A DNA stretch of 64,000 nucleotides from Marsupella aquatica (taxonomy: Eukaryota > Plantae > Marchantiophyta). The stretch's first letter is position 1. Every line of letters starts with the position of its first letter. Shown here piece by piece: positions 1 through 64,000 of the stretch. A model generated the notes under the pieces. The model made no database searches, was not told the DNA's origin, and saw only the letters and a list, made by a program, of their open reading frames with translations. The translations under genes and the position numbers were made by a program. The stretch covers positions 23,574,133 through 23,638,132 of the forward strand of contig OZ316892.1 in the NCBI GenBank assembly GCA_973895155.1, written 5' to 3'.

Positions 1-172
1 GTATATGTGTGTGGGTGGGATGGGTTTTGTGGGTAGTGGATTGGAGTTCTGATTATCTGCTCGGCCCGTGGTTGTCCACTTTGTGGCCCTGATTTAATCC
101 TTTCTCCTTCCTGGTGCGGGGTCCCTGTCGGATCCGTTGGGGCTCACCCTGGTCTGGGTTCCCTACAGAAAA
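1..172 (+). mobile_element. 3' part of a tRNA-derived SINE-like repeat, probably inside a SPAG6 intron (cut by the window edge)
   Basis: Aligns by eye with 47120-47280 (tatgtgtgtg...gattatct.ctc...tggttgtccacttt...tttaatcct...ggatcc...ccctaca). Confidence 0.6.
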
Positions 173-453
173 ACTGTCACATTGGGATGGGGGGAGTCTA
201 ATTATATTTCCTCCCCATTTCCGTGCAAGACCAAAAAAAAACATGAAAATACCTATTTTTTAACCCATGCAATTCCAAGGGCTTTTTGTACTTGGCACCC
301 CTGGCCAAGGTTTGTATGATTGAATTTTATGCCAACTGTTCTCTTGATGTAAATTGTTGAGTTGACCATGCACATTGACCTAGGAGCGATTGCATCATTT
401 TATTTGAAGTTGCTACACGTCTAAACCTTTGATTCGGACAACAATTCTGACAG

Positions 454-1405
454 GTATAATGGCACTGGGATACATTGGAGCATTCACCGAAGCTCTTGCA
501 TTAACAGTAATTGCTTCAAATGGTCTTCCACCTTTGCTGGATGCTCTGAAGAATGAGATTGAGGACCACATCAAGAGCGCAACTGCATGGACTTTGGGGC
601 AGATTGGGAGGCATACACCCAATCACGCCAAAGCAGTGGCAGAAATAGGTGTCCTACCACAACTGGTTCTCTTTTTCATCTCCAAAGTCAGCAGTGAAGA
701 CTTGCAAACAAAGTGTAAAAAGGCCTTCAAAAGCATCGTGGACAGGCTCACCTACTTCCCAGCTCTTGATTCATTGCTCCAGGTATGCTCAGTTTAATTG
801 CTAACAGCAATCACTTATGTACTTTCCATATTAATTGAGTTCCATCATTGGGGACGAGTATTTTTCTTGGGTATTAAATATGTTTTGAGCCTTTTGATTA
901 TTCTGGATAAGGTTCACTGTAGGTATTGAAACAGCATTGCCATATTTGAGATGGGCACTGAGATGTGAACTTCCTTGCAGGGTCCACAGAATTGTCATAT
1001 TTGAGATGGGCACTGACATTTTAGCTTTCTTGCAGGGGCCACCGCTGCCTGAAGAGTTGATGAAGTATGTGATACAACAGTTGTCAAAGATCATACCTAA
1101 TGACAACGATGCACGTACCAAGTTTGTCACATCTGGAGGTTTCGCCAAGGTGCAACAAATTCAAGCTGAGCAAGGCAGCGAGATGAGGGAGTCACATTGA
1201 CAATATGAACAAGGCTTATCCTATTGAAATAGTTCATTACTATTCTCCTGGGTATTCTGAGATCCTTCTACAAAAATTGACAGAAAAGGTGAATAAGCCT
1301 GTGGGGAAGGATAGCCCAAAGCCTGGTGGAAAAGATTCACCATCTAAAAAGGATAGTCCTAAAACTCCTGCTCCAAAAAGCCCCAAGTCTGCTAAATCCA
1401 AATAG
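454..1405 (+). CDS. SPAG6: PF16/SPAG6 armadillo-repeat axoneme central-apparatus protein, last two exons (5' part lies outside the window)
   Basis: Exons 454-782 (ag|..|gt) and 1036-1405. Peptides GIMALGYIGAFTEALA, EDHIKSATAWTLGQIGRHTPNHAKAVA, FVTSGGFAKVQ and YPIEIVHYYSPGYSEILL are typical of SPAG6/PF16. There is an apparent +1 frameshift near 1192. Confidence 0.9.
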
Positions 1406-2439
1406 CATTAATGCCCTTTATTCTTTGTATGTGTGATAAAATTGTGTACTTTATGTTCAGTGTGGATTTTTTGTGAGTCAAAAATACCTCCACACTATCT
1501 GTGTGCTGTGCCATTAATACAGTTAGACGACGCAAAAAGGTATAGGGCTTCTGGTCAAAGGCTGAGGTACCCAAAATTTATGTTATATTATTCTTTTACT
1601 AGGTTAGTGGCCAAGCCTTTAGGTATGGTGGGATTTCTTTACTTGGTTTGAGGGATGAAGGTCCACACTTTTCATAGTGCAAGTGATCTCCTTTACAACC
1701 TCGATCGTGCAAAAGGTGAAACATTTATGGTCAAATCTCCTGCAGTTACTTCTACAGTAGTGATGTTCGGTTCATTTTTTCAATTATTATGCTGGTGGGT
1801 CAATTTTGTGTCCATTGGAATTTTATTTGTTTTTATTTGTGGGGGGGGGGGGGGGGGGGGGTGGGGATATTTTGATGGCCATCAAGTGGATACATGGAGC
1901 CTTCTCTTAGAAGTATAAGGCTCATGAGGTAGAACTGAAAGCTTCAATGTTAAGACGAAAGGATACATCCCACTTGACTAGGATAATCATTTGCAGGTTG
2001 ACATCCTCCCTCCAAGATTTTTATGGAGAGAAAGTTCTCAACCTCATAGAATACTCTATGACCAACGAAGACTCAATAAACATCTCTGTATTTTCTACAG
2101 TTCGGTCACACTGTTATAATATATCCAATAATAAATATTATAACCCAACTACAGTACCTCACCCTCGGATAGTGGATTGAGTTTTGGGGGTCCCAGTACT
2201 AGTATTAATGCATTCCTTCAGTCAAAAGGATACTATGCTACACTGGTTTGCTACACTGGTTTGCTACACTTGCCTCAACCCTGGAATAAACCTAAAGAAT
2301 GATATTCAATGATTGTATACAACACTGCCAGAGAACAAACAGCTCCACTCGGGGAGACAGGATCCAAAGGGCAAGAGACCCAGTAACAGGAGTAAACCAG
2401 AGAAAAACCCCACAAAAACAGAGAAATCCAAAAGGAGTC

Positions 2440-2607
2440 AGAGAGTTCGTACAATGACAAAGGAATTAAAGCCCTACTTGGCGGTAAACTGAAAAGCCTT
2501 GTAAAGCTTAGGAGTAATCAGAGTAAGAGAGTTCATACAATGACAAAGGAACTAAAGCCCTACTTGGCAATAAACTGGAAAACCTTGTAAAGCTTAGGAG
2601 GAAATCT
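2440..2607. repeat. ~85-bp tandem duplication
   Basis: gagagttc.tacaatgacaaaggaa.taaagccctacttggc...cttgtaaagcttaggag occurs twice in tandem. Confidence 0.75.
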
Positions 2608-2950
2608 TGTAGGACGGTCACAAAGAGGCATGTCTCTAGCGTCCCTAAAACCAACAAATTCATCTATTTGTTTGTCCAATGGCATAGGTACATGTAGAGG
2701 ATCACAAATTTTTCTAATGGCCTGAGATGAACAGGAATGTGTAGATTCCCCAGAAAACCTGAGAACAATTTGTCTAGAACCCCTAAAACAAAGTGCATCA
2801 TGGAGAGGAATTTGTAGAGCGACCCTATTTATAAGAGAGCCCCTAAAAACAAGATCCTAGGCCCTCTCTTTGTTCAATGGCACACTTGAGGTCTTCATAT
2901 ATTGTCAATTGCTCAAGCACAGTTCATCTCCACCGATGGTGGCTGATTGA

Positions 2951-4246
2951 TTACCTGCCGTTGTAGCGAGGAATGTCGGAGGGAGGATTTCCACAGATGC
3001 TGGGATTCTGCACCGTGAAAATGAATGGAGTGCTGCAATAGTTCGTCACACCCAACGCCGCTGCTTTGGCAAGCAGCCTCTTCACTGAGGCTTCCGGCAG
3101 CGATGGTGTTCTGGAGAGAATGAACAGCGTCTCCTCAATGCCTCCTCCGTTAAGATCACAACCATAGACTAGCGAAGCAGCATAGCCTCCATTTGGCCCC
3201 CTTCCTTCCACTGCAAGAACCCAATACGCACCCGATTGGAAGCCGGCAAATGAGACCACCAGCTTCCCTGCAAAGCTCACGTTCTGTTGAGCCATGCCAA
3301 CGATCCGGCTGTATCCCGTCTGCCCTGTGCTGGGATCCAGGAAGAGCCCCGCGAGCCCCACAATGCCAGCGAGAGATTCTTGGATTTTCCCAAGCTGTGC
3401 CGTTATGGCACCCTCGCCTTCCGAAATCAACTCCACCGCCTTGTAGAGCTTGGTGGAATGAGCACCATCCCCATCGGCCGCCAATTTTGCTGCAACTTTC
3501 GCCACACTCTGTTTGGCATTCTCGATTATTCCCACTGTTGCAGCTATGGCAATGGTTGTCCCGTTAGACCTCGCTACCGTCCCGATGAGAGCTGCAACAT
3601 GTTCGGTGGCCTTGCCCTGCCCTTGTCCCAGCTGAGCATCCAGCTCTTGGATTTTGGTGACAGCCTTGGCTAAGCTGTCAAGGCCGGAATCAATCTTTCT
3701 GATGGCCCCCTCGATCGTGTGCGTACCGGAGGCAAGAGCTGCAGCTGGACCAGGGCATTGCGTTGCAATTGCAGAAGCCACAGTGGATATGAGAGCGAGA
3801 CCCTGGGCAAGAGAGGAATTGGAGCTCTTAGACTCTTGGTCGGTTACAGCGCAGATGGAGAAAGCTTGGGAGCAAATTTGGCTTGCGCTGATGGAGATGA
3901 CCTGCTGAGAAACGTTGTGTGCAGGAAATCCGAGGCTATAGATTGTGTTGACCACTTTGACCTCAGCTCCTCCGTCAGCTGGGGAGGATGGAGGGTTCAG
4001 AAGAGTGTAATTGGCGATCACGCATATGCCACCAGCTTCTGACAGGTTTTTGAAGTTGGCAGTGGAGCCTATCTCGTACCAACGCCCTCCATAGGTGGTG
4101 ATGTCGAACTTATCGTATGTGGGGAGGTCAAGACAAGTCGGTCGAGAGAGTGTAAGCGGGCAGAAGGACTGAGGCTGCTTGGCTCTGCCGACCTGAGCTG
4201 ACTGGAGAAGGATCAGTGTAAGCATAGTCAACAAGATGGAGGCCAT
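2951..4246 (-). CDS. Secreted lipocalin (ApoD/Blc-like) with a ~200-aa Ala/Ile-rich insertion; intronless, ~431 aa
   Basis: The ATG at 4246 gives a signal-peptide-like N-terminus (MASILLTMLTLILLQSAQVGRA). Lipocalin SCR1 FDITTYGGRWYEIG, CVIANYTL, YWVLAV and SCR3 LFILSRTPSL are present in one open frame. Confidence 0.8.
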   Translation of the reverse strand: MASILLTMLTLILLQSAQVGRAKQPQSFCPLTLSRPTCLDLPTYDKFDITTYGGRWYEIGSTANFKNLSEAGGICVIANYTLLNPPSSPADGGAEVKVVNTIYSLGFPAHNVSQQVISISASQICSQAFSICAVTDQESKSSNSSLAQGLALISTVASAIATQCPGPAAALASGTHTIEGAIRKIDSGLDSLAKAVTKIQELDAQLGQGQGKATEHVAALIGTVARSNGTTIAIAATVGIIENAKQSVAKVAAKLAADGDGAHSTKLYKAVELISEGEGAITAQLGKIQESLAGIVGLAGLFLDPSTGQTGYSRIVGMAQQNVSFAGKLVVSFAGFQSGAYWVLAVEGRGPNGGYAASLVYGCDLNGGGIEETLFILSRTPSLPEASVKRLLAKAAALGVTNYCSTPFIFTVQNPSICGNPPSDIPRYNGR

Positions 4247-5773
4247 CTTACGGATCAAGCCTGCAACGGCGACAGAGACGCAGCAGACTTCGACGAAGCT
4301 TTCAAGTAGATTTGTCGACCAAATGCTGAAGTCAGTTGAAGAAGTATTGACGCACACGATATATGGCCAGGAGCTCCACCCTGAAACTCAGCTTGCAACT
4401 AATGTTGGTCCTCTCGATCCCCTACATTAATCACGGAACGAAGACCCCATTTTACCTGATGACTGTCTACTAAACCCTAGACGTTACAAATCACGAGAAT
4501 AGACCCCAATTTTAGTCGATTTCTATCCATTCAACAATCTCCAACAACCATCCATATATAACAATAACAATTTTCTATAACGATCATCGAACTTAACTTT
4601 AAATTTGCATGGAATGTCTATCTGTTCATGAGTCGACAGAAAGTATGAAACTGACCTCTACATAGCTGGTTCACATATGGTGGTCACTCTCTTGTTGACT
4701 GAAGTCGTTCTCACAGTCACGTTACGAGGTATCCAACGGGCATTGTGCCCAATCCTATCTCGAGAGACACAGAGAATGATGGAGTTTACAAGTGTCAGAT
4801 CTCAACACTGAGGCAACTTTAAATCCTGACTGAGATTCAAGGCTAGGGGGATACGTGGCCAGTTTTCACTCCCCATTGGTATTTCTGTGGCTCAGCTGAA
4901 GGTGGGGTTGGACCACATTCACGGAGATTGCAGCAGAAATCTTTTGCTGAAGGTATATTCCTCGAAATCCGCAGGTTTGTTTCAGAAGCTGTCTGCGAAA
5001 CTGCGTTCGTGTGACAGATCCCAAGCATCTGCAGCCAGGAAGCCAGTTGCTCTGATGTACCTCTACCGAGATAATATTATACAGCCTCCTTGGGGTTATC
5101 TTGATGTAGACCTTGAAGTACCTACTGTAGGTCTCGAGCTCCTGGCCTACAATTCGCACATTCTGGATACTCTGTTCGAACAATCCTGCAATTCCACTAG
5201 CACAATCTCACTACTTCGTAATCATTCGCCATGGCTGCAGCAGTGATTTCTAGTCACCATTTTTGGAATGCGATTTCCTTGCAAAGAATTACTGAAACCT
5301 TGCGGCTGCACTCGATCTTCGTCAATGTCGACTGTGAGGCGAGGCAACACACCATCAACTCTGCTTTAAACGGGATAGGCAGTGCTCGTTGAATTCATTA
5401 CTGCCTCGAATAGCTAGAGTAAATTGCATTCCATGAAACGGATGTCGTTTCCGTTGTGACAGGCTTTGGAGCTTCAGAGCTTTCAGTTGGTACAGTAGGT
5501 ATTTTCAACGGCAACTGACTATGGGAGAAGTTTGTTCAGTAGGATATGCCAAAAGAAGGTCAACAAGGTTGAACAACGCACTACATTCGTACAGTTTTAG
5601 TACATATAATTAATGTGGTTCGTCGTCAAAGGTTGCTGTCTCCTCCGTTGGATCCTTGGATTCGCGTTGGGCATATATATCCCTGCTGTGTGCATTCATT
5701 GATTGAAAGTAAAAAACTAAGATTCTCACGATAAATCTAATCTAACACTTTAATATGTCATTGCCGTCTCTCT

Positions 5774-6773
5774 ACCCTGAGTTAAATCTACGTCAAGTTA
5801 ATGTTCCCCCACTTTCCCGGGGAGCCGTACACTGCCCTTCCCAATCCCCGATGCTGCTGCCCGCTCTGGCCCAAGTTTGGCAGAACATAAACCAATACTC
5901 TACGATTTAACGCATGCGTTCCAGTCCAATCGACTTTGCGCCATCAACTTTGGGTTTATGTTTTGGCACCCATCACTTTTTGTCGGCCGCTCCAACCCGG
6001 TCGACTTTGTGTCATCAACTTTTTGGAAATAAGTGTTGCCAAGACATAAACCACAACTCCATAGAGAATAAGTACTTGGCATAACATAAACCAAGAGTCT
6101 AACAATCATGACTCTCAACCAAAGTATTAGGCTCCCCTTGAACACTTAGATTCTATTACAAAATAGGTATGACTCCATCGGAAAGAAGTGTTGCTAGAAC
6201 ATAAACCATGACTCCATCGAGAAGAAGCATTTGGAAAAACATCGACCAAGACTCTAGAATCATGACTCTTAACCAAAATACTAGGTTGTGCCTAAATGCT
6301 TAGACTGTCTTACTAAACAAACATCACTCCCTTGGAAAGAAGTGTTGCCAAAACATTAATCACAAGTCCATAGAGGATAAGTATTTGGCACAACATAAAC
6401 CAATACTCTATAAATCATGACTCTTAACCAAAGTACTAGGCTTGCCTTGAACACTTAGACTCTCTTACAAAGAAAATATAACTTTGTTGGAAAGAAGAGT
6501 TGCCAGAACATAAACCACGACTCCACAAGGAAGAAGTCGATGACACAAACTTAAGTCGTCGGGCTGGAGCGAGCGAATGTGCCAAAACATAAACCCGCAG
6601 TCGATGGCACAAAGTCGATCGGGCCGGAGCGCATGTGTTAAATCTTAGAGTATTGGTTGATGTTCTGCCAAACTTGGGCCGGAGCAGCAGCAGCATCGGG
6701 GATTGGGACGGGCAGTGTACGGCGCCCCGGGAAAGTGGGGGAGCATTAACTTGATGTAGATTTAACTCAGGGT
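5774..6773. mobile_element. Non-autonomous foldback/MITE-like DNA element with long TIRs and internal ~155-bp tandem repeats
   Basis: 5774-~5920 (accctgagttaaatctac...cccactttcccgggg.gccgtacactgccc...ccaagtttggcagaacat) is the reverse complement of ~6625-6773. The interior has ~3 degenerate copies of aagtgttgccaa.acataaacc...atcatgactct.aaccaaagta.tagg. No clean TSD is visible. Confidence 0.75.
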
Positions 6774-7661
6774 TTTTTCTCTGGTGATCATTTATTAAAT
6801 GTATAAACCAATGGCAATGAGAATTCTTGTGATCATTTATAAAATGTACAAGTCCCATGTCAGTGCCTTGCCCTCTGCAAAGAGGACCGGCCCATATTGG
6901 AGGGAGCATTTGTGAGGGGGATTGTGCATAATGAAGGGAGGGAATTGCTAAGGTAGAGACTATTTGCCAGGGAGAGAGGGAATGATGAGGCATGGAGGAG
7001 AGGGGGAATGATGAAGCATCATTATTCCCCTCTTTGATGGCGACACAAGGGTCCGGTACGAGACATGTATTTGAGAAGCACGTATTCGTGAGGCAGGCAT
7101 AGGTGCGAGGCAGGCATAGAGGGACTGGATGATATTGTCGGGAGTGGAAGTCCTCTCCAGTGAATCAAACGGATATGATCAATTCACTCAAATATCTAAC
7201 GGCCAGTTTTGACTCCCGCCAATATTGAATTTTGTAACAGGACAAAGGACAAAAACGGCGGGTTTGCCTATTATAGTTGTAGATATAAGCAATGGATATG
7301 AGAAGCTCAGGTGATCATGTGTAAAATGTATTTACAAGTTAGAGTTGGGGTCTAGACTTATACAATGGAGACTCTCTAGATGGTGCCTCTAGGTCCTACC
7401 AAAATCCAAAATTTATGTGGCTTGAAAGAGGGGATATAATGTCCGTCATCATCATACAAAAAAATTCTATTTATCGAACTTTGTGAAACACTAGAGTGAT
7501 GATGGAATCCAAAACTTGTGAGAAATAAACATTTCACCCCCTCTCCCCTTAACCTTATCCCAGAGTTCTGTTTCCTTAGTTTATGGTTTTGAGTAAATTA
7601 AGTGTAGCTAATCTAAATCCTTACGAGAAAAACATGAGAGGCCCACCATTTTTTTGAAGCG

Positions 7662-7822
7662 GATTCACAATAGTTTAGAACATAAACACTAGAAGAATGG
7701 CATGCGGGATAGAAGTGGGGCCAACACTTTGTAAAAGGGGATTCACAATAGTTTAGAAGATAAACGGTTGTCTACTAGAAGAATGGCATGTGGGATAGAA
7801 GTGGGGCCAACACTTTGTAAAG
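7662..7822. repeat. ~80-bp tandem duplication
   Basis: gattcacaatagtttagaa...ctagaagaatggcatg.gggatagaagtggggccaacactttgtaaa occurs twice. Confidence 0.75.
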
Positions 7823-9657
7823 GAATAACCAGTGAGGAGAAGGAACTGTGTAAAGAAAAAAGCATTGAGGCACAAGTAACTATTTTATTCTTGCCTTAAA
7901 CGGATTTCTAAAAAATCCATCCAACCTCTAGAAAGGAATGATTAATTATTTTTGTCAACTAGAAAGGAATGATTAATTACTCTCAGCAGAAAACATTACA
8001 AGACAAGTTATTTTACATTTTGGGGGAATCATCACACTTTGAGGTACCTTCAAGAATATCTGTTTTTTTCATTTATCTAGATATGATAGTCCTAAAATCT
8101 TTTTTATTACCATTTGGTGGAGACTGTTAAAGTTGGAGCAAACCTAACCCTATACAAGACACGCAAACATAAGTAGACAAATGCCTGGGACCCACTTTAG
8201 TCCAACTAGGATTGTTAGACTTTCACCAGGTGACCTCCTCCCATTTTGTAAAGTGCACTTTGCGCAAAGACCATAAATCTAGGGTGGAGATTGAGAATGC
8301 AAGGAAGACTGAAACTGCTGCCTCCGCTTGTTTTGTAAAGTGCCCCTTAGCCTCATGGAATGGTCAGAAAATTTACTCTCGAGCTTGGTTCCAGTTTCTA
8401 AATTCTAAGATCATGTCCAAATTTGTTGGGCAGCTGATAAATTAAAGATGCCTTTAATTACAAGAAGTTGAGGCCATAGTTTCTTTTCATTCCAAGTGAG
8501 AAGAAGTGTCGATGGTAGAATGAGTGGAACCGGTTGCAAATAACTTTACAAGAATTCAAGCCCATTGAGGTATTGTGTTTACTAAATTTAGATGGTAAAT
8601 AATGGCCCAAGAACATGCTGGTGTGGAGTAATGGTACCTACCTGATCCAAACATTTCCAAACTTTTGACTCCTTCATTCACAGATTCACATTTATTGAAC
8701 TTCATCTCACAAAAATTCTAGTGTCCAGTCAATCTTTAGAACAAAAAATAGCCACCAGTATGGATGGTGGGAAAAAGGAATTTCTATCATGAGCAGCTGA
8801 CAGCCTTTATCCTGTCTAGGATTCATGATTCTTTTAGGATTGGGCAAACATAAATTAATGTGAATCTTGAATGAACTTAGACTATTCACTTGAAAAAACT
8901 ATTAGGTGGACATCATGAAGTAAGTCAACCCTCTACTAGGGCATCTCAAAGCTCAGAGAGACCAGGATAACATCTTCCTGTGACTCGAGACTTGTGTGAA
9001 TTCTCATAAAAGTTGTTGGAGTCAATCTTTGGCTCTTGTAACAAAATCCCGCAGACTCAACACTTAACCAATAAGTTTAATCAGATTCTGGTAGCTTTAG
9101 GCATGACTCCACAAAATGATTGAGAAATCCAGAAAGTTGAAATTGAATGTGAGTGGACTTTGGGCCTGATGTGGAGGTGGCGATGGCTGCTTTAGGAATT
9201 CTTGAATATTATTAATGAGGAAAGAGTGAAGACCCCAGATTTTTCCAAATTTGATTTTTTGTTGCAACTAACATTTAGTTTATATAAAAATGTCGACCCT
9301 TGTCCAGTATATAAGGGTTGAGTACACACGGGACCAGGAGTGGGAGCCAGTCATTGGGCCACTGATATAGGAAACAGGGCCTGTGAGCCCATCATTTCTA
9401 AGAAAAGGAAAACCTCAAGAGGCACAAAAAGGCTTGAGGAAAATGCTTTCCGTAAAGTGCAAACAACAGTCCTTTTGCCATTTGCCGACTTAGCTTGTCT
9501 CAATGACACTAATCTACAACTTAAACTTTCATAATGAAATGCAACACCACAGTCCTTTTGTTGTCTCAGCTGCGGATTACAGCCTAACTCTTGAACTTGG
9601 GGCTACCAATATAGTGAACTCCGGGGTGAACTCTTGCTCAGTGCAAGCTCTGGGGAA

Positions 9658-10001
9658 TGTTGAGCATAGATGACATTTGTAACAGCAAGCCCATGAACCA
9701 TCCAACGCACAATAGTCGACACAGAGAGATACGTGGTTCACCTCCACATGAGGCTACGTCCATGGGAACACACAAGAGCTTTACTGCACTCTAGGCCGAC
9801 CGGCCATAACAAGCATCCATAGCACAAGATCTCCCTATCTCTCAACTAGCTCCGTAACAATGAGCCTAAGTTCCACCAGGGTCTAGCATCAGCCCTGGCT
9901 ATATGCACAACAACACTACCGCTAACATTAGCTAAGTCTTAACCCGAGTTAGTCTAACTGTGGTTAGCTCATGAGTCACAAGACTAGAGCAATATCTAAT
10001 A
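9658..10001 (-). mobile_element. Solo LTR of the Copia-A family
   Basis: Colinear with the LTRs at 12711-13053 and 29787-30130. Flanked by the 5-bp TSD GGGAA (9653-9657 / 10002-10006). Confidence 0.9.
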
Positions 10002-12044
10002 GGGAAGACTGATCTGGCGTGCACTAAACCAGGTTCTATATGTTGTGAGCCTTGATAAGCGCACATTCCGTTACAAGTGCTCTAATAGATAAGTGTGCTT
10101 CATTTAGATTTGTTTGTTAAATGTGCATGCGCCATGGACGGGCCCTCTATCGGTGAGCAGTCAGCCTCGTACCTCGTATCCCTGCCCTAATTCTCTGCCC
10201 ACACTCCTTAAGTGCATTCTATACTCTACTAAGAATGGGAATGCAATTATCGGTAAATGAGATTTCAGGTGTTTATGCGTTTACAATATGCATACAAACA
10301 CTTATCAAGGGTAAGAGCTTATAAAGTTGTCAATCATTTAGCAAAATGATTTTAGCCTTGTGTGCACTTAGAAAAATGCTTAAAAAGCACTTCTCCCATG
10401 TTAAAAAAAATGGGAAGAACAAGATGGCATGCACTAAGCAAGGGTAAGCGCTTATGGAGTGTGCGCTTAGCAAGAGTTCACTGTATTGATCAATTGATAT
10501 ATTGCCATTTTACTTGTTGGAGTGATGAATTGAGGACATCCATATTCCATACCCACTTTCAAGCAGCATTTATTTACACAACTACAGTATTTTTGTAATT
10601 TTAGTGAACCCATCATTGTTTGCCAGGACCTTGGCTTTTGCCACTATGAGTGGGGTTGTCCACATGAAAACACTCAAACAATGAAACTCTAGTCAGAGCT
10701 ACAGCCAGAAGGAGGGAAAAAAGCAAAAGATGTAAATTGTGCAGCACGAGCTACATCAGATCAATTTAAGTAGTACATGGGTCCATTTTCCTACCTCTTG
10801 TTTGGGCATTCTATTTGTTAATAAAAATGCCAAACAATAGAAACAGGGCAACCAGCAAATGGGAGCAAGCTGCGGATAGTTCAGTAGGCCTGGCAGCCCT
10901 CAAGTGGGAATAAGTTGGGGGAGTAGCTCACTAGGCCATGTTCGTCTGGGTAGGAGAAGAAGATAAGTGTTCTGTCTTTGTGAAACTCCTTTGTTTGTAT
11001 ATTGATGTGAGAATGTAATTAAATACATCGTAGCCATAAGTCACGTAGCTCATGCCTTTGTGAGGTGGCTAAAGTGCAAGCTAGTCTTGCAAGGTTGAAC
11101 CTCATGGGGTGCCTGGCTGAGAGGCACAACAACAACTAAATCAGCTTTATGTGGAAAAGGTGTTTCGAAAGTAAGATTCCAGCTTTTCTAAACAACTGGT
11201 TTTACTGCATTGTCACTTTTGACGTCAACTGTTGTACTTTAGGGTTTGTCACAGTAACTGGCGTGTGAACTTTTCTGCTGATGCCTTCGATTTCTATAAC
11301 TTCCTGGCCTGACACACCTGGCAGACATATCCATGGACTGAATTTCATCTTAGGCCTATTGAAACTTGTAACTAGGGAAATAGCTAATGCATGGATAGAA
11401 GATCTGTTTTGTTACTCTTTGAACATTCTGTCCATTCCAATTTTCCAGCTGTCACTGTTATTGATAAAACACTTGTCATCCATGGGGGATGACAGCTTGT
11501 TGTTGTGAATTCCTGGCTTCCGCTTGTGTTTACATTGTTTTCAAGGGCTGTTTACTTCCAAATACAACAGCCCTTCAATAGCCTCATACACTTTTGACAC
11601 GTGTTCATAAAAATACACTTCAACTGTATTCAACGAGGATCTTGGAGCACAAGAGATCAAAACATATATAATTTAATAATCAATCCCTTATATGGACCAT
11701 CATTGTAGATTAAGCTCAAATGTCAAATTGGAGGAGTTGGGTATTTGAGGAGACATATGGGAGACCATATTAGTGTAATGGCCAGCACTAAATACTTAGT
11801 AAATATTAAGGGTACTTTTTGTTTATGCATGCCACAAACAGGCAACGGTCTGGCTCACACCAGAATCAAGAATACAAGCATATGAGACTCGTTGTGAGTA
11901 AAGTTTTTTGTGTTGCATTGAGAATCAAGAATACAAGCATATGAGACTCATTATGAGTGTACAGTTTTTTGTGTTGCATTGAAAGTCAAAATTAGACCCA
12001 TCCAACAGAAGATACTTTGGACTATGCGCCAGTGTAGGGTAGTC

Positions 12045-12185
12045 CACAAGGGGGAATACCCAGGGATCCAATAGGGACCTTACAGAGATGGGGAGAGCAT
12101 ATCCCCCACACCCCTTGTATGTGGAGGGGAGATTGAAACTGGGACCTCTCAATTATAGGCTAATACCTTTGCCAACTGGCCAAAA
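12045..12185 (-). mobile_element. Internally shortened copy of the tRNA-derived SINE
   Basis: The reverse complement reads tttggccagttggc...gagaggtcccagtttcaatctcccctccacatacaaggggtgtgg..gatatg...ggatccctgggtatt, matching 47041-47260. Confidence 0.65.
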
Positions 12186-12206
12186 CATTATGAGTGTACA
12201 TCCCAT

Positions 12207-12296
12207 TGTTAAGGATTGCTCTTAGTTTTGTGACTCATAGATTACAACAATTAGGCTAACCATAGTTAGGGACTTAGCTAAGGTTAGGTTAGTTGT

Positions 12297-12332
<36 letters not shown>

Positions 12333-12482
12333 CATGTGTGGAGACTACTCTTAAGTAAAGCTTTTGTGATTTGTGTGGACGTGGCCTGGTAGAAGAGGTG
12401 AACCACGTATTCAAGTGTGTTGACTATGTGTGCATGAAATGAATCATGATCTTATCGTAGAGAAGGACATCATAGTTCAACA
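12207..12482 (+). mobile_element. Solo LTR related to the Copia-B LTR, containing an (AG)n tract
   Basis: Ends TGTTAAGGATTGCTCTTAGT...AGTTCAACA match 38490-38820. 5-bp TSD CCCAT (12202-12206 / 12483-12487). Confidence 0.85.
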
Positions 12483-13162
12483 CCCATAAGGTCATGACCG
12501 TACATGGGAAATTTGCTAATGGAAGATTTAATGTCCTCGAGAATGTCCTTTGTCATGTTCCTCTCTGGAGTTTTAGTTGCTTTCATTGCGAACTCCTTTA
12601 CTTTTACTCAACTTAGTAAGATTTTAATTCTCGTAGGGCTTCGACTTGTGTATTAACTCCATCTGATTGCCAAACTGTTGGGGCAACCGCAATAAATCCA
12701 ACCTCCAAGATGTTGAGCATAGACAACATTCGTAACAGCGAGCCCATGAACCATCCAACGCACAAGAGTCGACACAGAGAGATACGTGGTTCACCTCCAC
12801 ATGAGGCTACGTCCACGGGAACACACAAGAGCTTTACTGCACTCTAGGCCGACCGGCCATACCAAGCATCCACAGCACAAGCTCTCCCTATCTCTCAACT
12901 AGCTCCGCAACAATGAGCCTAAGTTCCACAAGGGTCTGGCATCAGCCCTAGCTATATACACAATAGCACTACCGCTAACATTACCTAGTCCTAACCCAAG
13001 TTAGCCTAACTGTAGTTAGCTCATGAGTCACAAGATTAGAGCAATATCTAACAAACTCCCCCTTGACTCTTGTCTTGGGGACTGGACTAAATGCTACCAT
13101 ATGGAATCCTCAGCGGGAAGTTCTAGACAATCACCCTAAAAACCATAAGGGTTAACTAAGGG

Positions 13163-16100
13163 TTAACTAGAACTAAGTTGTAGCCTAACTAGAACTAAGT
13201 TGTACCCTAACAGCAAAACCTGCAAAGTAGCACGGTGTCTTGAGAAGCTCTCCAAAGGAATCACTTTGGTAAAGGCATCGGCAGGATTGAGCTTTCCATC
13301 AATCTTGACTAGCTCAAAAGTTTTATCAGACACTGCTAGCTTGCCTGATAAAATGGTACCTGATATCAATGTGCTTCACCCTGCTATCCATCACCTCGTT
13401 AGCAGCCAAGTGAAGAGCACTCTGACTATCATAGTTTAGAGTCATTTTGCCATGCTCTAAACCCATCTCCGCGATCAACTTATCCAACCAAATTGCTTCC
13501 TTTGCTGCTTCTACTGCTGCAACATACTCTACTTGTGTAGTAGAGTGAGATATACACTTCTGCAAGGTAGATTTCCAATTGATACATCCTCCTCCAAGAG
13601 TGTATACAAACCCAGTTGTAGACCTCCTTGTATCCAGACAGCCTCCATAGTCAGAATCTACATAGCCAACCAACGTTCTCTCTGATCTGTTATCAAATAG
13701 TAATCCATATTCCTGTGTTCCCTTCACATACCTGAGAATCCATTTCACAGCTTCCCAATGTACCTTCCCTGGATTTGACATGAATCTGCTAATCTTGCCC
13801 ATCGCTAGGGCCAAGTCAGGCCTAGTACAAGTCATCAAATACATCAGACTGTCTACTGCCTTCTCATAAGGAATCTTAGCCATCAGACCTTTCTCCACAG
13901 CATCCGTAGGAGAGAAAGCCAATGATAACTTAAAATGTGAAGCTAAAGGAATACTCACTGGCTTGCAGTTCTCCATGTTGAATCGTGCAAGTACTTTCCT
14001 CGCATACTGGCCTTGACTCAAGCACAACTGTCCAGTATCAGAGTTCCTAAAAATCTCCATCCCTAAGATCCTCTTGGCCTTACCAAGATACTTCATCCTG
14101 AATTCAACACTCAATTTCGCCTTGAGACTGACAACCTCAGATTGATCTTTAGCCACAATCAGCATGTCATCCACATAGATCACCAGAATGATGAAACCAA
14201 ATACATCATTCTTGACTGATTTCGTATACACACAAGGATCATACACCATCCTTGTAAAACCTTGAGCAAACATGAAATCATCAAACCGCTTGTTCCATTG
14301 TCTGGGAGACTGCTTCAATCCATACAAGGACTTGAGCAATCTGCAAACTAAGTTCTCTTGGCCCTTCTTCATAAAGCCTAGTGGCTGTCTCATGAAGATC
14401 ATCTCTTCCAAGTTGCCATAGAGAAAAGCAGTAACAACATCCATCTGATCCATCACCAGACCAAAAAACACAACAAGCTGACACAAGATCCGAATTGTAG
14501 AATACTTAGCCACTGGTGAAAAGACCTCATTGTAATCCACTCCTTTCTCCTGAGTGAATCCCTTGGCAACAAGCCTTGCCTTGTAGATCTTATTACCACC
14601 CTTTGAAGGACTGTCCTTCAACTTGTAAATCCACTTGCTGTCCACCACTTGCTGACCTCTTGGAAGCTCCACCAGCTCCCATGTTTTGTTGTCACTCAAA
14701 GATTGCAACTCCCTTTGCATTGCTGCATTCCACTCATGCTTCTACTCTGAAGCACAAGCCTCACTGTACGAAGAAGACTCTCCTTATTCCAAGATCAAAG
14801 CCATGTCATCATCATCAGGTGCAATGTCAATATCATCTAGCTTAGATGAGTCTGCCCATTCACCATACCTGGTAGGAGCTCTAGTAGAACGACTGGAAGT
14901 TCTTCTAGTAGATGACTCAGGCTGATCTACTACTGCTGCTGGTTGAATTTGAGGTACCCCAGCAACAATCTACTCCTCTTGTTCCATCACAGGAACCAGC
15001 TCCAAGCCCGAAGCTTCTCCATCTCTCCTGTCAAGAACATCATCATGACTAATCTCCCCCTCAACCCCATCCGGGATGGGAGATTTCCCCTTGTCAGTAT
15101 GGGAGTCCTGAGAACTCTCCCCCTCCTTTGATGATCTGGATTCATTAAAGGACACATCTCTACTAACAATTAGCTTACAGGTTACTGGATCCCATAACCT
15201 ATAACCCTTCACATCTTTCTGATAGCCAAGGAAAATGCACTTCTTCGACTTGGACTCTAGCTTGGATTGAAGCTGGGAAGGTGTAAGCACATAAGCATCA
15301 CATCCAAAAATCCTCAGATGTGAGTAATTTGCTGGACGCCCGTACCTCATTTCAAATGGCATCTAGAATCCAATAGAATTGGATGAAGAAAAATTTACCA
15401 AATAAGCTGCAGTGTTGACAGCTTTAGCCCAAAACTCATGTGGTAAGCATGATTGACTCAACATACTCCTCGAGCGGTCCAATAGTGTTCGGTTGAGTCT
15501 CTCAGAAACACCATTCTGCTGAGGAGTATAACTTGTTGTGAGATGGCGGGTAATCCCCTGCTCCTTACAATACGTTCCAAATTTACCAGAACTATATTCA
15601 CTGCCGTTATCCGATCGAAGATATCTCACCTTATTACTAGTTTGATTCTCTACTTGGGCTTTCCACTCCTTAAAAGTGGCAAAAACATCAGACTTATTGT
15701 GTAGAAAGTATATCCACACATACCTTGAGTGTCTATGAACGTGACATAGTATAACCGTCCAAAATGTGAGGGAGTAGGGGCTGGACCCCACACATCACTA
15801 TGTACATACTCAAGTACCTCCTTGCTGGTGTGAGTTCCAACTCCAAAGGGTTTCCTGTGCTGCTTCCCTAGCACACAGTGCTCACAAAATTCCAACTTAC
15901 AAGATTGCAAATTAGAAAGTAATCCTTTCTTCTGAAGAATAGCCAAACCTTTTTCACTCATGTGGCCCAAACAGAAGTGCCACAGCCGGGCCATCTCCTC
16001 ATGAGATAAGGTTACATTGGCTTCATCACAAACTACACTGCCCTCCAAAACGTATAGATTGCTATGTCTCCTTCCCTTCAATACAACTTTAGTACCAGTT

Positions 16101-17492
16101 GAAACCTGAAGGACACCATTAGCAGAACTCCACTGATGACCATTTGCCTCTAAAACTCCAAGTGAAATAAGATTTTTCATCATGTTGGGAATATGTCTCA
16201 CATTCCTTAATGTTCTTACAGCACCATCAAACATCTGAAATCTTACAGATCCAAGTCCAACAACTTGACATGGGATTCCATTTCCCATCAACACTTACCC
16301 GTTGGAAACCGTGTAAGAACTGAAAAAATCTCTCCTAGAGCAAATGTGAAAAGTACATGCACTATCTAGAATCCAATCATCACTACCTGGATTTGACACT
16401 ACGTTGAGAGCATAACCTTGACATCACAATATGTCATCATCATCGAGTAAATCTACCTCATGCGAGCTCGATGCCGCGTTAGCAGGTGCAGTAGGGACCT
16501 TTAGTCAACAATCCCTTTTCATGTGGCCAGGCTTGCCACAATTCCAACATGCAAGAGGCTTCCTCTCTTGTGATTTCCCTCTGGATTTAGATCTCCCCTG
16601 TGATGTAGATCTAAACCTGTTCTGCCCATTCGTGCGCTGCGCTGCTCTTCCCCTGTTCACATTGAGCGCAGTGCTAGAAGAAGATGCTGTCTGTGATTGA
16701 CCCAGGTTCTTCTGAGCATCATCAGACAGTAAAGAGCTCACCACCTCATTATACAAAATGGACTTCAGATCTCTGTACAAGAGCACCTGTTTCAAGCCCT
16801 GATATGACGGCGGTAAGGAGCTTAGCAGAAGCAAGGCCTTATCCTCATCTTCAACTCCTTTTCCTAGGTTTGATAGATCCACCGCTAGACTGTCAAACTC
16901 ATCCAGGTGATTCTGCATCTTGCTCCCTTCCTTGAGCTTGAGGCTCATCAAGAGAGACTTTTTGTATAGCCGGTCTGACGCATCTTCCCGGTAGTACTTC
17001 TCTCTTAGAGCCTTGAACAGTGACGCACAATCCGCATAATCATCCAGCTGCTTGATGATGTGCGGCTTGAGATAAAGCATCACAGACTGCATTGACAGCA
17101 ATCACCTGCTCCTGTCTCCACTATCTCACAGAAATCTCCTCCTCTCCATCATACTGCTCTCGCGAAGAGAGAAGATGAGCCAAGCCCATGGCCTGAAGGA
17201 CACCCTTCACTTGCTTCTCCCACAGCAAGTAATCAGTACGACCATCGTACTTCTCCACCTCAAACTTCACTCCTCCAAATCTAGCCATCTCCCTCTTCTT
17301 CCCTACTACCGACAGCTCTGGTAGTAGCACAGCTTCCTCCACTGCACGCCGCACCGGTGATTGTACCGGTGTCAATAGTTCTTCCTCAAATGGTAGCAGC
17401 TCCTCCTCAGACTCTCCGTCTGACCGTCGCGATCTTGAAGCTCCACCGACGCCAATTCTTCCAGTATCCCCCGAGTCACTCATATGAAACAA
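13163..17492 (-). pseudogene. Copia-A gag-pol (gag, CCHC knuckle, protease, integrase, RT, RNase H), disrupted by stops and frameshifts
   Basis: Motifs CWNCGKPGHMKRDC, HSDVWGP, LRSDNG, PQQNGVSERLNRT, KARLVAKGFTQ, YVDDML, GYVDSD and KHIDIRYH occur in Copia order (INT before RT), split across several ORFs. Confidence 0.92.
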
Positions 17493-18889
17493 TCACGAAA
17501 AAACATCTTTTTTTGAAATTTCTCATAAAACTCAAAACTCAACACCGCCGCGTAGCCCACAAAGCTAGGAGTCCAATACTGAAAGTCGAAATCAAAATTG
17601 AAATTTGATGAAAAAGTTATTCAAATTTTGGTCGGGGTGGGTAAAACCTTGGGAAACTCCCCCGTTTTGACCACCTCGGAGAATAACCAAAATACCAAGT
17701 ACAACCTGTAGTTTGCCATAGAGAACCAAAAATCACATTTTAAAGTCTCTAAACTCGGTATTCGTTCCCTTTAAGAACAAGATGGGGTTGGTTTGATGTA
17801 ATAAACTAAAAACAAAGCTTTAAGCTCTTGTGTCACACATAGTAATCAATCTTGACTACTTTAATCAGGTACTTTGAAGATCGCTCCACAGCGGTGAGTA
17901 GTTTTTGATGATAACTCAACATCAGATAACCTTCAATTAAGCAAAAGATTGCAATTAACAAAACACAAGGAAAAATCTCTCAGAGTATGCTTAAGGGAGT
18001 CTGGAATAGACCAAGGTTACTCCTTAGACATAAGTAATAATGGAATGACTTTAAGGGAATCCAAATCCACACGGCTTTTCAGATCTAAACTGCATACTAG
18101 AGTATCCTTTTAAAATGCTGGCAACATGTCTTGACCTTTCTTCCTAAGTGATACTTAGTCAAGATCTAAAAGGATAAATACTTCAGCATTTAGATGGTAC
18201 TAAGCAACATGAAGGTGGAAACATCATTTCCAATGCAACTTAAACTCAATGAGTTAACTCTAAGAACTTGTGAGATTACAATGTGTCACCAAAGCGGAAT
18301 CTGACATTATAATTCACGAGATTCATAACTGAGGTTTTACTTCAAGTATTTGGATTCCAAAATACAAGAAGGAGGTAAGTCTCTCCAAATGTTAAACCTG
18401 ATCTCGAACTCATAGATTCATGATCAACTAGTTTAACACAAGGGAGAGGCAAAACTGCAAAACTTAACCATCTCTCTACACTAGGGGAAGAGGTATAAAT
18501 AGTGATGAACTACAGAATAAGAGGTCACAGGGTCGAAGAGACATGCCTCTTCATAACCCTCAAAAAGTCAAAACGACGATTCAATAAGTGGAAAGCCGGA
18601 AAAAAAATGGCTAAGTATGAACTCTTAAACTCTTAAAAACTTAAACTCTTAAAAACGTAAAAACTTAAACTCTTAAACTCTTAATTTCGGTATACTAAAA
18701 ATTGAGTAGATTCAACTATTTTTAACTTTCTACTCCTGGTTCGGAAAACTCTGAAATTTTTCCAGCAGGGTTTCCTAGGTACAGACTACAGCCTAAAGAA
18801 GTCTCATAGCTTTTAAAGCTCTACAACACATTTAGAAAAATTGGTAAAAGTACTATACTTTTCAATACTAGCTAAAAATATAGTCTCCT

Positions 18890-21286
18890 TCAAGCTTGTT
18901 GTCGAATATCATCGGGTTCGAGCAGCTCCACGTAGGTGACAGTCCGATTCTGTGTTACCTCCATCAGCTCAGTCTGACGTGGTGATCCTCGAGAGTAGGG
19001 TAGGCACCTTAGTTGTCTCTCAGGATACATCAAAGGCATTCGCTTCATCAAATAACAGGAATTTATACGAAGAGCTTCTCTGTATATCCCTAGTACATCA
19101 TAGTTGTTGCAGGTGGCAGCATATACTTGGGGATAGTGATGCAGAAACTCATCACTATTCATCATCCTGGAATAGAAGGGTCGAAGTCTCCATCTGACAT
19201 CCTTAAAATATCGGTTGAAATGAGCCAGGGTCTGAGTAGTGACATTATTCCAGATCCTCTGTTTCTCAGCTAGGGAACTGGTGGAAACAAGGACAACCTT
19301 CGGCTCTCGTGGGATGTAAGAGTTCTGGTGAGAAGTGGATTTCTTACTCTGCATGAGAAAAGAAATCACAAAGTCCAGAGCGTAAGCTGCAAAATTCCCG
19401 AAATAGGCCAAAACCAAATCTGGATCTTCTACTTCTACATCCCCTTGAAGTAGCATCATAGCAAGGATGGGTCGGAAGTAGATTGAGTCAGCCCAGAACT
19501 CATCAAATTGAGCCATCTCCACTCTTGAAGTTCCGAAACTTCTGAGGTCAAATATGTAACTGGCCTCAGTCTTCTTAAGGTAGTAGTATCTCCAAAACTC
19601 TCCAATTGGGGGTCTGTTGGCCTGCATTATCTTACAAGTCTCCACGTACCTCTGCACTTGAGACTCTGGATGTCGTGTATATCTTTTCTCAATGACAGAA
19701 TACCGGGGTGTTTGAGTAGAGGAGGTGACAACTGCCACTAAATTTGGATCAGATCTTAAGGTAGTGTCAACATCCTCAAATCCTTGCCTTGGTGACGACT
19801 CGACAGAGTTGTCATAAGATCGGATGGAATCAAAATCAGAGGGTGGATCAGAATCCTCAGGAAGATCCTGTCTAACAGAAGGATGTTCATACTGTGGTTG
19901 GGTATAAATAGGTCCCTCGGTTGGCTCATAATTGGAATCTGGACTATAAATGCAGTCACCCGGGTTGGAAGGGCCTTTGAATTCTGTGTACTTCGGAATT
20001 AAGTCACTAACCACAGAGATTATCTCCTCAGGTTCACACTGAAGCAATTCCAGTAGGTCAGTTACAATTGCAATACAACTTGTGTTTCCTATCCTTGAGA
20101 CAGGTTCACTTGGCTCTGGAGGTAGATTCTGTGGGACAGTAGGAGTGAGAGCAACAAATTCTTCTGGTGCTGACCTCTCAATGGGAGAAGCGGTCCTGAC
20201 AGGGGTTAGCTGATCTGGAAATGGAGAGGATAAGCTAACTGCCTCGGATCTCAAATCACAGACAACATCGTAGAGTTCAACATCACTGCAACCGAAGAGA
20301 GAGATTAACTTATCAATAAGCTGCTGATTTGACTCTGCTTTCGAAAAAGGGGGCATGGTGACTCCTCGTATGGCAGTAATAGTTGGTTCAACCACGACTT
20401 CTTGTTGCTCAGGAAAAATCTCGTCTCCTTCAGCTTCAAGTTGATCTGCTCCACTGATTTCTCTTGGAGAGTATAAAATGACCTCCATGTTGTGTTCAGG
20501 GGGAAATTCCGAACCATCTATCGAGACATCCTCCATATTAACATCCTGATCAGTGGAATTCAGCAGAATGTCCTGTTCTGATTCTGCTACACTAATTTCT
20601 TCCTCAATGTCCAACTCGATCAGAAGTAATCCCCTTTCTGTTTTCTCCTCCGGATGTAAACAGTCATGTGCTTGATACAGCTGAGATAGATAGACTTGTA
20701 GACAAGTAGGTCTGCCTGCCTTCATACTTCTCACCTGATCGTGCATCACATTGAAAAGTAACAACGCCCAATTTACTTGAATAGCTCCACTGTGAGAAGC
20801 TACAATAGTATTCGCCAATGCCACAGGGCAGATAGTTGGTCTCTTCGGATGGAGAATGGGCACTAGAAATTCTAAAAGAATCCTCAAATCCGGATAGGTA
20901 CATTGTGTCACATTCCAGCCATTGGTAGGATGGCGAATCCCTGAAAAGTAAGGAGTGGACAAATCTTTTTTCTTTGAATATAATCCTTCTCCATCTAAGG
21001 GGCAGCGGAAGGCATGAGCTACTTGCTCAACTGTCCATAAACTTGGCCGAGCTCGAATGGTTTGTCGAAATTCAGGGGCAATCAGTGATCCTCTCACAAA
21101 ATCCTGTAAATAAGAGTCGAGCTCCACATTCCAAGGGATTGCGAGTAGATGTTCCAATCCGAGCTGCTGTAACGATGTTCTCAAATTTTCACAACTGTCG
21201 GGCGCCAAAGGAATTCGAGCGACCACACTCTTAGGAATTGCCAGAGTTTGAACACGATACTGTGCATCAGCGTTCAAGTCAGCCAT
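18890..21286 (-). CDS. 798-aa accessory ORF of the Gypsy element, function unknown
   Basis: Intact ATG-initiated ORF, same sense as gag-pol and inside the element's TSDs. The N-terminal domain (GLEHLLAIPW...WTVEQVAHAF...LEFLVPILHPKRP...VNWA) resembles, from memory, retrotransposon-associated hypothetical proteins of bryophytes. The middle is acidic. Confidence 0.75.
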   Translation of the reverse strand: MADLNADAQYRVQTLAIPKSVVARIPLAPDSCENLRTSLQQLGLEHLLAIPWNVELDSYLQDFVRGSLIAPEFRQTIRARPSLWTVEQVAHAFRCPLDGEGLYSKKKDLSTPYFSGIRHPTNGWNVTQCTYPDLRILLEFLVPILHPKRPTICPVALANTIVASHSGAIQVNWALLLFNVMHDQVRSMKAGRPTCLQVYLSQLYQAHDCLHPEEKTERGLLLIELDIEEEISVAESEQDILLNSTDQDVNMEDVSIDGSEFPPEHNMEVILYSPREISGADQLEAEGDEIFPEQQEVVVEPTITAIRGVTMPPFSKAESNQQLIDKLISLFGCSDVELYDVVCDLRSEAVSLSSPFPDQLTPVRTASPIERSAPEEFVALTPTVPQNLPPEPSEPVSRIGNTSCIAIVTDLLELLQCEPEEIISVVSDLIPKYTEFKGPSNPGDCIYSPDSNYEPTEGPIYTQPQYEHPSVRQDLPEDSDPPSDFDSIRSYDNSVESSPRQGFEDVDTTLRSDPNLVAVVTSSTQTPRYSVIEKRYTRHPESQVQRYVETCKIMQANRPPIGEFWRYYYLKKTEASYIFDLRSFGTSRVEMAQFDEFWADSIYFRPILAMMLLQGDVEVEDPDLVLAYFGNFAAYALDFVISFLMQSKKSTSHQNSYIPREPKVVLVSTSSLAEKQRIWNNVTTQTLAHFNRYFKDVRWRLRPFYSRMMNSDEFLHHYPQVYAATCNNYDVLGIYREALRINSCYLMKRMPLMYPERQLRCLPYSRGSPRQTELMEVTQNRTVTYVELLEPDDIRQQA

Positions 21287-21803
21287 AGCTCAAATTCTGC
21301 TCACTGAGCTACGCGAAGAATTGTTTGGAGTCGAGAGCGATGAAAGATGCAGCGGAAGAGAAGTCAGGAGTGAGCGCCTATGTTCTGGATTCCTCCCCCT
21401 TCAAGGCCTGCTCCTCGTTTTGTTGCAAAGTCCCGTTGGAGTTAGCCGTAGCCTGTCACAATCGCGGGGCTCGCCAGTTCGCAAGTCGCAACTCTTAAAG
21501 TCGTAAAGTCTTAAAGTAGGGTTTACTCGTAAACCCTTAAACTCTTAAACTATTAAACACTTCAACTCTTCAACTCTTAAACTCTTAAACTATTAAAGTA
21601 GGGTTTACTCGTAAACCCGTAAACTCTTAAACACTTCAACTCTTCAACTCTTAAACTCTTAATCTTCGGCAGAGTTTAGTTTACTCGAGTTATCAGCAAA
21701 TATAGTTTAACTACTTCAAAAATTTAAAAATTTTCCGGTTTTCTTCATGACTTTGGAATTACTGCCTATCTACATAGCCCTCTCCTCAAACGGCGCCGTG
21801 CCC

Positions 21804-24692
21804 TCACAAGCCATTGGAGTGGGGTATATAATATTTCTTCACTCTGGATCCATTGATTCTGGTATCAAGAGGTTCTCCATTCAAGGTTTCCAAAGTTAAA
21901 GACCCATTAGGCCATACGGTAACAACTCTGTAAGGGCCGATCCAGTGAGTGTGAAGCTTCCCAGGGAAGAACATATACCTAGAGTCATACACAAGCGCCA
22001 AATCTCCTGGCTGTAGTGTCGGTATTTTTAACCTCTTATCATAGGCCATCTTCCGTTTATCCTGTTGTTGTATGGTATGCTGTAACGCTAGAAGTCTATG
22101 TTCTTCTAATTCATCCAGAACTTCCAACCTAGTGTGGAAACTATCAAGTTCAGGTAACCTCTCAGAGATCAGAAGCCGTTCAGTAGGTAGTTCAAATTCA
22201 ATGGGGGTAACACTATGCATACCAAAAGTTAAGTAGAAGGGCGTTCTCAAGGTAGTAATCTTTTCTGCAGTTCTGTAAGCCCATAAAGCAGAGTGGAGTT
22301 TGATGTCCCAATCCGTTTTATGTGCTTCCACCATTTTATTCAATATTTTTCCCATTAACCCATTAGCTCTTTCAGTCAATCCGTTAGCTCGGGGATTATA
22401 AGGGGTGGTCTTTCGATGCTTAATCAGATATTTCTCAGTGATGAGCTCAATTGTCTCATTAAGGAAGTGCAGGCCTCGATCACTTACCAATTCCAAGGGA
22501 CAGCCATACCGGGTAATAATGTTTTCAAATAAGAAATTGGCGGCTGTGGCAGCATCATTCTTCCTAGTATGCTTAGCCTCCACCCATTTGGTGAGGTAGT
22601 CCGTAGCAAGAATGATATATCTGCTTCTACTTCGTCTAGCAGCAGGGGAAATGGGGCCAATAAAGTCTATCCCCCATTTCTCAAATGGAGATAGAGGCAA
22701 AATGGGAGTTAGAGGCCATTTTGATGTTGCAGTAGGCTTCCCTATTCGCTGACAAGGGTCACAGCTTTGAATGTAGTTATAAGTGTCCTTATGCATGGTA
22801 GGCCACCAAAATCCAGCGTCCTTAATTTTCTTAACAGTTGTATTTACGGCATAGTGTCCACCGGAGGCTTCAGTGTGTAAGGCTGAAATGACCTTTGGAA
22901 CTTCTTGAGCTTCCAAGCAACGGTGAAGTCTCTGATTTGGCAATAATTTAAATAGAACACCCCTCACAATAGTATATGGTCCTACTTTGTAGAGGAAAAC
23001 AGCTTTTTCTTCCGCATTCAACCCTGGTGGATAAATTCCGTGAGTAAGCATCTGAACAATGTCAAAGTACCTTGATTCCTCTCCTTCCAAATGCCATAGC
23101 TGTTCGTCCGGAAATTGATCAGACAAAGGTTCGGCACTAGGATCTCCAGGCAATCGTGATAGGAAATCTGCATTCTCATGGTGTTTCCCGGCTCGAACTT
23201 GTACCTCATAATCATATTCTTGTAAAAGAAGTACCCACCTAGCAATGCGCCCACTTAAATCTGCCTGATTCACTAGGTATTTTAAAGAAGAATGATCCGT
23301 GTGGAAAATAGTTTTATAACCCAGAAGATAGTGCCGGAACTTTTTACAAGAGAAAATGACTGCTAAGGCCTCCCTCTCTGTGACCGTATAATTCTTTTCA
23401 GCACTATTCATTTGCCTACTGGCATAATATATAGGGTGGTCTTTCTTCTCATCATCCAGTTGACTTAAGGCAGCGCCCACACAAAAAGCTGAGGCATCAA
23501 TATACACATGAAAAGGTTTCTGCCAATCCGGTGGTTGTAGAATGGGCGCAACAGTTAGTTTGGTTTTTAAAACTTCAAAGGCTGTTTGCCTTGCTGCAGT
23601 CCATACATATGCTACGTCCTTCTTAAGGAGCTGGGTTAAAGGCATGGCAAGGTCAGCATACTTCCGTATAAATCTTCTATAATACCCCACATAGCCTAGG
23701 AAGCCTCGCAACGCCTTCAAATTTCCAGGGGGTTGTAATGCCAGAATAATTCGAACTTTCTCTGCATCCACTTCGATTCCTCTTTGGGAGATAACATGTC
23801 CTAACAGAATACCTTCCTTCATACCAATGAAACATTTCTCAGGATGTAGACACAACTGTGATTCCCTACAGCGTTGGAACGTTTGTCTTAAGTGATCCAG
23901 GTGTTGGGTGGCTGATCTATAAACACAAAAATCATCTATAAAGATTTCCAGGAATTTTCTGAGAAAATCCTGAAAAATAATCATCATAATCCTTTGGAAA
24001 GTTCCAGGTGCATTACACAGGCCAAAGGGCATAACTCGAAAAGCATACGTTCCCCAATCCGTAGTGAAGGTGGTTTTGTCTCTATCCTCCTCACGGATTG
24101 ACACCTGGTTGTAGCCGGAGTATCCATCTAGGAAACTATAAAGTTCATGAAGAGCAACCATATCCAACACAAGGTCTATGAATGGTAAGGGATAGTGATC
24201 TTTTCTAGTAGCAGCATTCAGCTTCCTGAAATCTTGACATACTCGGATTTTTGGCTTCCCATCTGGTCCGGGTTTCTTTGGAACAATTACAATGGGTGAA
24301 ACCCACTCACTGCTAAGGACTGGGTAAATAAAACCAGCATCGGTCAACTTATCAAGTTCCTCTTTGACAAGCATAGAATATTTGGGGTTCAAACGATATT
24401 GTCTTTGCCTTACTGGAACTGCTCCTTCAATTAAGTCAATCCTGTGCTCTCCCAAGTGAGGTGGTATCCCTTTTAAGTCTTTATGGCTCCAGGCAAATAC
24501 ATCCTTATACTGAGTAAGCAAATCAATATATTTTTCCCTTAACTCTCCTTCAATATGATTACTGATATTTAAAAATTTTCCGGGTTCGATCTCAATCTTC
24601 TGACATTTTCGGAGATCGACAATTCCATCTGTTTCGTTTGGTGAAATGTCATCCCAGGTGAGCGCCTTCCTTATATCGTGATTTCCGCCCAT
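21804..24692 (-). CDS. Gypsy pol: RT, RNase H, integrase (intact)
   Basis: LDGYSGY, MPFGLCNAP, FIDDF, DAS, TDH, an H-H-C-C zinc finger, WGIDF, SDRG, NGLTER and a GPY motif, in Gypsy order. Confidence 0.95.
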   Translation of the reverse strand: MGGNHDIRKALTWDDISPNETDGIVDLRKCQKIEIEPGKFLNISNHIEGELREKYIDLLTQYKDVFAWSHKDLKGIPPHLGEHRIDLIEGAVPVRQRQYRLNPKYSMLVKEELDKLTDAGFIYPVLSSEWVSPIVIVPKKPGPDGKPKIRVCQDFRKLNAATRKDHYPLPFIDLVLDMVALHELYSFLDGYSGYNQVSIREEDRDKTTFTTDWGTYAFRVMPFGLCNAPGTFQRIMMIIFQDFLRKFLEIFIDDFCVYRSATQHLDHLRQTFQRCRESQLCLHPEKCFIGMKEGILLGHVISQRGIEVDAEKVRIILALQPPGNLKALRGFLGYVGYYRRFIRKYADLAMPLTQLLKKDVAYVWTAARQTAFEVLKTKLTVAPILQPPDWQKPFHVYIDASAFCVGAALSQLDDEKKDHPIYYASRQMNSAEKNYTVTEREALAVIFSCKKFRHYLLGYKTIFHTDHSSLKYLVNQADLSGRIARWVLLLQEYDYEVQVRAGKHHENADFLSRLPGDPSAEPLSDQFPDEQLWHLEGEESRYFDIVQMLTHGIYPPGLNAEEKAVFLYKVGPYTIVRGVLFKLLPNQRLHRCLEAQEVPKVISALHTEASGGHYAVNTTVKKIKDAGFWWPTMHKDTYNYIQSCDPCQRIGKPTATSKWPLTPILPLSPFEKWGIDFIGPISPAARRSRSRYIILATDYLTKWVEAKHTRKNDAATAANFLFENIITRYGCPLELVSDRGLHFLNETIELITEKYLIKHRKTTPYNPRANGLTERANGLMGKILNKMVEAHKTDWDIKLHSALWAYRTAEKITTLRTPFYLTFGMHSVTPIEFELPTERLLISERLPELDSFHTRLEVLDELEEHRLLALQHTIQQQDKRKMAYDKRLKIPTLQPGDLALVYDSRYMFFPGKLHTHWIGPYRVVTVWPNGSLTLETLNGEPLDTRINGSRVKKYYIPHSNGL

Positions 24693-24722
24693 CCGGGTGT
24701 CTTCCTCTGCCCTCTCCTCATG

Positions 24723-27700
24723 TCAGGAGACTGGTGGGAGAGTCCCTTTACTTGGTGTGTCACCCTCGACCTCCATGATATCAAGATATCCGACTTCTAG
24801 AGATTCAAACTTGGGAGCTTTGATAAGGAGAGTAGAATCTGAGAAGTCAGAAGTGTACCCATCATCTGATTGGGTTTCGCCCATATGTGGTTCATCCATC
24901 CAACTGATAGTGACTCGGGGTGTCCCAAAGGACATCTGTCGTTGGTGCCAATCAACCTTGACCTTGGCCTTATATAACCAGGGTCTCCCTAATAGCAAAG
25001 GATAGGAGGAGGGAACTTCAGGTCGGAGAACTACAAAATCTAAGGGGAAAGTCAGGCCCCCAATAATTGTGTCGATCCCAATAAGTTTTCCTACTGGCAC
25101 TACTCTGGATTGATCGGCCATGCGTAGTACTTGTAAGGTCTTTTCAAACTTATGGATGCCAATGTTGGATGCTGTTTCCTCGGTCATGATGTTCACACTC
25201 GATCCTCCGTCTACTGGTACTTCGGGTATTACACACCCCATGATCTGAACTTCAATTTCCGGAGGTCCTTTATCTTCCCATTCTAGTCTCAAGGCCTCCA
25301 CAGAAGGTAGTTTCCTTCTTTTCCTCCTTCCTGTCAGCAAGGTTCTTAACTGCTTTTTATAAGTGGGATTGTCTTCTAATAGCTCCCCAATCGTAATGTT
25401 GGCAGGTTGGCTCTTGACAACGTCCACGATATCATACCCCTTTGGTTTGAGTGTTGGTACCAAGGTCATCTTGGGTTCAGGCTTTTTTAGCTCTGGAGGG
25501 ACTTCCTTCCGTTCCACTAGCAGGGGTGCATCCTTGGTTAACTCATGTATTTGAGTTTTAACCTCTGTAGATATGTCGGGCTGGAAGTACTTGGGGTCAT
25601 ACCTGTCATAGGCTGGATCATCCTCTTTTGGGATACCTTCCTTTGCCGGTATCCTTGTTTTGCTCTTCTGTTTGGATGATTTCTTCCGCTTAGAACCATC
25701 CTCACCGTGCTTCTTCTCATGATGAGACTTGGATCTGGTAGTGGCGTAAGTTTCCAAAACACGGTCCCGTTCTTGGACCCGTAGGTTGGGCATTCCCACA
25801 ACATGGTCTTGTACTAAGTGCTCTAAATCAACATCCGGAATAGTGCCTGATAGACTTTGGGTATAAATATTATGCACCTCCTCCTCAGCTTCTGCTTCTA
25901 TGGTCACATGACTGCATTGCTCCCGATTTTCTTGGCTATATATCATCCTTACTTCTTCAGGTCTGGGTGCTTCCTTCACAGGCTCTTTAGCAAATCTTAC
26001 CATCATCTTGGGTTTCGGAGGATTTGGGCATTCCACAGGGAGATGACCTTCCTTTCCACAGTTGCCACAAATTGGTGTGTACCCTACTTCTCTCTTTGGG
26101 TACGGACATTCTGGTGAGTAATGCCCTGGTTGACCACAATTATAGCAGGTTCCTTGTACTCGTGGTGCTCCTCTGGGTGGATAGCCTCCCGGAGGTCCCA
26201 TCGGTGGTCTTGGTATAGGCCGATTAAATGAGGAAGGTCCTGCGGATTTTTGTTGGGCCCATGAAGTTGGTCCCGCAGCAGGGGGAAAGTATTGCCCTGC
26301 AAACGGTGCTTGGACCGCATAGGTATCTCCATAGTCTAATAACTCTTCCTCTTCTCCATAATTGACAGCTCGTTGCAATGAAGGGCACTCATGATGATAG
26401 TGTCCTTGGTTATTACAGCGTGTACACCACACATTATTTCGTATGGTGGGTGGGAGTTTCCTAGTTGGTTTAAATATAGCGGCATTCACAGAGAGTTTAT
26501 TCAACTTACTAGTCAAGGAATCCATCATTTTATCTAGGGTCTTGGCTTTCTGAGGTACCGTGCTTTTCTGCATCCTTGTGGTCTTGGTGTCCGCATCGTC
26601 AGAACTTGGACTGGAGCTTGAGCTACTGCTGGAGCCCGAGTCGGAACTAGTTCCTTCAGTAGTGGTAGTGTCGCTATCACCAGACTCCGAGCTTGAAGAG
26701 GACTTTTTCTTTTTCTTTTTCTTTTTATCCTTCCTCTTACCCTTCTTCAAATCTTTTTTTACTCTTTTCTTCTCAGAAACTTCTGAGTCCACGTATTTTT
26801 GTGCTGCTTCCTGAGCTTCCTCAAAGGTTGTACCACCTTCTCGTCTTACATACCTTGCAATTCGGGAGGGCAGCCCGTTAATAAACCAATCTCTCGTGGT
26901 GGACTTGGCTGTATTGGGATTATATTTATCCACTAGATCTAGTAATTTATCTGCGTACTTTCTTACTGAGCCATGTTTCTTCATGGTTAGTTGAGAGATT
27001 CTAGCAAAAGCCCTTGCCTCAACACCATCCTCCTTATATTTGTCCAAGAAACCGGTCTTGGTTTTTCCCCAGTCATTCTTATCTGGAAATCGATCATACC
27101 ATTTTTGAGCATTCTTTTTTAATAACCCTCCAAAAATCGTGGCTTTTTCAGCGTCCTGGGTTTGCCCATTTGAGGTGGCTGCAGCTTCAAATTCCTTGAG
27201 GAAAGTCTCAGCATCCTCCTTAGATGTTCCCTTAAAGGTATCGTATCGAATATTATTTCGAGCCATTTGAGGTCGTCTTATAGGAACCGGAATTGGGTTA
27301 ATTGGAGGATAGGCTCTCAGAGATTGTGAGCTAGTGCTGGTGACTGATCCTTGAGATGTTAATGGTGAAATTGAATTTACGGAATTTGGAGTGCTTATCG
27401 CACTTAAGCTACTGCTGGCACTTCCATAACCAAGCGAGGGTAGTGCCTCTGCTAATCTGACAGATTCATCAATAGGCGTTCTTTGAAGTAAAGGTGAGTC
27501 AGAATTAAATTTTAAAGATTCAATTTGCTGAATTCCTCCTTCAATTATGCTTTCATGCCTTGTATTGGTAGTTTTTCCTGTTCCAATTATCTGAAACGCA
27601 GGTGTTCCCTCATATTCATCCAAGCTTTGTGTTCGTCTCAGTGGTTTGGCTATGTCAATTTCTTTCTTCTTAGGCTTAGGTGAGATGTATTGGACATCCC

Positions 27701-27827
27701 TAGAGCGTAATTTATAAATTGTTGGTCGACTTGTTGCAGGCTTGTCTACTGTTCCTTCTATTTCATTTCGTTGGATGAGGGTAACTCGCTCTACTACATT
27801 TCCCGGTGTTGGGTAATCTGGGGATTG
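24723..27827 (-). CDS. Gypsy gag-protease, 5'-truncated at the junction with the LTR fragment
   Basis: Retrotrans_gag-like region, three CCHC knuckles (CTRCNNQGHYHHEC, CYNCGQPGHYSPEC, CGNCGKEGHLPVEC) and protease VDGGS...LLGRPWL. The frame stays open upstream to 27827. Confidence 0.88.
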   Translation of the reverse strand, partial: QSPDYPTPGNVVERVTLIQRNEIEGTVDKPATSRPTIYKLRSRDVQYISPKPKKKEIDIAKPLRRTQSLDEYEGTPAFQIIGTGKTTNTRHESIIEGGIQQIESLKFNSDSPLLQRTPIDESVRLAEALPSLGYGSASSSLSAISTPNSVNSISPLTSQGSVTSTSSQSLRAYPPINPIPVPIRRPQMARNNIRYDTFKGTSKEDAETFLKEFEAAATSNGQTQDAEKATIFGGLLKKNAQKWYDRFPDKNDWGKTKTGFLDKYKEDGVEARAFARISQLTMKKHGSVRKYADKLLDLVDKYNPNTAKSTTRDWFINGLPSRIARYVRREGGTTFEEAQEAAQKYVDSEVSEKKRVKKDLKKGKRKDKKKKKKKKSSSSSESGDSDTTTTEGTSSDSGSSSSSSSSPSSDDADTKTTRMQKSTVPQKAKTLDKMMDSLTSKLNKLSVNAAIFKPTRKLPPTIRNNVWCTRCNNQGHYHHECPSLQRAVNYGEEEELLDYGDTYAVQAPFAGQYFPPAAGPTSWAQQKSAGPSSFNRPIPRPPMGPPGGYPPRGAPRVQGTCYNCGQPGHYSPECPYPKREVGYTPICGNCGKEGHLPVECPNPPKPKMMVRFAKEPVKEAPRPEEVRMIYSQENREQCSHVTIEAEAEEEVHNIYTQSLSGTIPDVDLEHLVQDHVVGMPNLRVQERDRVLETYATTRSKSHHEKKHGEDGSKRKKSSKQKSKTRIPAKEGIPKEDDPAYDRYDPKYFQPDISTEVKTQIHELTKDAPLLVERKEVPPELKKPEPKMTLVPTLKPKGYDIVDVVKSQPANITIGELLEDNPTYKKQLRTLLTGRRKRRKLPSVEALRLEWEDKGPPEIEVQIMGCVIPEVPVDGGSSVNIMTEETASNIGIHKFEKTLQVLRMADQSRVVPVGKLIGIDTIIGGLTFPLDFVVLRPEVPSSYPLLLGRPWLYKAKVKVDWHQRQMSFGTPRVTISWMDEPHMGETQSDDGYTSDFSDSTLLIKAPKFESLEVGYLDIMEVEGDTPSKGTLPPVS

Positions 27828-30506
27828 GAAGTCAGGAGTGAGCGCCTATGTTCTGGATTCCTCCCCCTTCAAGGCCTGCTCCTCGTTTTGTTGCAAAGTC
27901 CCGTTGGAGTTAGCCGTAGCCTGTCACAATCGCGGGGCTCGCCAGTTCGCAAGTCGCAACTCTTAAAGTCGTAAAGTCTTAAAGTAGGGTTTACTCGTAA
28001 ACCCTTAAACTCTTAAACTATTAAACACTTCAACTCTTCAACTCTTAAACTCTTAAACTATTAAAGTAGGGTTTACTCGTAAACCCGTAAACTCTTAAAC
28101 ACTTCAACTCTTCAACCCTTAAACTCTTAATCTTCGGCAGAGTTTAGTTTACTCGAGTTATCAGCAAATATAGTTTAACTACTTCAAAAATTTAAAAATT
28201 TTCCGGTTTTCTTCATGACTTTGGAATTACTGCCTATCTACACAACCCGTCGTCGGAATCACAATATGATCGGTGCGCCGCGTTGCTAACTCCAGTGGCA
28301 ACGTCCTCGCCGAAAAAGAACCAAAAAAGTTACCGTTCAACGGACAGAATCTTTGTCGGACAGCCAAAAAACAGCTCTTTGTTTTTTTTGGGAATATTCC
28401 TGTACAGTCCGAGAGGTCTCATAGGGGGCCATTCCCCCTGTCGGAGCGATTAAAATGGAGGGCGGCAGGTCTTGGCACAAGGAGAACAAAGGGGAGGAAA
28501 AAATGGCTAAAAATAGGCCCTAAAGGGGGTCCAAATGCCCCTTAGCCAAAAATCCGCTCAAAAATGCGCATCCGCGTATGCGCGACGCGAGGCGGGCCAG
28601 GGAGTATTCGCGTATCGGGCCGCGCATTTACAAGGCGTATGGCCGTGTACACCTAAGGCAGGGTCCGCAACCGCGTCACGCGAAGCAGGAGGCGGGCGCT
28701 GCAGGGCCGGCCGAAGGGAGGGTGATGGGGGGTGCCGGGGCGCGATTAAAATGGCCGAGGCGGGCCAGGCTTGAAGTAGGAGCGGGGGCGCGGGGTCGTG
28801 ACCCTAAGGCAAGGCAGCGTCACCGACGGGAGGAAAACAAAAGAGGCCGGTGCGGGCTAGGTGCGAGAGGGATGCAGCTGCCGGCCGACTGCAAACGCGC
28901 CGGCCGGCGCTGCGCAGGGCGCCACCCCGCCACGAAAAATGGGAGTGCGAAGGGGGGGCAGGCAAATACCAGTATACAGGGCCGGGGGGTGTCGGGGAGG
29001 AGGGGGGAGTTCGGGTGTGTGTATACACACCCGAATACACACACAAGTCCCCCCATTAGACCCCCTTAAGTGGAAAAATTAACCCTAAAATGACAAATAT
29101 CGATTACTCACCTCTTAGCCGCTGTTTCTCACAAGAAAAGTGAACAATGTTGACGGGAAATGTTGCCGAATTGCACCGGCACAGTCTGTAGCTCCAGCAG
29201 AGTAAAAACTTTCCGCCGCGTCATCTTCACTCCGCGTCAAGTACCAATCCCGGGCTCAAAACGACCGCCTTGCCGTGATCAAACCGTTGAGCCGTGGCAC
29301 TCCGCGTTTCTTCCACCGAGTCAGACGTCACAAAGAGAAACCCGGTTCAGATGGGAACAAGCTCCATAGCTTGTGAAAAAACCTGAATGTCTCTTTCACT
29401 CGTCACGACGCACTCAGTAACAACTCGGTAGCAACTCAGCTACCGAAACAACCAGCTCGCATCAACCTTCAACAGGAGCTACAATGTGCGATCCCTCCCG
29501 CACCGCATAGCTCACACCGTTGAAAAATGCAAACTCTGGTCACTCCCCCGAAAAGCCGTCGAACACGAATAAAACCTGAACGACGCAAATTTCAAATCCT
29601 CCGCACCACGGATACCGATCAGCGAGTTCTAACCACCGTTAGAAAGCCCTCTCACTAACCTATCCGCTCAGCCACACATATTCGAGTTTCATGCGACAAA
29701 ACTCCAAATATCCCATCGACAATGAACGCTGGAAAAACCTATCACGAAAAAACCTCGTCACCTCCCAGGCATGCTTTGATACCACTTGTTGAGCATAGAC
29801 GACATTCGTAACAGCAAGCCCATGAACCATCCAACGCACAAGAGTCGACACAGAGAGATACGTGGTTCACCTCCACATGAGGCTATGTCCATGGGAACAC
29901 ACAAGAGCTTTACTGCACTCTAAACCGACCGGCCATACCAAGCATCCACAGCACAAGCTCTCCCTATCTCTCAACTAGCTCCATAACAATGAGCCTAAGT
30001 TCCACCAGGGTCTGGCATCAGCCCTAGCTATATACACAATAGCACTATCGCTAACATTAGCTAAGTCCTAACCCAAGTTAGCCTAACTATAGTTAGCTCA
30101 TGAGTCACAAGACTAGGGCAATATCTAACACAAGACAACCTCACAACCTCCACTTTCTAGCATAATTGTGGTCACAAGGGAGTGCCCCACCCCTAACCTG
30201 CAATCAAGCGGCGGTCATCAAGGCCAGCAAGCAGCAGCATCTAGCAGAAATTTGATGTCACACCATAAAACCTGCCTCACATCAAGCATTGCAAACCAGG
30301 GCTGCAGGTTTATTTATGTTGGCAAGGAGTAACGGGGGCCTCTCCATGGCTATCAACTCAGTGTTTTTAGCGGTACGAGGCAACCAAACTGCTGGAGACT
30401 CTCTAAAGCACTCGGTTTGAAGGGAGTTATTGCACAGAAGCAGACCTATCTGCAAAGGTTATGACTCTTATAGCAAAATCTTACAAAAGTCTTCAAAATA
30501 GAACCT

Positions 30507-30882
30507 TGTCACCCCATGTTGCATTTGAGTTGCAACTTTGTTGGTTGCACATGTGTTGTGAGTTTGGGAGGGTGACCTGGCATAGCAGGTCACCTGGTAG
30601 GGGTGACCTCTTCACCCAGGTTACCATGCCTTTGTGCCATGGGGGTATACCTTGGAGAATGAGGGATTAGCTCCTCATTCTTCCAAGTTGAGCCTCCCGG
30701 CACTAGTAGAGCTCATGTGAGTGTGGCTATGGTGAGAGAGAGAGAGTGTATGCCGGTTGGCATGTAGAGCGATATTGGCAGGGTTCTGCTATGTGTATAG
30801 ACTTGGAGTCCTGCATGGCTAGCGGGTGAGTTTGGCTTGACTTAGTGATACCTTGCAGCGGGGTCCCGTTTCGCAAGAGATT
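30507..30882 (+). repeat. Terminal repeat A1 (376 bp)
   Basis: Matches 45910-46285 with ~9 substitutions by eye, mostly transitions. Confidence 0.93.
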
Positions 30883-30955
30883 ACTTGGAAGAATGAAGGA
30901 GGAGAGCGGATGCTCTCAGTTTTTCTAAATTGTGCGGACCAACGGAGGTGCTCGG

Positions 30956-31849
30956 CCCTGGGCCCTCAGCTTACAAAATAATGAAACATACGTGCAAACA
31001 TTTGATGGGTATTAAATATCAAATCCGCAAATAATATTATAACACTATTCTAAGCAACAAGGTCCTTGTTTATATTTGCAACCAATTAGAAGAGGTGAAG
31101 GGCTTTCTAAAATGTGTCCCAAAGTTAATGAATTGAAGGGCCATAGTAATACCTAATGACACGCGTCACTTGTTCATTGGACCACGTGTCATCACACCAG
31201 TGGATTAGGGAGTTCTAATTTCAAGAAGGACAGTAGTGAAGCCCAATGGGTTTGTGTTGAGTGTGATGATTCCAGTATTTGTAATATTTGTTCTCAGTTT
31301 TAAGAAGTGGATGCTCCCATCCTATATGTATGGAGCAACATTAAGAATCTGTGGCCCAGTAAGATGTCTGGCACTTTATAGACAAGAGTAGTGGATGACT
31401 TCTTTGGCTTGTTAAGTGCAATGTCACCTCTAATGTCTTGTAGTGAGATTTTGTTGGAATCTTGTGGAGAACTTTGATATGTAGTCCCGTATGTAGTTTG
31501 AGTTAGATGTTTGTGTGCTAAAGCCCCAATGGCTTGCACACACATTGCCAAATATTATATGGCAATATGTTTGTTTAGTGTACTTGCCATTTAATGGTAC
31601 ATTAAATAAAATGTGCATTCATGATTGAATCTCTTCGCAAAAGATTTTTTCTATAACAAATGAAGGATGTTTTAAATCCCCAACTCTATCTGATTATAAT
31701 AACATATGTAAATTTTATATAGGACTGAAAATTCTTTTTAGAACAAACAAGATACATTTTAATGTTCTTCCAAAATATAACAAGGGGTACCTAGGGGGCC
31801 TTCGGTCACAGGTATGTCTCATTACATTTCCCTTAGTGAGGGCCCAAGG
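30956..31849. mobile_element. Non-autonomous DNA transposon (MITE-like) in the leader of the DNMT element
   Basis: TIRs ccctgggccctca / tgagggcccaagg (12 of 13 match). 8-bp TSD GTGCTCGG (30948-30955 / 31850-31857). AT-rich non-coding interior. Confidence 0.8.
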
Positions 31850-32249
31850 GTGCTCGGTGGAGCTCGGTGATTCATCCGTTCGTTCGTTGTTTGTTGGTGC
31901 CAATCGTTGGTGGGCGTTTGCTGATCGCTGGTTGATGCTGCTGGTTGGCAACACGTATCTGGGCGCGGAAGTGCTGTTGAAAATCATCATTGGTGGTAGT
32001 TGCTGCCAAGTGATTGTTGTCCCGTAGGAGTGCCACAGTTTGTTGCATAGCCAAACTGGAGACAGGAGTGACTCGTAGTGGTGCCCAATTTCGACCTTTG
32101 GAGGCAGAAGAGGGCACTGTGTCACCTGGGTGCGGCATTGGCACCGACCTTGCCGTGGAGGAGGCGACGCAATTACTGTCCCGATTGTCACTGTATTCAC
32201 GCATTAGTCCCTACAATTGGGACATGGAGCATTCCACGGATAGTCGGAT

Positions 32250-34500
32250 TCGGAGGTTTTTGGGAGATGTTGGCACCATGGAGTTGCCACATTTCATTAT
32301 GGAGTTTGAGCGGGTGTGATCAACAGAAGTTGCACAGCACGGCATTCTCCCCTTTCATGGCATGGCGGGCATTGTTCCAGCACTTGGAGGGGCCACCCAT
32401 GACTGACTATGAGGAGTTCCAGACGATGTATGCTGAGCACATTGAGTCTTGGAGACGCAAGTGGTCTCCAGATTACATCTCACTCACAAGTGAAGACGTG
32501 TCCCCGAAGGAGGAAGAGGGTGCTAGCAGCTCTAGCACATCGTTGCCAATCCCCAGGTTCAACCCGATGGTGGAGTTCTTCAAGGTGTTGAAGAAGAATT
32601 ACTAGGGTGTCCGCGTGGACAAGTTGTTGAGCCTCCAGACATTCAACAGGATAGAGGGTGAGAGTTTGCGCAAGGCGTACACGCGCATGAGACGGTTGAT
32701 CAGTACCACGGAGGGCATTACTGATGCTCAAGCTATCCAGATTTGGTACCAGGCCCTGGATAAGGATTTGAGGAACCGGGTTCGGTTTTTGGCGTTGGCC
32801 ACTGATGAGAAACTGACACTGGAGAAAGTTTTCCTGCTTTCTGATACCATTGATATGAATCGGTCAGAGGAGAAGGTTGTCACCCTTGGATTTGGCAAGG
32901 AGTCCCCTGGAGGCAGTGTTGCTAGTCCATCTGGTGGGCAGCAGCCACATCGATTGGGGAATGTGCTAGGGAGGGCACAGCCCAATGCTCCCGGTGGTGC
33001 TGTTGTTGGTGGCAGGAGAGCAGTAGCACCCCAACGTCCCTTTCAGCCCTCTTATGCCACTCAGGTGGAGTGCTGGCGCTGTAAGGGACCTCATAACCAG
33101 CTTGATTGCCCTGATCGAAAGGGTCCACCACGTGCAAAGCCGGGCGGAGCTGCCACTAGACAGCCTGATCTTAGGCGTTGTGACCATTGTCACCAAGATG
33201 GGCATACTATTGACAGGTGTTTTCAGCTGCATCCAGAGACGTTTTGGTGCTGCCCACAGGGGAGTTCCTCCTAGAGGTCGTGGAGGCCGCCGCCCTGGTC
33301 GTGGAGGTGACAGGGTAGTCCCCGCAGCTGATGCACAGACCACCGATCCTGCAGCAGCCACCAGGATCCAAGAGTTGGAGAAACAATTGGCAGCAACCAA
33401 TTTGGTGTTGCGGGCCCTTAGCAACGGTGAGGCCTCTAGTTCCCGCACCATGGATAGTTCACAGATTGCTCCTGGATTCAGTGACTTGGATTACATGTGC
33501 GGTGTTGCACAATTAGACAGTGGTGCAGCTGTCACTAGAGTAGTGGCTAGGGTTGCTGAGCCACGAGGTGCTGCCGTGGAGCTGGATCCACACTGAGGGG
33601 AGGCCAGCCGGCAACAGAGATTACCACAGAGTTTTACATTGATAGATACTGCACGGACTTCTACTATGGCACCCATTGTTGACAGTAGTGGACCTTCTGT
33701 CCACTCTCGTGGTCACATGGGGCCACCCAATATTGCTTATGACATGGTCACTAGCCTAGTGTTGGGGGCGGCTAGAGCCCTGTGTCAGGTTCCATTGTTT
33801 TCTTGTGCTCACTTATCTTCTCTTGGAGTTCCTGTTGCGGATGTGTTGCGCCAGGCAGCTGCATTGTATGATACTGGAGCAGTTTTGGCATCTAGCTATG
33901 ACACAGCTGGTCCACCGGTTGGCCCAGATGCCACAGGGTCCAGCCATTCTTTGTTGAGAGATGCTAAGACTTCTTGGCAGGCTTCTGTTGCTCGATTGAG
34001 TGAGCTCCCTGCCAGACCAGCCATTGATCGGAGTGTTGTGACTCCCGGCGTGGTTGTGGTGGACAACCGTGCTGGTGTTTTTACATTGGTTGGCCCTAGT
34101 GGCACAGTGTATGTGCCACCCCGTGTATTGTTGGATTCAGGTGCACAACCTCTCATGCTGGGGAAAGCAGCTGTCCAAGGCCTGGGCTTGAAGAAGGTTG
34201 AGGTGGAGCCTTGCCCATTTCAGATTCATACATCTCTTGGTGTCCAAGAGAAGGCACAGCACATGATGCGAGACAACCTTACTGTGAGGTTAAATCCCCA
34301 CCGCACTGGAGATGACTCTGCCTTGAAGGTGAAAGCCATTGTCACACCTATAGAGTCTTATGATGTTTTGGTAGGGGGAGCTGTACTCTACCCCATGGGC
34401 TTTGTGTTGGATTACTGGCAGGAGACTGTTCACTATCGACCAGGATGGCAGTCTGGTGATGGTAGCAAGTGTGAGTTACCCGTCCACTACTTTTTGCGTC
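32250..34500 (+). pseudogene. gag (two CCHC-like knuckles) and aspartic protease of the DNMT element, disrupted
   Basis: CWRCKGPHNQLDC, CDHCHQDGHTIDRC and protease VLLDSGAQ...YDVLVGG. Several in-frame stops and frameshifts. The start is approximate. Confidence 0.75.
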
Positions 34501-34837
34501 GGACTGAGCCATCACCAGAGCAGATATTAGTTTGTCAGCTTGTGCTGGAGCTATCACCTGGCCAGGTGATCTCTTGGAGGGTAATGCCCATGCTGCAGAC
34601 ATCCCCGTAGCAGAGCAGTTGCACAACTCCTCAGGTAACCACAACATTCCCATTGTCCCACAGGTATGGGGTTTCACTTCTGAGTTACAGCAGCATGCTG
34701 ATTCATATATACAGGCAGCATGGCGTGAACCATTTGCCCCTTTCACGGAGCCACCTATGGTGGATGGCATTCCCAGGTTGATCACAGTGTCCCCATTGGA
34801 CACCACACCCATTTTGTGGACATACCCTACTGAGGGT

Positions 34838-35790
34838 ATTCGCTTGTTGGAATTGTTTGGTGGCATGAGCACTGGTTTAGCTGCTATCTTACATGCTGGC
34901 ATTAGAGTGCAGCAGTATCTCTATGTGGAGCGCGATGACACAGCCCGACGTGTCTCATTGCGTCATGTGCTCAGTTACATCAGCAGTTCCCTGATTTGTT
35001 GCCTCTATCAGCTATCAGAGGTTATCAGCACACTTTGCCAACAGACATCTCACTTTTGGGGGCGCCAGATTTAGTATGCATTGGTGTGATTCACCTTGTC
35101 ATTGCTGGGTGGCCATGCCAGGGCCATTCCTCTACTGGGACAGGATCTGGTCTCAAAGACCATCGTTCTCACATGTTTTGGGAGATGCTGCATGTCATGA
35201 GGTTTTTGCAGGAGCAGCAGCATGTCTCTCTTGCCTATGTTCTGGAGAATGTTCCTTTGTTGGGTGATACTCGGTCACAGATGGTGGCTAGTATGCACCA
35301 AGTGCGGTCCTGGTTAGGACCTGCTATTTTTTTAGATGCTGCTAGTGTCGGATCGACAACACATCATCCACGATTATGGTGGACCAACTTGATGCCGCCT
35401 GAGGTTTTGCGGAGGGCATATCAGCACATTGTGCGGCCTGTTGGGCTCACTGTGGACCGCATTTTGGATGCTGGACGGCATGCACAATTGGTGCATCACA
35501 ATGATCGCTCCCCATCGGCAGTGGTGAACCGGGTTGGTCAGCCCCGTGCAGCACTACCCACTTTGGTGAGTTTCCCCTCATTGTATGCTTACCGTAATGG
35601 TGGACCGGGGTTAATTTGGGATTCTCACCACAAAGAGCTGACGGAACCTACTGCTGATGAGCGTGAGCGTGCTATGGGATTTCAGACTCGCCCCACAGCA
35701 GTACCCTCAGTGACTGGAGCAGCACGCCGTCACATTCTGGGTCAGGCTATGGATCTTAATTGTTTGACTTGGATTATGAGCTTAGCCTTG
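34838..35790 (+). pseudogene. DNMT3-like C5 cytosine DNA methyltransferase domain embedded in pol (one frameshift near 34970)
   Basis: Motif I IRLLELFGGMSTG, motif II YLYVE, motif IV IAGWPCQG (catalytic Cys codon 35116-35118), motif VI LENV (ENV at 35245-35253), motif VIII HPRLWWTNL, and C-terminal ERERAMGF...RRHILGQAM. These are colinear with DNMT3 IRVLSLFDG / GGSPC / ENV / RARYFWGNL / EMERVFGF / RQRLLGRSW. Confidence 0.88.
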
Positions 35791-36132
35791 GCAGAGCAGC
35801 GCCGGTTACAATCATCTGTGACACCTCCACATGGATGCTCTTCCTCTCTTGAGTCCTTAGCGTTCAGAGCAGGGGGCGATAGTGCCACAGATCGTCATCC
35901 CTGGACTTCATGGGGAGTTAGTGGAGAGGTCAGTGGGCTTTCTTTTTTGCAGCAGCATGGTATTGCTGCTCGTGAGGTTGCAGCATAGCAACCACAGTTG
36001 GCGCTCTCTGCACCTTCTGCCAAGGTTACCATTGACAGTTGGGAGCCAACTATTGGCCCCAAGATTACTGGAGGTGAGAGACAATGTGTACGATAGTTTC
36101 TACGGAGTTATGGAAGTTGTTTTGCTTTCAGC

Positions 36133-38489
36133 ATGCAGGATTTGGGCATGTTAAAGGGACCAGGCATCCGGATAGATTTGGCAGTTGATGCGCCCATCTT
36201 TCGGAGACCATATCGATATTCAGATATGGAGAGGGCACTGATTCAGGCAAGGTGCCAGGATTTGTTGGCAGCACGACTTGTGGAGAAGTCATTTGGTGAG
36301 TATGCTTCTGCTACTGTGATGCGAGCAAAGAAGGATATGCATGGCAATTGGACTGACAGGAGGATGTGTGGAGACTATCATCCAATTAATCAGCAGACTA
36401 AGTCTGATAGGTATGCCATGCCCACACCGGAGGAAATATTTGATGCCATTGGGCATGCGAGAGTGTTTAGCATATTGGATCTCAGGGCTGGATATCACCA
36501 ACTACCTATCAGGATTGGTGACAGGCAGAAGACAGCATTCTGGGGGATTGATGCTCATGGGAAGGATGTGTTGTATCAGTGGCTATTCTTACCGTTTGGA
36601 TTGAAGAATGCGTCAGCTAAATTTTGGAGGGTCATGGATCGGATTTTGGCAGACCTGGATTTTGCCAAATGTTATATAGATGACATTATTGTCTACAGTG
36701 ACACTGTGGAGGAGCATGCTATATATTTGCAGCAGTTGTTTGAGCGGCTGAGAGAACATGGATTGAAGCTGCATCCTGGCAAATGTAAGTTCTTCCATGA
36801 CCAGATTGCATATTTAGGGCATACCATTTATCCAGGTGGATTGGGTGTGCAGCAGAGAAAGGTGGAGGCAATTGCTGGCATCCCTCAGCCTACAGATGTG
36901 AGTAGAGTCCGAGCATTTTTGGGGCTTGCAAACTTCTACCGAAGATATGTGAAAGGATTCAGTGCAATTGCAAAATCTTTGACGTTACTTACGAGACTGG
37001 ACCATGAGTGGCAGTGGGGTGATGATCAAGATAGAGCTTTCCATCAGTTGAAGGAGAAGCTCACATCAGCGCCCATCTTGAGGAGACCTATCAGGGGGCA
37101 TCCATTTAGATTGCATACTGATTGGAGCATGCTGGGACTTGGGGCAGTGCTCACTCAGCAGGATGATGAGGGAAGGGAGTTTGTGGTAGCATATGCCAGT
37201 CGATCGAATAACACTACAGAATCAAAGTATGGCTCCTATGAGGGAGAATGCTTGGCTGCAGTGTGGGCAGTGGCTCATTTTCGATGTTACTTGTTGGGTA
37301 ACCCCTTCACTCTTGTTACGGATCATCAACCACTCAAATGGTTGATGGAGTCAGACAGCTTACTGGTAAGCTTGCTCGTTGGGCACTCATACTTCAGTAG
37401 TATGATTTTGAGGTCTTGCATATCCCTGCCCGAGCCAGAGGGATTTGACAGGAGCACGTTGGCATGATTAGGCAGACGAGGAGATGGTGCCAGGTTGGCA
37501 TGCTTCTGCTTATTTGTGCTTGTTGCAGAGTGTGGATGGTCTTGGGGCGGTGATATCATTGGAGAGGCCCAATGCAGACTTTGTGGATCCAGAGATTTCT
37601 AGTGAGGAGTCTGTTGGACATGATATTCATGATGATGCAGATGTTGTGATGTATCTGCGCACGGGCAGCATGCCAGGCATGGTAACTGCCAAGGAGAGAG
37701 ATCGCATCCTACAATGAGCTAAGAGGTTTAGATGGGAAGGATCTCACTTGTTGAGAGTGTGGGATGATGGCAGGGCGCGATTGGTACCAGTCCTCCTTTA
37801 TCCCAGCGTGCACGATTGGTGCGACATGCTCATGAAGAGCTTGGACATTTTGGAGTGAAGCGGACCTACAGCTTACTCCAGACCCAGTATTGGTGGTGTG
37901 GGATGCATGCTGAGGTGCAGCAGTTTGTGACGTGATGCACTGTGTGTGACAGAGTGAGAGCATCATTTAATGCTCCTACCCCGCAACTGCATCCCTTGCC
38001 GATTATGGGCTTGGGATATCATTGGAGTTTAGATTTTGCTGGACCCTTACCACTGACTAGACGTCACAATCGTTATGCCTTAGTGATGGTGGAGCACTTT
38101 TCTTATGCCTTTCTGGACCGTGTATTGAGCCATTTTGGTGCTCCTGCTGAGGTTTTGACTGACCAGGGGAATGAGTTTCGTGGAGATTTTCAAGCCCTAT
38201 GTGATCAAGCATTTATTGATCACCGTACGACATCTAGGGATCATCCACAGGCAGATGGATTGGCAGAGAGAGTTGTCCAGACAGTAAAGAGAGGATTGCG
38301 GAAGTATGGCTTGCATAAGGGTCACGTGAATGATTGGGATATCCAGCTACCATGGTTAGCGATGGGAGTAGGTAAGCATCTCTTGCATCCTTTTCACCAT
38401 ATTTGTTGCTCTATGGTAGGGACCCAATGTTGCCAGCAGCCATTCAAAGGGAGGTTGTTGAGGTGTTGCAGTTGGATGACCCTGACATG
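36133..38489 (+). pseudogene. RT, RNase H and integrase (zinc finger and DDE core) of the DNMT element, disrupted and cut by Copia-B
   Basis: LDLRAGYHQ, LPFGLKNA, YIDD (36673-36684), TDWS, YEGE, TDHQPL, HEELGH, SLDFAGP, TDQG and ADGLAER. Confidence 0.9.
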
Positions 38490-41400
38490 TGTTAAGGATT
38501 GCTCTTAGTCTTGTGACTCAAAGGTTACGGCACTTAGGCTAACCACAGTTAGGGTCTTAGCTGAGGTTAGGTTAGTCGTGTGTGACCTTGTATATACCAG
38601 GGCTAGTGTAAGCCGCTGGTGAGTGGTGCTTACTGATTGTAACGGAGCAACTTGAGGAAGAGGGAGAGCATGTGTGTTTGTTTACTCTTGAAGTAAAGCT
38701 TGAGTGTTCGTGTGGACGTAGCCTTGGAGAAGAGATGAACCACGTAGGATTGTGTCGACTACGTGTGCTTGGAATAAGTCATGGTTGTATGGTCGTTGCA
38801 AATGACGTCTTAGTTCAACAATTGGTATCAGAGCAAGCCTGGGAGGTGACGTTGAGGTGATCAAAATTTTTGTGACATGTTGGTGACGGTTTTTCTAGCG
38901 GTTAGAGTTGGTGGATTTCATGGAGTTCTATCGCATGGAACTTGGAGGTGTTGGGCTCAACGGATAGATCGGGGCAAGGGTTTTCCGACGATGCAAAGAA
39001 ATCTCTGAACGGAGTTTGTGGTGCGGAGGAATTCATGTTTCCGTCGTTCTGGATTTTTTGTGATTCGTGTTCGATGGTTTTCTTCGATGGTTCTTTTGGG
39101 GGGGAGCTGAGATCATTTTCTCGACGGTGTGAGCTTTGTGGTGCGCGAGGTATTACAACCTTTAGCTCAATTCGTAGATCAGGCAAAGCTGATCATTTCG
39201 GTAGCTGGTTTGCTATCGAGGGTGTAGTGAGTGCGATGTACCAAGCAAAAGAGCCGTTCTGAGTTTCTGACTAGCTATGGAGTCTTCTTTTGACTGAAGC
39301 GGGGTTACTTGTCGTTGCGTTCGACTCAGAGGAAGAAACGGGAAGTGCAACGGCTCAACGGAGAGATCGCGGTGTAGTGGTCATTTTGAGTCCAAGATTG
39401 ACACTTGACGCGGAGTGAAGGAGTCATGACGGGAATTTTTTACTCTGCTAGAGTTGCAAATGGTGCCGGTGCAATTCGGTAACATTTCCCATCGACAACT
39501 AGTCTTTATCTGGTGTAAAGTGATAACGGCAGTGTGAGTAACCCAACAAATTTATTTTTTGTGCATATTTTGCCTTAGAATAGGGCCTTTTTTTGTGGTG
39601 TGTATACACACCCTCCCGACCCTTGCACCCCTGTCAATACCTCGTCAGCGACCCCCTCCTCCTCCTCGCTAATACTCCCATCGCGGACGACCCGAACATT
39701 GCGGCCGGCGTGGACGTCGCAGCCGGCATGAACGTCCCAGACGTCCCGACCGTCGCGGCCGTCCCGGATGTCCCAAAAGTCCCGGCTGTCGTAGCTCCAT
39801 CCATGCCCATTCCGACTCGGTTTTTTACTCCCCGGCCCCTGGTGCACTGCCTGCGCCTTTTTTTTAAGACAGTATTTTTATGTTAAGGGGCTTAAATCCC
39901 CTTAGGCCCGGTTTTTTAATCCTTTCCAGGCTCCTCATTGGTTAAGCGGCATCCCGGGCCGGATGACCCACTAAATTAACCGTTTGGACAGGGGGAACGC
40001 CCCCCTGTGAGACCTGTTGCACAGTCCAAGGAATATTCCAAAAAAATAGAGAGATGTTTTTCGGGCTTTAGTCGAAGATTCCAAGGTCCGAACGGTAACT
40101 TTTTTTGGATCTTTTTTGGCGAGAACGTAGCCACTAAAGCTAGCAACGTGGTGCACCACTTGATTTGAATTTCCGACGACGGGTGGTACTTGGAATTTTT
40201 CTTATTCCCCAAGGTGGTCAAAACGGGGAAGAATTTTTGAGTTTTACCCACCCCGACCGAAACGTGAAAAAGTTTTTCGTCGAAACTCGATTTCAATTTT
40301 GAATTTCAGTGTTGGCTTGCTAGGTTGGTGGGCTAAGTGGCGGTGACAAGTTTCAAGTTTTTTGGAAAATTGCAAAAAACGGCATTTTTTCGTGATTTGG
40401 ATTTGAGTCAACGAGAAGGAAGGAAGGAAAAAGCATATAGGGAGCAGCACAGCAATAGCACGTGGAGAACGTTGGGAGGACAACGATGGCATCCAAGTTT
40501 GGAGGTGTCAAGTTTAAAATGGAAAAATATGATGGGCGCACAGATTATTTGCTATGGGAGAAGCAGGTTAAGGGAATTCTTCGTGCTATGGGCCTAGATC
40601 ATCTGCTATCGACTCGGGAGGAGTCTAGCAGTGAGGAGGAGATCTCGTTGAGGAAATGGAGGCAAGAGCAAGTGATTGTTGTGAATGCGGTTATGGTGTA
40701 TCTGAAGCCACATATCATTAAGAAGCTGGACGACTACGAGGATTGCGTATCCTTATTCAAGGCCCTTAGAGAGAAGTACTACCGAGAGGATACCTCAGAT
40801 TGGTTGTACAAGAAGTCTCTCTTGATGAGCTTGAGGCTAAAAAAAGGAGGCAAGCTTCGAGATCACTTGGATGAATTCGACAGCCTAGTTGTAGATTTGT
40901 CAAATCTTGGCAAGGGAGTGGAAGATGAAGATAAGGCATTGCTTCTTCTCAGTTCCTTACCCCCATCGTATCAAGGTTTGAAGCAGGTTCTCTTGTATAG
41001 AGATCTCAAAATCATTTCATATAATGAGGTGGTAAGCTCTTTGTTGTCAGATGATGCACAGAAGAAACTGGGTCATGCCCAGACACCATCTTCATCTGGC
41101 AGTGCATTGAATGTGAACCGCGGGAGGACTCAACAGCGGATGACTGGTGAAAACAGGTCCTTTTCACAAACATACCCCTCACGGAATAGAGGCAAGGAGA
41201 AATCTCTAGAAAAGAAACCAATTACATGTTGGAAATGTAACAAGCCTGGCCACATGAAACGAGACTGTCGAGTCAAGCAGACTCATCAACCATCAGCGAA
41301 CGCAGCCACTGATGTTGATTTTATTGACTTGCTTGATGATGAAATCTTGTGAAGTCCAGATGTTGCCCTTTGCATTTCATCTAGTAACAACGGTGATCGG

Positions 41401-44400
41401 TGATAAATGGATTTTAGATTGTGCCTGTACCTATCACATTTGTTGTATGAAAGAGTTTTTTACTTCTTACTCAGTATCAACCGGTTCCATGTTGATGGGG
41501 AATGATCATCCTTGTCAAATTATTAGAATTGGATCCGTGAAAATTTGGATGTTTGATGGAGCTGTGCGAACAGTGAGTAATGTCAGACACATATCTGACA
41601 TGAAAAAGAATTTGATTTCTCTTGGAATGCTGGAAGCAAATGGATGTCGGTGGAGTTCTGCTGATGGTATTCTTCAAGTGTCAACCAGAGGCAAGGTTGT
41701 CATGAAGGGTAAGCGGCATAGGAATCTATATTTGTTGGAGGGCAACGTGATTTGTGAAGAAGTCAATGTAACTAGATCTCAAGGCGAGATGACTCAGTTA
41801 TGGCACTACAGATTAGGACACATGAGTGAAAAGGGTTTGGCGGTACTTCGCAGGAAAGGACTTCTTTCTAATTTGGAATCTACTAAGCTAGATTTTTGTG
41901 AACACTGTATGCTTGGGAAGCAGCACAGGAGAACCTTTGGTGTTGGAACTCACAATACCAAAGCTATACTTGAGTATGTATATAGTGATGTGTGGGGTCC
42001 AGCCCCAACTCTCTCACTTTTTGGAAAATTGTACTATGTCACGTTCATTGATGATTACTCACAGTATGTGTGGATCACATTTCTACATGCCAAGTCTGAA
42101 GTTTTTGGCACTTTTAAGAAGTGGAAAGCCCAAATTGAGAATCAGACTGGATCCAAGGTGAGATATCTGTGATCAGATAACAGCGGGGAGTACAGTTCAA
42201 GTGAGTTTGAACTATATTGTGCAGAGCAAGGGATTACTCGTCATCTCACGACAGTTTATACTCCTCAACAGAATGGTGTTTGTGAGCGGCTAAACCGAAC
42301 ACTATTGGAGCGATCGAGGAGTATGTTGAGCCAATCAGGTTTACCGCATGAATTTTGGGCTGAAGCTATAAATACGATAGCTTATTTGGTAAATCTTTCT
42401 CCTTCAAGTGCAATCAGTTTCAAGACGCCGTTTGAAATGAGGTATGGACGGCACGCAGACTATCAGGTTTTGAGAGTCTTTGGAAGTGATGCATATGCTC
42501 TCACACCTAAGCAAAATCGATCTAAACTAGATTCTACTTCCAAGAAGTGTCTTTTTCTTGGTTATCAACCAGGTGTGAAAGGTTACAGGCTATGGGATCC
42601 AGAAGCTTGTACGTTGCTTGTCAATAGAGATGTATCCTTTAATGAATCCAGATCATCAAAGGAGGGGGAGAATGCTCAGGCTTCCCATACTGACAAAGGT
42701 AAATCTCCTATCCTGGACCATGTTGTGGGGGAGATTGGTCATGAGAGTTTTCATGACATAAATGAAGGAGGTGCTCCGAGAATGGAGCTGGTTCCGGTAT
42801 TGGAACAAGAGGAGCAAGTTGTTGGAATACCTCAAATTCAACCAACAGAACAAGATCAACCAGAATCATCAGCTAGAAAATCAAGACATACTACTCGAGC
42901 TCCTACAAGGTATGGACAATCGACAGATTCATCAAGGTTAGATGATGTTGACATTGCACCTGAAGATGATGACAGAGCACTGATCTTGGAAGAAGGAGAA
43001 CCTTCTTCTTATCATGAGGCGTGCATTTCAGACGAGAAAGATGAATGGAATGCAGCGATGCAGAGGAAGTTGCAATCTTTAAGTGACAACAGAACATGGG
43101 AGCTGATGCAACTGCCAAGTGATCAACAAGTGGTGGATAGCAAGTGGATTTACAAGCTGAAGGACAACTCTTCAGATGGAGGAGACAAGATATACAAGGC
43201 AAGGCTTGTTGCCAAGGGATTCACTCAAGAGAAGGGAGTGGATTACAATAAGGTCTTCTCTCCAGTTGCCAAGTATTCCACGATATAAATTTTGTGTCAA
43301 CTTATTGTGTTTTTTGATCTGGTGTTAGATCAAATGGATGTTGTTACTGCTTTTCTCTATGGCACCTTGGAAGAACAAATTTTCATGAGGCAACCACTGG
43401 GCTTTGTGAAAAAGGGCCAAGAGAGTTTAGTTTGTAGGTTGCTTAAGTCCTTGTATGGATTGAAGCAAGCTCCTCGATAGTGGAACAAGCGGTTTGATGA
43501 TTTCATGCTTGCACAAGGATTCACTAGGATGGTGTATGACCCTTGTGTGTATACGAAATCAGTCAAGAATTGTGTGTTTGGTTTGCTCATTCTGGTGCTC
43601 TATGTGGATGACATGTTGATTGCGGCTAAGGATCAAACTGAGGTTGACAAACTCAAATTCCGAATGAAGGATCTTGGGAAAGCCAAGAGGATCTTAGGTA
43701 TGGAGATTACGAGGAACTTTGAACTGGACAATTGTGGCTGAATCAAGGCAAGTATGCTGAAAAGGTACTTGCAAGATTTAACATGAAAAATTGTAAGCCA
43801 GTAAGTATTCCTTTGGCTCCATATTTCAAGTTATCATCGGCTTTCTGCCCCACGGATCCAGTGGAGAGAGGCTTGATGACTAAGGTTCCTTATGAGAAGG
43901 CAGTGGGCAGTCTAATGTATTTGATGACATGTACCAGGCCTGATCTAGCCCTAGCAATGGGCAAAGTGAGTAGATTCATGTCAAATCCAGGGAAGGTATA
44001 TTGGGAGGCTGTGAAATGGATTCTCAGGTATCTTAAGGGCACAATAGACTATGGTCTGTTGTTTGATAGTAAATCAAACAAAACCAAATCTTTGGTTTGC
44101 TATGTAGATTCTGACTACGGAGGCTGTCTGGAAACAAGGAGGTCAACGACTGGGTATGTGTTTACTCTTGGAGGAGGATGCATAAGTTGGAGATCTACCT
44201 TGCAGAAGTGTGTATCTCAATCTACTACAGAAGCAAAATATGTTGTAGCAGCAGAAGCAGCAAAGGAAGCAATTTGGTTGGATAAGCTGGTCACTAAGAT
44301 GGGATTGGAGCATGGAAAAATGGCTCTTCATTGTGACAGCCAGAGTGCGCTTCACCTAGCTATTAACCAGGTGATGGATAGCAAGGTGAAGCACATTGAC

Positions 44401-45101
44401 ATCAGGTACCATTTTATTAGGCAAGCAATGTCTGATAAAATGTTTGGGCTAGTCAAGATTGATGGAAAACTCAACCCGGCTGATGCTTTTACCAAAGTGA
44501 TTCCTTTGGAGAGTTACTCAAGACACCGTGCTACTTTGCAGGTTTTGCATTTGCAGCACAAGTAGAGTAACTTAACAAGATGTGATTTCTGTATATGAGT
44601 TACTCAATCCTGTTATGGCTACGGCTTAATTCTAGTTAACTCTTAGTTAACCTTAAATGGTTTTTAGGAGGACACCTATGGTTTTAGGTGATTGTCTAGA
44701 ATTTCCCGCTGAGTATCTCATATGGATAGCAGAAATTGCAGTCCCCAAGACTAGAGTCAAGGGGGAGTTTGTTAAGGATTGTTCTTAGTCTTGTGACTCA
44801 AAGGTTACGGCACTCAGGCTAACCACAGTTAGGGTCTTAGCTGAGGTTAGGTTAGTCGTGTGTGACCTTGTATATACCAGGGCTAGTGTAAGCCGCTGGT
44901 GAGTGGTGCTTATTGATTGTAACGGAGCAACTTGAGGAAGAGGGAGAGCATGTGTGTTCGTTTACTCTTGAAGTAAAGCTTGAGTGTTAGTGTGGACGTA
45001 GCCTTGGAGAAGAGGTGAACCACGTAGAGATTGTGTCGACTACGTGTGCTTGGAATAAGTCATGGTTGTATGGTCGTTGCGAATGACGTCTTAGTTCAAC
45101 A
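38490..45101 (+). mobile_element. Ty1/Copia LTR retrotransposon (Copia-B, 6.6 kb) inserted in the DNMT element's integrase
   Basis: LTRs 38490-38820 and 44770-45101 (~8 differences). TSD ACATG (38485-38489 / 45102-45106). PBS tggtatcagagc at 38823-38834. PPT agggggagtt at 44760-44769. Confidence 0.95.
40486..44565 (+). pseudogene. Copia-B gag-pol, disrupted
   Basis: MASKFGGVKFKMEKYDG, CWKCNKPGHMKRDC, WILDCAC, YSDVWGP, KARLVAKG, YVDDML and KHIDIRYH. Stops and frameshifts present. Clearly the same family as Copia-A. Confidence 0.92.
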
Positions 45102-45106
45102 ACATG

Positions 45107-45625
45107 TGGATGCGAGCTTGTTCTCAACGGGCAGACTTGTTTCGGAGAGTGATGCCCATGGCATTTGAGAACTTAGCTATTGCACAGCATCGGGATACTT
45201 TGAGGTATGCCACTATTCGGGGAGGAGGATATCGCCCTAGCATCAGGCGATTTTATTCTGGAGACTATGTGTATCTGCAACAGACAGCACCTACTACTTT
45301 GGATGTCACTGCCGGACGTACTATTCTACGAGTACATAAGGTTTTGCCATCAGGCATTCTGGTTTTAGAAGGTCGTGATGGTATGGTTTGGAAGGATCAT
45401 GTGCGCAACTGTGCACCTTGTCACCTTCCAAACATTGATGATAGCATAGATCCTAGTCTAGTAGTGATACCTGCAGGCTTACGATGTATGTTGTGTGGAT
45501 CCGCTCGTGGAGCTGCAACCATGTTGATTTGTGATGGTTGCTCAAGAGGTTGGCACTTAGCGTGTTTGACGCCACCTCTTGATTCAGTCCCTAAAGGACG
45601 GTGGTTGTGTCCCAATTGTAGATAG
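45107..45625 (+). CDS. Integrase C-terminus of the DNMT element, ending in a PHD finger
   Basis: Resumes right after the Copia-B TSD. RRFYSGDYVY, then a C4HC3 PHD: CMLC...LICDGCSRGWHLACLTPPLDSVPKGRWLCPNC (45485-45619), then a stop. Confidence 0.88.
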   Translation, partial: WMRACSQRADLFRRVMPMAFENLAIAQHRDTLRYATIRGGGYRPSIRRFYSGDYVYLQQTAPTTLDVTAGRTILRVHKVLPSGILVLEGRDGMVWKDHVRNCAPCHLPNIDDSIDPSLVVIPAGLRCMLCGSARGAATMLICDGCSRGWHLACLTPPLDSVPKGRWLCPNCR

Positions 45626-45800
45626 AGAGTGGTTTTAGTTAGCACAAAACTCATTAGGCAGTATAGATTGCAGGCAGGCGATTAACGATGGGGCTCCTTT
45701 GCATCCGGCCTCTTGATCTGTGCACCCAAAAGGTGTATACTTCCTTCTAGTTTTTGGGCTAGTTATAGTTAGCGGGACCTAACCACCAGCTAGGGGGACG

Positions 45801-46392
45801 GTTATGGATTTTGGCGTACATGTGTTGTGTGTCGTGTGATTATTTGTTTTCTTGTTTACATGGTGTGCCGCGATGTGAGTTGTGTATGGATGTGTGTCCG
45901 CACGACAGCTGTCACCCCATGTTGCATTTGAGTTGCAACTTTGTTGGTTGCACATGTGTTGTGAGTTTGGGAGGGTAACCTGGCATAGCAGATCACCTGG
46001 TAAGGGTGACCTCTTCACCCAGGTTACCATGCCTTTGTGCCATGGGGGTATACCTTGGAGAATGAGGGATTAGCTCCTCATTCTTCCAAGTTGAGCCTCC
46101 CGACACTAGTAGAGCTCATGTGAGTGTGGCTATCGTGAGAGAGAGAGAGTGTATGCCGGTTGGCATGTAGAGCGACATTGGCAGGGTTCTGCTATGTGTA
46201 TAGACTTGGAGTCCCGCATGGCTAGCGGGTGAGTTTGGCTCGACTTAGTGATACCTTGCAGCGGGGTCCCGTTTCACAAGAGATTGTTATGGATTTTGGC
46301 GTACATGTGTTGTGTGTCGTGTGATTATTTGTTTTCTTGTTTACATGGTGTGCCGCGATGTGAGTTGTGTATGGATGTGTGTCTGCACGACA
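45801..46392 (+). repeat. 3' repeat block B1-gc-A2-B2
   Basis: B1 45801-45907 and B2 46286-46392 (107 bp, one mismatch) flank A2 45910-46285. The B1/A2 junction is the palindrome GACAGCTGTC. Confidence 0.92.
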
Positions 46393-47039
46393 ACCTATCT
46401 GAAACCTTGCTTCTCCAGCCATGACTGGTGAGTGATTCTTTCCATGAATCTTTTTTGGTAACTGCATCATGTATTAAATTTTTTCAAGAGAACTCAAGCA
46501 CCTAAAATACTAAAGTATTGATATTGGTTTTTCTTGTACTTTTAGGGGCATTTATGGAGAAGAATGCACAATCAAGATTTGGATCAGTTCATTATGAAAA
46601 TTCTCCTCTATTTTTACTAAAATTATTAACAAGAAAACTATCTTTATGAAAATTCTCCTCTACTTTTATTAAAATTATTAACAAGAAAAATATTTTTGCT
46701 GTCAAGTATATCAAGGTCATGTTGTTGCAGTAAGGTTATGGACAATAATAACCCCTCAAAAGTCAAGATGAAGCTCTAAGTTTGGGGGAGCATTATGGCC
46801 CACAATGCCCTATAAACAGAACTGTGCTATATACTTTATGCTTCTCGTGACTGTTCATTTAGGAGGAAGAACTTTGGGCAAGATTTCTATCAAGGTAAAA
46901 AAGATTCTCTCCTGTTACCCAATTTTTTTAAATTAAAATCTCTCATCTTTCAGAACACTATGGCCCAAAATGCCCTAAATAGGATACTAATATATTTAAA
47001 AGGCTTGGCCTGTGAAGAAGGTTAACGAGGAATCAACTG

Positions 47040-47280
47040 ACTTTGGTCAGTTGGCCAGAGGATGAGCCTAGAACCGAGAGATCCAGGTTCAATCCTCCCT
47101 CCACACATAAGGGGTGTGGAGGATATGTGTGTGTGTGGGTGGAGTGTAGTGGTGGGAGTATTGATTATCTACTCAGTCCTGGTTGTCCACTTTGGGTTCT
47201 GGTTTAATCCTCTCTCCCTCCTGGTCTGGTCCTGTAGGATCCCTAGGTATTGTCCCCTTGTGGGGGCCCTACATAGAAAT
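47040..47280 (+). mobile_element. tRNA-derived SINE-like element
   Basis: Pol III A-box-like tggtcagttgg (47044-47054) and B-box ggttcaatcc (47086-47095). Two further copies in the window (1-172 and 12045-12185). Confidence 0.7.
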
Positions 47281-49262
47281 GCATGCTCCAAAGCAGGACG
47301 TCTATCCTTTGTTGGATGGGCCTGCTTTCGGTTTTCAAGGGAAAAAAAAAAAGGTTAAGGAGGTATAATTTGGCGAATCCTCGCCACTAGAACAACGCTT
47401 CTTGTTCAACTGTCTACTGTAGTTTGAGAAAAAAAATGGAAAAACAGCTGAAACGAATCCTATCCGTTTATCTAAATCTGATTTCTTCATATGTGCGAAG
47501 AATTCCATATTCCACAATCAAGAAGCAGACGAACCCTCCTACAGTAGTACGCTAGTGGGCCTTCTGTAGCAGATTGACCGGCAGGACCGGCAGTCCGGCA
47601 CCATAGTCGGACAGCCATGATCCACTTGTATTAATGATAGTGGTGCATTGCAGCCTTTCCTATATCGTCGAGGAGCAAATGAGCAATTGTATGATCAGCT
47701 ACACCTCCCCCACTTTCTGTTCTGTCTCATTCACTATTCCGAGTTCCAACGACTTCAACAGCATCGACACTCTTAGATCATTAGATGACTTTCCCGATTG
47801 ACTAGACTTGAATATTGTTGACTTGCGATGAGCATGATCTTGAATCAACCAGTTGGGCCCTGGCAGAAAAGGAGAGTCAACAGATAACCCCAAGAGCAGA
47901 TTGTGCATTCTGCCTTTAGGCCGAGAAACAGGAGAATGCTACATTTAGAAATCTATTATAGCTAGCCTAGTGGCGAGGAAGTGGTCGAGTGCCTGAGCCA
48001 AAAGTGGGGTAAGTGGGCAGGGTGAAAATCTTCGATCGCTTCTATCGACACAAATTTGAAATTTCCTCTTTCAATTTTTGACTCTCATTGTCAAACTCGC
48101 ATTTATGAGAGACTTGACGGATGGGCCCCGCATCGTTGGGAAATGGTAGCTCGAAATCTCAAAGTTTTACTGAATCACTGGAGGCCAGTGCCCCATTGCC
48201 TTTGTTCTTTTTTGGGTGGTCCCTAGAGCAACAGGACTTTTCTTGTGTGCTTGTCATACCTACAATTGTTGTTTGGGCCGAGAGTGACTGCTTCAAGGAT
48301 CCATTCAACCGTGGCCCATTCAAATTTGCTGTTCATGTTACTTGTTCTCATCGGACTGCTGGCGTCATCTGGATCATGGTTGGGCATCGGAAGTTCGGAA
48401 CTGCCCTTGAGCTCAGAGATTCCTGGCCTACAGTCGATGCCCCCTTACAGTTGTCACACAAATTTGCAATCTTCTCTGAGAACTTCATTTACTATTGAAA
48501 TGTTTGCAACAGATCGGATAAGAAAAGATTTCATTCCAATCTGCATTTTTGTTTGTTCAAGGATGAGTATTCAGTGAAGTAAATCCCCCTCTAGGCCTCT
48601 ACCGCTCGATCCGGAGTGTGTCGTAACTTTGGATCCTCAGCAATTTTCCAGATACTACCTGGCCGTCATTTGGTCAAGTGGGGGACTGTGCAATGCTGAG
48701 GCATCGTTCCTTGAGCTCAGAGGGACGCCTGGGTGAGGGTTCTTCCCCCAACGACTTGTCCCTGCATCGTCGACTGCAGCACGCACCTCGATGCTTCCTG
48801 ATGGGTACACAATGTTTTCAAAACGTGGCTGACTATACGGCCCGCATTCACCAAATTGTAATTGATGAGCTTACTGAAGGATATCAAGCAAGTTGTCGCA
48901 GCTGGGCTTTCATTTGGCTATCGGTGGCTAACCTTCTTTCTTGGTCCATCGTCACTCAGATTAGACTGATGTGTGAGTTGGCGATGATTTCAGCACTATT
49001 CTTGCTCGACGTTCGTCTCGTTGTATAGATAGTCTTACAAATAGTAATTACAACGGACTTGAGTACGTAAACGACGTTTTCTATTGCCATACTTGCAGAG
49101 CACAAGGACAGGCGACAGACATACTACAACTTGAACAAGGTCTTAGTGGGAGGGGATTGGTACTAGCCAAGTGATCATCTATCCGGCCACATCGAGTTGG
49201 CTCCTGGAGACATTGTTTCAGACCATCCGCAAGGATCTCAGAGTTGTGGAAAATAGATCAAA

Positions 49263-49889
49263 ATGTCGTACATTCGCCCTTCACAACAACACTCCACTCC
49301 GCATCCCCAACCAGTCAACCAATTCTCTCATCAAGGTTACCCGCCTACAGGGACAGTGCATGGAGCCAATCCACCCCAACAAGCTGGACGGGGATATGCT
49401 CCACAACCAATGTATGCTCCTCAGCAAGCGTATCCTGTTGAACAAGTTGGACGGGGATATGCTCCACAACCAATGTATCCTATCCAACAAGTTGGACGGG
49501 GACATGCTCCACAACCAGTGTATGCGCCTCTCCAAGCGTATCCTTCCCAACAAGGATTGGGATATACTCCACAACCTGGGTATGCTGCTCAGCACGGGTA
49601 TCCTCAACAGCATTTGGGCAACCATGTTCATCAGCAACCGGCCAGCTTTGCTCATCAGGGATATTCTCATCAGCAGTACTCTCAGCAGGATAACTCTCAG
49701 CAAGATTACTCTCAGCAGGATTACCTTCAGCAGGATTACTCTCAGCAAGATTACTCTCAGCAGGATTACTTTCAGCAGGATTACTCTCGGCAAACAGGAA
49801 ACGATGGTCTAAGCTCGGATCTAGGTAGTGCAGCATTGGGTTTCAGGAGCACGCCCGATGTTAGTTATGAAGGAGGCGACATTTGGTGA
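49263..49889 (+). CDS. Gln/Pro/Tyr/Gly-rich low-complexity protein (208 aa), probable divergent paralog of the SRC2-like gene without its C2 domain
   Basis: ATG-initiated ORF with GRGYAPQPMY repeats and ~8 QQDYS-type repeats. Downstream flank 50075-50400 is similar to 56170-56260 and 57995-58040. Confidence 0.55.
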   Translation: MSYIRPSQQHSTPHPQPVNQFSHQGYPPTGTVHGANPPQQAGRGYAPQPMYAPQQAYPVEQVGRGYAPQPMYPIQQVGRGHAPQPVYAPLQAYPSQQGLGYTPQPGYAAQHGYPQQHLGNHVHQQPASFAHQGYSHQQYSQQDNSQQDYSQQDYLQQDYSQQDYSQQDYFQQDYSRQTGNDGLSSDLGSAALGFRSTPDVSYEGGDIW

Positions 49890-52609
49890 CTACGGTGGCC
49901 ATTCTAACTGAACTCCTCTCTTACTGTCTGGTTTCTCCTTCCTCGCTTTTGTGTAGGACAATCTACTGTATTGGATTCATTAATTTCCTACTTAGTACTA
50001 AAACAGTAGGTTTGGTATCCTTCACCGAGCTCATGTCTCCATGTGACTTGTTCTATGTGACTTGTTAGCTTAGGAGCTGGCGTAAGGAGAGTAAACACAG
50101 ATGCAACATACGTTCAATTCTCTAGATGATGACTTACAAATTAGGAGTATTGTGCATCCAGGAAAGGTGACAGACAGCTCTCAGGAACACGATATAGAGC
50201 GTTGAACAAGTAGTTGGGAGCAAACCTGCGAACTTATATCTCTATAGTAGAAGAGGAGTCTCACTCGTGATATATTAAATGTAACACATTCCGTGCAATA
50301 GCTATTGGAAACAGAATTCTGGAATCAGGCACACCTGTAGTCCTTCGTCAATTGCCTACCTCAATGCAAGACCCGTTCTGGGACGAGATGGTTTGTTGGG
50401 CCCCTTTTATAACCAGAAGATGGTGTTGAATCTTAATAGACGGAAAGTATGGAGATTCTCAACGTATAAAAAAATTCCGCCAATAACTCAAGGGACTTGG
50501 AGTTTTGAAGAAAAGAGCAATTAGAATTGAGTGAAACGAATCTTGGTTCGAGTCTGTTCCAGAATTCTTGTAGATGATGCGATTATGAAGCACACTCTGG
50601 GTCAAGTTACAAATGATTTACCTTCGAATGATGAAGGATTTGACAGAAGGATTCTTCATGGTTTGTGGTCTCAATGCTTTCCTCTACCCTTAACTCTCGA
50701 TTCTTGTATCACTTTGTGGACAACAGTACAACAATATTACTTTCTTGAAGACACTGCTGAGAGGCTCGAGTTCACAGTCAATTTTGAGAACTCTAATGCC
50801 TTTCCAGGACCTAGTGAGTCAAGGCCATGCCAGGCTACTCCTCATGGGATGGTGATTCATTTATCAGGGCATCTCAAAGCTTCAAAGTTACAGATGAGGG
50901 CTTCTCGCCATACACAAAAGGCCATAGCTTTTTCACAGGTTTAGGTAAAAGCTTTTCAAATCATTTTGCTAGCCTCTACAATGATTATGGTCATGGCATA
51001 TGACCATTAATCTTTATAGCACAAAGTTATGGTAGTCCTTAACTTTTTCTATTTCTAACCTTAACTACAGTAGTTAAGGTTCATCGCCCCTTTTGAGGTT
51101 TGAGACCCTAATTGTAGTGATATCCAGCTATAGCAGAGTTCCTTAGCTTACTGCTTTGGTACAGTAGTGGTTCCCATCCTTTTTCTACTGGAGTTGCAAA
51201 CAGCCCATGTCCCCTTTTGGATTTGCCTTTGTATCACAGGAAGACCAGAGTACTCTTCAAATGTTGTAATCCAGTGCATGCATATCCATTTTGATACTGA
51301 GGCTCTCCTCCACAAATTTAGAAGGTTGCAATTGAACCTCAAGCATTTTGGATTTAAAACTATGGACACCCACAACATTACCCAGTCCCCCAAAAGTGTT
51401 CATTGCTTTTGAATCTTACCTCTCACATTGGTTATATTGAAATCTGACGGCTGTGTCAAATTCTTGTCTAATCCATGTCGTTATCATTTCAAAGTCTGTT
51501 ATCTTGTGTACAATCTACATAATTATGATCTAAGTAAAGGGTCAATTTTGCATCAAAGGTGATCTACCACAAGCTGGACTGCGTGAAATCCCTTTCACTA
51601 ATTTCAAGTTGCATGACCCAGCATTTCACTAATTTCAAGTTGCATGACCCAGCAGAAATTCCCGTAGGATTTCTAGCTGTGCTCCCTTCCACGCTAACTT
51701 GGATTCTTTCTTCAGGAGGAAAGGGTGCCTGCAGGGGGTTGGCTTCAGGAAAATCCTGCCATCCCTCATATGTGGTTGTGTTCAAACAAGTTCCCGACAG
51801 CCATGTGTCTTCTTATGGGGTTATCACATCCAGAGACTCCTTGTGAAACTTATCTACTTCCTCCACTTGTGAGAAGCTTTGCAATGACATTGGGGTCCAT
51901 CTTCTTCAGTATAGTAGGAGGTGGACAGACCATAGTTGTTCATGATACTATGAGGGACATTATTGCTCACGTTGTCTTTGGGACTTGGCACACCTGCGGA
52001 GAGAGGTGGTGTTCAACTTGCCTGGTCGTCCATGGTAGAGAGTAAGACAGTGTTGATCTTACCATGGTACAAGATGGCAGGCAAACCTTGACTGATGTGG
52101 TGGTGGCCATTCCTTTGCGTCGGGACATCTTGAAGATTGCAGCGCCATAGGCAAGAGCAGGGGCAACACAGGTGGCACCGTATAAACAAAATATTCAGCA
52201 CAAGTTTCATCAAGTAGCCTCCTCCTTGCTATTGAGATCTTTGCCCTTTGTGATTTTTCTCTTTGTATTTTGAGGCATTCCAGGAAAATAATGCCCCCTT
52301 CAAGATCTGGATGACCTCTTCAGGAAGATTCTACCCCTATTCTACTCTACTTCTTAGAAAAGCAAAAATCTCTCAGACCTTTAATTACAATAAGGTCCTC
52401 GTTTTGAAGCCTAATGGGCAATAATAGTCCCCCAAATCTCAAGGTGAAGGTCAAGTTTCTTGGGACATTATATCTCTTAATGCCCTCCACACAGGACTTA
52501 CTATATATGTAAAGATTTTTTTTATAATTTCTCTCTTTGTAAAGTTGAGTGCATTAATTTTCATAAAAACTTTTGTAAGTTTTCACTTTGTATTTTCAAG
52601 CACATTAAT

Positions 52610-52767
52610 TTTCCATAGGCTTCCCTCCTTTTGAGGAGGAGATTATGCAAAACACCATAAATGTAGGAGAGGTAAAACTCAAAATATTTTCCATAAAGCC
52701 TCCCTTCTGTTGAGGAGGGGATTATGCAAAACACCATAAATGTAGGAGAGGTCAAACTCAGAATATA
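52610..52767. repeat. ~80-bp tandem duplication
   Basis: ttccata...tgaggagg.gattatgcaaaacaccataaatgtaggagaggt.aaactca occurs twice. Confidence 0.75.
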
Positions 52768-55219
52768 GTTTTACCATTTAAAACAAAGTAATGAATCTTA
52801 CTATAAAATCGGTAACAAAGTCTACTCTTAAGTGCCTAGGGTCTAGAGTGAAGCCTCTAAACTGTAACCCTTAATAGAGACAAAAGTGAAAAAACTTTAA
52901 ATGAGAATAGACTAGCTCAAATAGCATAGAAATTTTATTATACAAGATTGTTTTTCTTCATATCTATTTACATTCAAGGAACAGGTACTCCGACTAGTGG
53001 TATCAAAATCATAAGATTTATTTTTTATTTTAAAATTCTTTCATGTTTTTGTTCAATTGTATAATCAGTAGTTATTGTATGGTCCTTTAACTTCTATTTT
53101 CTACTTAGAGATTCACTCTTTCTTGTCTATTACCAAAAAAAGCACTCAGATTTCTAGTTAATGGCATTATATTTCAGAATGCCTTTAATAGTACATTATC
53201 TTGTCCTCTTACCGGTCATTATCCTCTTCATAAAAAACACATTATGTCCTTGGCCCTATGGCTGAAATAAAGCGCCCAACAATGAGAATTAAAAGCTTGA
53301 CTTCCACCAGGCCTAAATTCCACTCTACCATGAAATATCGGTACATGTCAAGGAAGTATTAAAAAGTTTGCTACATCTTATCTTACTTATAAAGGGTCAA
53401 CTACAAGCTAAAGTTGGAGTCTAGGTTTCTAGAGTGAAGACTCTAGACTCCATGGCTCATCATGTGGATGGGAGAACTCATGACTAAGATGTATGTCAAA
53501 TGATAAGATGCATGTTTTTTATCATGATTTTAATTTAAAAATGAGCTCTATGGCCCCACCATAACATATGTGCATAGGAAAAATGATGGGCATTAATCAG
53601 TAATATATTTTGTGAATAATATATATATCAAACTGCCAAAAAGCAGGGGCACTGAACCGGGAAACACAGGATCCCACAGGTCAAAAACCCAATCAAGGGA
53701 AAACAAAGAAAAGGCCAGAAAGCCAAAAAGACCAGAATAATAGGCAATAGGCGGTGTTTTTTTAGTGGTGAAAGTTAACTAGATTCCACCTCATTAGCGA
53801 GTGTTCCACCTAATCCCAGGCCCCATTAGCCAGAATCTAAGGTCAGCCTCAAATCTAGGGAGATCTGACGGTCAGGAAAATAATGGAATAGGGAATCTTT
53901 TGAGCGTTTTCTCCCTCACACACTTTACATTCGCCCCTCTGGCGAACAAGTGAAATCCTTAAAATTTACGCTGACTAACAGGGGCTAGAAAGGGTAATAG
54001 GGGCTAGAAAGGGTAATAGGGGCTAGTACTTTCTTACTCGTAGGACACAAACTGAAGTTTTCACACAAGACCACTACTGGAGGTAGTGTGCTGAAGCAAC
54101 AATCCATTCCGTGTGCAGCCACTTTGGTTTCTTCGAAGCCCCTCGTGCCCTTCTCGAATGGCCGAATAGGAGAGAGAACACGGACAGATCTATCTCTATG
54201 TCCCGATCAGACGCCACCTTCACCCTTCTTCTGAATAGTAAATAGTAGTGTACAGAACAAATGGCACAGGTGCCATGGATTGCGGGACTGCGGCTGACAC
54301 GTTGCGTGGCTGTGTTTGTGGTGCTGTAAACAGGGCCTAAATTCTCGTGACCTGGCTGCTTCAGGCCCCACCTTGCCCACAAAGTGATTTGATCCGGTTT
54401 CGTAGAAAACTGAAGCTTCCATTGCCTGTCTACGAGTCTCTAGATCGAGCTTCACGAACCACCCACGAAGCCGACAAACCACTTCCTCTTCCTCTCGGTT
54501 TATCTGTCTGCGAGCTCGAATACGTGGGTAGGAAGGAACAGTGCTGAAGAACGCGCAAAGCCGACGATTAGAAATACTTCCACCGGGGCAACCGACACCA
54601 ATCGGGGGATTTTCACTTGCGGAAAACACAATGTCACCACGCTTCAGAGCGCAGCGCGATCGACTGTGGTGCTGGACCGCTGATTAATATCTTCTTTCGT
54701 CACCCGTCAGCACTTGCCTGTGCTTCCGTTCGTCGTTATCAGTTGGACCTTGTTTCTCCATCGTGACCTTGTTGAGATTGGGATATAAGGAGGAGGGGAG
54801 GTGTCTTGTGAGGTGGTGTTATCTGTTTTCTTCTTCCTTGGTGGACGATCTCTTCTTGCTCAAGCGGGAGTGCATAGATTGCTAGAGAACTCTAGAAGGG
54901 TAGAAGACATAGGTGAGGTTTTCGAGTGTGGTGCAGGTCTGGTGATCATTGGTGGATCGATCTGAGATCGAGCTTGCGGCCGGAGAAAGATTGTTTCGCA
55001 TCATTTGCTGCGTAAAATTTGCGTCGAGGTTCTTGTGTGAAGTCGCGGTTCTGTAAAGGTTGTGGATCGGCGGGCACATCGGTTGCTGAGGTTGTGCTCT
55101 AGAGATTTTCCTGGCGGACGATTTCATCGCTTGACTTAGGTTTTGGTTGTTGCCGACGAGGTCTGGTTCGTTCTTGTGAGAGGGACCGGAGTCCTTTCGG
55201 AAAGTTCAATTTCGGAAAG

Positions 55220-55990
55220 ATGTCTACCCGGGAGGTGAGGACGATAAATCTGACGTTGATATCGGCGTCCGATCTGAAGAAGGTGACCCATTTCGGGAAG
55301 CAGTCGACATACGCAGTGGTGTACATCTACACGAACAAGAAGCAGGCGACGAAGGTGGACACCAAAGGCGGGCTAAACCCGACCTGGAACTCGACAGTAG
55401 TCGTCGAGGCGGATGAGGAGCAAATGCAGCAGGGGCGGTTGTACATCACCGTTGAGATTTACAGCCATGGAACATTCGGCAGCAAGATTGTAGGCACGGC
55501 CAAGATCCCGCTCTCAGAGATCCCCAAGGACGAATCGAGTTCCAGAGGGCCTCGATATATGGCTTTCGAGGTGGTCCGCCCATCGGGCAAGACTCACGGC
55601 GTCGTCAATGTCTCCATCGCCCTCGGCGAGAAGCGGACCATTCAAGTGTACCAAACTCCTCAACAAGGGTACCCAGCAGCGACCGCTTATGGGTATCCCC
55701 AAGGGTATGCTCCTCAGCAAGGGTATCCGCCTCAGGGGTACTATCCTCAACAGCAACCTGGCTACTATCCTCAACAGGGGTATCCCCAGCAGGGATACTA
55801 TCAGGACAATCAGCAAGGCAGAAGAGGAGGGGGTCTGGGTGGTGGTGGTCTAGGGGGCGCTGGATTGGGTCTAGGTGCCGGGCTCCTTGGCGGTCTGTTG
55901 GTTGGAGATGTGATTGGGAATATGGGTGATGGTGGTGGCTGTGGTGGTGGTGGTGGTTGTGGTGGCGGTGGTGGTTGTGGTGGCGGTTAA
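55220..55990 (+). CDS. SRC2-like C2-domain protein with a Pro/Gln/Tyr-rich tail and Gly/Cys-rich C-terminus (256 aa, intronless)
   Basis: C2 domain LTLISASDLKKV...YAVV...TKVDTKGGLNPTWN...VEIY...VGTAKIPL...VVRPSGKTHGVVNVS, QQGYP repeats, a GLGAGLLGGLLVGD hydrophobic segment and a GGCGGG tail, as in plant SRC2 family proteins. Confidence 0.88.
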   Translation: MSTREVRTINLTLISASDLKKVTHFGKQSTYAVVYIYTNKKQATKVDTKGGLNPTWNSTVVVEADEEQMQQGRLYITVEIYSHGTFGSKIVGTAKIPLSEIPKDESSSRGPRYMAFEVVRPSGKTHGVVNVSIALGEKRTIQVYQTPQQGYPAATAYGYPQGYAPQQGYPPQGYYPQQQPGYYPQQGYPQQGYYQDNQQGRRGGGLGGGGLGGAGLGLGAGLLGGLLVGDVIGNMGDGGGCGGGGGCGGGGGCGGG

Positions 55991-56926
55991 ATCGCTTCAA
56001 ATCGCTTCTCTGACGATCTTCATGTTGTTAATAGTTTCCACTTCAATCGTTTTCCTGTACGAAAGGTTACTGTAATGCATTCAATTCGTAGTAGTCAAAA
56101 CAGTAGGAATTCAGAGTAGTCAAAACAGTAGGAATGCTCCAATCCATGTTTCCGTGTGTGTCTTCGGCTTAGAGCTCGTAAGGAATGGACATGCATATGC
56201 GACATGGAGTTCAATTCTCCAGCAAAGGAGGATCTTCAAATATTGTGCTTCAAGGAAGGGTGAAGGGTGAGAGGTATTCACAATTGCCAGTGGTTAAGAA
56301 GTAGTTTGCATGGTACCTGCCCAGTTCAAGAGATGCATAGTAGAAGAGAGGCCGTGAGACTGATCTGCGAGATAATCAATGTAACATAGACCCGCCCAAT
56401 AGTGTAGTAAGGTCTTATCTCTGGAGCAGTATAGTACGGGCAATAATAGCCCCCGGAAACTCAAGCTGAAGTTCTCGTTTCTTGGGGCATTAATCCCATA
56501 ATGCCCTCTAAACAGGGCTTTACTGTATACACGAACTTGGGGGCACAATCATTCCCGAAACTAGTCATGTATCATTGGGTCCCTTTTTTTGCTGATGTGT
56601 GCATGTTTTCTTGTCACGAACTTACACCTCCTATTGAGGTTGATTAAAAACTGGAGCAAAAGGCTCCTTCTTTTCAGGAAATTGCATTTCTTATTTCCAG
56701 ACCTGACACATTGTGGCTCTGGCATTTCAACTTTTGGGTAAGGTGCCGAAGCAGGCATGGCTGTTTGGTAGTTCACTTGAGAAGTAAGTACTCATGGGTC
56801 TTGAATTGAAACGTTGTAACTGGCTTCTATCTACTCCTTACCATGTGGTTTACTGTGTGGTTTTATAAAAAAACATTCCAGCTTTGGATGGAGAGGTACT
56901 CAACCGCCCGCACCTTCTTGTATATC

Positions 56927-57930
56927 TTAGGACACAACTGAAGTTTTACCACGAGACAACTACGTACTGTAGTGTGCTGATGCAATACATTCCGTGTCGA
57001 GCACTTTGGTTTCTTTGAAGCCGGTTCCTTGTGCCCTTCTCGATAGTAGCGAGAACACGGACGATACGTCCCGATCGGACGCCACCTTCATCTGAATAGT
57101 AGTATACAGTACTAATCTCATAGCTGCCATGGAGTTCGGGACTACGCCTGACAGGTTGAGTGGCTGTGTTTCTGGTGGTGTAAACTGGATAATTCTCGTG
57201 ATCCGTCGATCGATCTGAGATCGAGCTTGCGGCCGGAGAAAGATTGTTTCGGATCATCTGCTGCGTGAAGGTTGCGTCGTGGTTCTTCTGTAAAGGATGT
57301 TGGATCGGCGGGCGCATCGGTTGCTGTTTTGATCTAGAGATTCTCCCGGCGAAAGATTTGATCGGTTGACTTAAGTTTTGGTTGTTGCCGACGAGGTCTG
57401 GTTCGTTCTTGTGAGAGGGACCGGAGTTCTTTGGGAAAGTTCAATTTTGGAAAATTGTCTACTCGGGAGGTGAGGACGATGTGGACAGTGGTCCTCGAGC
57501 GGATGAGGAGCAAATGCAACAGGGGTGGTTGTGGTTGTGGTGCGGTTAAATCGCTTCTCGGAGTATCTTCATGTTGTTAATAGTTTCCTCTTCATTCGTT
57601 TTCCTGTAGGAAGGATTACTGTAATGGATTAAATTCGTAGTATTTAAAACATTAGGAATGCTCGAATCCATGTTTCCATATGCCACTTCGGCTTAGAGCT
57701 AGTAAGGAGCGTGCTTGCATGTGCAACATGCAGTTCCTTTCTCTAGCAAAGGAGGATACTCAGTAAATATTGTGCGTCAAGAACGGGGATGGGTGAGAGT
57801 TATACACAATTGCCAGTGGTTCACAAGTAGTTGGCATCATACCTGCAAAACTTGAGAGATGTATAGTAGAAGAGAGGCCATCCTGAGCCTGATCTGCGAG
57901 ATAATCAATGTAACATAGACCCGCCCCATA
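56927..57930 (+). pseudogene. Deleted tandem duplicate of the SRC2-like locus
   Basis: Colinear with 54040-56400 (upstream region, 5' UTR, 3' flank). The start codon is changed to TTG (~57455) and the CDS is reduced to ~95 bp by internal deletions. Confidence 0.85.
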
Positions 57931-59770
57931 CCTACTGAATCGGCAGCAGGCACGATTGCAGAATCGAATGGTGCCTGGGAGTATGCAATGGCTCTCCTCA
58001 ATGCAAGTCTCGTATCTGGGACGAGATGGTTTGTTGGGGTCGTTGTCATTAGGAAAGGGTGACATTCAATCCTTATCTTACGGAACTCGTGCATTCTCGT
58101 GAGAAATATTCTTGGTGCATGGAACAAAATATTTGAAACAAAACGCGAAGTCTCTAATGATAAGCTCAAATCCATGCTGGGCCAGTCCTCTCATCGCATG
58201 GAGAGTCCTCTCATAGTGCTACTCGGATGGAGTTCCTCGACTCTCTCCCTTGGATTTCTTCCTGTTCTGATTGGAGTTATTATAGAGTTATGAATAGTGA
58301 TTCTATGTTGGAGTTCCTCGGCTCTCACCTTGGTCCTTGCAGGGATTTCTTCTTTTTCTGACCCGACTTGTTCCCAGTGCGCACTATGCTTCTCTGTGCG
58401 GAATGCTTTCGTGAACTGGCCTCGACCATCGGTTATTCTTGAATTAAGAAATTCATTCATGAATCTAAGTTTAAAATATCACTAAATTAGGATGTGTTGT
58501 GTCCATCACACAAATCATCCAAAAAGTGCGAGCATGGATTGAGTGAAGTCACTTTACCAGCTTCTAGTCTGGTATCCTATACACAAACTGACTTGCTCAC
58601 CACCATGGATGCTTATGTCCAATGCATGACGATGAACAGAAAGTTGTGAAGAAGTCAATTGCACACAAATCATGGTCAAGCTCCAAAGAGTAGTCGAAAC
58701 ATCATCGCTTGGGACCAACAAATGCAGATATCTTGGATCTGATTAATTAGATTTCATTATCCAATTATATGGTCATAGGAAGTTTGTCAATAACATTCAA
58801 TCATTATCCAATTATATGGTCATGGGAAGTTTGTCAATAACATTCAAGGAAATTACTGGAACCACCATCTGGAATATGTATTTCATTATTCGTGTCAGTG
58901 CCTGTCCGCCTGAAATTACTTCGGTAATGCTTCTGTTATCAGTTTGAAATTTTATACTCGCCCTTCTCTCATTTCAATTGAGTATGAGGACTCGCAACCG
59001 ACAATGAAAACTGTGGGTACAGAACCCAGTCTTGATCCGATTACTGCTATTCAGAAGTTATTGGACCCACGTCAATAGAAGGCGTCCGGATTTAACGAAA
59101 GGTGCGTAAGTCAGTAGACATGCCCAGATGGAACCCTTCTGCACAGACGAAAGATCTGTCCACTATTGGTGCCTTAAAGTAATGCCAACGACATGAATGG
59201 CGCTTGCCCCTGGACACAAGTAAATAACGGAAATTGAAGCTGGATGTCTTCACAAAGACGTAAACAAAGGAGTTTTCTGCGCAGAGCCCCAAAATCTCCA
59301 TTTTGCATAGTTTATGCTGTGCACAACTGCACCCCATTGTGCATATCATCTTAGTAGCTCCGTATCTGCAACAAAGATGGTCCTGAACAGGACTTTTAAG
59401 AATTAACTGTCTATAGTCTCGAGTTCCACAAAGGCGATTTCGGCAGAAAGCCTTCAAGGTATGTCTACCTAGAGGACTAAGGATTGAAATGCCAAAATAA
59501 TGTTGAATTTTTGAATAATGCTTTAAATACAATCCTACAAACCAGTGGCCACTTTAGACATCAACGAAAACATCCTGCGGGCCAAAGAATTTCTCCTCCA
59601 TGGACAGGGTTTGAAAGAGGGTGAAACGTATCCACCTTATAGACATAAACTACCACATCACTTCGGCCAAGGACTTCCTCCTCCCTAGATAGGATTGTGA
59701 AAGGGTTAAAGGTATCCTCCTGATACTTTCATCCAAGAAACAGAGATACTCGCAGCCACATTCGAGTCCA

Positions 59771-62700
59771 TCATTTCTCCTTCTTGACTTCTGAAGTGCT
59801 TTCCTGTTGATTTTGACTCATTTCTGACTTGACCTGATTGATTTGAGAGCGTTTATTTCCTCTGGGACCCTTAGAGCGCTCTGCTTGAGAGGCTGCAATT
59901 AGGACTTCTAGGACCACAGCAACCACCAAGAGTCCTCCAGCAACCCATAAAAACCCACGCCAAGTTGATAGTACGTTCCACATGAGATAGACGGACCCCG
60001 TTAATAAGAATGTTGCCCATCCAATCACAATCTGCACACGGAGTGGAACGGGTCAGGTACCACACATTCTCAAAATGTCACAGAGTTGCAATAAAGGCTT
60101 CTACATCTCGATCTGTGTACAAGTCCATGTATATACCAAGAGTGGACCCCGCATTTTCGCAGCAGGTTGTAACAACTCATCCCCAAACGTGTTGGTTTTG
60201 TTGTGCTCGTCAAGTTCTTTATCCTGACCAAAACATCTCAGAACAGAGTCAGAATTCCCAGACAGATTGCCACAGTTCTACAGCATCCGTCTCACTAATG
60301 TAAGGTCACTATGACAAAACAAGCCAAGGCAGCAATATCACTCTACTATCCAAGTCTTATCTAACTTCAAAACATTTGCATGCGGGATCACGTTCACAGG
60401 TACCTTCGTCACGAATGCCTCTTTGCACCAGTTAGCAATTCCCTCATCAGTTGTGGGCAGTTGATCCATGGGAACTCGTTTGACTTTGACATGGACCTGT
60501 AAAACCCAAAAAGCTAGCCTCAGTAAGAAACATTGACGTACATACCCACAACTACGATATCTTGAACAAGATACAGTGCGACACTACGCATCTCTGAGAA
60601 GCATGAACTCAGGCTGATGGGTCGCTAACAAGAAATTAGGAGCCATGAACCAGCCTGCAATAAACCTTAAATCATTGAGCATTTTAAGAATTTTAGTTTA
60701 CAACTGGAGACACTGGAGGCAATCTGGTGAGAAATAATGCAAAATGCATGAATTGACTTTTCATACCACAGAAGGAAGTCCTTTCAGAATGCGAGACATA
60801 TTGGGCTCTGGAGCCTCGGTAGAAATAGCAATTGTCATGTCATAAACCGCAGGCACAAAATGTCCCAAGTTGTCTATAGCTGAAACAAAGCCCTGCACAA
60901 AGAGAATTTCTAGTCAGACCAGAAATTTAGCAGCCAAATTTCCAAACAAACACAAAACTTCAGCACATGTGGTAGCAAGGAATTAATAAAAAATCACGGA
61001 ATCTCAAACACTCCTACGATAGGATGCAAATATAAGACTTCCAGGGATCATTGTCTAGGAACCAACCTTTGTGCGCGGAATTAATACATTCTGTGGAATA
61101 GGCATTCCAACAGACGCAGCGTACTCCTGAGCAGCAGCCAGCTTGGTTTGTGTGAAGCGAGTTCCCTCCACAAAGAGAGCTAACCAGAAAGGCCTTGGAA
61201 ACCCTTCCAGATTACGATAGCCAGCCTTCAAGAACAAATCCGATATATTACACTATCTAAAAAGCTCCGTTTGCTTCAAACCCATATGTATCCATGACAT
61301 TTGAGACGGTGGCATTTAATTTATACAAATCATAAATAGTTTCACTCGTTCTTCAGCTATGTTTTCTTTTCAAGGACCTTCCATGTAAGGATTAAAAACG
61401 TGTAATTAAACATTATACAGATGAAGCCCCGATTCGTTCAAAAATTATGCGACACTCTTCCGGAAAGTCACATATTAGACATTGAGCTGAGCTTGCTTGT
61501 ATGCATGGGCCTTCCAATTATGTGCCACGATACTTTCATAGATATGCAGGGCTGTCCGCAGATCGCCTTAGAGCATCTAAACTGCATACTCTTCCATCAA
61601 GTAAGCAATTGACTTATTCTCACTCTCCTGTTAAACAAGATAGTTCCTAGTCATGACTAAGACTTTTCTGATATTTTTCTTGGATGAATTGATATATTCT
61701 CACTCTAGATGAGTAGAGAAGAGAGGTACAAGGACCAGGAAGCTCTTCATCGATCTTCCTAATTGTTGTTTCCGGAAACGTTCGTTCCAGATTGAGCTGC
61801 ATTGTCAATCACTGGATAGCAATGCCAATTTCATGTGTTTCTTTTTCCAACTAGATGTCCATGTCAAACCAAGTACATCACTCTCAACACCAGTCTTTGG
61901 ACACATATAGATATGATTTCGGATGCACCAAAAAAGCCCGTACCTTGAGAGTCGTCTCATCTTTAGCCCAATTTCTTGCCAAGAATACGTACTCTGAGAA
62001 CCACATGGACCAACCGATTACCTGCCAAAATAGGGGTTCACGTCTTAGCAACTATTGAACAGCAAAAGTAGACTGGGTTTCAAAGCCAACGATCACCTGA
62101 TCAATCTCACGATCCCTTTTTCTTTGCAAACTCTAAGCATGTGAGACTCATTCTTGCAGAAATACAGTACAAAAGGGAAAGAAAGGACGGACCGGCAGGT
62201 ATTTCACGGATTGCTTCATGATAGCCCTCGTGCCACCTAGACATCCGCCCCTCTGCAGTACAGCAATTATCACCATCCGGAACATTAGCAAACTTGGAAA
62301 CAGGGGGCTCTAAATCAACTACAATCCCATCTAGACTGCAGATTCAGCTTGAACATTTTATACTGGACTCCAAACCAGATGTACGTCTCCAAGCTACTGT
62401 CAATCACGTAGGCCCTTCTAGGACACTGTGAGGTACCTAATGAGGTACCACGGTAATCTGTGGGGACACCTGTTCAATCCTACATACTGAGCAAGTCCTT
62501 AGAATATAATGGCAGTTGTAAATGGATCCCCTGAAAATGAGGGACTACAGCATTCATGACACATTTAGAAGGTCAAAGCAGAGTAAAAGCCAATAAGTCA
62601 AACAGAAAACACACCTTGGCTAGAAGCCAACCTACAAGCCAATCGATATCACTCCTGTGGTTACATATGAGTAATGCATGTTCCTTGCCTGTCAAATGTA

Positions 62701-63550
62701 CAACAGCATTTGAGCGGCAAAACCACAAAACTGAACAGAAGGTTTGCACATTATCAATTTATTGTACTGTTGACGACCCTACAGTGCTGCTCTCAATTCT
62801 CCCGCCAGTCCACTTCCAAGCAGAGCAACTCAAAACCCACATAAATCAGTGAGCGTCATGAGTTCTTCTTACCCATCAATCGCAGTGTCTCCGGATCTGT
62901 ATATACTTTAATCTGGATGTAATCACAAAGATAACCATAAGTACGATGATCACTACGGATAGCCAAAAACACGCGGCTACTATCACAGATGACTAGAATT
63001 GCTAGACACTTTATTTTCCCCCAATGAAACCGTGGCGATTCCGAATGAAAAGGCAAGCTCGTGAGGAGAAAATGAGAATCATCACCGACATACGCAGGAT
63101 ATCGATAATAGCAGCCTTGACAATAGGCGAACAACGACAGCGAGAGACATGGAATACCTTGACATCTGCCCACCATTCTAGCAGCCAAATAAGCTCCGAC
63201 CATAACAAATCCGTGAGCATGAAATTCGCAACTCTGTAAGCCTTCTTTGAGAACAAGAGTAGTACCAAAGTAAATACCTACAAAAAGCACGCACAGTTGT
63301 TACTGGGACAATTACTTGGGAAGCAAGAAGCGAGAGCTTGATTAATTCCGACAGCATATCAGAGAAAGAAAAATACCCACAGCGTCACTGTCAAGCTCTG
63401 TGACATTCATTCCGTCCCATCCTAAACATGCCAGCAAAAGGACAACATGAGGTGCGATAAGGCTGAGCAAAGAACCTGGACTGCATTAACAAGAAACCCA
63501 GAGATGAGAAACATTAGCCCCAGTGGCACCGCAGCAGCTGAGAACGCCAT
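59771..63550 (-). CDS. LPAT2: 1-acyl-sn-glycerol-3-phosphate acyltransferase (LPAT2-type), 11 exons, 390 aa
   Basis: GT-AG exons 63476-63550, 63158-63277, 62873-62912, 62615-62688, 62193-62252, 61944-62021, 61067-61225, 60767-60892, 60404-60496, 60137-60223 and 59771-60031 join in frame (1173 nt). Motifs [32 protein letters not shown] and YDMT. Confidence 0.93.
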
Positions 63551-64000
63551 CACTCAGTATGGGCGACCAGTCCGTGAACCCTCTTTTGCCAAATTCTAAA
63601 ATCTTGTTGAACCCAATTCGGAATCCCTCATCCGCTCCACAAAATCCTTCGAAGAGTCCCCCCAAGATCTACCGATACACTGTCTCAGCTGAGATCACCT
63701 TCTCAACCTACTGTAGCAGCTCTCCTCGCGCAATGAAACCGGAGCGAAAAGACGCCCGTCGGATCAAATCCAAGGACTAAATCCCTCTCAGGTGGCAACA
63801 AGACAGAGCACAAGCCCCTTCAGGTGAATAATCGCCGCTAAAGAAAGCTCAGAAGACCACCAATCAAAGCAGCCCGTTGGAGACCGCTCTTCTGCTCAGC
63901 AACCCACAATTCCAGATAACATCCAATCGTCCCGTCCTTTCATTCGATTGTTTGTCAGCGACTCCCTCACAGTTCACTCTACTTACTAGCCTCCAGCGAA

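Follow-up and report, generated by a model that had tools for sequence, protein, structure and literature searches.

A Gypsy retrotransposon family of mosses and liverworts with split direct repeats and a probable attachment site inside the repeat

In textbook retroviral and Gypsy integration, the ends of linear cDNA are used by the integrase. Circular forms are presented in PMC4372172 as dead ends or at most as a reserve. An element in a 64,000-nt stretch of Marsupella aquatica DNA (the whole stretch is called the window here) raises the question of how a Gypsy element with a DDE integrase can carry split direct repeats where two equal LTRs are expected, and from which cDNA form it could have been inserted.

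The window element has the layout A1-internal-B1-gc-A2-B2, ends in TGTC and GACA, and is flanked by the 4-bp target duplication ACCT (30503..30506 on the left and 46393..46396 on the right; all features lie on the + strand). This layout and its coordinates, taken from a sequence-only reading of the window, all held on re-checking. Repeat A1 (30507..30882) is the left end of the element, starts with TGTCA and would hold the promoter, R and U5. On the right side, a polypurine tract (45792..45800), which occupies the same position in relatives, adjoins repeat B1 (45801..45907), which ends in CACGACA and is followed by a GC spacer (45908-45909), repeat A2 (45910..46285) and repeat B2 (46286..46392), the right end of the element. 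A1 and A2 differ at 9 of 376 positions and B1 and B2 at 1 of 107, and no additional copy of A or B was detected elsewhere within the 64,000-nt window. The internal attachment site CACGACA-GC-TGTCA (45901..45914) corresponds to both element ends joined by 2 bases. As the window holds 61 perfect 10-base palindromes, none of them is rare per se, and the junction palindrome carries weight because of its position and its conservation in other families. The A2/B2 border, AGAGATT followed by GTTATGG, is where the two predicted cDNA ends meet.

The window alone would fit a duplication of 4 bp or of 5 bp (AACCT, if the last A of GACA is counted); the longer version was ruled out by the relatives L019 and L083, which are compatible with 4 bp only. 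Also rejected was B alone as a short TG..CA LTR: B1 begins with GTTATGG after the polypurine tract, and the T before B2 is part of A. The junction between B2 and the right flank showed 0 differences from a 211-base contig present in two runs, and is therefore not a misassembly at that point. The whole B-A-B block of the window is spanned by no single contig among those listed.

The coding regions identify the window element as a dead, broken member of a Gypsy family that carries Dnmt and PHD domains. A broken gag-like region (32014..33593), with two CCHC-like motifs read by eye and no Pfam match, precedes an aspartyl protease region (33597..34607; weak match to PF13975, E 0.003), a C5 cytosine methyltransferase split over two frames (34508..35985; PF00145, E 4.6e-7) and a reverse transcriptase with RNase H of the Ty3/Gypsy type (36097..37464), whose nearest solved relative is Ty3 (E 1.7e-64). 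The integrase zinc-binding domain and DDE core (37768..38489) are broken, and a nested 6.6-kb Copia element (38490..45101) with ordinary TG..CA LTRs and an ACATG duplication separates them from the integrase C-terminal region and PHD finger (45107..45622; PF00628, E 5.5e-12). The Copia element is a later insertion and lies outside the mechanism considered here. The domain order protease-RT-RNase H-integrase and the Ty3-like RT are those of Ty3/Gypsy elements, with the methyltransferase sitting within pol. The DDE integrase has an HHCC zinc domain and a D,D(34)E spacing family-wide; both are intact in the relative L031, and conservation of the catalytic motifs extends from bryophytes to Klebsormidium. 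The sequence-only reading had seen a DDE integrase and no tyrosine recombinase, which agrees with our searches: a recombinase was matched by 0/56 six-frame fragments of the window element and by 0/15 ORFs of L031. A chromodomain search at the integrase end gave no match; the PHD finger is found there instead.

Relatives of the family were found in mosses, liverworts and one charophyte alga, and were surveyed at 80 loci. The layout A1-internal-B1-gc-A2-B2, with TGTC/GACA ends and 4-bp duplications, recurred in the element's own family (contigs from four public runs) and in six other sequence families; it is thus the normal form of the family, as the earlier reading had supposed, and not a one-off. 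Three complete long copies were obtained besides that of the window (L018, L019 and L060), together with 14 distinct complete right ends of the form B-att-A-B among the 80 loci. An ordinary pair of equal LTRs, which would have spoken against that reading, was seen at none of the 80 loci; only A-int-B-gc-A-B or A-int-B occurred. Mixed flanks of the own family, with left and right scored separately since the Logan contigs are too short to link both, were observed behind GACA in all four runs (17, 6, 8 and 10 contigs) and before the TGTC start of A1 in three of the four (10, 4 and 11 contigs).

The families' repeats have little in common beyond the junction CACGACA-gc-TGTCA, which is kept in seven families with A repeats that cannot be aligned to one another. 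The spacer (n=21) was GC in 11 cases, AC in 5, GT in 4 and AT in 1, all being GC or its transition products. Among the eight elements with both ends, the 4-bp duplication was perfect in five, had one mismatch in two and was absent in one (L034). The termini and duplications across copies, as well as the loss of the GC spacer on insertion, are in line with what had been read from the window. Viral contigs yielded no relative with a single RT query or with an integrase-alignment query, and three distant loci found there had terminal overlaps of the assembly type only.

The primer site defines the unit that reverse transcription would make. The site (30883..30901) starts with ACTT directly after A1, where it had been placed before, but is of the self-priming and not the tRNA type: it lacks the tRNA-type TGG, and no tRNA primer site was found after A1 in seven elements. 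It is the complement of a predicted self-primer inside A (30671..30688; duplex of -27.9 kcal/mol; the match score was reached by 1/500 shuffles). A TATA-like element, the putative promoter (30646..30651), lies 25 bases upstream of this primer, and similar boxes occur at -25 to -34 in 4/7 elements examined. Primer/site duplexes in five families reach -16 to -31 kcal/mol, against a best cross-family value of -12.8, a covariation from which we infer Tf1-like self-priming. The match of L019 was not significant (468/500 shuffles reached it), and blastn did not find one in L011 and L034. Because the primer site pairs with a segment inside A, the synthesised unit would be B-gc-A, and A-B would be the join of its two ends, as the sequence-only reading had it. 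Polypurine tract and primer site adjoin the repeats as in Ty3/Gypsy elements, although the primer site is self-priming.

From sequence comparison, B2 and the A-B joint look as if they were remade in each cycle. In family 3, the B1-B2 distance was 0.070 within an element and 0.114 between elements, diagnostic indels were shared, and three types of joint occurred in eight copies; the joints of the sister copies L063 and L075 differ. Family 1 gave no such signal (0.072 within, 0.062 between), and filler was present in one of its five joints, the other four being the same. In the own family the joint is the same in most copies.

The short form A-internal-B is about as common as the long form, accounting for 25 of the 48 distinct readable right ends, a count that omits the 17 of 80 loci without a readable B1 end. 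The short copies showed no sign of being younger than the long ones (P 0.47 and 0.80). We rejected the collapse of young, identical repeats as their sole source, as they are as diverged as long copies; one diverged own-family unitig, in which the tract and B are followed by non-A sequence, also argues against a collapse-only origin. The mirror form A-B-gc-A-int-B had been predicted as well, but failed to appear: B lay upstream of A1 at 0/10 visible left ends. The ratio of long to mirror copies is 5 to 0 (P about 0.03), while a symmetric 2-LTR circle predicts equal frequency. Deletion between its close 340-base A copies might remove the mirror form faster and in this way account for its absence. 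In one fold-back copy, L004, the right end consists of part of A in inverted orientation, cut exactly at TGACA; the contig does not include the left end. Two loci, L031 and L066, have the order B-att-A-primer site-leader, which may reflect assembly collapse, a one-LTR circle or the mirror form; neither was counted.

The explanation we favour, and consider somewhat probable, is that insertions end at the halves of the palindrome within the repeat since a self-primed cDNA bounded by B-gc-A is end-joined, most simply as a 2-LTR circle, and opened by the DDE integrase through a staggered cut at CA-gc-TG. Cleavage at the internal attachment site is well supported by the sequence comparisons; a 2-LTR circle is its likely substrate. 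The transcript would start inside A1, about 25-30 bases behind the TATA-like box, and end in A2. Its first 15-22 bases would anneal to the stretch immediately following A1 and serve as the minus-strand primer, as in Tf1/Tf2, which the covariation suggests. By the usual rules of retroelements, the polypurine tract would then prime the plus strand and give [B-gc-A]-internal-[B-gc-A], with outer ends that lack TG/CA. The joints suggest fusion of the A end to the B start, blunt in most cases and sometimes with loss or filler. Judged from the ends and duplications, the integrase would nick each strand of the palindrome just behind CA, so that 2-base 5' overhangs remain as at an ordinary processed end, and insertion would follow with a 4-base stagger and loss of the GC. 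Opening at the upstream site would produce A-int-B-gc-A-B, the only form with R at both transcript ends, which would therefore be able to copy itself. The short form, which would be a dead end, would come from one-LTR circles, from cutting at both sites or from later B-by-B deletion. A palindromic circle junction cut by integrase with loss of 2 bases is described for foamy virus (PMC1180852) and HIV-1 (PMC4372172). Several observations count against this explanation, namely the missing mirror form, L004, which is not the product of one cut in a simple circle, the missing duplication of L034, the family 1 B1/B2 result and the failed primer matches of L019, L011 and L034.

The strongest competitor, which we consider possible but clearly less probable, dispenses with the circle: the integrase would cut two separate internal sites on linear cDNA carrying an extra B-gc-A piece at its right end, the piece being strong-stop DNA, a template jump of the reverse transcriptase or a second cDNA. 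Cutting at sites 1 and 2 would give the short form, 1 and 3 the long form, and 2 and 3 a solo A-B. This would account for the left ends without an upstream B, for the many short copies that are no younger than long ones and for the right end of L004, an inverted A-side half-site. Its cost is an unexplained right-only bias in adding the extra piece, as a full dimer would yield the mirror form again; moreover, with its 2-base spacer each site looks exactly like a single circle junction, and L004 is just one copy, the left end of which is not visible. We regard as improbable a copying mode like that of PAT/Ngaro, in which an RNA from the A1 start to the B2 end would be bridged into a circle by B1-A2, the A-B joint and B2 would be inherited via RNA, and only the insertion enzyme would differ. 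The repeat order is that of PAT-like, Ngaro and VIPER elements (PMC6681497), most joints of the own family and 4/5 in family 1 are the same, and the mirror form is absent, all as such copying would have it; yet the canonical polypurine tract at B1 and the covarying primer site at A1 mark B-gc-A as the synthesised unit, L063 and L075 have unlike joints, and in family 3 B2 tracks the B1 of its own element.

Split direct repeats otherwise mark tyrosine-recombinase retroelements, and a recombinase from another element might have integrated the circle with the DDE integrase as a passenger. Such borrowing is very improbable: CA-3' ends, spacer loss and 4-base duplications of unrelated targets are marks of a DDE enzyme, its catalytic motifs are kept between bryophytes and Klebsormidium, and no recombinase was matched among the window fragments or the L031 ORFs. 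Least credible of all, to the point of being negligible, is the idea that an ordinary two-LTR element was misassembled or underwent a single rearrangement: its only support is that no single listed contig crosses the B-A-B block, and it is refuted by the recurrence of the layout in independent insertions and families, with no ordinary LTR pair at 80 loci and the right junction seen in two runs.

Returning to the end-joined cDNA, every insertion would have to come from internal cutting, because the predicted cDNA ends lack TG/CA. We give about an even chance to the wider proposal that a whole streptophyte clade of Gypsy elements has shifted its attachment site into the LTR, away from the cDNA ends, so that its integrase must open the internal CA-gc-TG palindrome of end-joined (circular) cDNA and tells the two copies apart; this would be the first DDE retroelement with an obligatory circle-junction route, and one that is also self-priming and encodes its own cytosine methyltransferase, which could mark one of the two sites. 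Such a family would offer a natural case, open to direct tests, where insertion depends mainly on an integrase cutting a palindromic junction, and would indicate that a tyrosine recombinase is not needed for split direct repeats to arise. Structure-based LTR finders that require two equal LTRs were used in PMC6317226, and because of this demand bryophyte repeat catalogues probably miss or mislabel such elements. A donor that inserts from a circle via a 14-base site with a 4-bp duplication could serve moss and liverwort genetics.

Compared with Ty3/Gypsy elements, the window family has the TG..CA termini and the short duplication (4 bp with at most one mismatch in 7/8 elements) but not the pair of equal LTRs that primer site and polypurine tract would delimit. 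The bacterial copy-out-paste-in elements IS3/IS30 have a DDE enzyme with the integrase fold, which opens a junction of two ends with a short spacer. They are DNA-only elements whose junction is made by the transposase, whereas that of the window family is carried in the repeat and would be rebuilt by reverse transcription. The proposed route would tie Gypsy integrases mechanistically to circle-forming bacterial insertion sequences.

The sequence-only reading knew of no description of this route for a Gypsy element. As regards the layout this does not stand: a figure legend gives A-coding-B-A-B for KnitGypsy-Dnmt3 of Klebsormidium nitens, 'the same as that of a DIRS retrotransposon' (de Mendoza et al. 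2018; PMC5890265, Fig. 1e, 4c legends). The passages on KnitGypsy-Dnmt3 in PMC5890265 do not mention its termini, a target duplication, a palindrome at the junction, how priming occurs, a short form or a mechanism. What is new here is the self-priming site, the apparent remaking of B2 and the joint, the short form, the absent mirror form and the fold-back copy. Compared by description only, KnitGypsy-Dnmt3 shares the Gypsy domain set, the C5 methyltransferase in pol and the repeat order. Klebsormidium integrase-PHD proteins, not labelled KnitGypsy-Dnmt3, are 51-55% identical to that of the window and form one clade with it, and the methyltransferase searches returned no Klebsormidium-named match. 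Gypsy-7a_cRei of Chlamydomonas, again compared by description, is a PHD finger Gypsy whose left LTR is shorter than the right one by the final 8 bp; it is presented as a two-LTR element, its description lists no methyltransferase (bioRxiv 10.1101/2022.06.16.496473), and chlorophyte PHD integrases form a clade separate from that of the window.

PAT-like, Ngaro and VIPER elements have the order A1 ... B1-A2-B2 with the element ends joined at the internal junction (PMC6681497), whereas the window family has a DDE integrase, protease, polypurine tract and 4-bp duplication and no tyrosine recombinase. With Tf1/Tf2 (Tf1/Sushi, Tcn1) it would share a primer site after the 5' repeat that is complementary to a segment inside the repeat (PMC5341516, PMC6317226), here a prediction; Tf1/Sushi and Tcn1 have two equal TG..CA LTRs and a chromodomain, while the window family has a permuted repeat and a PHD finger ending the integrase. 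There is also a likeness to the 2-LTR circles of foamy virus and HIV-1, in which a palindromic CA-NN-TG junction is cut by a DDE integrase and the bases between the CAs are lost (PMC1180852, PMC4372172). In those accounts the junction arises only by joining of cDNA ends, and its use is a side route that restores a normal provirus; in the window family the site is encoded inside the repeat, the predicted cDNA ends lack TG/CA, and internal cutting would be obligatory.

The coordinates proposed for the element at 30507–46392 by the sequence-only reading were all correct on re-examination. The two A repeats (A1, 30507–30882; A2, 45910–46285) differed at 9 of 376 positions and the two B repeats (B1, 45801–45907; B2, 46286–46392) at 1 of 107; a GC spacer separated B1 from A2, and ACCT was present at both flanks. 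The internal region displayed the Gypsy order of protease, C5 methyltransferase, reverse transcriptase (RT), RNase H, integrase and PHD finger, and Ty3 was the best solved relative of both the RT (E 1.7e-64) and the integrase core. The nearest named proteins were those of Marchantia, Calypogeia, Sphagnum and Riccia, followed by Klebsormidium and chlorophytes; a bryophyte is the probable host. Tyrosine recombinase families matched neither the element (56 fragments from six frames) nor the relative L031 (15 frames), in which two long frames are open, in agreement with the earlier remark that no such recombinase is visible. The window copy is disrupted by stops and frameshifts, and is also broken by a Copia insertion (38490–45101); its two LTRs show 7 differences over 331 positions, roughly equal to the divergence of A1 and A2.

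Other elements were observed in the window. A Copia element (12711–30130, minus strand; 344-base LTRs, CAAGA duplication), with a related LTR at 9658–9999, hosts a second Gypsy element (21360–28248, minus strand, and 17713–21359), whose gag and pol frames are long and open. The 421-base repeats of the latter start with TGTAGA and end with GACTTC, without CA; after the second repeat comes a frame of 799 residues (18893–21289) that no Pfam family matches, and 18597–18708 holds a third ACTCTTAA-rich tract. The true end of this element was not found, and it is possibly another unusual LTR layout. Domain matches identified a lipocalin-like frame (2954–4387, minus strand) and a C2 frame (55103–55987, plus strand), which probably belong to the host; a partial duplicate of the C2 region lies at ~56900–57930.

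The A1-internal-B1-gc-A2-B2 layout is the form of the family and no accident; a one-off rearrangement is what the sequence-only reading had named as its refutation. Copies were sought in the contigs of four public runs and in a metagenome scan by integrase alignment. Within the window's own family, the GACA end was followed by mixed flanks in 17, 6, 8 and 10 contigs of the four runs (agreement 0.41–0.50), the TGTC start was preceded by mixed flanks in 10, 4 and 11 contigs of three of the four, and the end of A preceded B in 9, 3, 3 and 5 contigs. Several diverged contigs span the A|B joint (A2|B2) and then enter other flanks, one spans the polypurine tract, B, gc and A, and a 211-base contig present in two runs matched the junction of B2 and flank in the window with 0 differences. 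The scan yielded 503 confirmed relatives, the best 80 of which were kept; among these 80, three were complete elements of the same layout (L018, L019 and L060) and no ordinary LTR pair was seen.

The junction between B1 and A2 reads CACGACA-NN-TGTCA in the own family and in six others, even as the A repeats of these seven families are unalignable and their B repeats share just short end stretches, in two pairs. It is a well-supported conserved attachment site. Among 21 distinct junctions, the spacer was GC (11), AC (5), GT (4) or AT (1), in every case GC or a transition derivative of it. A DDE integrase leaves just such traces: CA-3′ ends, a spacer that is lost and duplicated target bases that are unrelated. 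The target duplication was a perfect four bases in five of the eight elements with both ends visible, carried one mismatch in two and was absent in one, so that seven fit the proposed 4-bp duplication with at most one mismatch; L019 and L083 rule out five bases. The integrase had been called DDE-type, and L031, which holds a naturally intact integrase (5086–8226), retains both the HHCC and the D,D(34)E motif, as do the relatives with a readable pattern. The catalytic spacing was 34, not 35, in all seven proteins with a readable motif (10 examined), including those of Klebsormidium and Pleodorina. In sequence family 3, the B repeats end in a short tandem of 15-base units containing CACGACA (e.g. 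L082:8960–8993), which are repeated half-sites upstream of the terminus.

A polypurine tract adjoins B1 in all families, and no tRNA-type primer site was found after A1. The bases directly after A1 in the window (30883–30901) are complementary to 30671–30688 inside A (1/500 shuffles), as are the corresponding bases in L039 (0/500), L060 (0/500) and L018 (5/500); in L019, whose A1 is ~30 bases shorter, the complementarity was not significant (468/500). The same pairing occurs in L031, L044, L066, L083 and L008, and was not detected in L011 and L034 at the blastn threshold. Five families differ in primer sequence, and each primer forms its most stable duplex with its own site (−16 to −31 kcal/mol versus at best −12.8 across families), and a TATA-like box lies 25–34 bases upstream of the predicted self-primer in 4 of 7 elements. 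The geometry is that of Tf1/Tf2 self-priming (PMC5341516, PMC6317226), here read from complementarity. With the tract at B1 and a self-priming site after A1, the cDNA to be expected is [B-gc-A]-internal-[B-gc-A], and the reverse-transcribed unit would be B-gc-A, as the sequence-only reading had it. Such a cDNA would end without TG/CA, and A2|B2 would be the join of its two ends.

The B2 repeat and the A|B joint look remade in every cycle. In family 3, B1–B2 distance was 0.070 within elements versus 0.114 between them, with diagnostic indels shared within the element; the star-like family 1 gave no signal (0.072 within versus 0.062 between). The joint was identical in four of five family 1 copies, with filler in L019, and of three types among eight family 3 copies; L063 and L075 have diagnostic letters in common, yet their joints differ. 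This pattern fits end joining or an end-to-end RT jump, and speaks against inheritance through RNA.

It is very probable that the integrase cuts internally, inside the repeat unit. The earlier proposal was a 2-LTR circle cut at the palindrome, which we moderately favour in the form of an end-joined circle; cutting at two sites of a linear cDNA that carries an extension appears less likely. Both were weighed against the other forms of the element. A B1 end was readable in 63 of the best 80 of 503 relatives; after merging of same-locus copies, 23 distinct loci run on into the attachment site and A (21 by pattern, 2 by alignment) and 25 do not, four of the latter (L008, L011, L034 and L083) being complete short A-internal-B elements. 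The short copies showed no sign of being the younger form (P 0.47 and 0.80). The anticipated mirror form, A-B-gc-A-internal-B, was absent: no B preceded A1 at any of 10 visible left ends (only 58 upstream bases in L011), and the count was five long versus no mirror (P ~0.03). This counts against a plain circle, because a symmetric 2-LTR circle should give the mirror as often as the long form, although the mirror could be lost faster by deletion between its two close A copies. L031 and L066 read B, attachment site, A and primer site, and their form is ambiguous. The right end of L004 (1165–1798) continues from this same order into an inverted A (180 to 1), stopping exactly at TGACA before the flank, with arms that differ by 5%. 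It resembles a fold-back for which the copied primer site served as the start and the attachment site as the point of trimming. The exact stop at TGACA, in a single copy whose left end lies outside the contig, suggests that cutting at any available site defines the ends. The short forms, the missing mirror form and L004 therefore divide the case for internal cutting between circle and linear cDNA as graded here. In L045 (1628–1929), a B end is joined directly to the inverted middle of A, as would be expected from insertion into an own or sister repeat.

The family is already known but barely described. The sequence-only reading knew of no description of the route for a Gypsy element; the layout is in fact printed for KnitGypsy-Dnmt3, a Klebsormidium nitens Gypsy element with a C5 methyltransferase, whose Fig. 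4c legend gives repeats arranged as in a DIRS element with Gypsy domains; the text passages on that element give neither ends nor mechanism (De Mendoza et al., 2018, PMC5890265). A 2026 preprint names the family in passing. No other description of the internal site, target duplication or route in Gypsy was found in a search that took in few subscription journals and no Repbase. In a tree of the integrase end (36 rows, with 18 of the 80 loci among them), one clade (98/92) united the window with the bryophyte and Klebsormidium proteins and every junction-bearing locus included; chlorophyte proteins fell outside it.

The layout is real, holds across the family and is mechanistically odd; the way the element is built implies that integrase cuts within the LTR. 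A circle junction was the substrate in an early model of retroviral integration, and IS3/IS30 elements are circle-forming. VIPER, Ngaro and PAT-like elements carry split direct repeats whose order is that seen here (PMC6681497), and integrase cleaves a palindromic 2-LTR junction with the loss of two bases, as a side route, in both foamy virus (PMC1180852) and HIV-1 (PMC4372172).

Follow-up and report, generated by a model that had tools for sequence, protein, structure and literature searches.

Why transposons keep the silencing enzyme of their host has been an open question since 2018, partly because the known cases lack good genetics. A locus in the liverwort Marsupella aquatica raises it again. 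The window, a 64,000-nucleotide stretch of contig OZ316892.1, holds a retrotransposon in which an earlier note had read a DNMT3-like cytosine methyltransferase (DNMT) built into pol between protease and reverse transcriptase (RT). What is this domain, on which translation product would it be carried, and what might it act on?

The element and its methyltransferase domain

The domain lies within a Ty3/gypsy element that occupies 30507-46392 of the window (9.27 kb without a nested copia element), has TG...CA ends and is flanked on both sides by the 4-bp target site duplication (TSD) ACCT (Table 1); the earlier note had placed the domain inside the element's TSDs. The Gag-PR-RT-RH-IN order, a DDE integrase, the TG...CA ends and a TSD in the 4-6 bp range agree with Ty3/gypsy; of the other usual features of that group, two complete LTRs and a primer-binding site, the element has neither. 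The Gag model of a relative returned retroelement capsids as its top Foldseek rows at non-significant values (E about 1), with no match at E 0.001 or better, and zinc knuckles were seen in the Gag region of a relative. The solved PHD fingers nearest to that of the element are those of CHD4, KDM5B, MLL3, ATXR5 and PHF21A. The PHD fingers of CHD4, KDM5B, ATXR5 and PHF21A bind unmethylated H3K4 tails.

Table 1. Features of the DNMT-bearing element and of the insertion within it (window coordinates).
Feature	Position	Strand	Evidence or remark
Left 4-bp TSD ACCT	30503..30506	+	Identical to 46393-46396
Repeat A1, TG start	30507..30882	+	97.6% identity with A2
Decayed gag with capsid-like helices and a pair of CCHC knuckles; approximate start	32224..33600	+	tblastn with Marchantia ORF1 P0122
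Aspartic protease (LLDSGA)	34023..34499	+	PF13975 E 0.003, under curated cutoff; 62% identity to P0122 protease
Predicted DNMT3-like C5 cytosine methyltransferase domain	34838..35790	+	PF00145 30 bits (cutoff 22), E 4.6e-7
Conserved TAG in frame, then CAA CCA (CAR-YYA); predicted signal for readthrough	35986..35994	+	TAG at 35986-35988
Reverse transcriptase core (YIDD)	36373..36828	+	PF00078 E 5e-28
RNase H	37015..37359	+	PF17919 E 5e-32; PF17917
Integrase zinc finger and core, 5' part, decayed	37792..38489	+	PF00665 E 1.5e-6; tblastn with P0173
Nested Ty1/copia element, ordinary LTRs, 5-bp TSD ACATG	38490..45101	+	Splits integrase; foreign to the DNMT element
Integrase C-terminal part, resuming past copia insertion	45107..45440	+	
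PHD finger, integrase C-terminus	45485..45622	+	PF00628 E 5.8e-12
G run, polypurine-tract-like, abutting B1	45792..45798	+	Same position in 9/9 elements with B1 start listed
Repeat B1, CA end	45801..45907	+	99.1% identity with B2
B/A junction palindrome GACA-GC-TGTC	45904..45913	.	Resembles two attachment ends head to head
Repeat A2	45910..46285	+	97.6% identity with A1
Repeat B2, CA end = right element end	46286..46392	+	99.1% identity with B1
Right 4-bp TSD ACCT	46393..46396	+	Identical to 30503-30506

C5-methyltransferase motifs I, IV, VI, VIII, IX and X follow one another in linear order: motif I LELFGG at 34847-34864, with an acidic motif II near 34925, motif IV PC at 35113-35118, motif VI ENV at 35245-35253, motif VIII H-P-R at 35365-35373 and motifs IX-X ERERAMGF...ILGQAMD at about 35656-35755. 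A six-frame reading and a Pfam scan recovered these motifs where they had first been read, with no intron-sized gap, and PF00145, the profile proposed as a check, scores above its cutoff. A profile of 38 family members matched DNMT3A at E 6e-24 and DNMT3B at 1e-20, followed by DRM (7e-11), M.HhaI (2.5e-7) and DNMT2 (2e-4). The structure model of the intact DNMT domain of locus L036 has a pLDDT of 94; the Foldseek rows listed for it are DNMT3A/B/C only, and the fold comparison gave Z 27.5 for DNMT3A, 27.4 for DNMT3B, 24.0 for M.MpeI, 20 for DNMT2 and 16.4 for MET1 or ZMET2. The fold and the target-recognition region align with DNMT3A/B over their full length. DRM identity was rejected, since the C-terminal part of DRM2 (501-624) aligns only to model residues 1-130 and the circular permutation is absent. 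By profile and modelled fold the domain is almost certainly DNMT3-like, nearer to DNMT3 than to DRM, DNMT1/CMT, DNMT2, DNMT5 or bacterial enzymes, and the unpermuted, DRM-unlike character first ascribed to it holds. It shares its catalytic fold and motif order with host DNMT3 (animal DNMT3A/B; moss DNMT3), but is only 21-27% identical in structure alignments, lacks PWWP/ADD, and is intronless and element-borne.

Domain layouts were compared across 313 proteins. In type A, which includes all named streptophytes, the DNMT follows the protease; in type B, whose named members are chlorophytes, its place is after RNase H and before integrase, and 41 proteins show the complete RT-RH-DNMT-IN-PHD series. 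A partial Haematococcus model (P0170) reads PR-DNMT-IN-PHD. The type-B element L139 (122-9916) has RT-RH-DNMT-IN-PHD in one 3265-codon frame and shares the palindromic junction; its contig is filed in a Cyanobium bin and is likely an algal contaminant. Conservation was counted over 72 hand-picked DNMT rows, 42 of type A and 30 of type B. The catalytic Cys is kept in 70 of the 72 (41/42 type A, 29/30 type B) and the motif VI Glu in all 72. The first Arg of motif VIII is kept in 38/42 type A and 30/30 type B rows and is His in the window copy (codon CAT at 35365), as had been noticed.

For the DNMT, dN/dS is 0.12 between L036 and L037 (95% range 0.06-0.21), 0.08 between L036 and L138 (dS 1.7, near saturation), 0.09 between L056 and L055 (0.17 with a different alignment) and 0.10 between L056 and L053; RT and protease gave 0.04 and 0.11 for L036/L138. 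The window copy against three loci gave 0.20-0.23. Decayed Sphagnum-type copies gave 0.55-0.94 among themselves, which is expected after insertion and does not support selection. The ratios of about 0.1-0.2 indicate that the family DNMT is under purifying selection, the outcome of a check that the earlier note had set, and the 120 + 51 family proteins and 80 metagenome loci show a part of the element rather than a single out-of-frame capture.

Those 120 + 51 proteins came from the family searches; a wider set holds 649 clusters at 50% identity (E 1e-30 or better), some of which may be other DNMT3-like proteins. Named members (30 proteins looked up) belong to Marchantia, Calypogeia, Riccia, Sphagnum, Closterium, Klebsormidium, Scenedesmus and Haematococcus, with no vascular plant among them. 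In Marchantia polymorpha at least five Gag-protease-DNMT genes are full-length and keep every catalytic motif, and they are filed as hypothetical proteins; Mp4g09160 and Mp5g06330 are examples of intact genes. Trees were built under LG+G4, unrooted and with no host outgroup, and so cannot give direction. The tree of 72 DNMT domains separates types A and B (SH-aLRT 99) and places the window with Marchantia, Calypogeia and Sphagnum-type loci (SH-aLRT 96). RT and DNMT trees of 43 elements have 17 of 40 splits in common, including A/B and ten within A; by this comparison the DNMT tree appears largely to follow the RT tree. The spread across the green lineage suggests an old lineage rather than a capture in Klebsormidium only. 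The ESM Atlas gave generic C5-methylase clusters only. A viral contig scan with P0122 found no relative, and the 57 loci from one with the family alignment were no more than partial, phage-type matches (E 4e-14 or weaker); annotated phages are 23-27% identical in the 15 matches listed, so no close phage donor was seen.

KnitGypsy-Dnmt3 of Klebsormidium nitens is an intronless, unpermuted Dnmt3-type domain in a Gypsy element with DIRS-like repeats, under purifying selection (de Mendoza et al. 2018, PMC5890265). It has the Gypsy domain set, the Dnmt3-type domain, the split repeats and purifying selection on the DNMT in common with the window family. According to the main text of that paper, the K. 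nitens lineage acquired it, DNMT and RT share one ORF, and the K. nitens element DNMTs belong to a divergent Dnmt3 clade; a PHD finger, a stop, the length of the TSD and a palindromic junction are not mentioned there, and the figures or supplement may show a PHD or the ORF layout. The K. nitens protein GAQ93235.1 (P0303) matches the family profile at E 3.6e-93 in the order Gag-knuckle-protease-DNMT, and we infer that it is one of those KnitGypsy-Dnmt3 copies. Unlike KnitGypsy-Dnmt3, the window family spans liverworts, Sphagnum, Closterium and chlorophytes, and the window clade has a conserved readthrough-type stop; one open frame joining the DNMT to RT and RNase H is found in sister subfamilies and not in the window clade.

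The earlier note knew such elements only from outside land plants. Full-text literature searches, with subscription journals and Repbase mostly outside their reach, indeed returned no paper on this family in land plants, but the kinship is closer than it had implied, given the Klebsormidium Gag-PR-DNMT protein and the shared repeat layout. For five Marchantia genes of the family and for KnitGypsy, de Mendoza et al. 2018 was the sole paper to come up, and the lineage name Lusen was not found in the literature searched. In the text available from each, PMC12344493 repeats the streptophyte and dinoflagellate cases with no Marchantia row, PMC6317226 speaks of neither PHD nor methyltransferase nor Marchantia, and PMC7466625, PMC6453930, PMC9246332, PMC9985172 and bioRxiv 2021.11.30.470311 do not describe this family. 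The kind is known; within the literature covered, a KnitGypsy-Dnmt3-like lineage in land plants that has a conserved readthrough-type stop, with the DNMT on the Gag side of it, appears to be new.

Split repeats and integration

The repeats of the window element are laid out as A-coding-B-A-B, and an ordinary LTR pair is absent. No TGG-type primer-binding site lies 3' of A1, where the next bases are ACTTGG. The B/A junction palindrome is kept in both streptophyte subfamilies and in one type-B element. Ten elements, the window included, have both ends, with exact 4-bp TSDs in seven, one mismatch in two and none in one; a 4-bp TSD shows the action of an integrase. The metagenome loci surveyed were the best 80 of 321, several of them one insertion from different assemblies. 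Among these best 80, right ends after the PHD were B-A or B-A-B in 11, variant in 2 and a single B in 9; DIRS-like split repeats, complete or partial, thus occur in the window and 11 loci. Such split repeats likely escape LTR finders.

The single-B right ends (A-coding-B) are those of L008, L018, L023, L024, L025, L029, L031, L046 and L055. L018 and L031 combine a single B with exact 4-bp TSDs and so have no terminal repeats at all; since single-B ends can be explained by B-by-B recombination or assembly collapse, we did not count them as a second integration route. L138 (1-9285) was assembled as an A-coding-B circle with one junction, which may be repeat collapse or a real circular form. A two-LTR circle cut at a random junction was rejected, as it predicts A-B-A-coding-B and none of 24 left ends (~21 distinct) had a B in front. 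The internal CA-NN-TG palindrome at the B/A junction would likely template both ends. Both ends are reportedly derived from an internal junction in a model proposed for split-repeat DIRS-like elements.

In the main text of PMC5890265, SymbioDIRS-Dnmt3 of Symbiodinium likewise has a Dnmt3-type domain in a retroelement polyprotein and A-coding-B-A-B repeats, and this DIRS-borne enzyme methylates CG de novo in yeast; it uses a tyrosine recombinase, whereas a DDE integrase, a protease and 4-bp TSDs characterise the window element. DIRS/Ngaro identity was rejected on the presence of rve, Integrase_H2C2 and protease and of a TSD, in place of a tyrosine recombinase. Troyka LTR retrotransposons (PMC12440569) have a Gypsy-like domain order; identity with them was rejected, since their CG...CG ends, 3-bp TSDs and restriction to aquatic animals do not fit the window element.

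The window copy is decayed: its aligned pieces contain some six frameshifts and another seven in-frame stops. The frameshift near 34970 that had been reported was found; a second lies near 34500-34529, between protease and DNMT. Contigs from four of six listed public runs, whose type is unrecorded or guessed, cover 33900-36400 (99 to 939 from each run), and many of them vary in length at both breaks of the DNMT region, so that these breaks are not fixed in the family. A1 and A2 differ by transitions at 8 of 9 differences, although the coding region has ~13 breaks. The window copy may already have been defective when inserted. The earlier note was incomplete in that it missed the second frameshift, the TAG at 35986-35988, the split repeats and the copia insertion in the integrase.

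The window also holds a second young gypsy element (21360-28248, minus strand), with terminal repeats 99.3% identical over 421 nt and one frame in which a single stop separates Gag-protease (1040 codons) from RT-RNaseH-integrase (972 codons); this stop reads TGA CAT GAG (TGA at 24723-24725), not CAR-YYA. Beside it, between 8-nt repeat arrays, lies a 799-codon open frame with no Pfam match (18890-21289, minus). Host genes are a C2-domain SRC2-like gene (55220-55990, plus; 72% identical in Calypogeia fissa, 46-47% in Riccia, 44% in Marchantia, 43% in Sphagnum), a lipocalin-like gene with a long insert (2951-4387, minus) and an armadillo-repeat exon (408-797, plus), which we take to resemble flagellar protein PF16/SPAG6. 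Judged by the C2-domain gene alone, a leafy liverwort would be the likely host.

A conserved stop between DNMT and RT

The stop that follows the DNMT in the window copy recurs in the family. Among 40 Sphagnum-type loci covering the site it is present in 39 (37 of 38 distinct), with 26 TAG, 13 TAA and 1 TAC. Stops at 26 Gln codons of the same loci average 11% (maximum 29%), and the DNMT-RT stop is the sole codon above 30% stops among 725. L036 has 1369 open codons, TAG CAG TTA and then 1047 open codons; L138, whose contig is filed in a cyanobacterial bin and is likely a plant contaminant, has 1162 open codons, TAG CAA TCA and then 1047. Five Marchantia proteins (1278-1281 aa) and a Sphagnum jensenii protein terminate at this stop, and base changes in the public-run contigs include none at the stop among 40 of 621 rows listed. 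With one conserved in-frame stop between DNMT and RT, the DNMT ends the Gag-protease-DNMT protein. The earlier note was thus right on the domain order, with the DNMT between protease and RT, but the assignment to Pol did not stand: the domain closes the Gag-protease ORF ahead of the stop.

The bases after the stop are conserved as well. CAR-YYA follows it in five of six stop-bearing subfamilies, namely the window and L032 (both TAG CAA CCA), L036/L037, L138 and L042/L068 (TAA CAA TCA); the Sphagnum-type loci, the largest subfamily, have CAA CCC in 37 of 40, one base off the consensus. Across these sequences, 0.36% of TAG triplets are followed by CAR YYA. Translated, the two codons 3' of the stop give Gln-Pro, Gln-Leu or Gln-Ser, so that the encoded residue varies within a constant base pattern. 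The UAG CAR YYA motif is used by SIRE1 and a few other LTR elements. It is the tobacco mosaic virus (TMV, type I) readthrough signal, for which PMC2754532 gives, in the text available, rates of 6-10% in transgenic Arabidopsis plants and of 32% when assayed transiently. The likeness to TMV lies in the stop and its six-base context; here the predicted signal would split Gag-protease-DNMT from RT-integrase. As in type I signals, CAR YYA stands in frame between two constrained coding regions, the 70 codons 3' of the stop having dN/dS 0.14-0.16. In both L036 and L138, ORF2 has no Met until codon 117, which already lies within RT. RNA folding 3' of the stop gave mixed results, with z from -0.9 to -2.7 across 4 sequences, and at the junction stability was not unusual (z -0.8 to -1.1 in 3), so we claim no stimulatory structure.

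Taking sequence conservation together with the TMV analogy, RT-RNaseH-integrase-PHD is very likely made by readthrough of the stop. The stop is absent from L055, L056, L059, L062 and L063 and from P0233, P0320, P0424, P0433 and Closterium P0287; with several subfamilies lacking it, a high DNMT dosage is not required family-wide. P0303 (Klebsormidium), P0290 and P0436 end ~12 residues past the DNMT, and their subfamily may also stop between DNMT and RT.

What the methyltransferase may act on

A Gag-protease-DNMT frame, a leaky stop with Pol made by readthrough, and a DNMT packaged in bulk that methylates the element's own cDNA before integration would together account for these features, and we consider this joint explanation rather probable. 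The main product would be Gag-protease-DNMT and the minor, readthrough product the full polyprotein, at a rate of roughly 5-10% by analogy with TMV in plants; only in the minor product would the DNMT be joined to RT. The protease would release the DNMT, and fusion to Gag would bring many DNMT copies into the particle, where double-stranded cDNA is formed. That this cDNA is the main DNMT substrate we hold at even chances. The sequence context (CG, CHG or CHH) of the predicted DNMT is not predictable. The PHD finger would bind the histone H3 tail, with a predicted preference for unmethylated H3K4, and likely steer integration, as chromodomains do. New copies would likely benefit by arriving methylated, and so either resemble host chromatin or be self-damped. 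The CpG observed/expected ratio of the element is 0.40, against 0.35-0.49 in three neighbouring transposable elements without a DNMT, and does not support self-methylation of the element.

Gag-protease-DNMT might instead work in trans within the nucleus, where it would methylate chromatin of the host or of target sites, or the family's own genomic copies, and thereby limit its own spread. The DNMT lies in the abundant product, ahead of the stop, and would be supplied well beyond the need of a single cDNA per particle; this fits such a role, as do the PHD finger, which shows that the family reads chromatin, and the fact that self-limitation is among the options discussed in PMC5890265. We nonetheless regard action in trans as unlikely: the fusion to Gag points to the particle, the type B DNMT is placed after RNase H and ahead of integrase within one ORF, as suits a role on cDNA, and the Klebsormidium methylome is plant-like despite such elements (PMC5890265, main text).

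The domain might also be kept for nucleic-acid binding or RNA methylation in particle assembly rather than for DNA methylation. The isolated KnitGypsy-Dnmt3 domain did not methylate DNA in yeast, a result that the authors call inconclusive in the main text of PMC5890265; motif IV is EC rather than PC in 12/42 type A and 12/30 type B rows, and the element shows no extra CpG loss. Against these points stand the near invariance of the Cys, the Glu and both Arg residues and a full-length alignment to DNMT3A/B that is better than that to DNMT2 (Z 27 against 20), and we think a function other than DNA methylation quite improbable.

The stop could be real and Pol nevertheless be made from a spliced or separate transcript, as is described for copia and Ogre elements. 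The first ~15 codons past the stop are variable, the Sphagnum-type context is off consensus with a Met three codons on, and Marchantia and Sphagnum gene models span the region (P0125, P0129, P0151), all of which would be compatible with splicing. We give this route little credence, since only one stop intervenes and the frame continues past it without a non-coding gap, CAR-YYA recurs in five divergent subfamilies against its rarity after TAGs at large, and that Met is absent from the window, L036, L037 and L138; moreover, five elements share no splice acceptor 3' of the stop, and in L138 the 143 nt directly past it lack any CAG or TAG acceptor. That the stop arose by decay, through a CAG to TAG mutation, and that the DNMT was taken from the host and rides along neutrally might be argued from the dominance of C-to-T and G-to-A changes among copies, most of which are decayed, but is already contradicted by the stop frequency (0.975, against 0.11 at Gln codons), by two otherwise open elements (L036, L138) in which it is the sole stop and by the DNMT dN/dS of about 0.1, with the A/B split and ten splits within type A shared by DNMT and RT trees also against it, and is hardly credible.

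Returning to the packaged, cDNA-directed enzyme, a broader and more tentative picture is of a lineage that might have had its own DNMT3 since before the chlorophyte/streptophyte split and taken it onto land, with the bryophyte-containing clade tuning its dose by the readthrough stop; its particles would be loaded with DNMT, its cDNA pre-methylated, its landing sites chosen through the PHD finger and H3, and its integration achieved from a palindromic junction without a tRNA primer. The conserved stop is a clue that domain annotation hides, as it puts the DNMT on the abundant, capsid side of a translation switch. Element-borne genes inflate DNMT counts in bryophyte annotations. The intact genes of Marchantia polymorpha make the question of why a transposon keeps such an enzyme testable in a model land plant.
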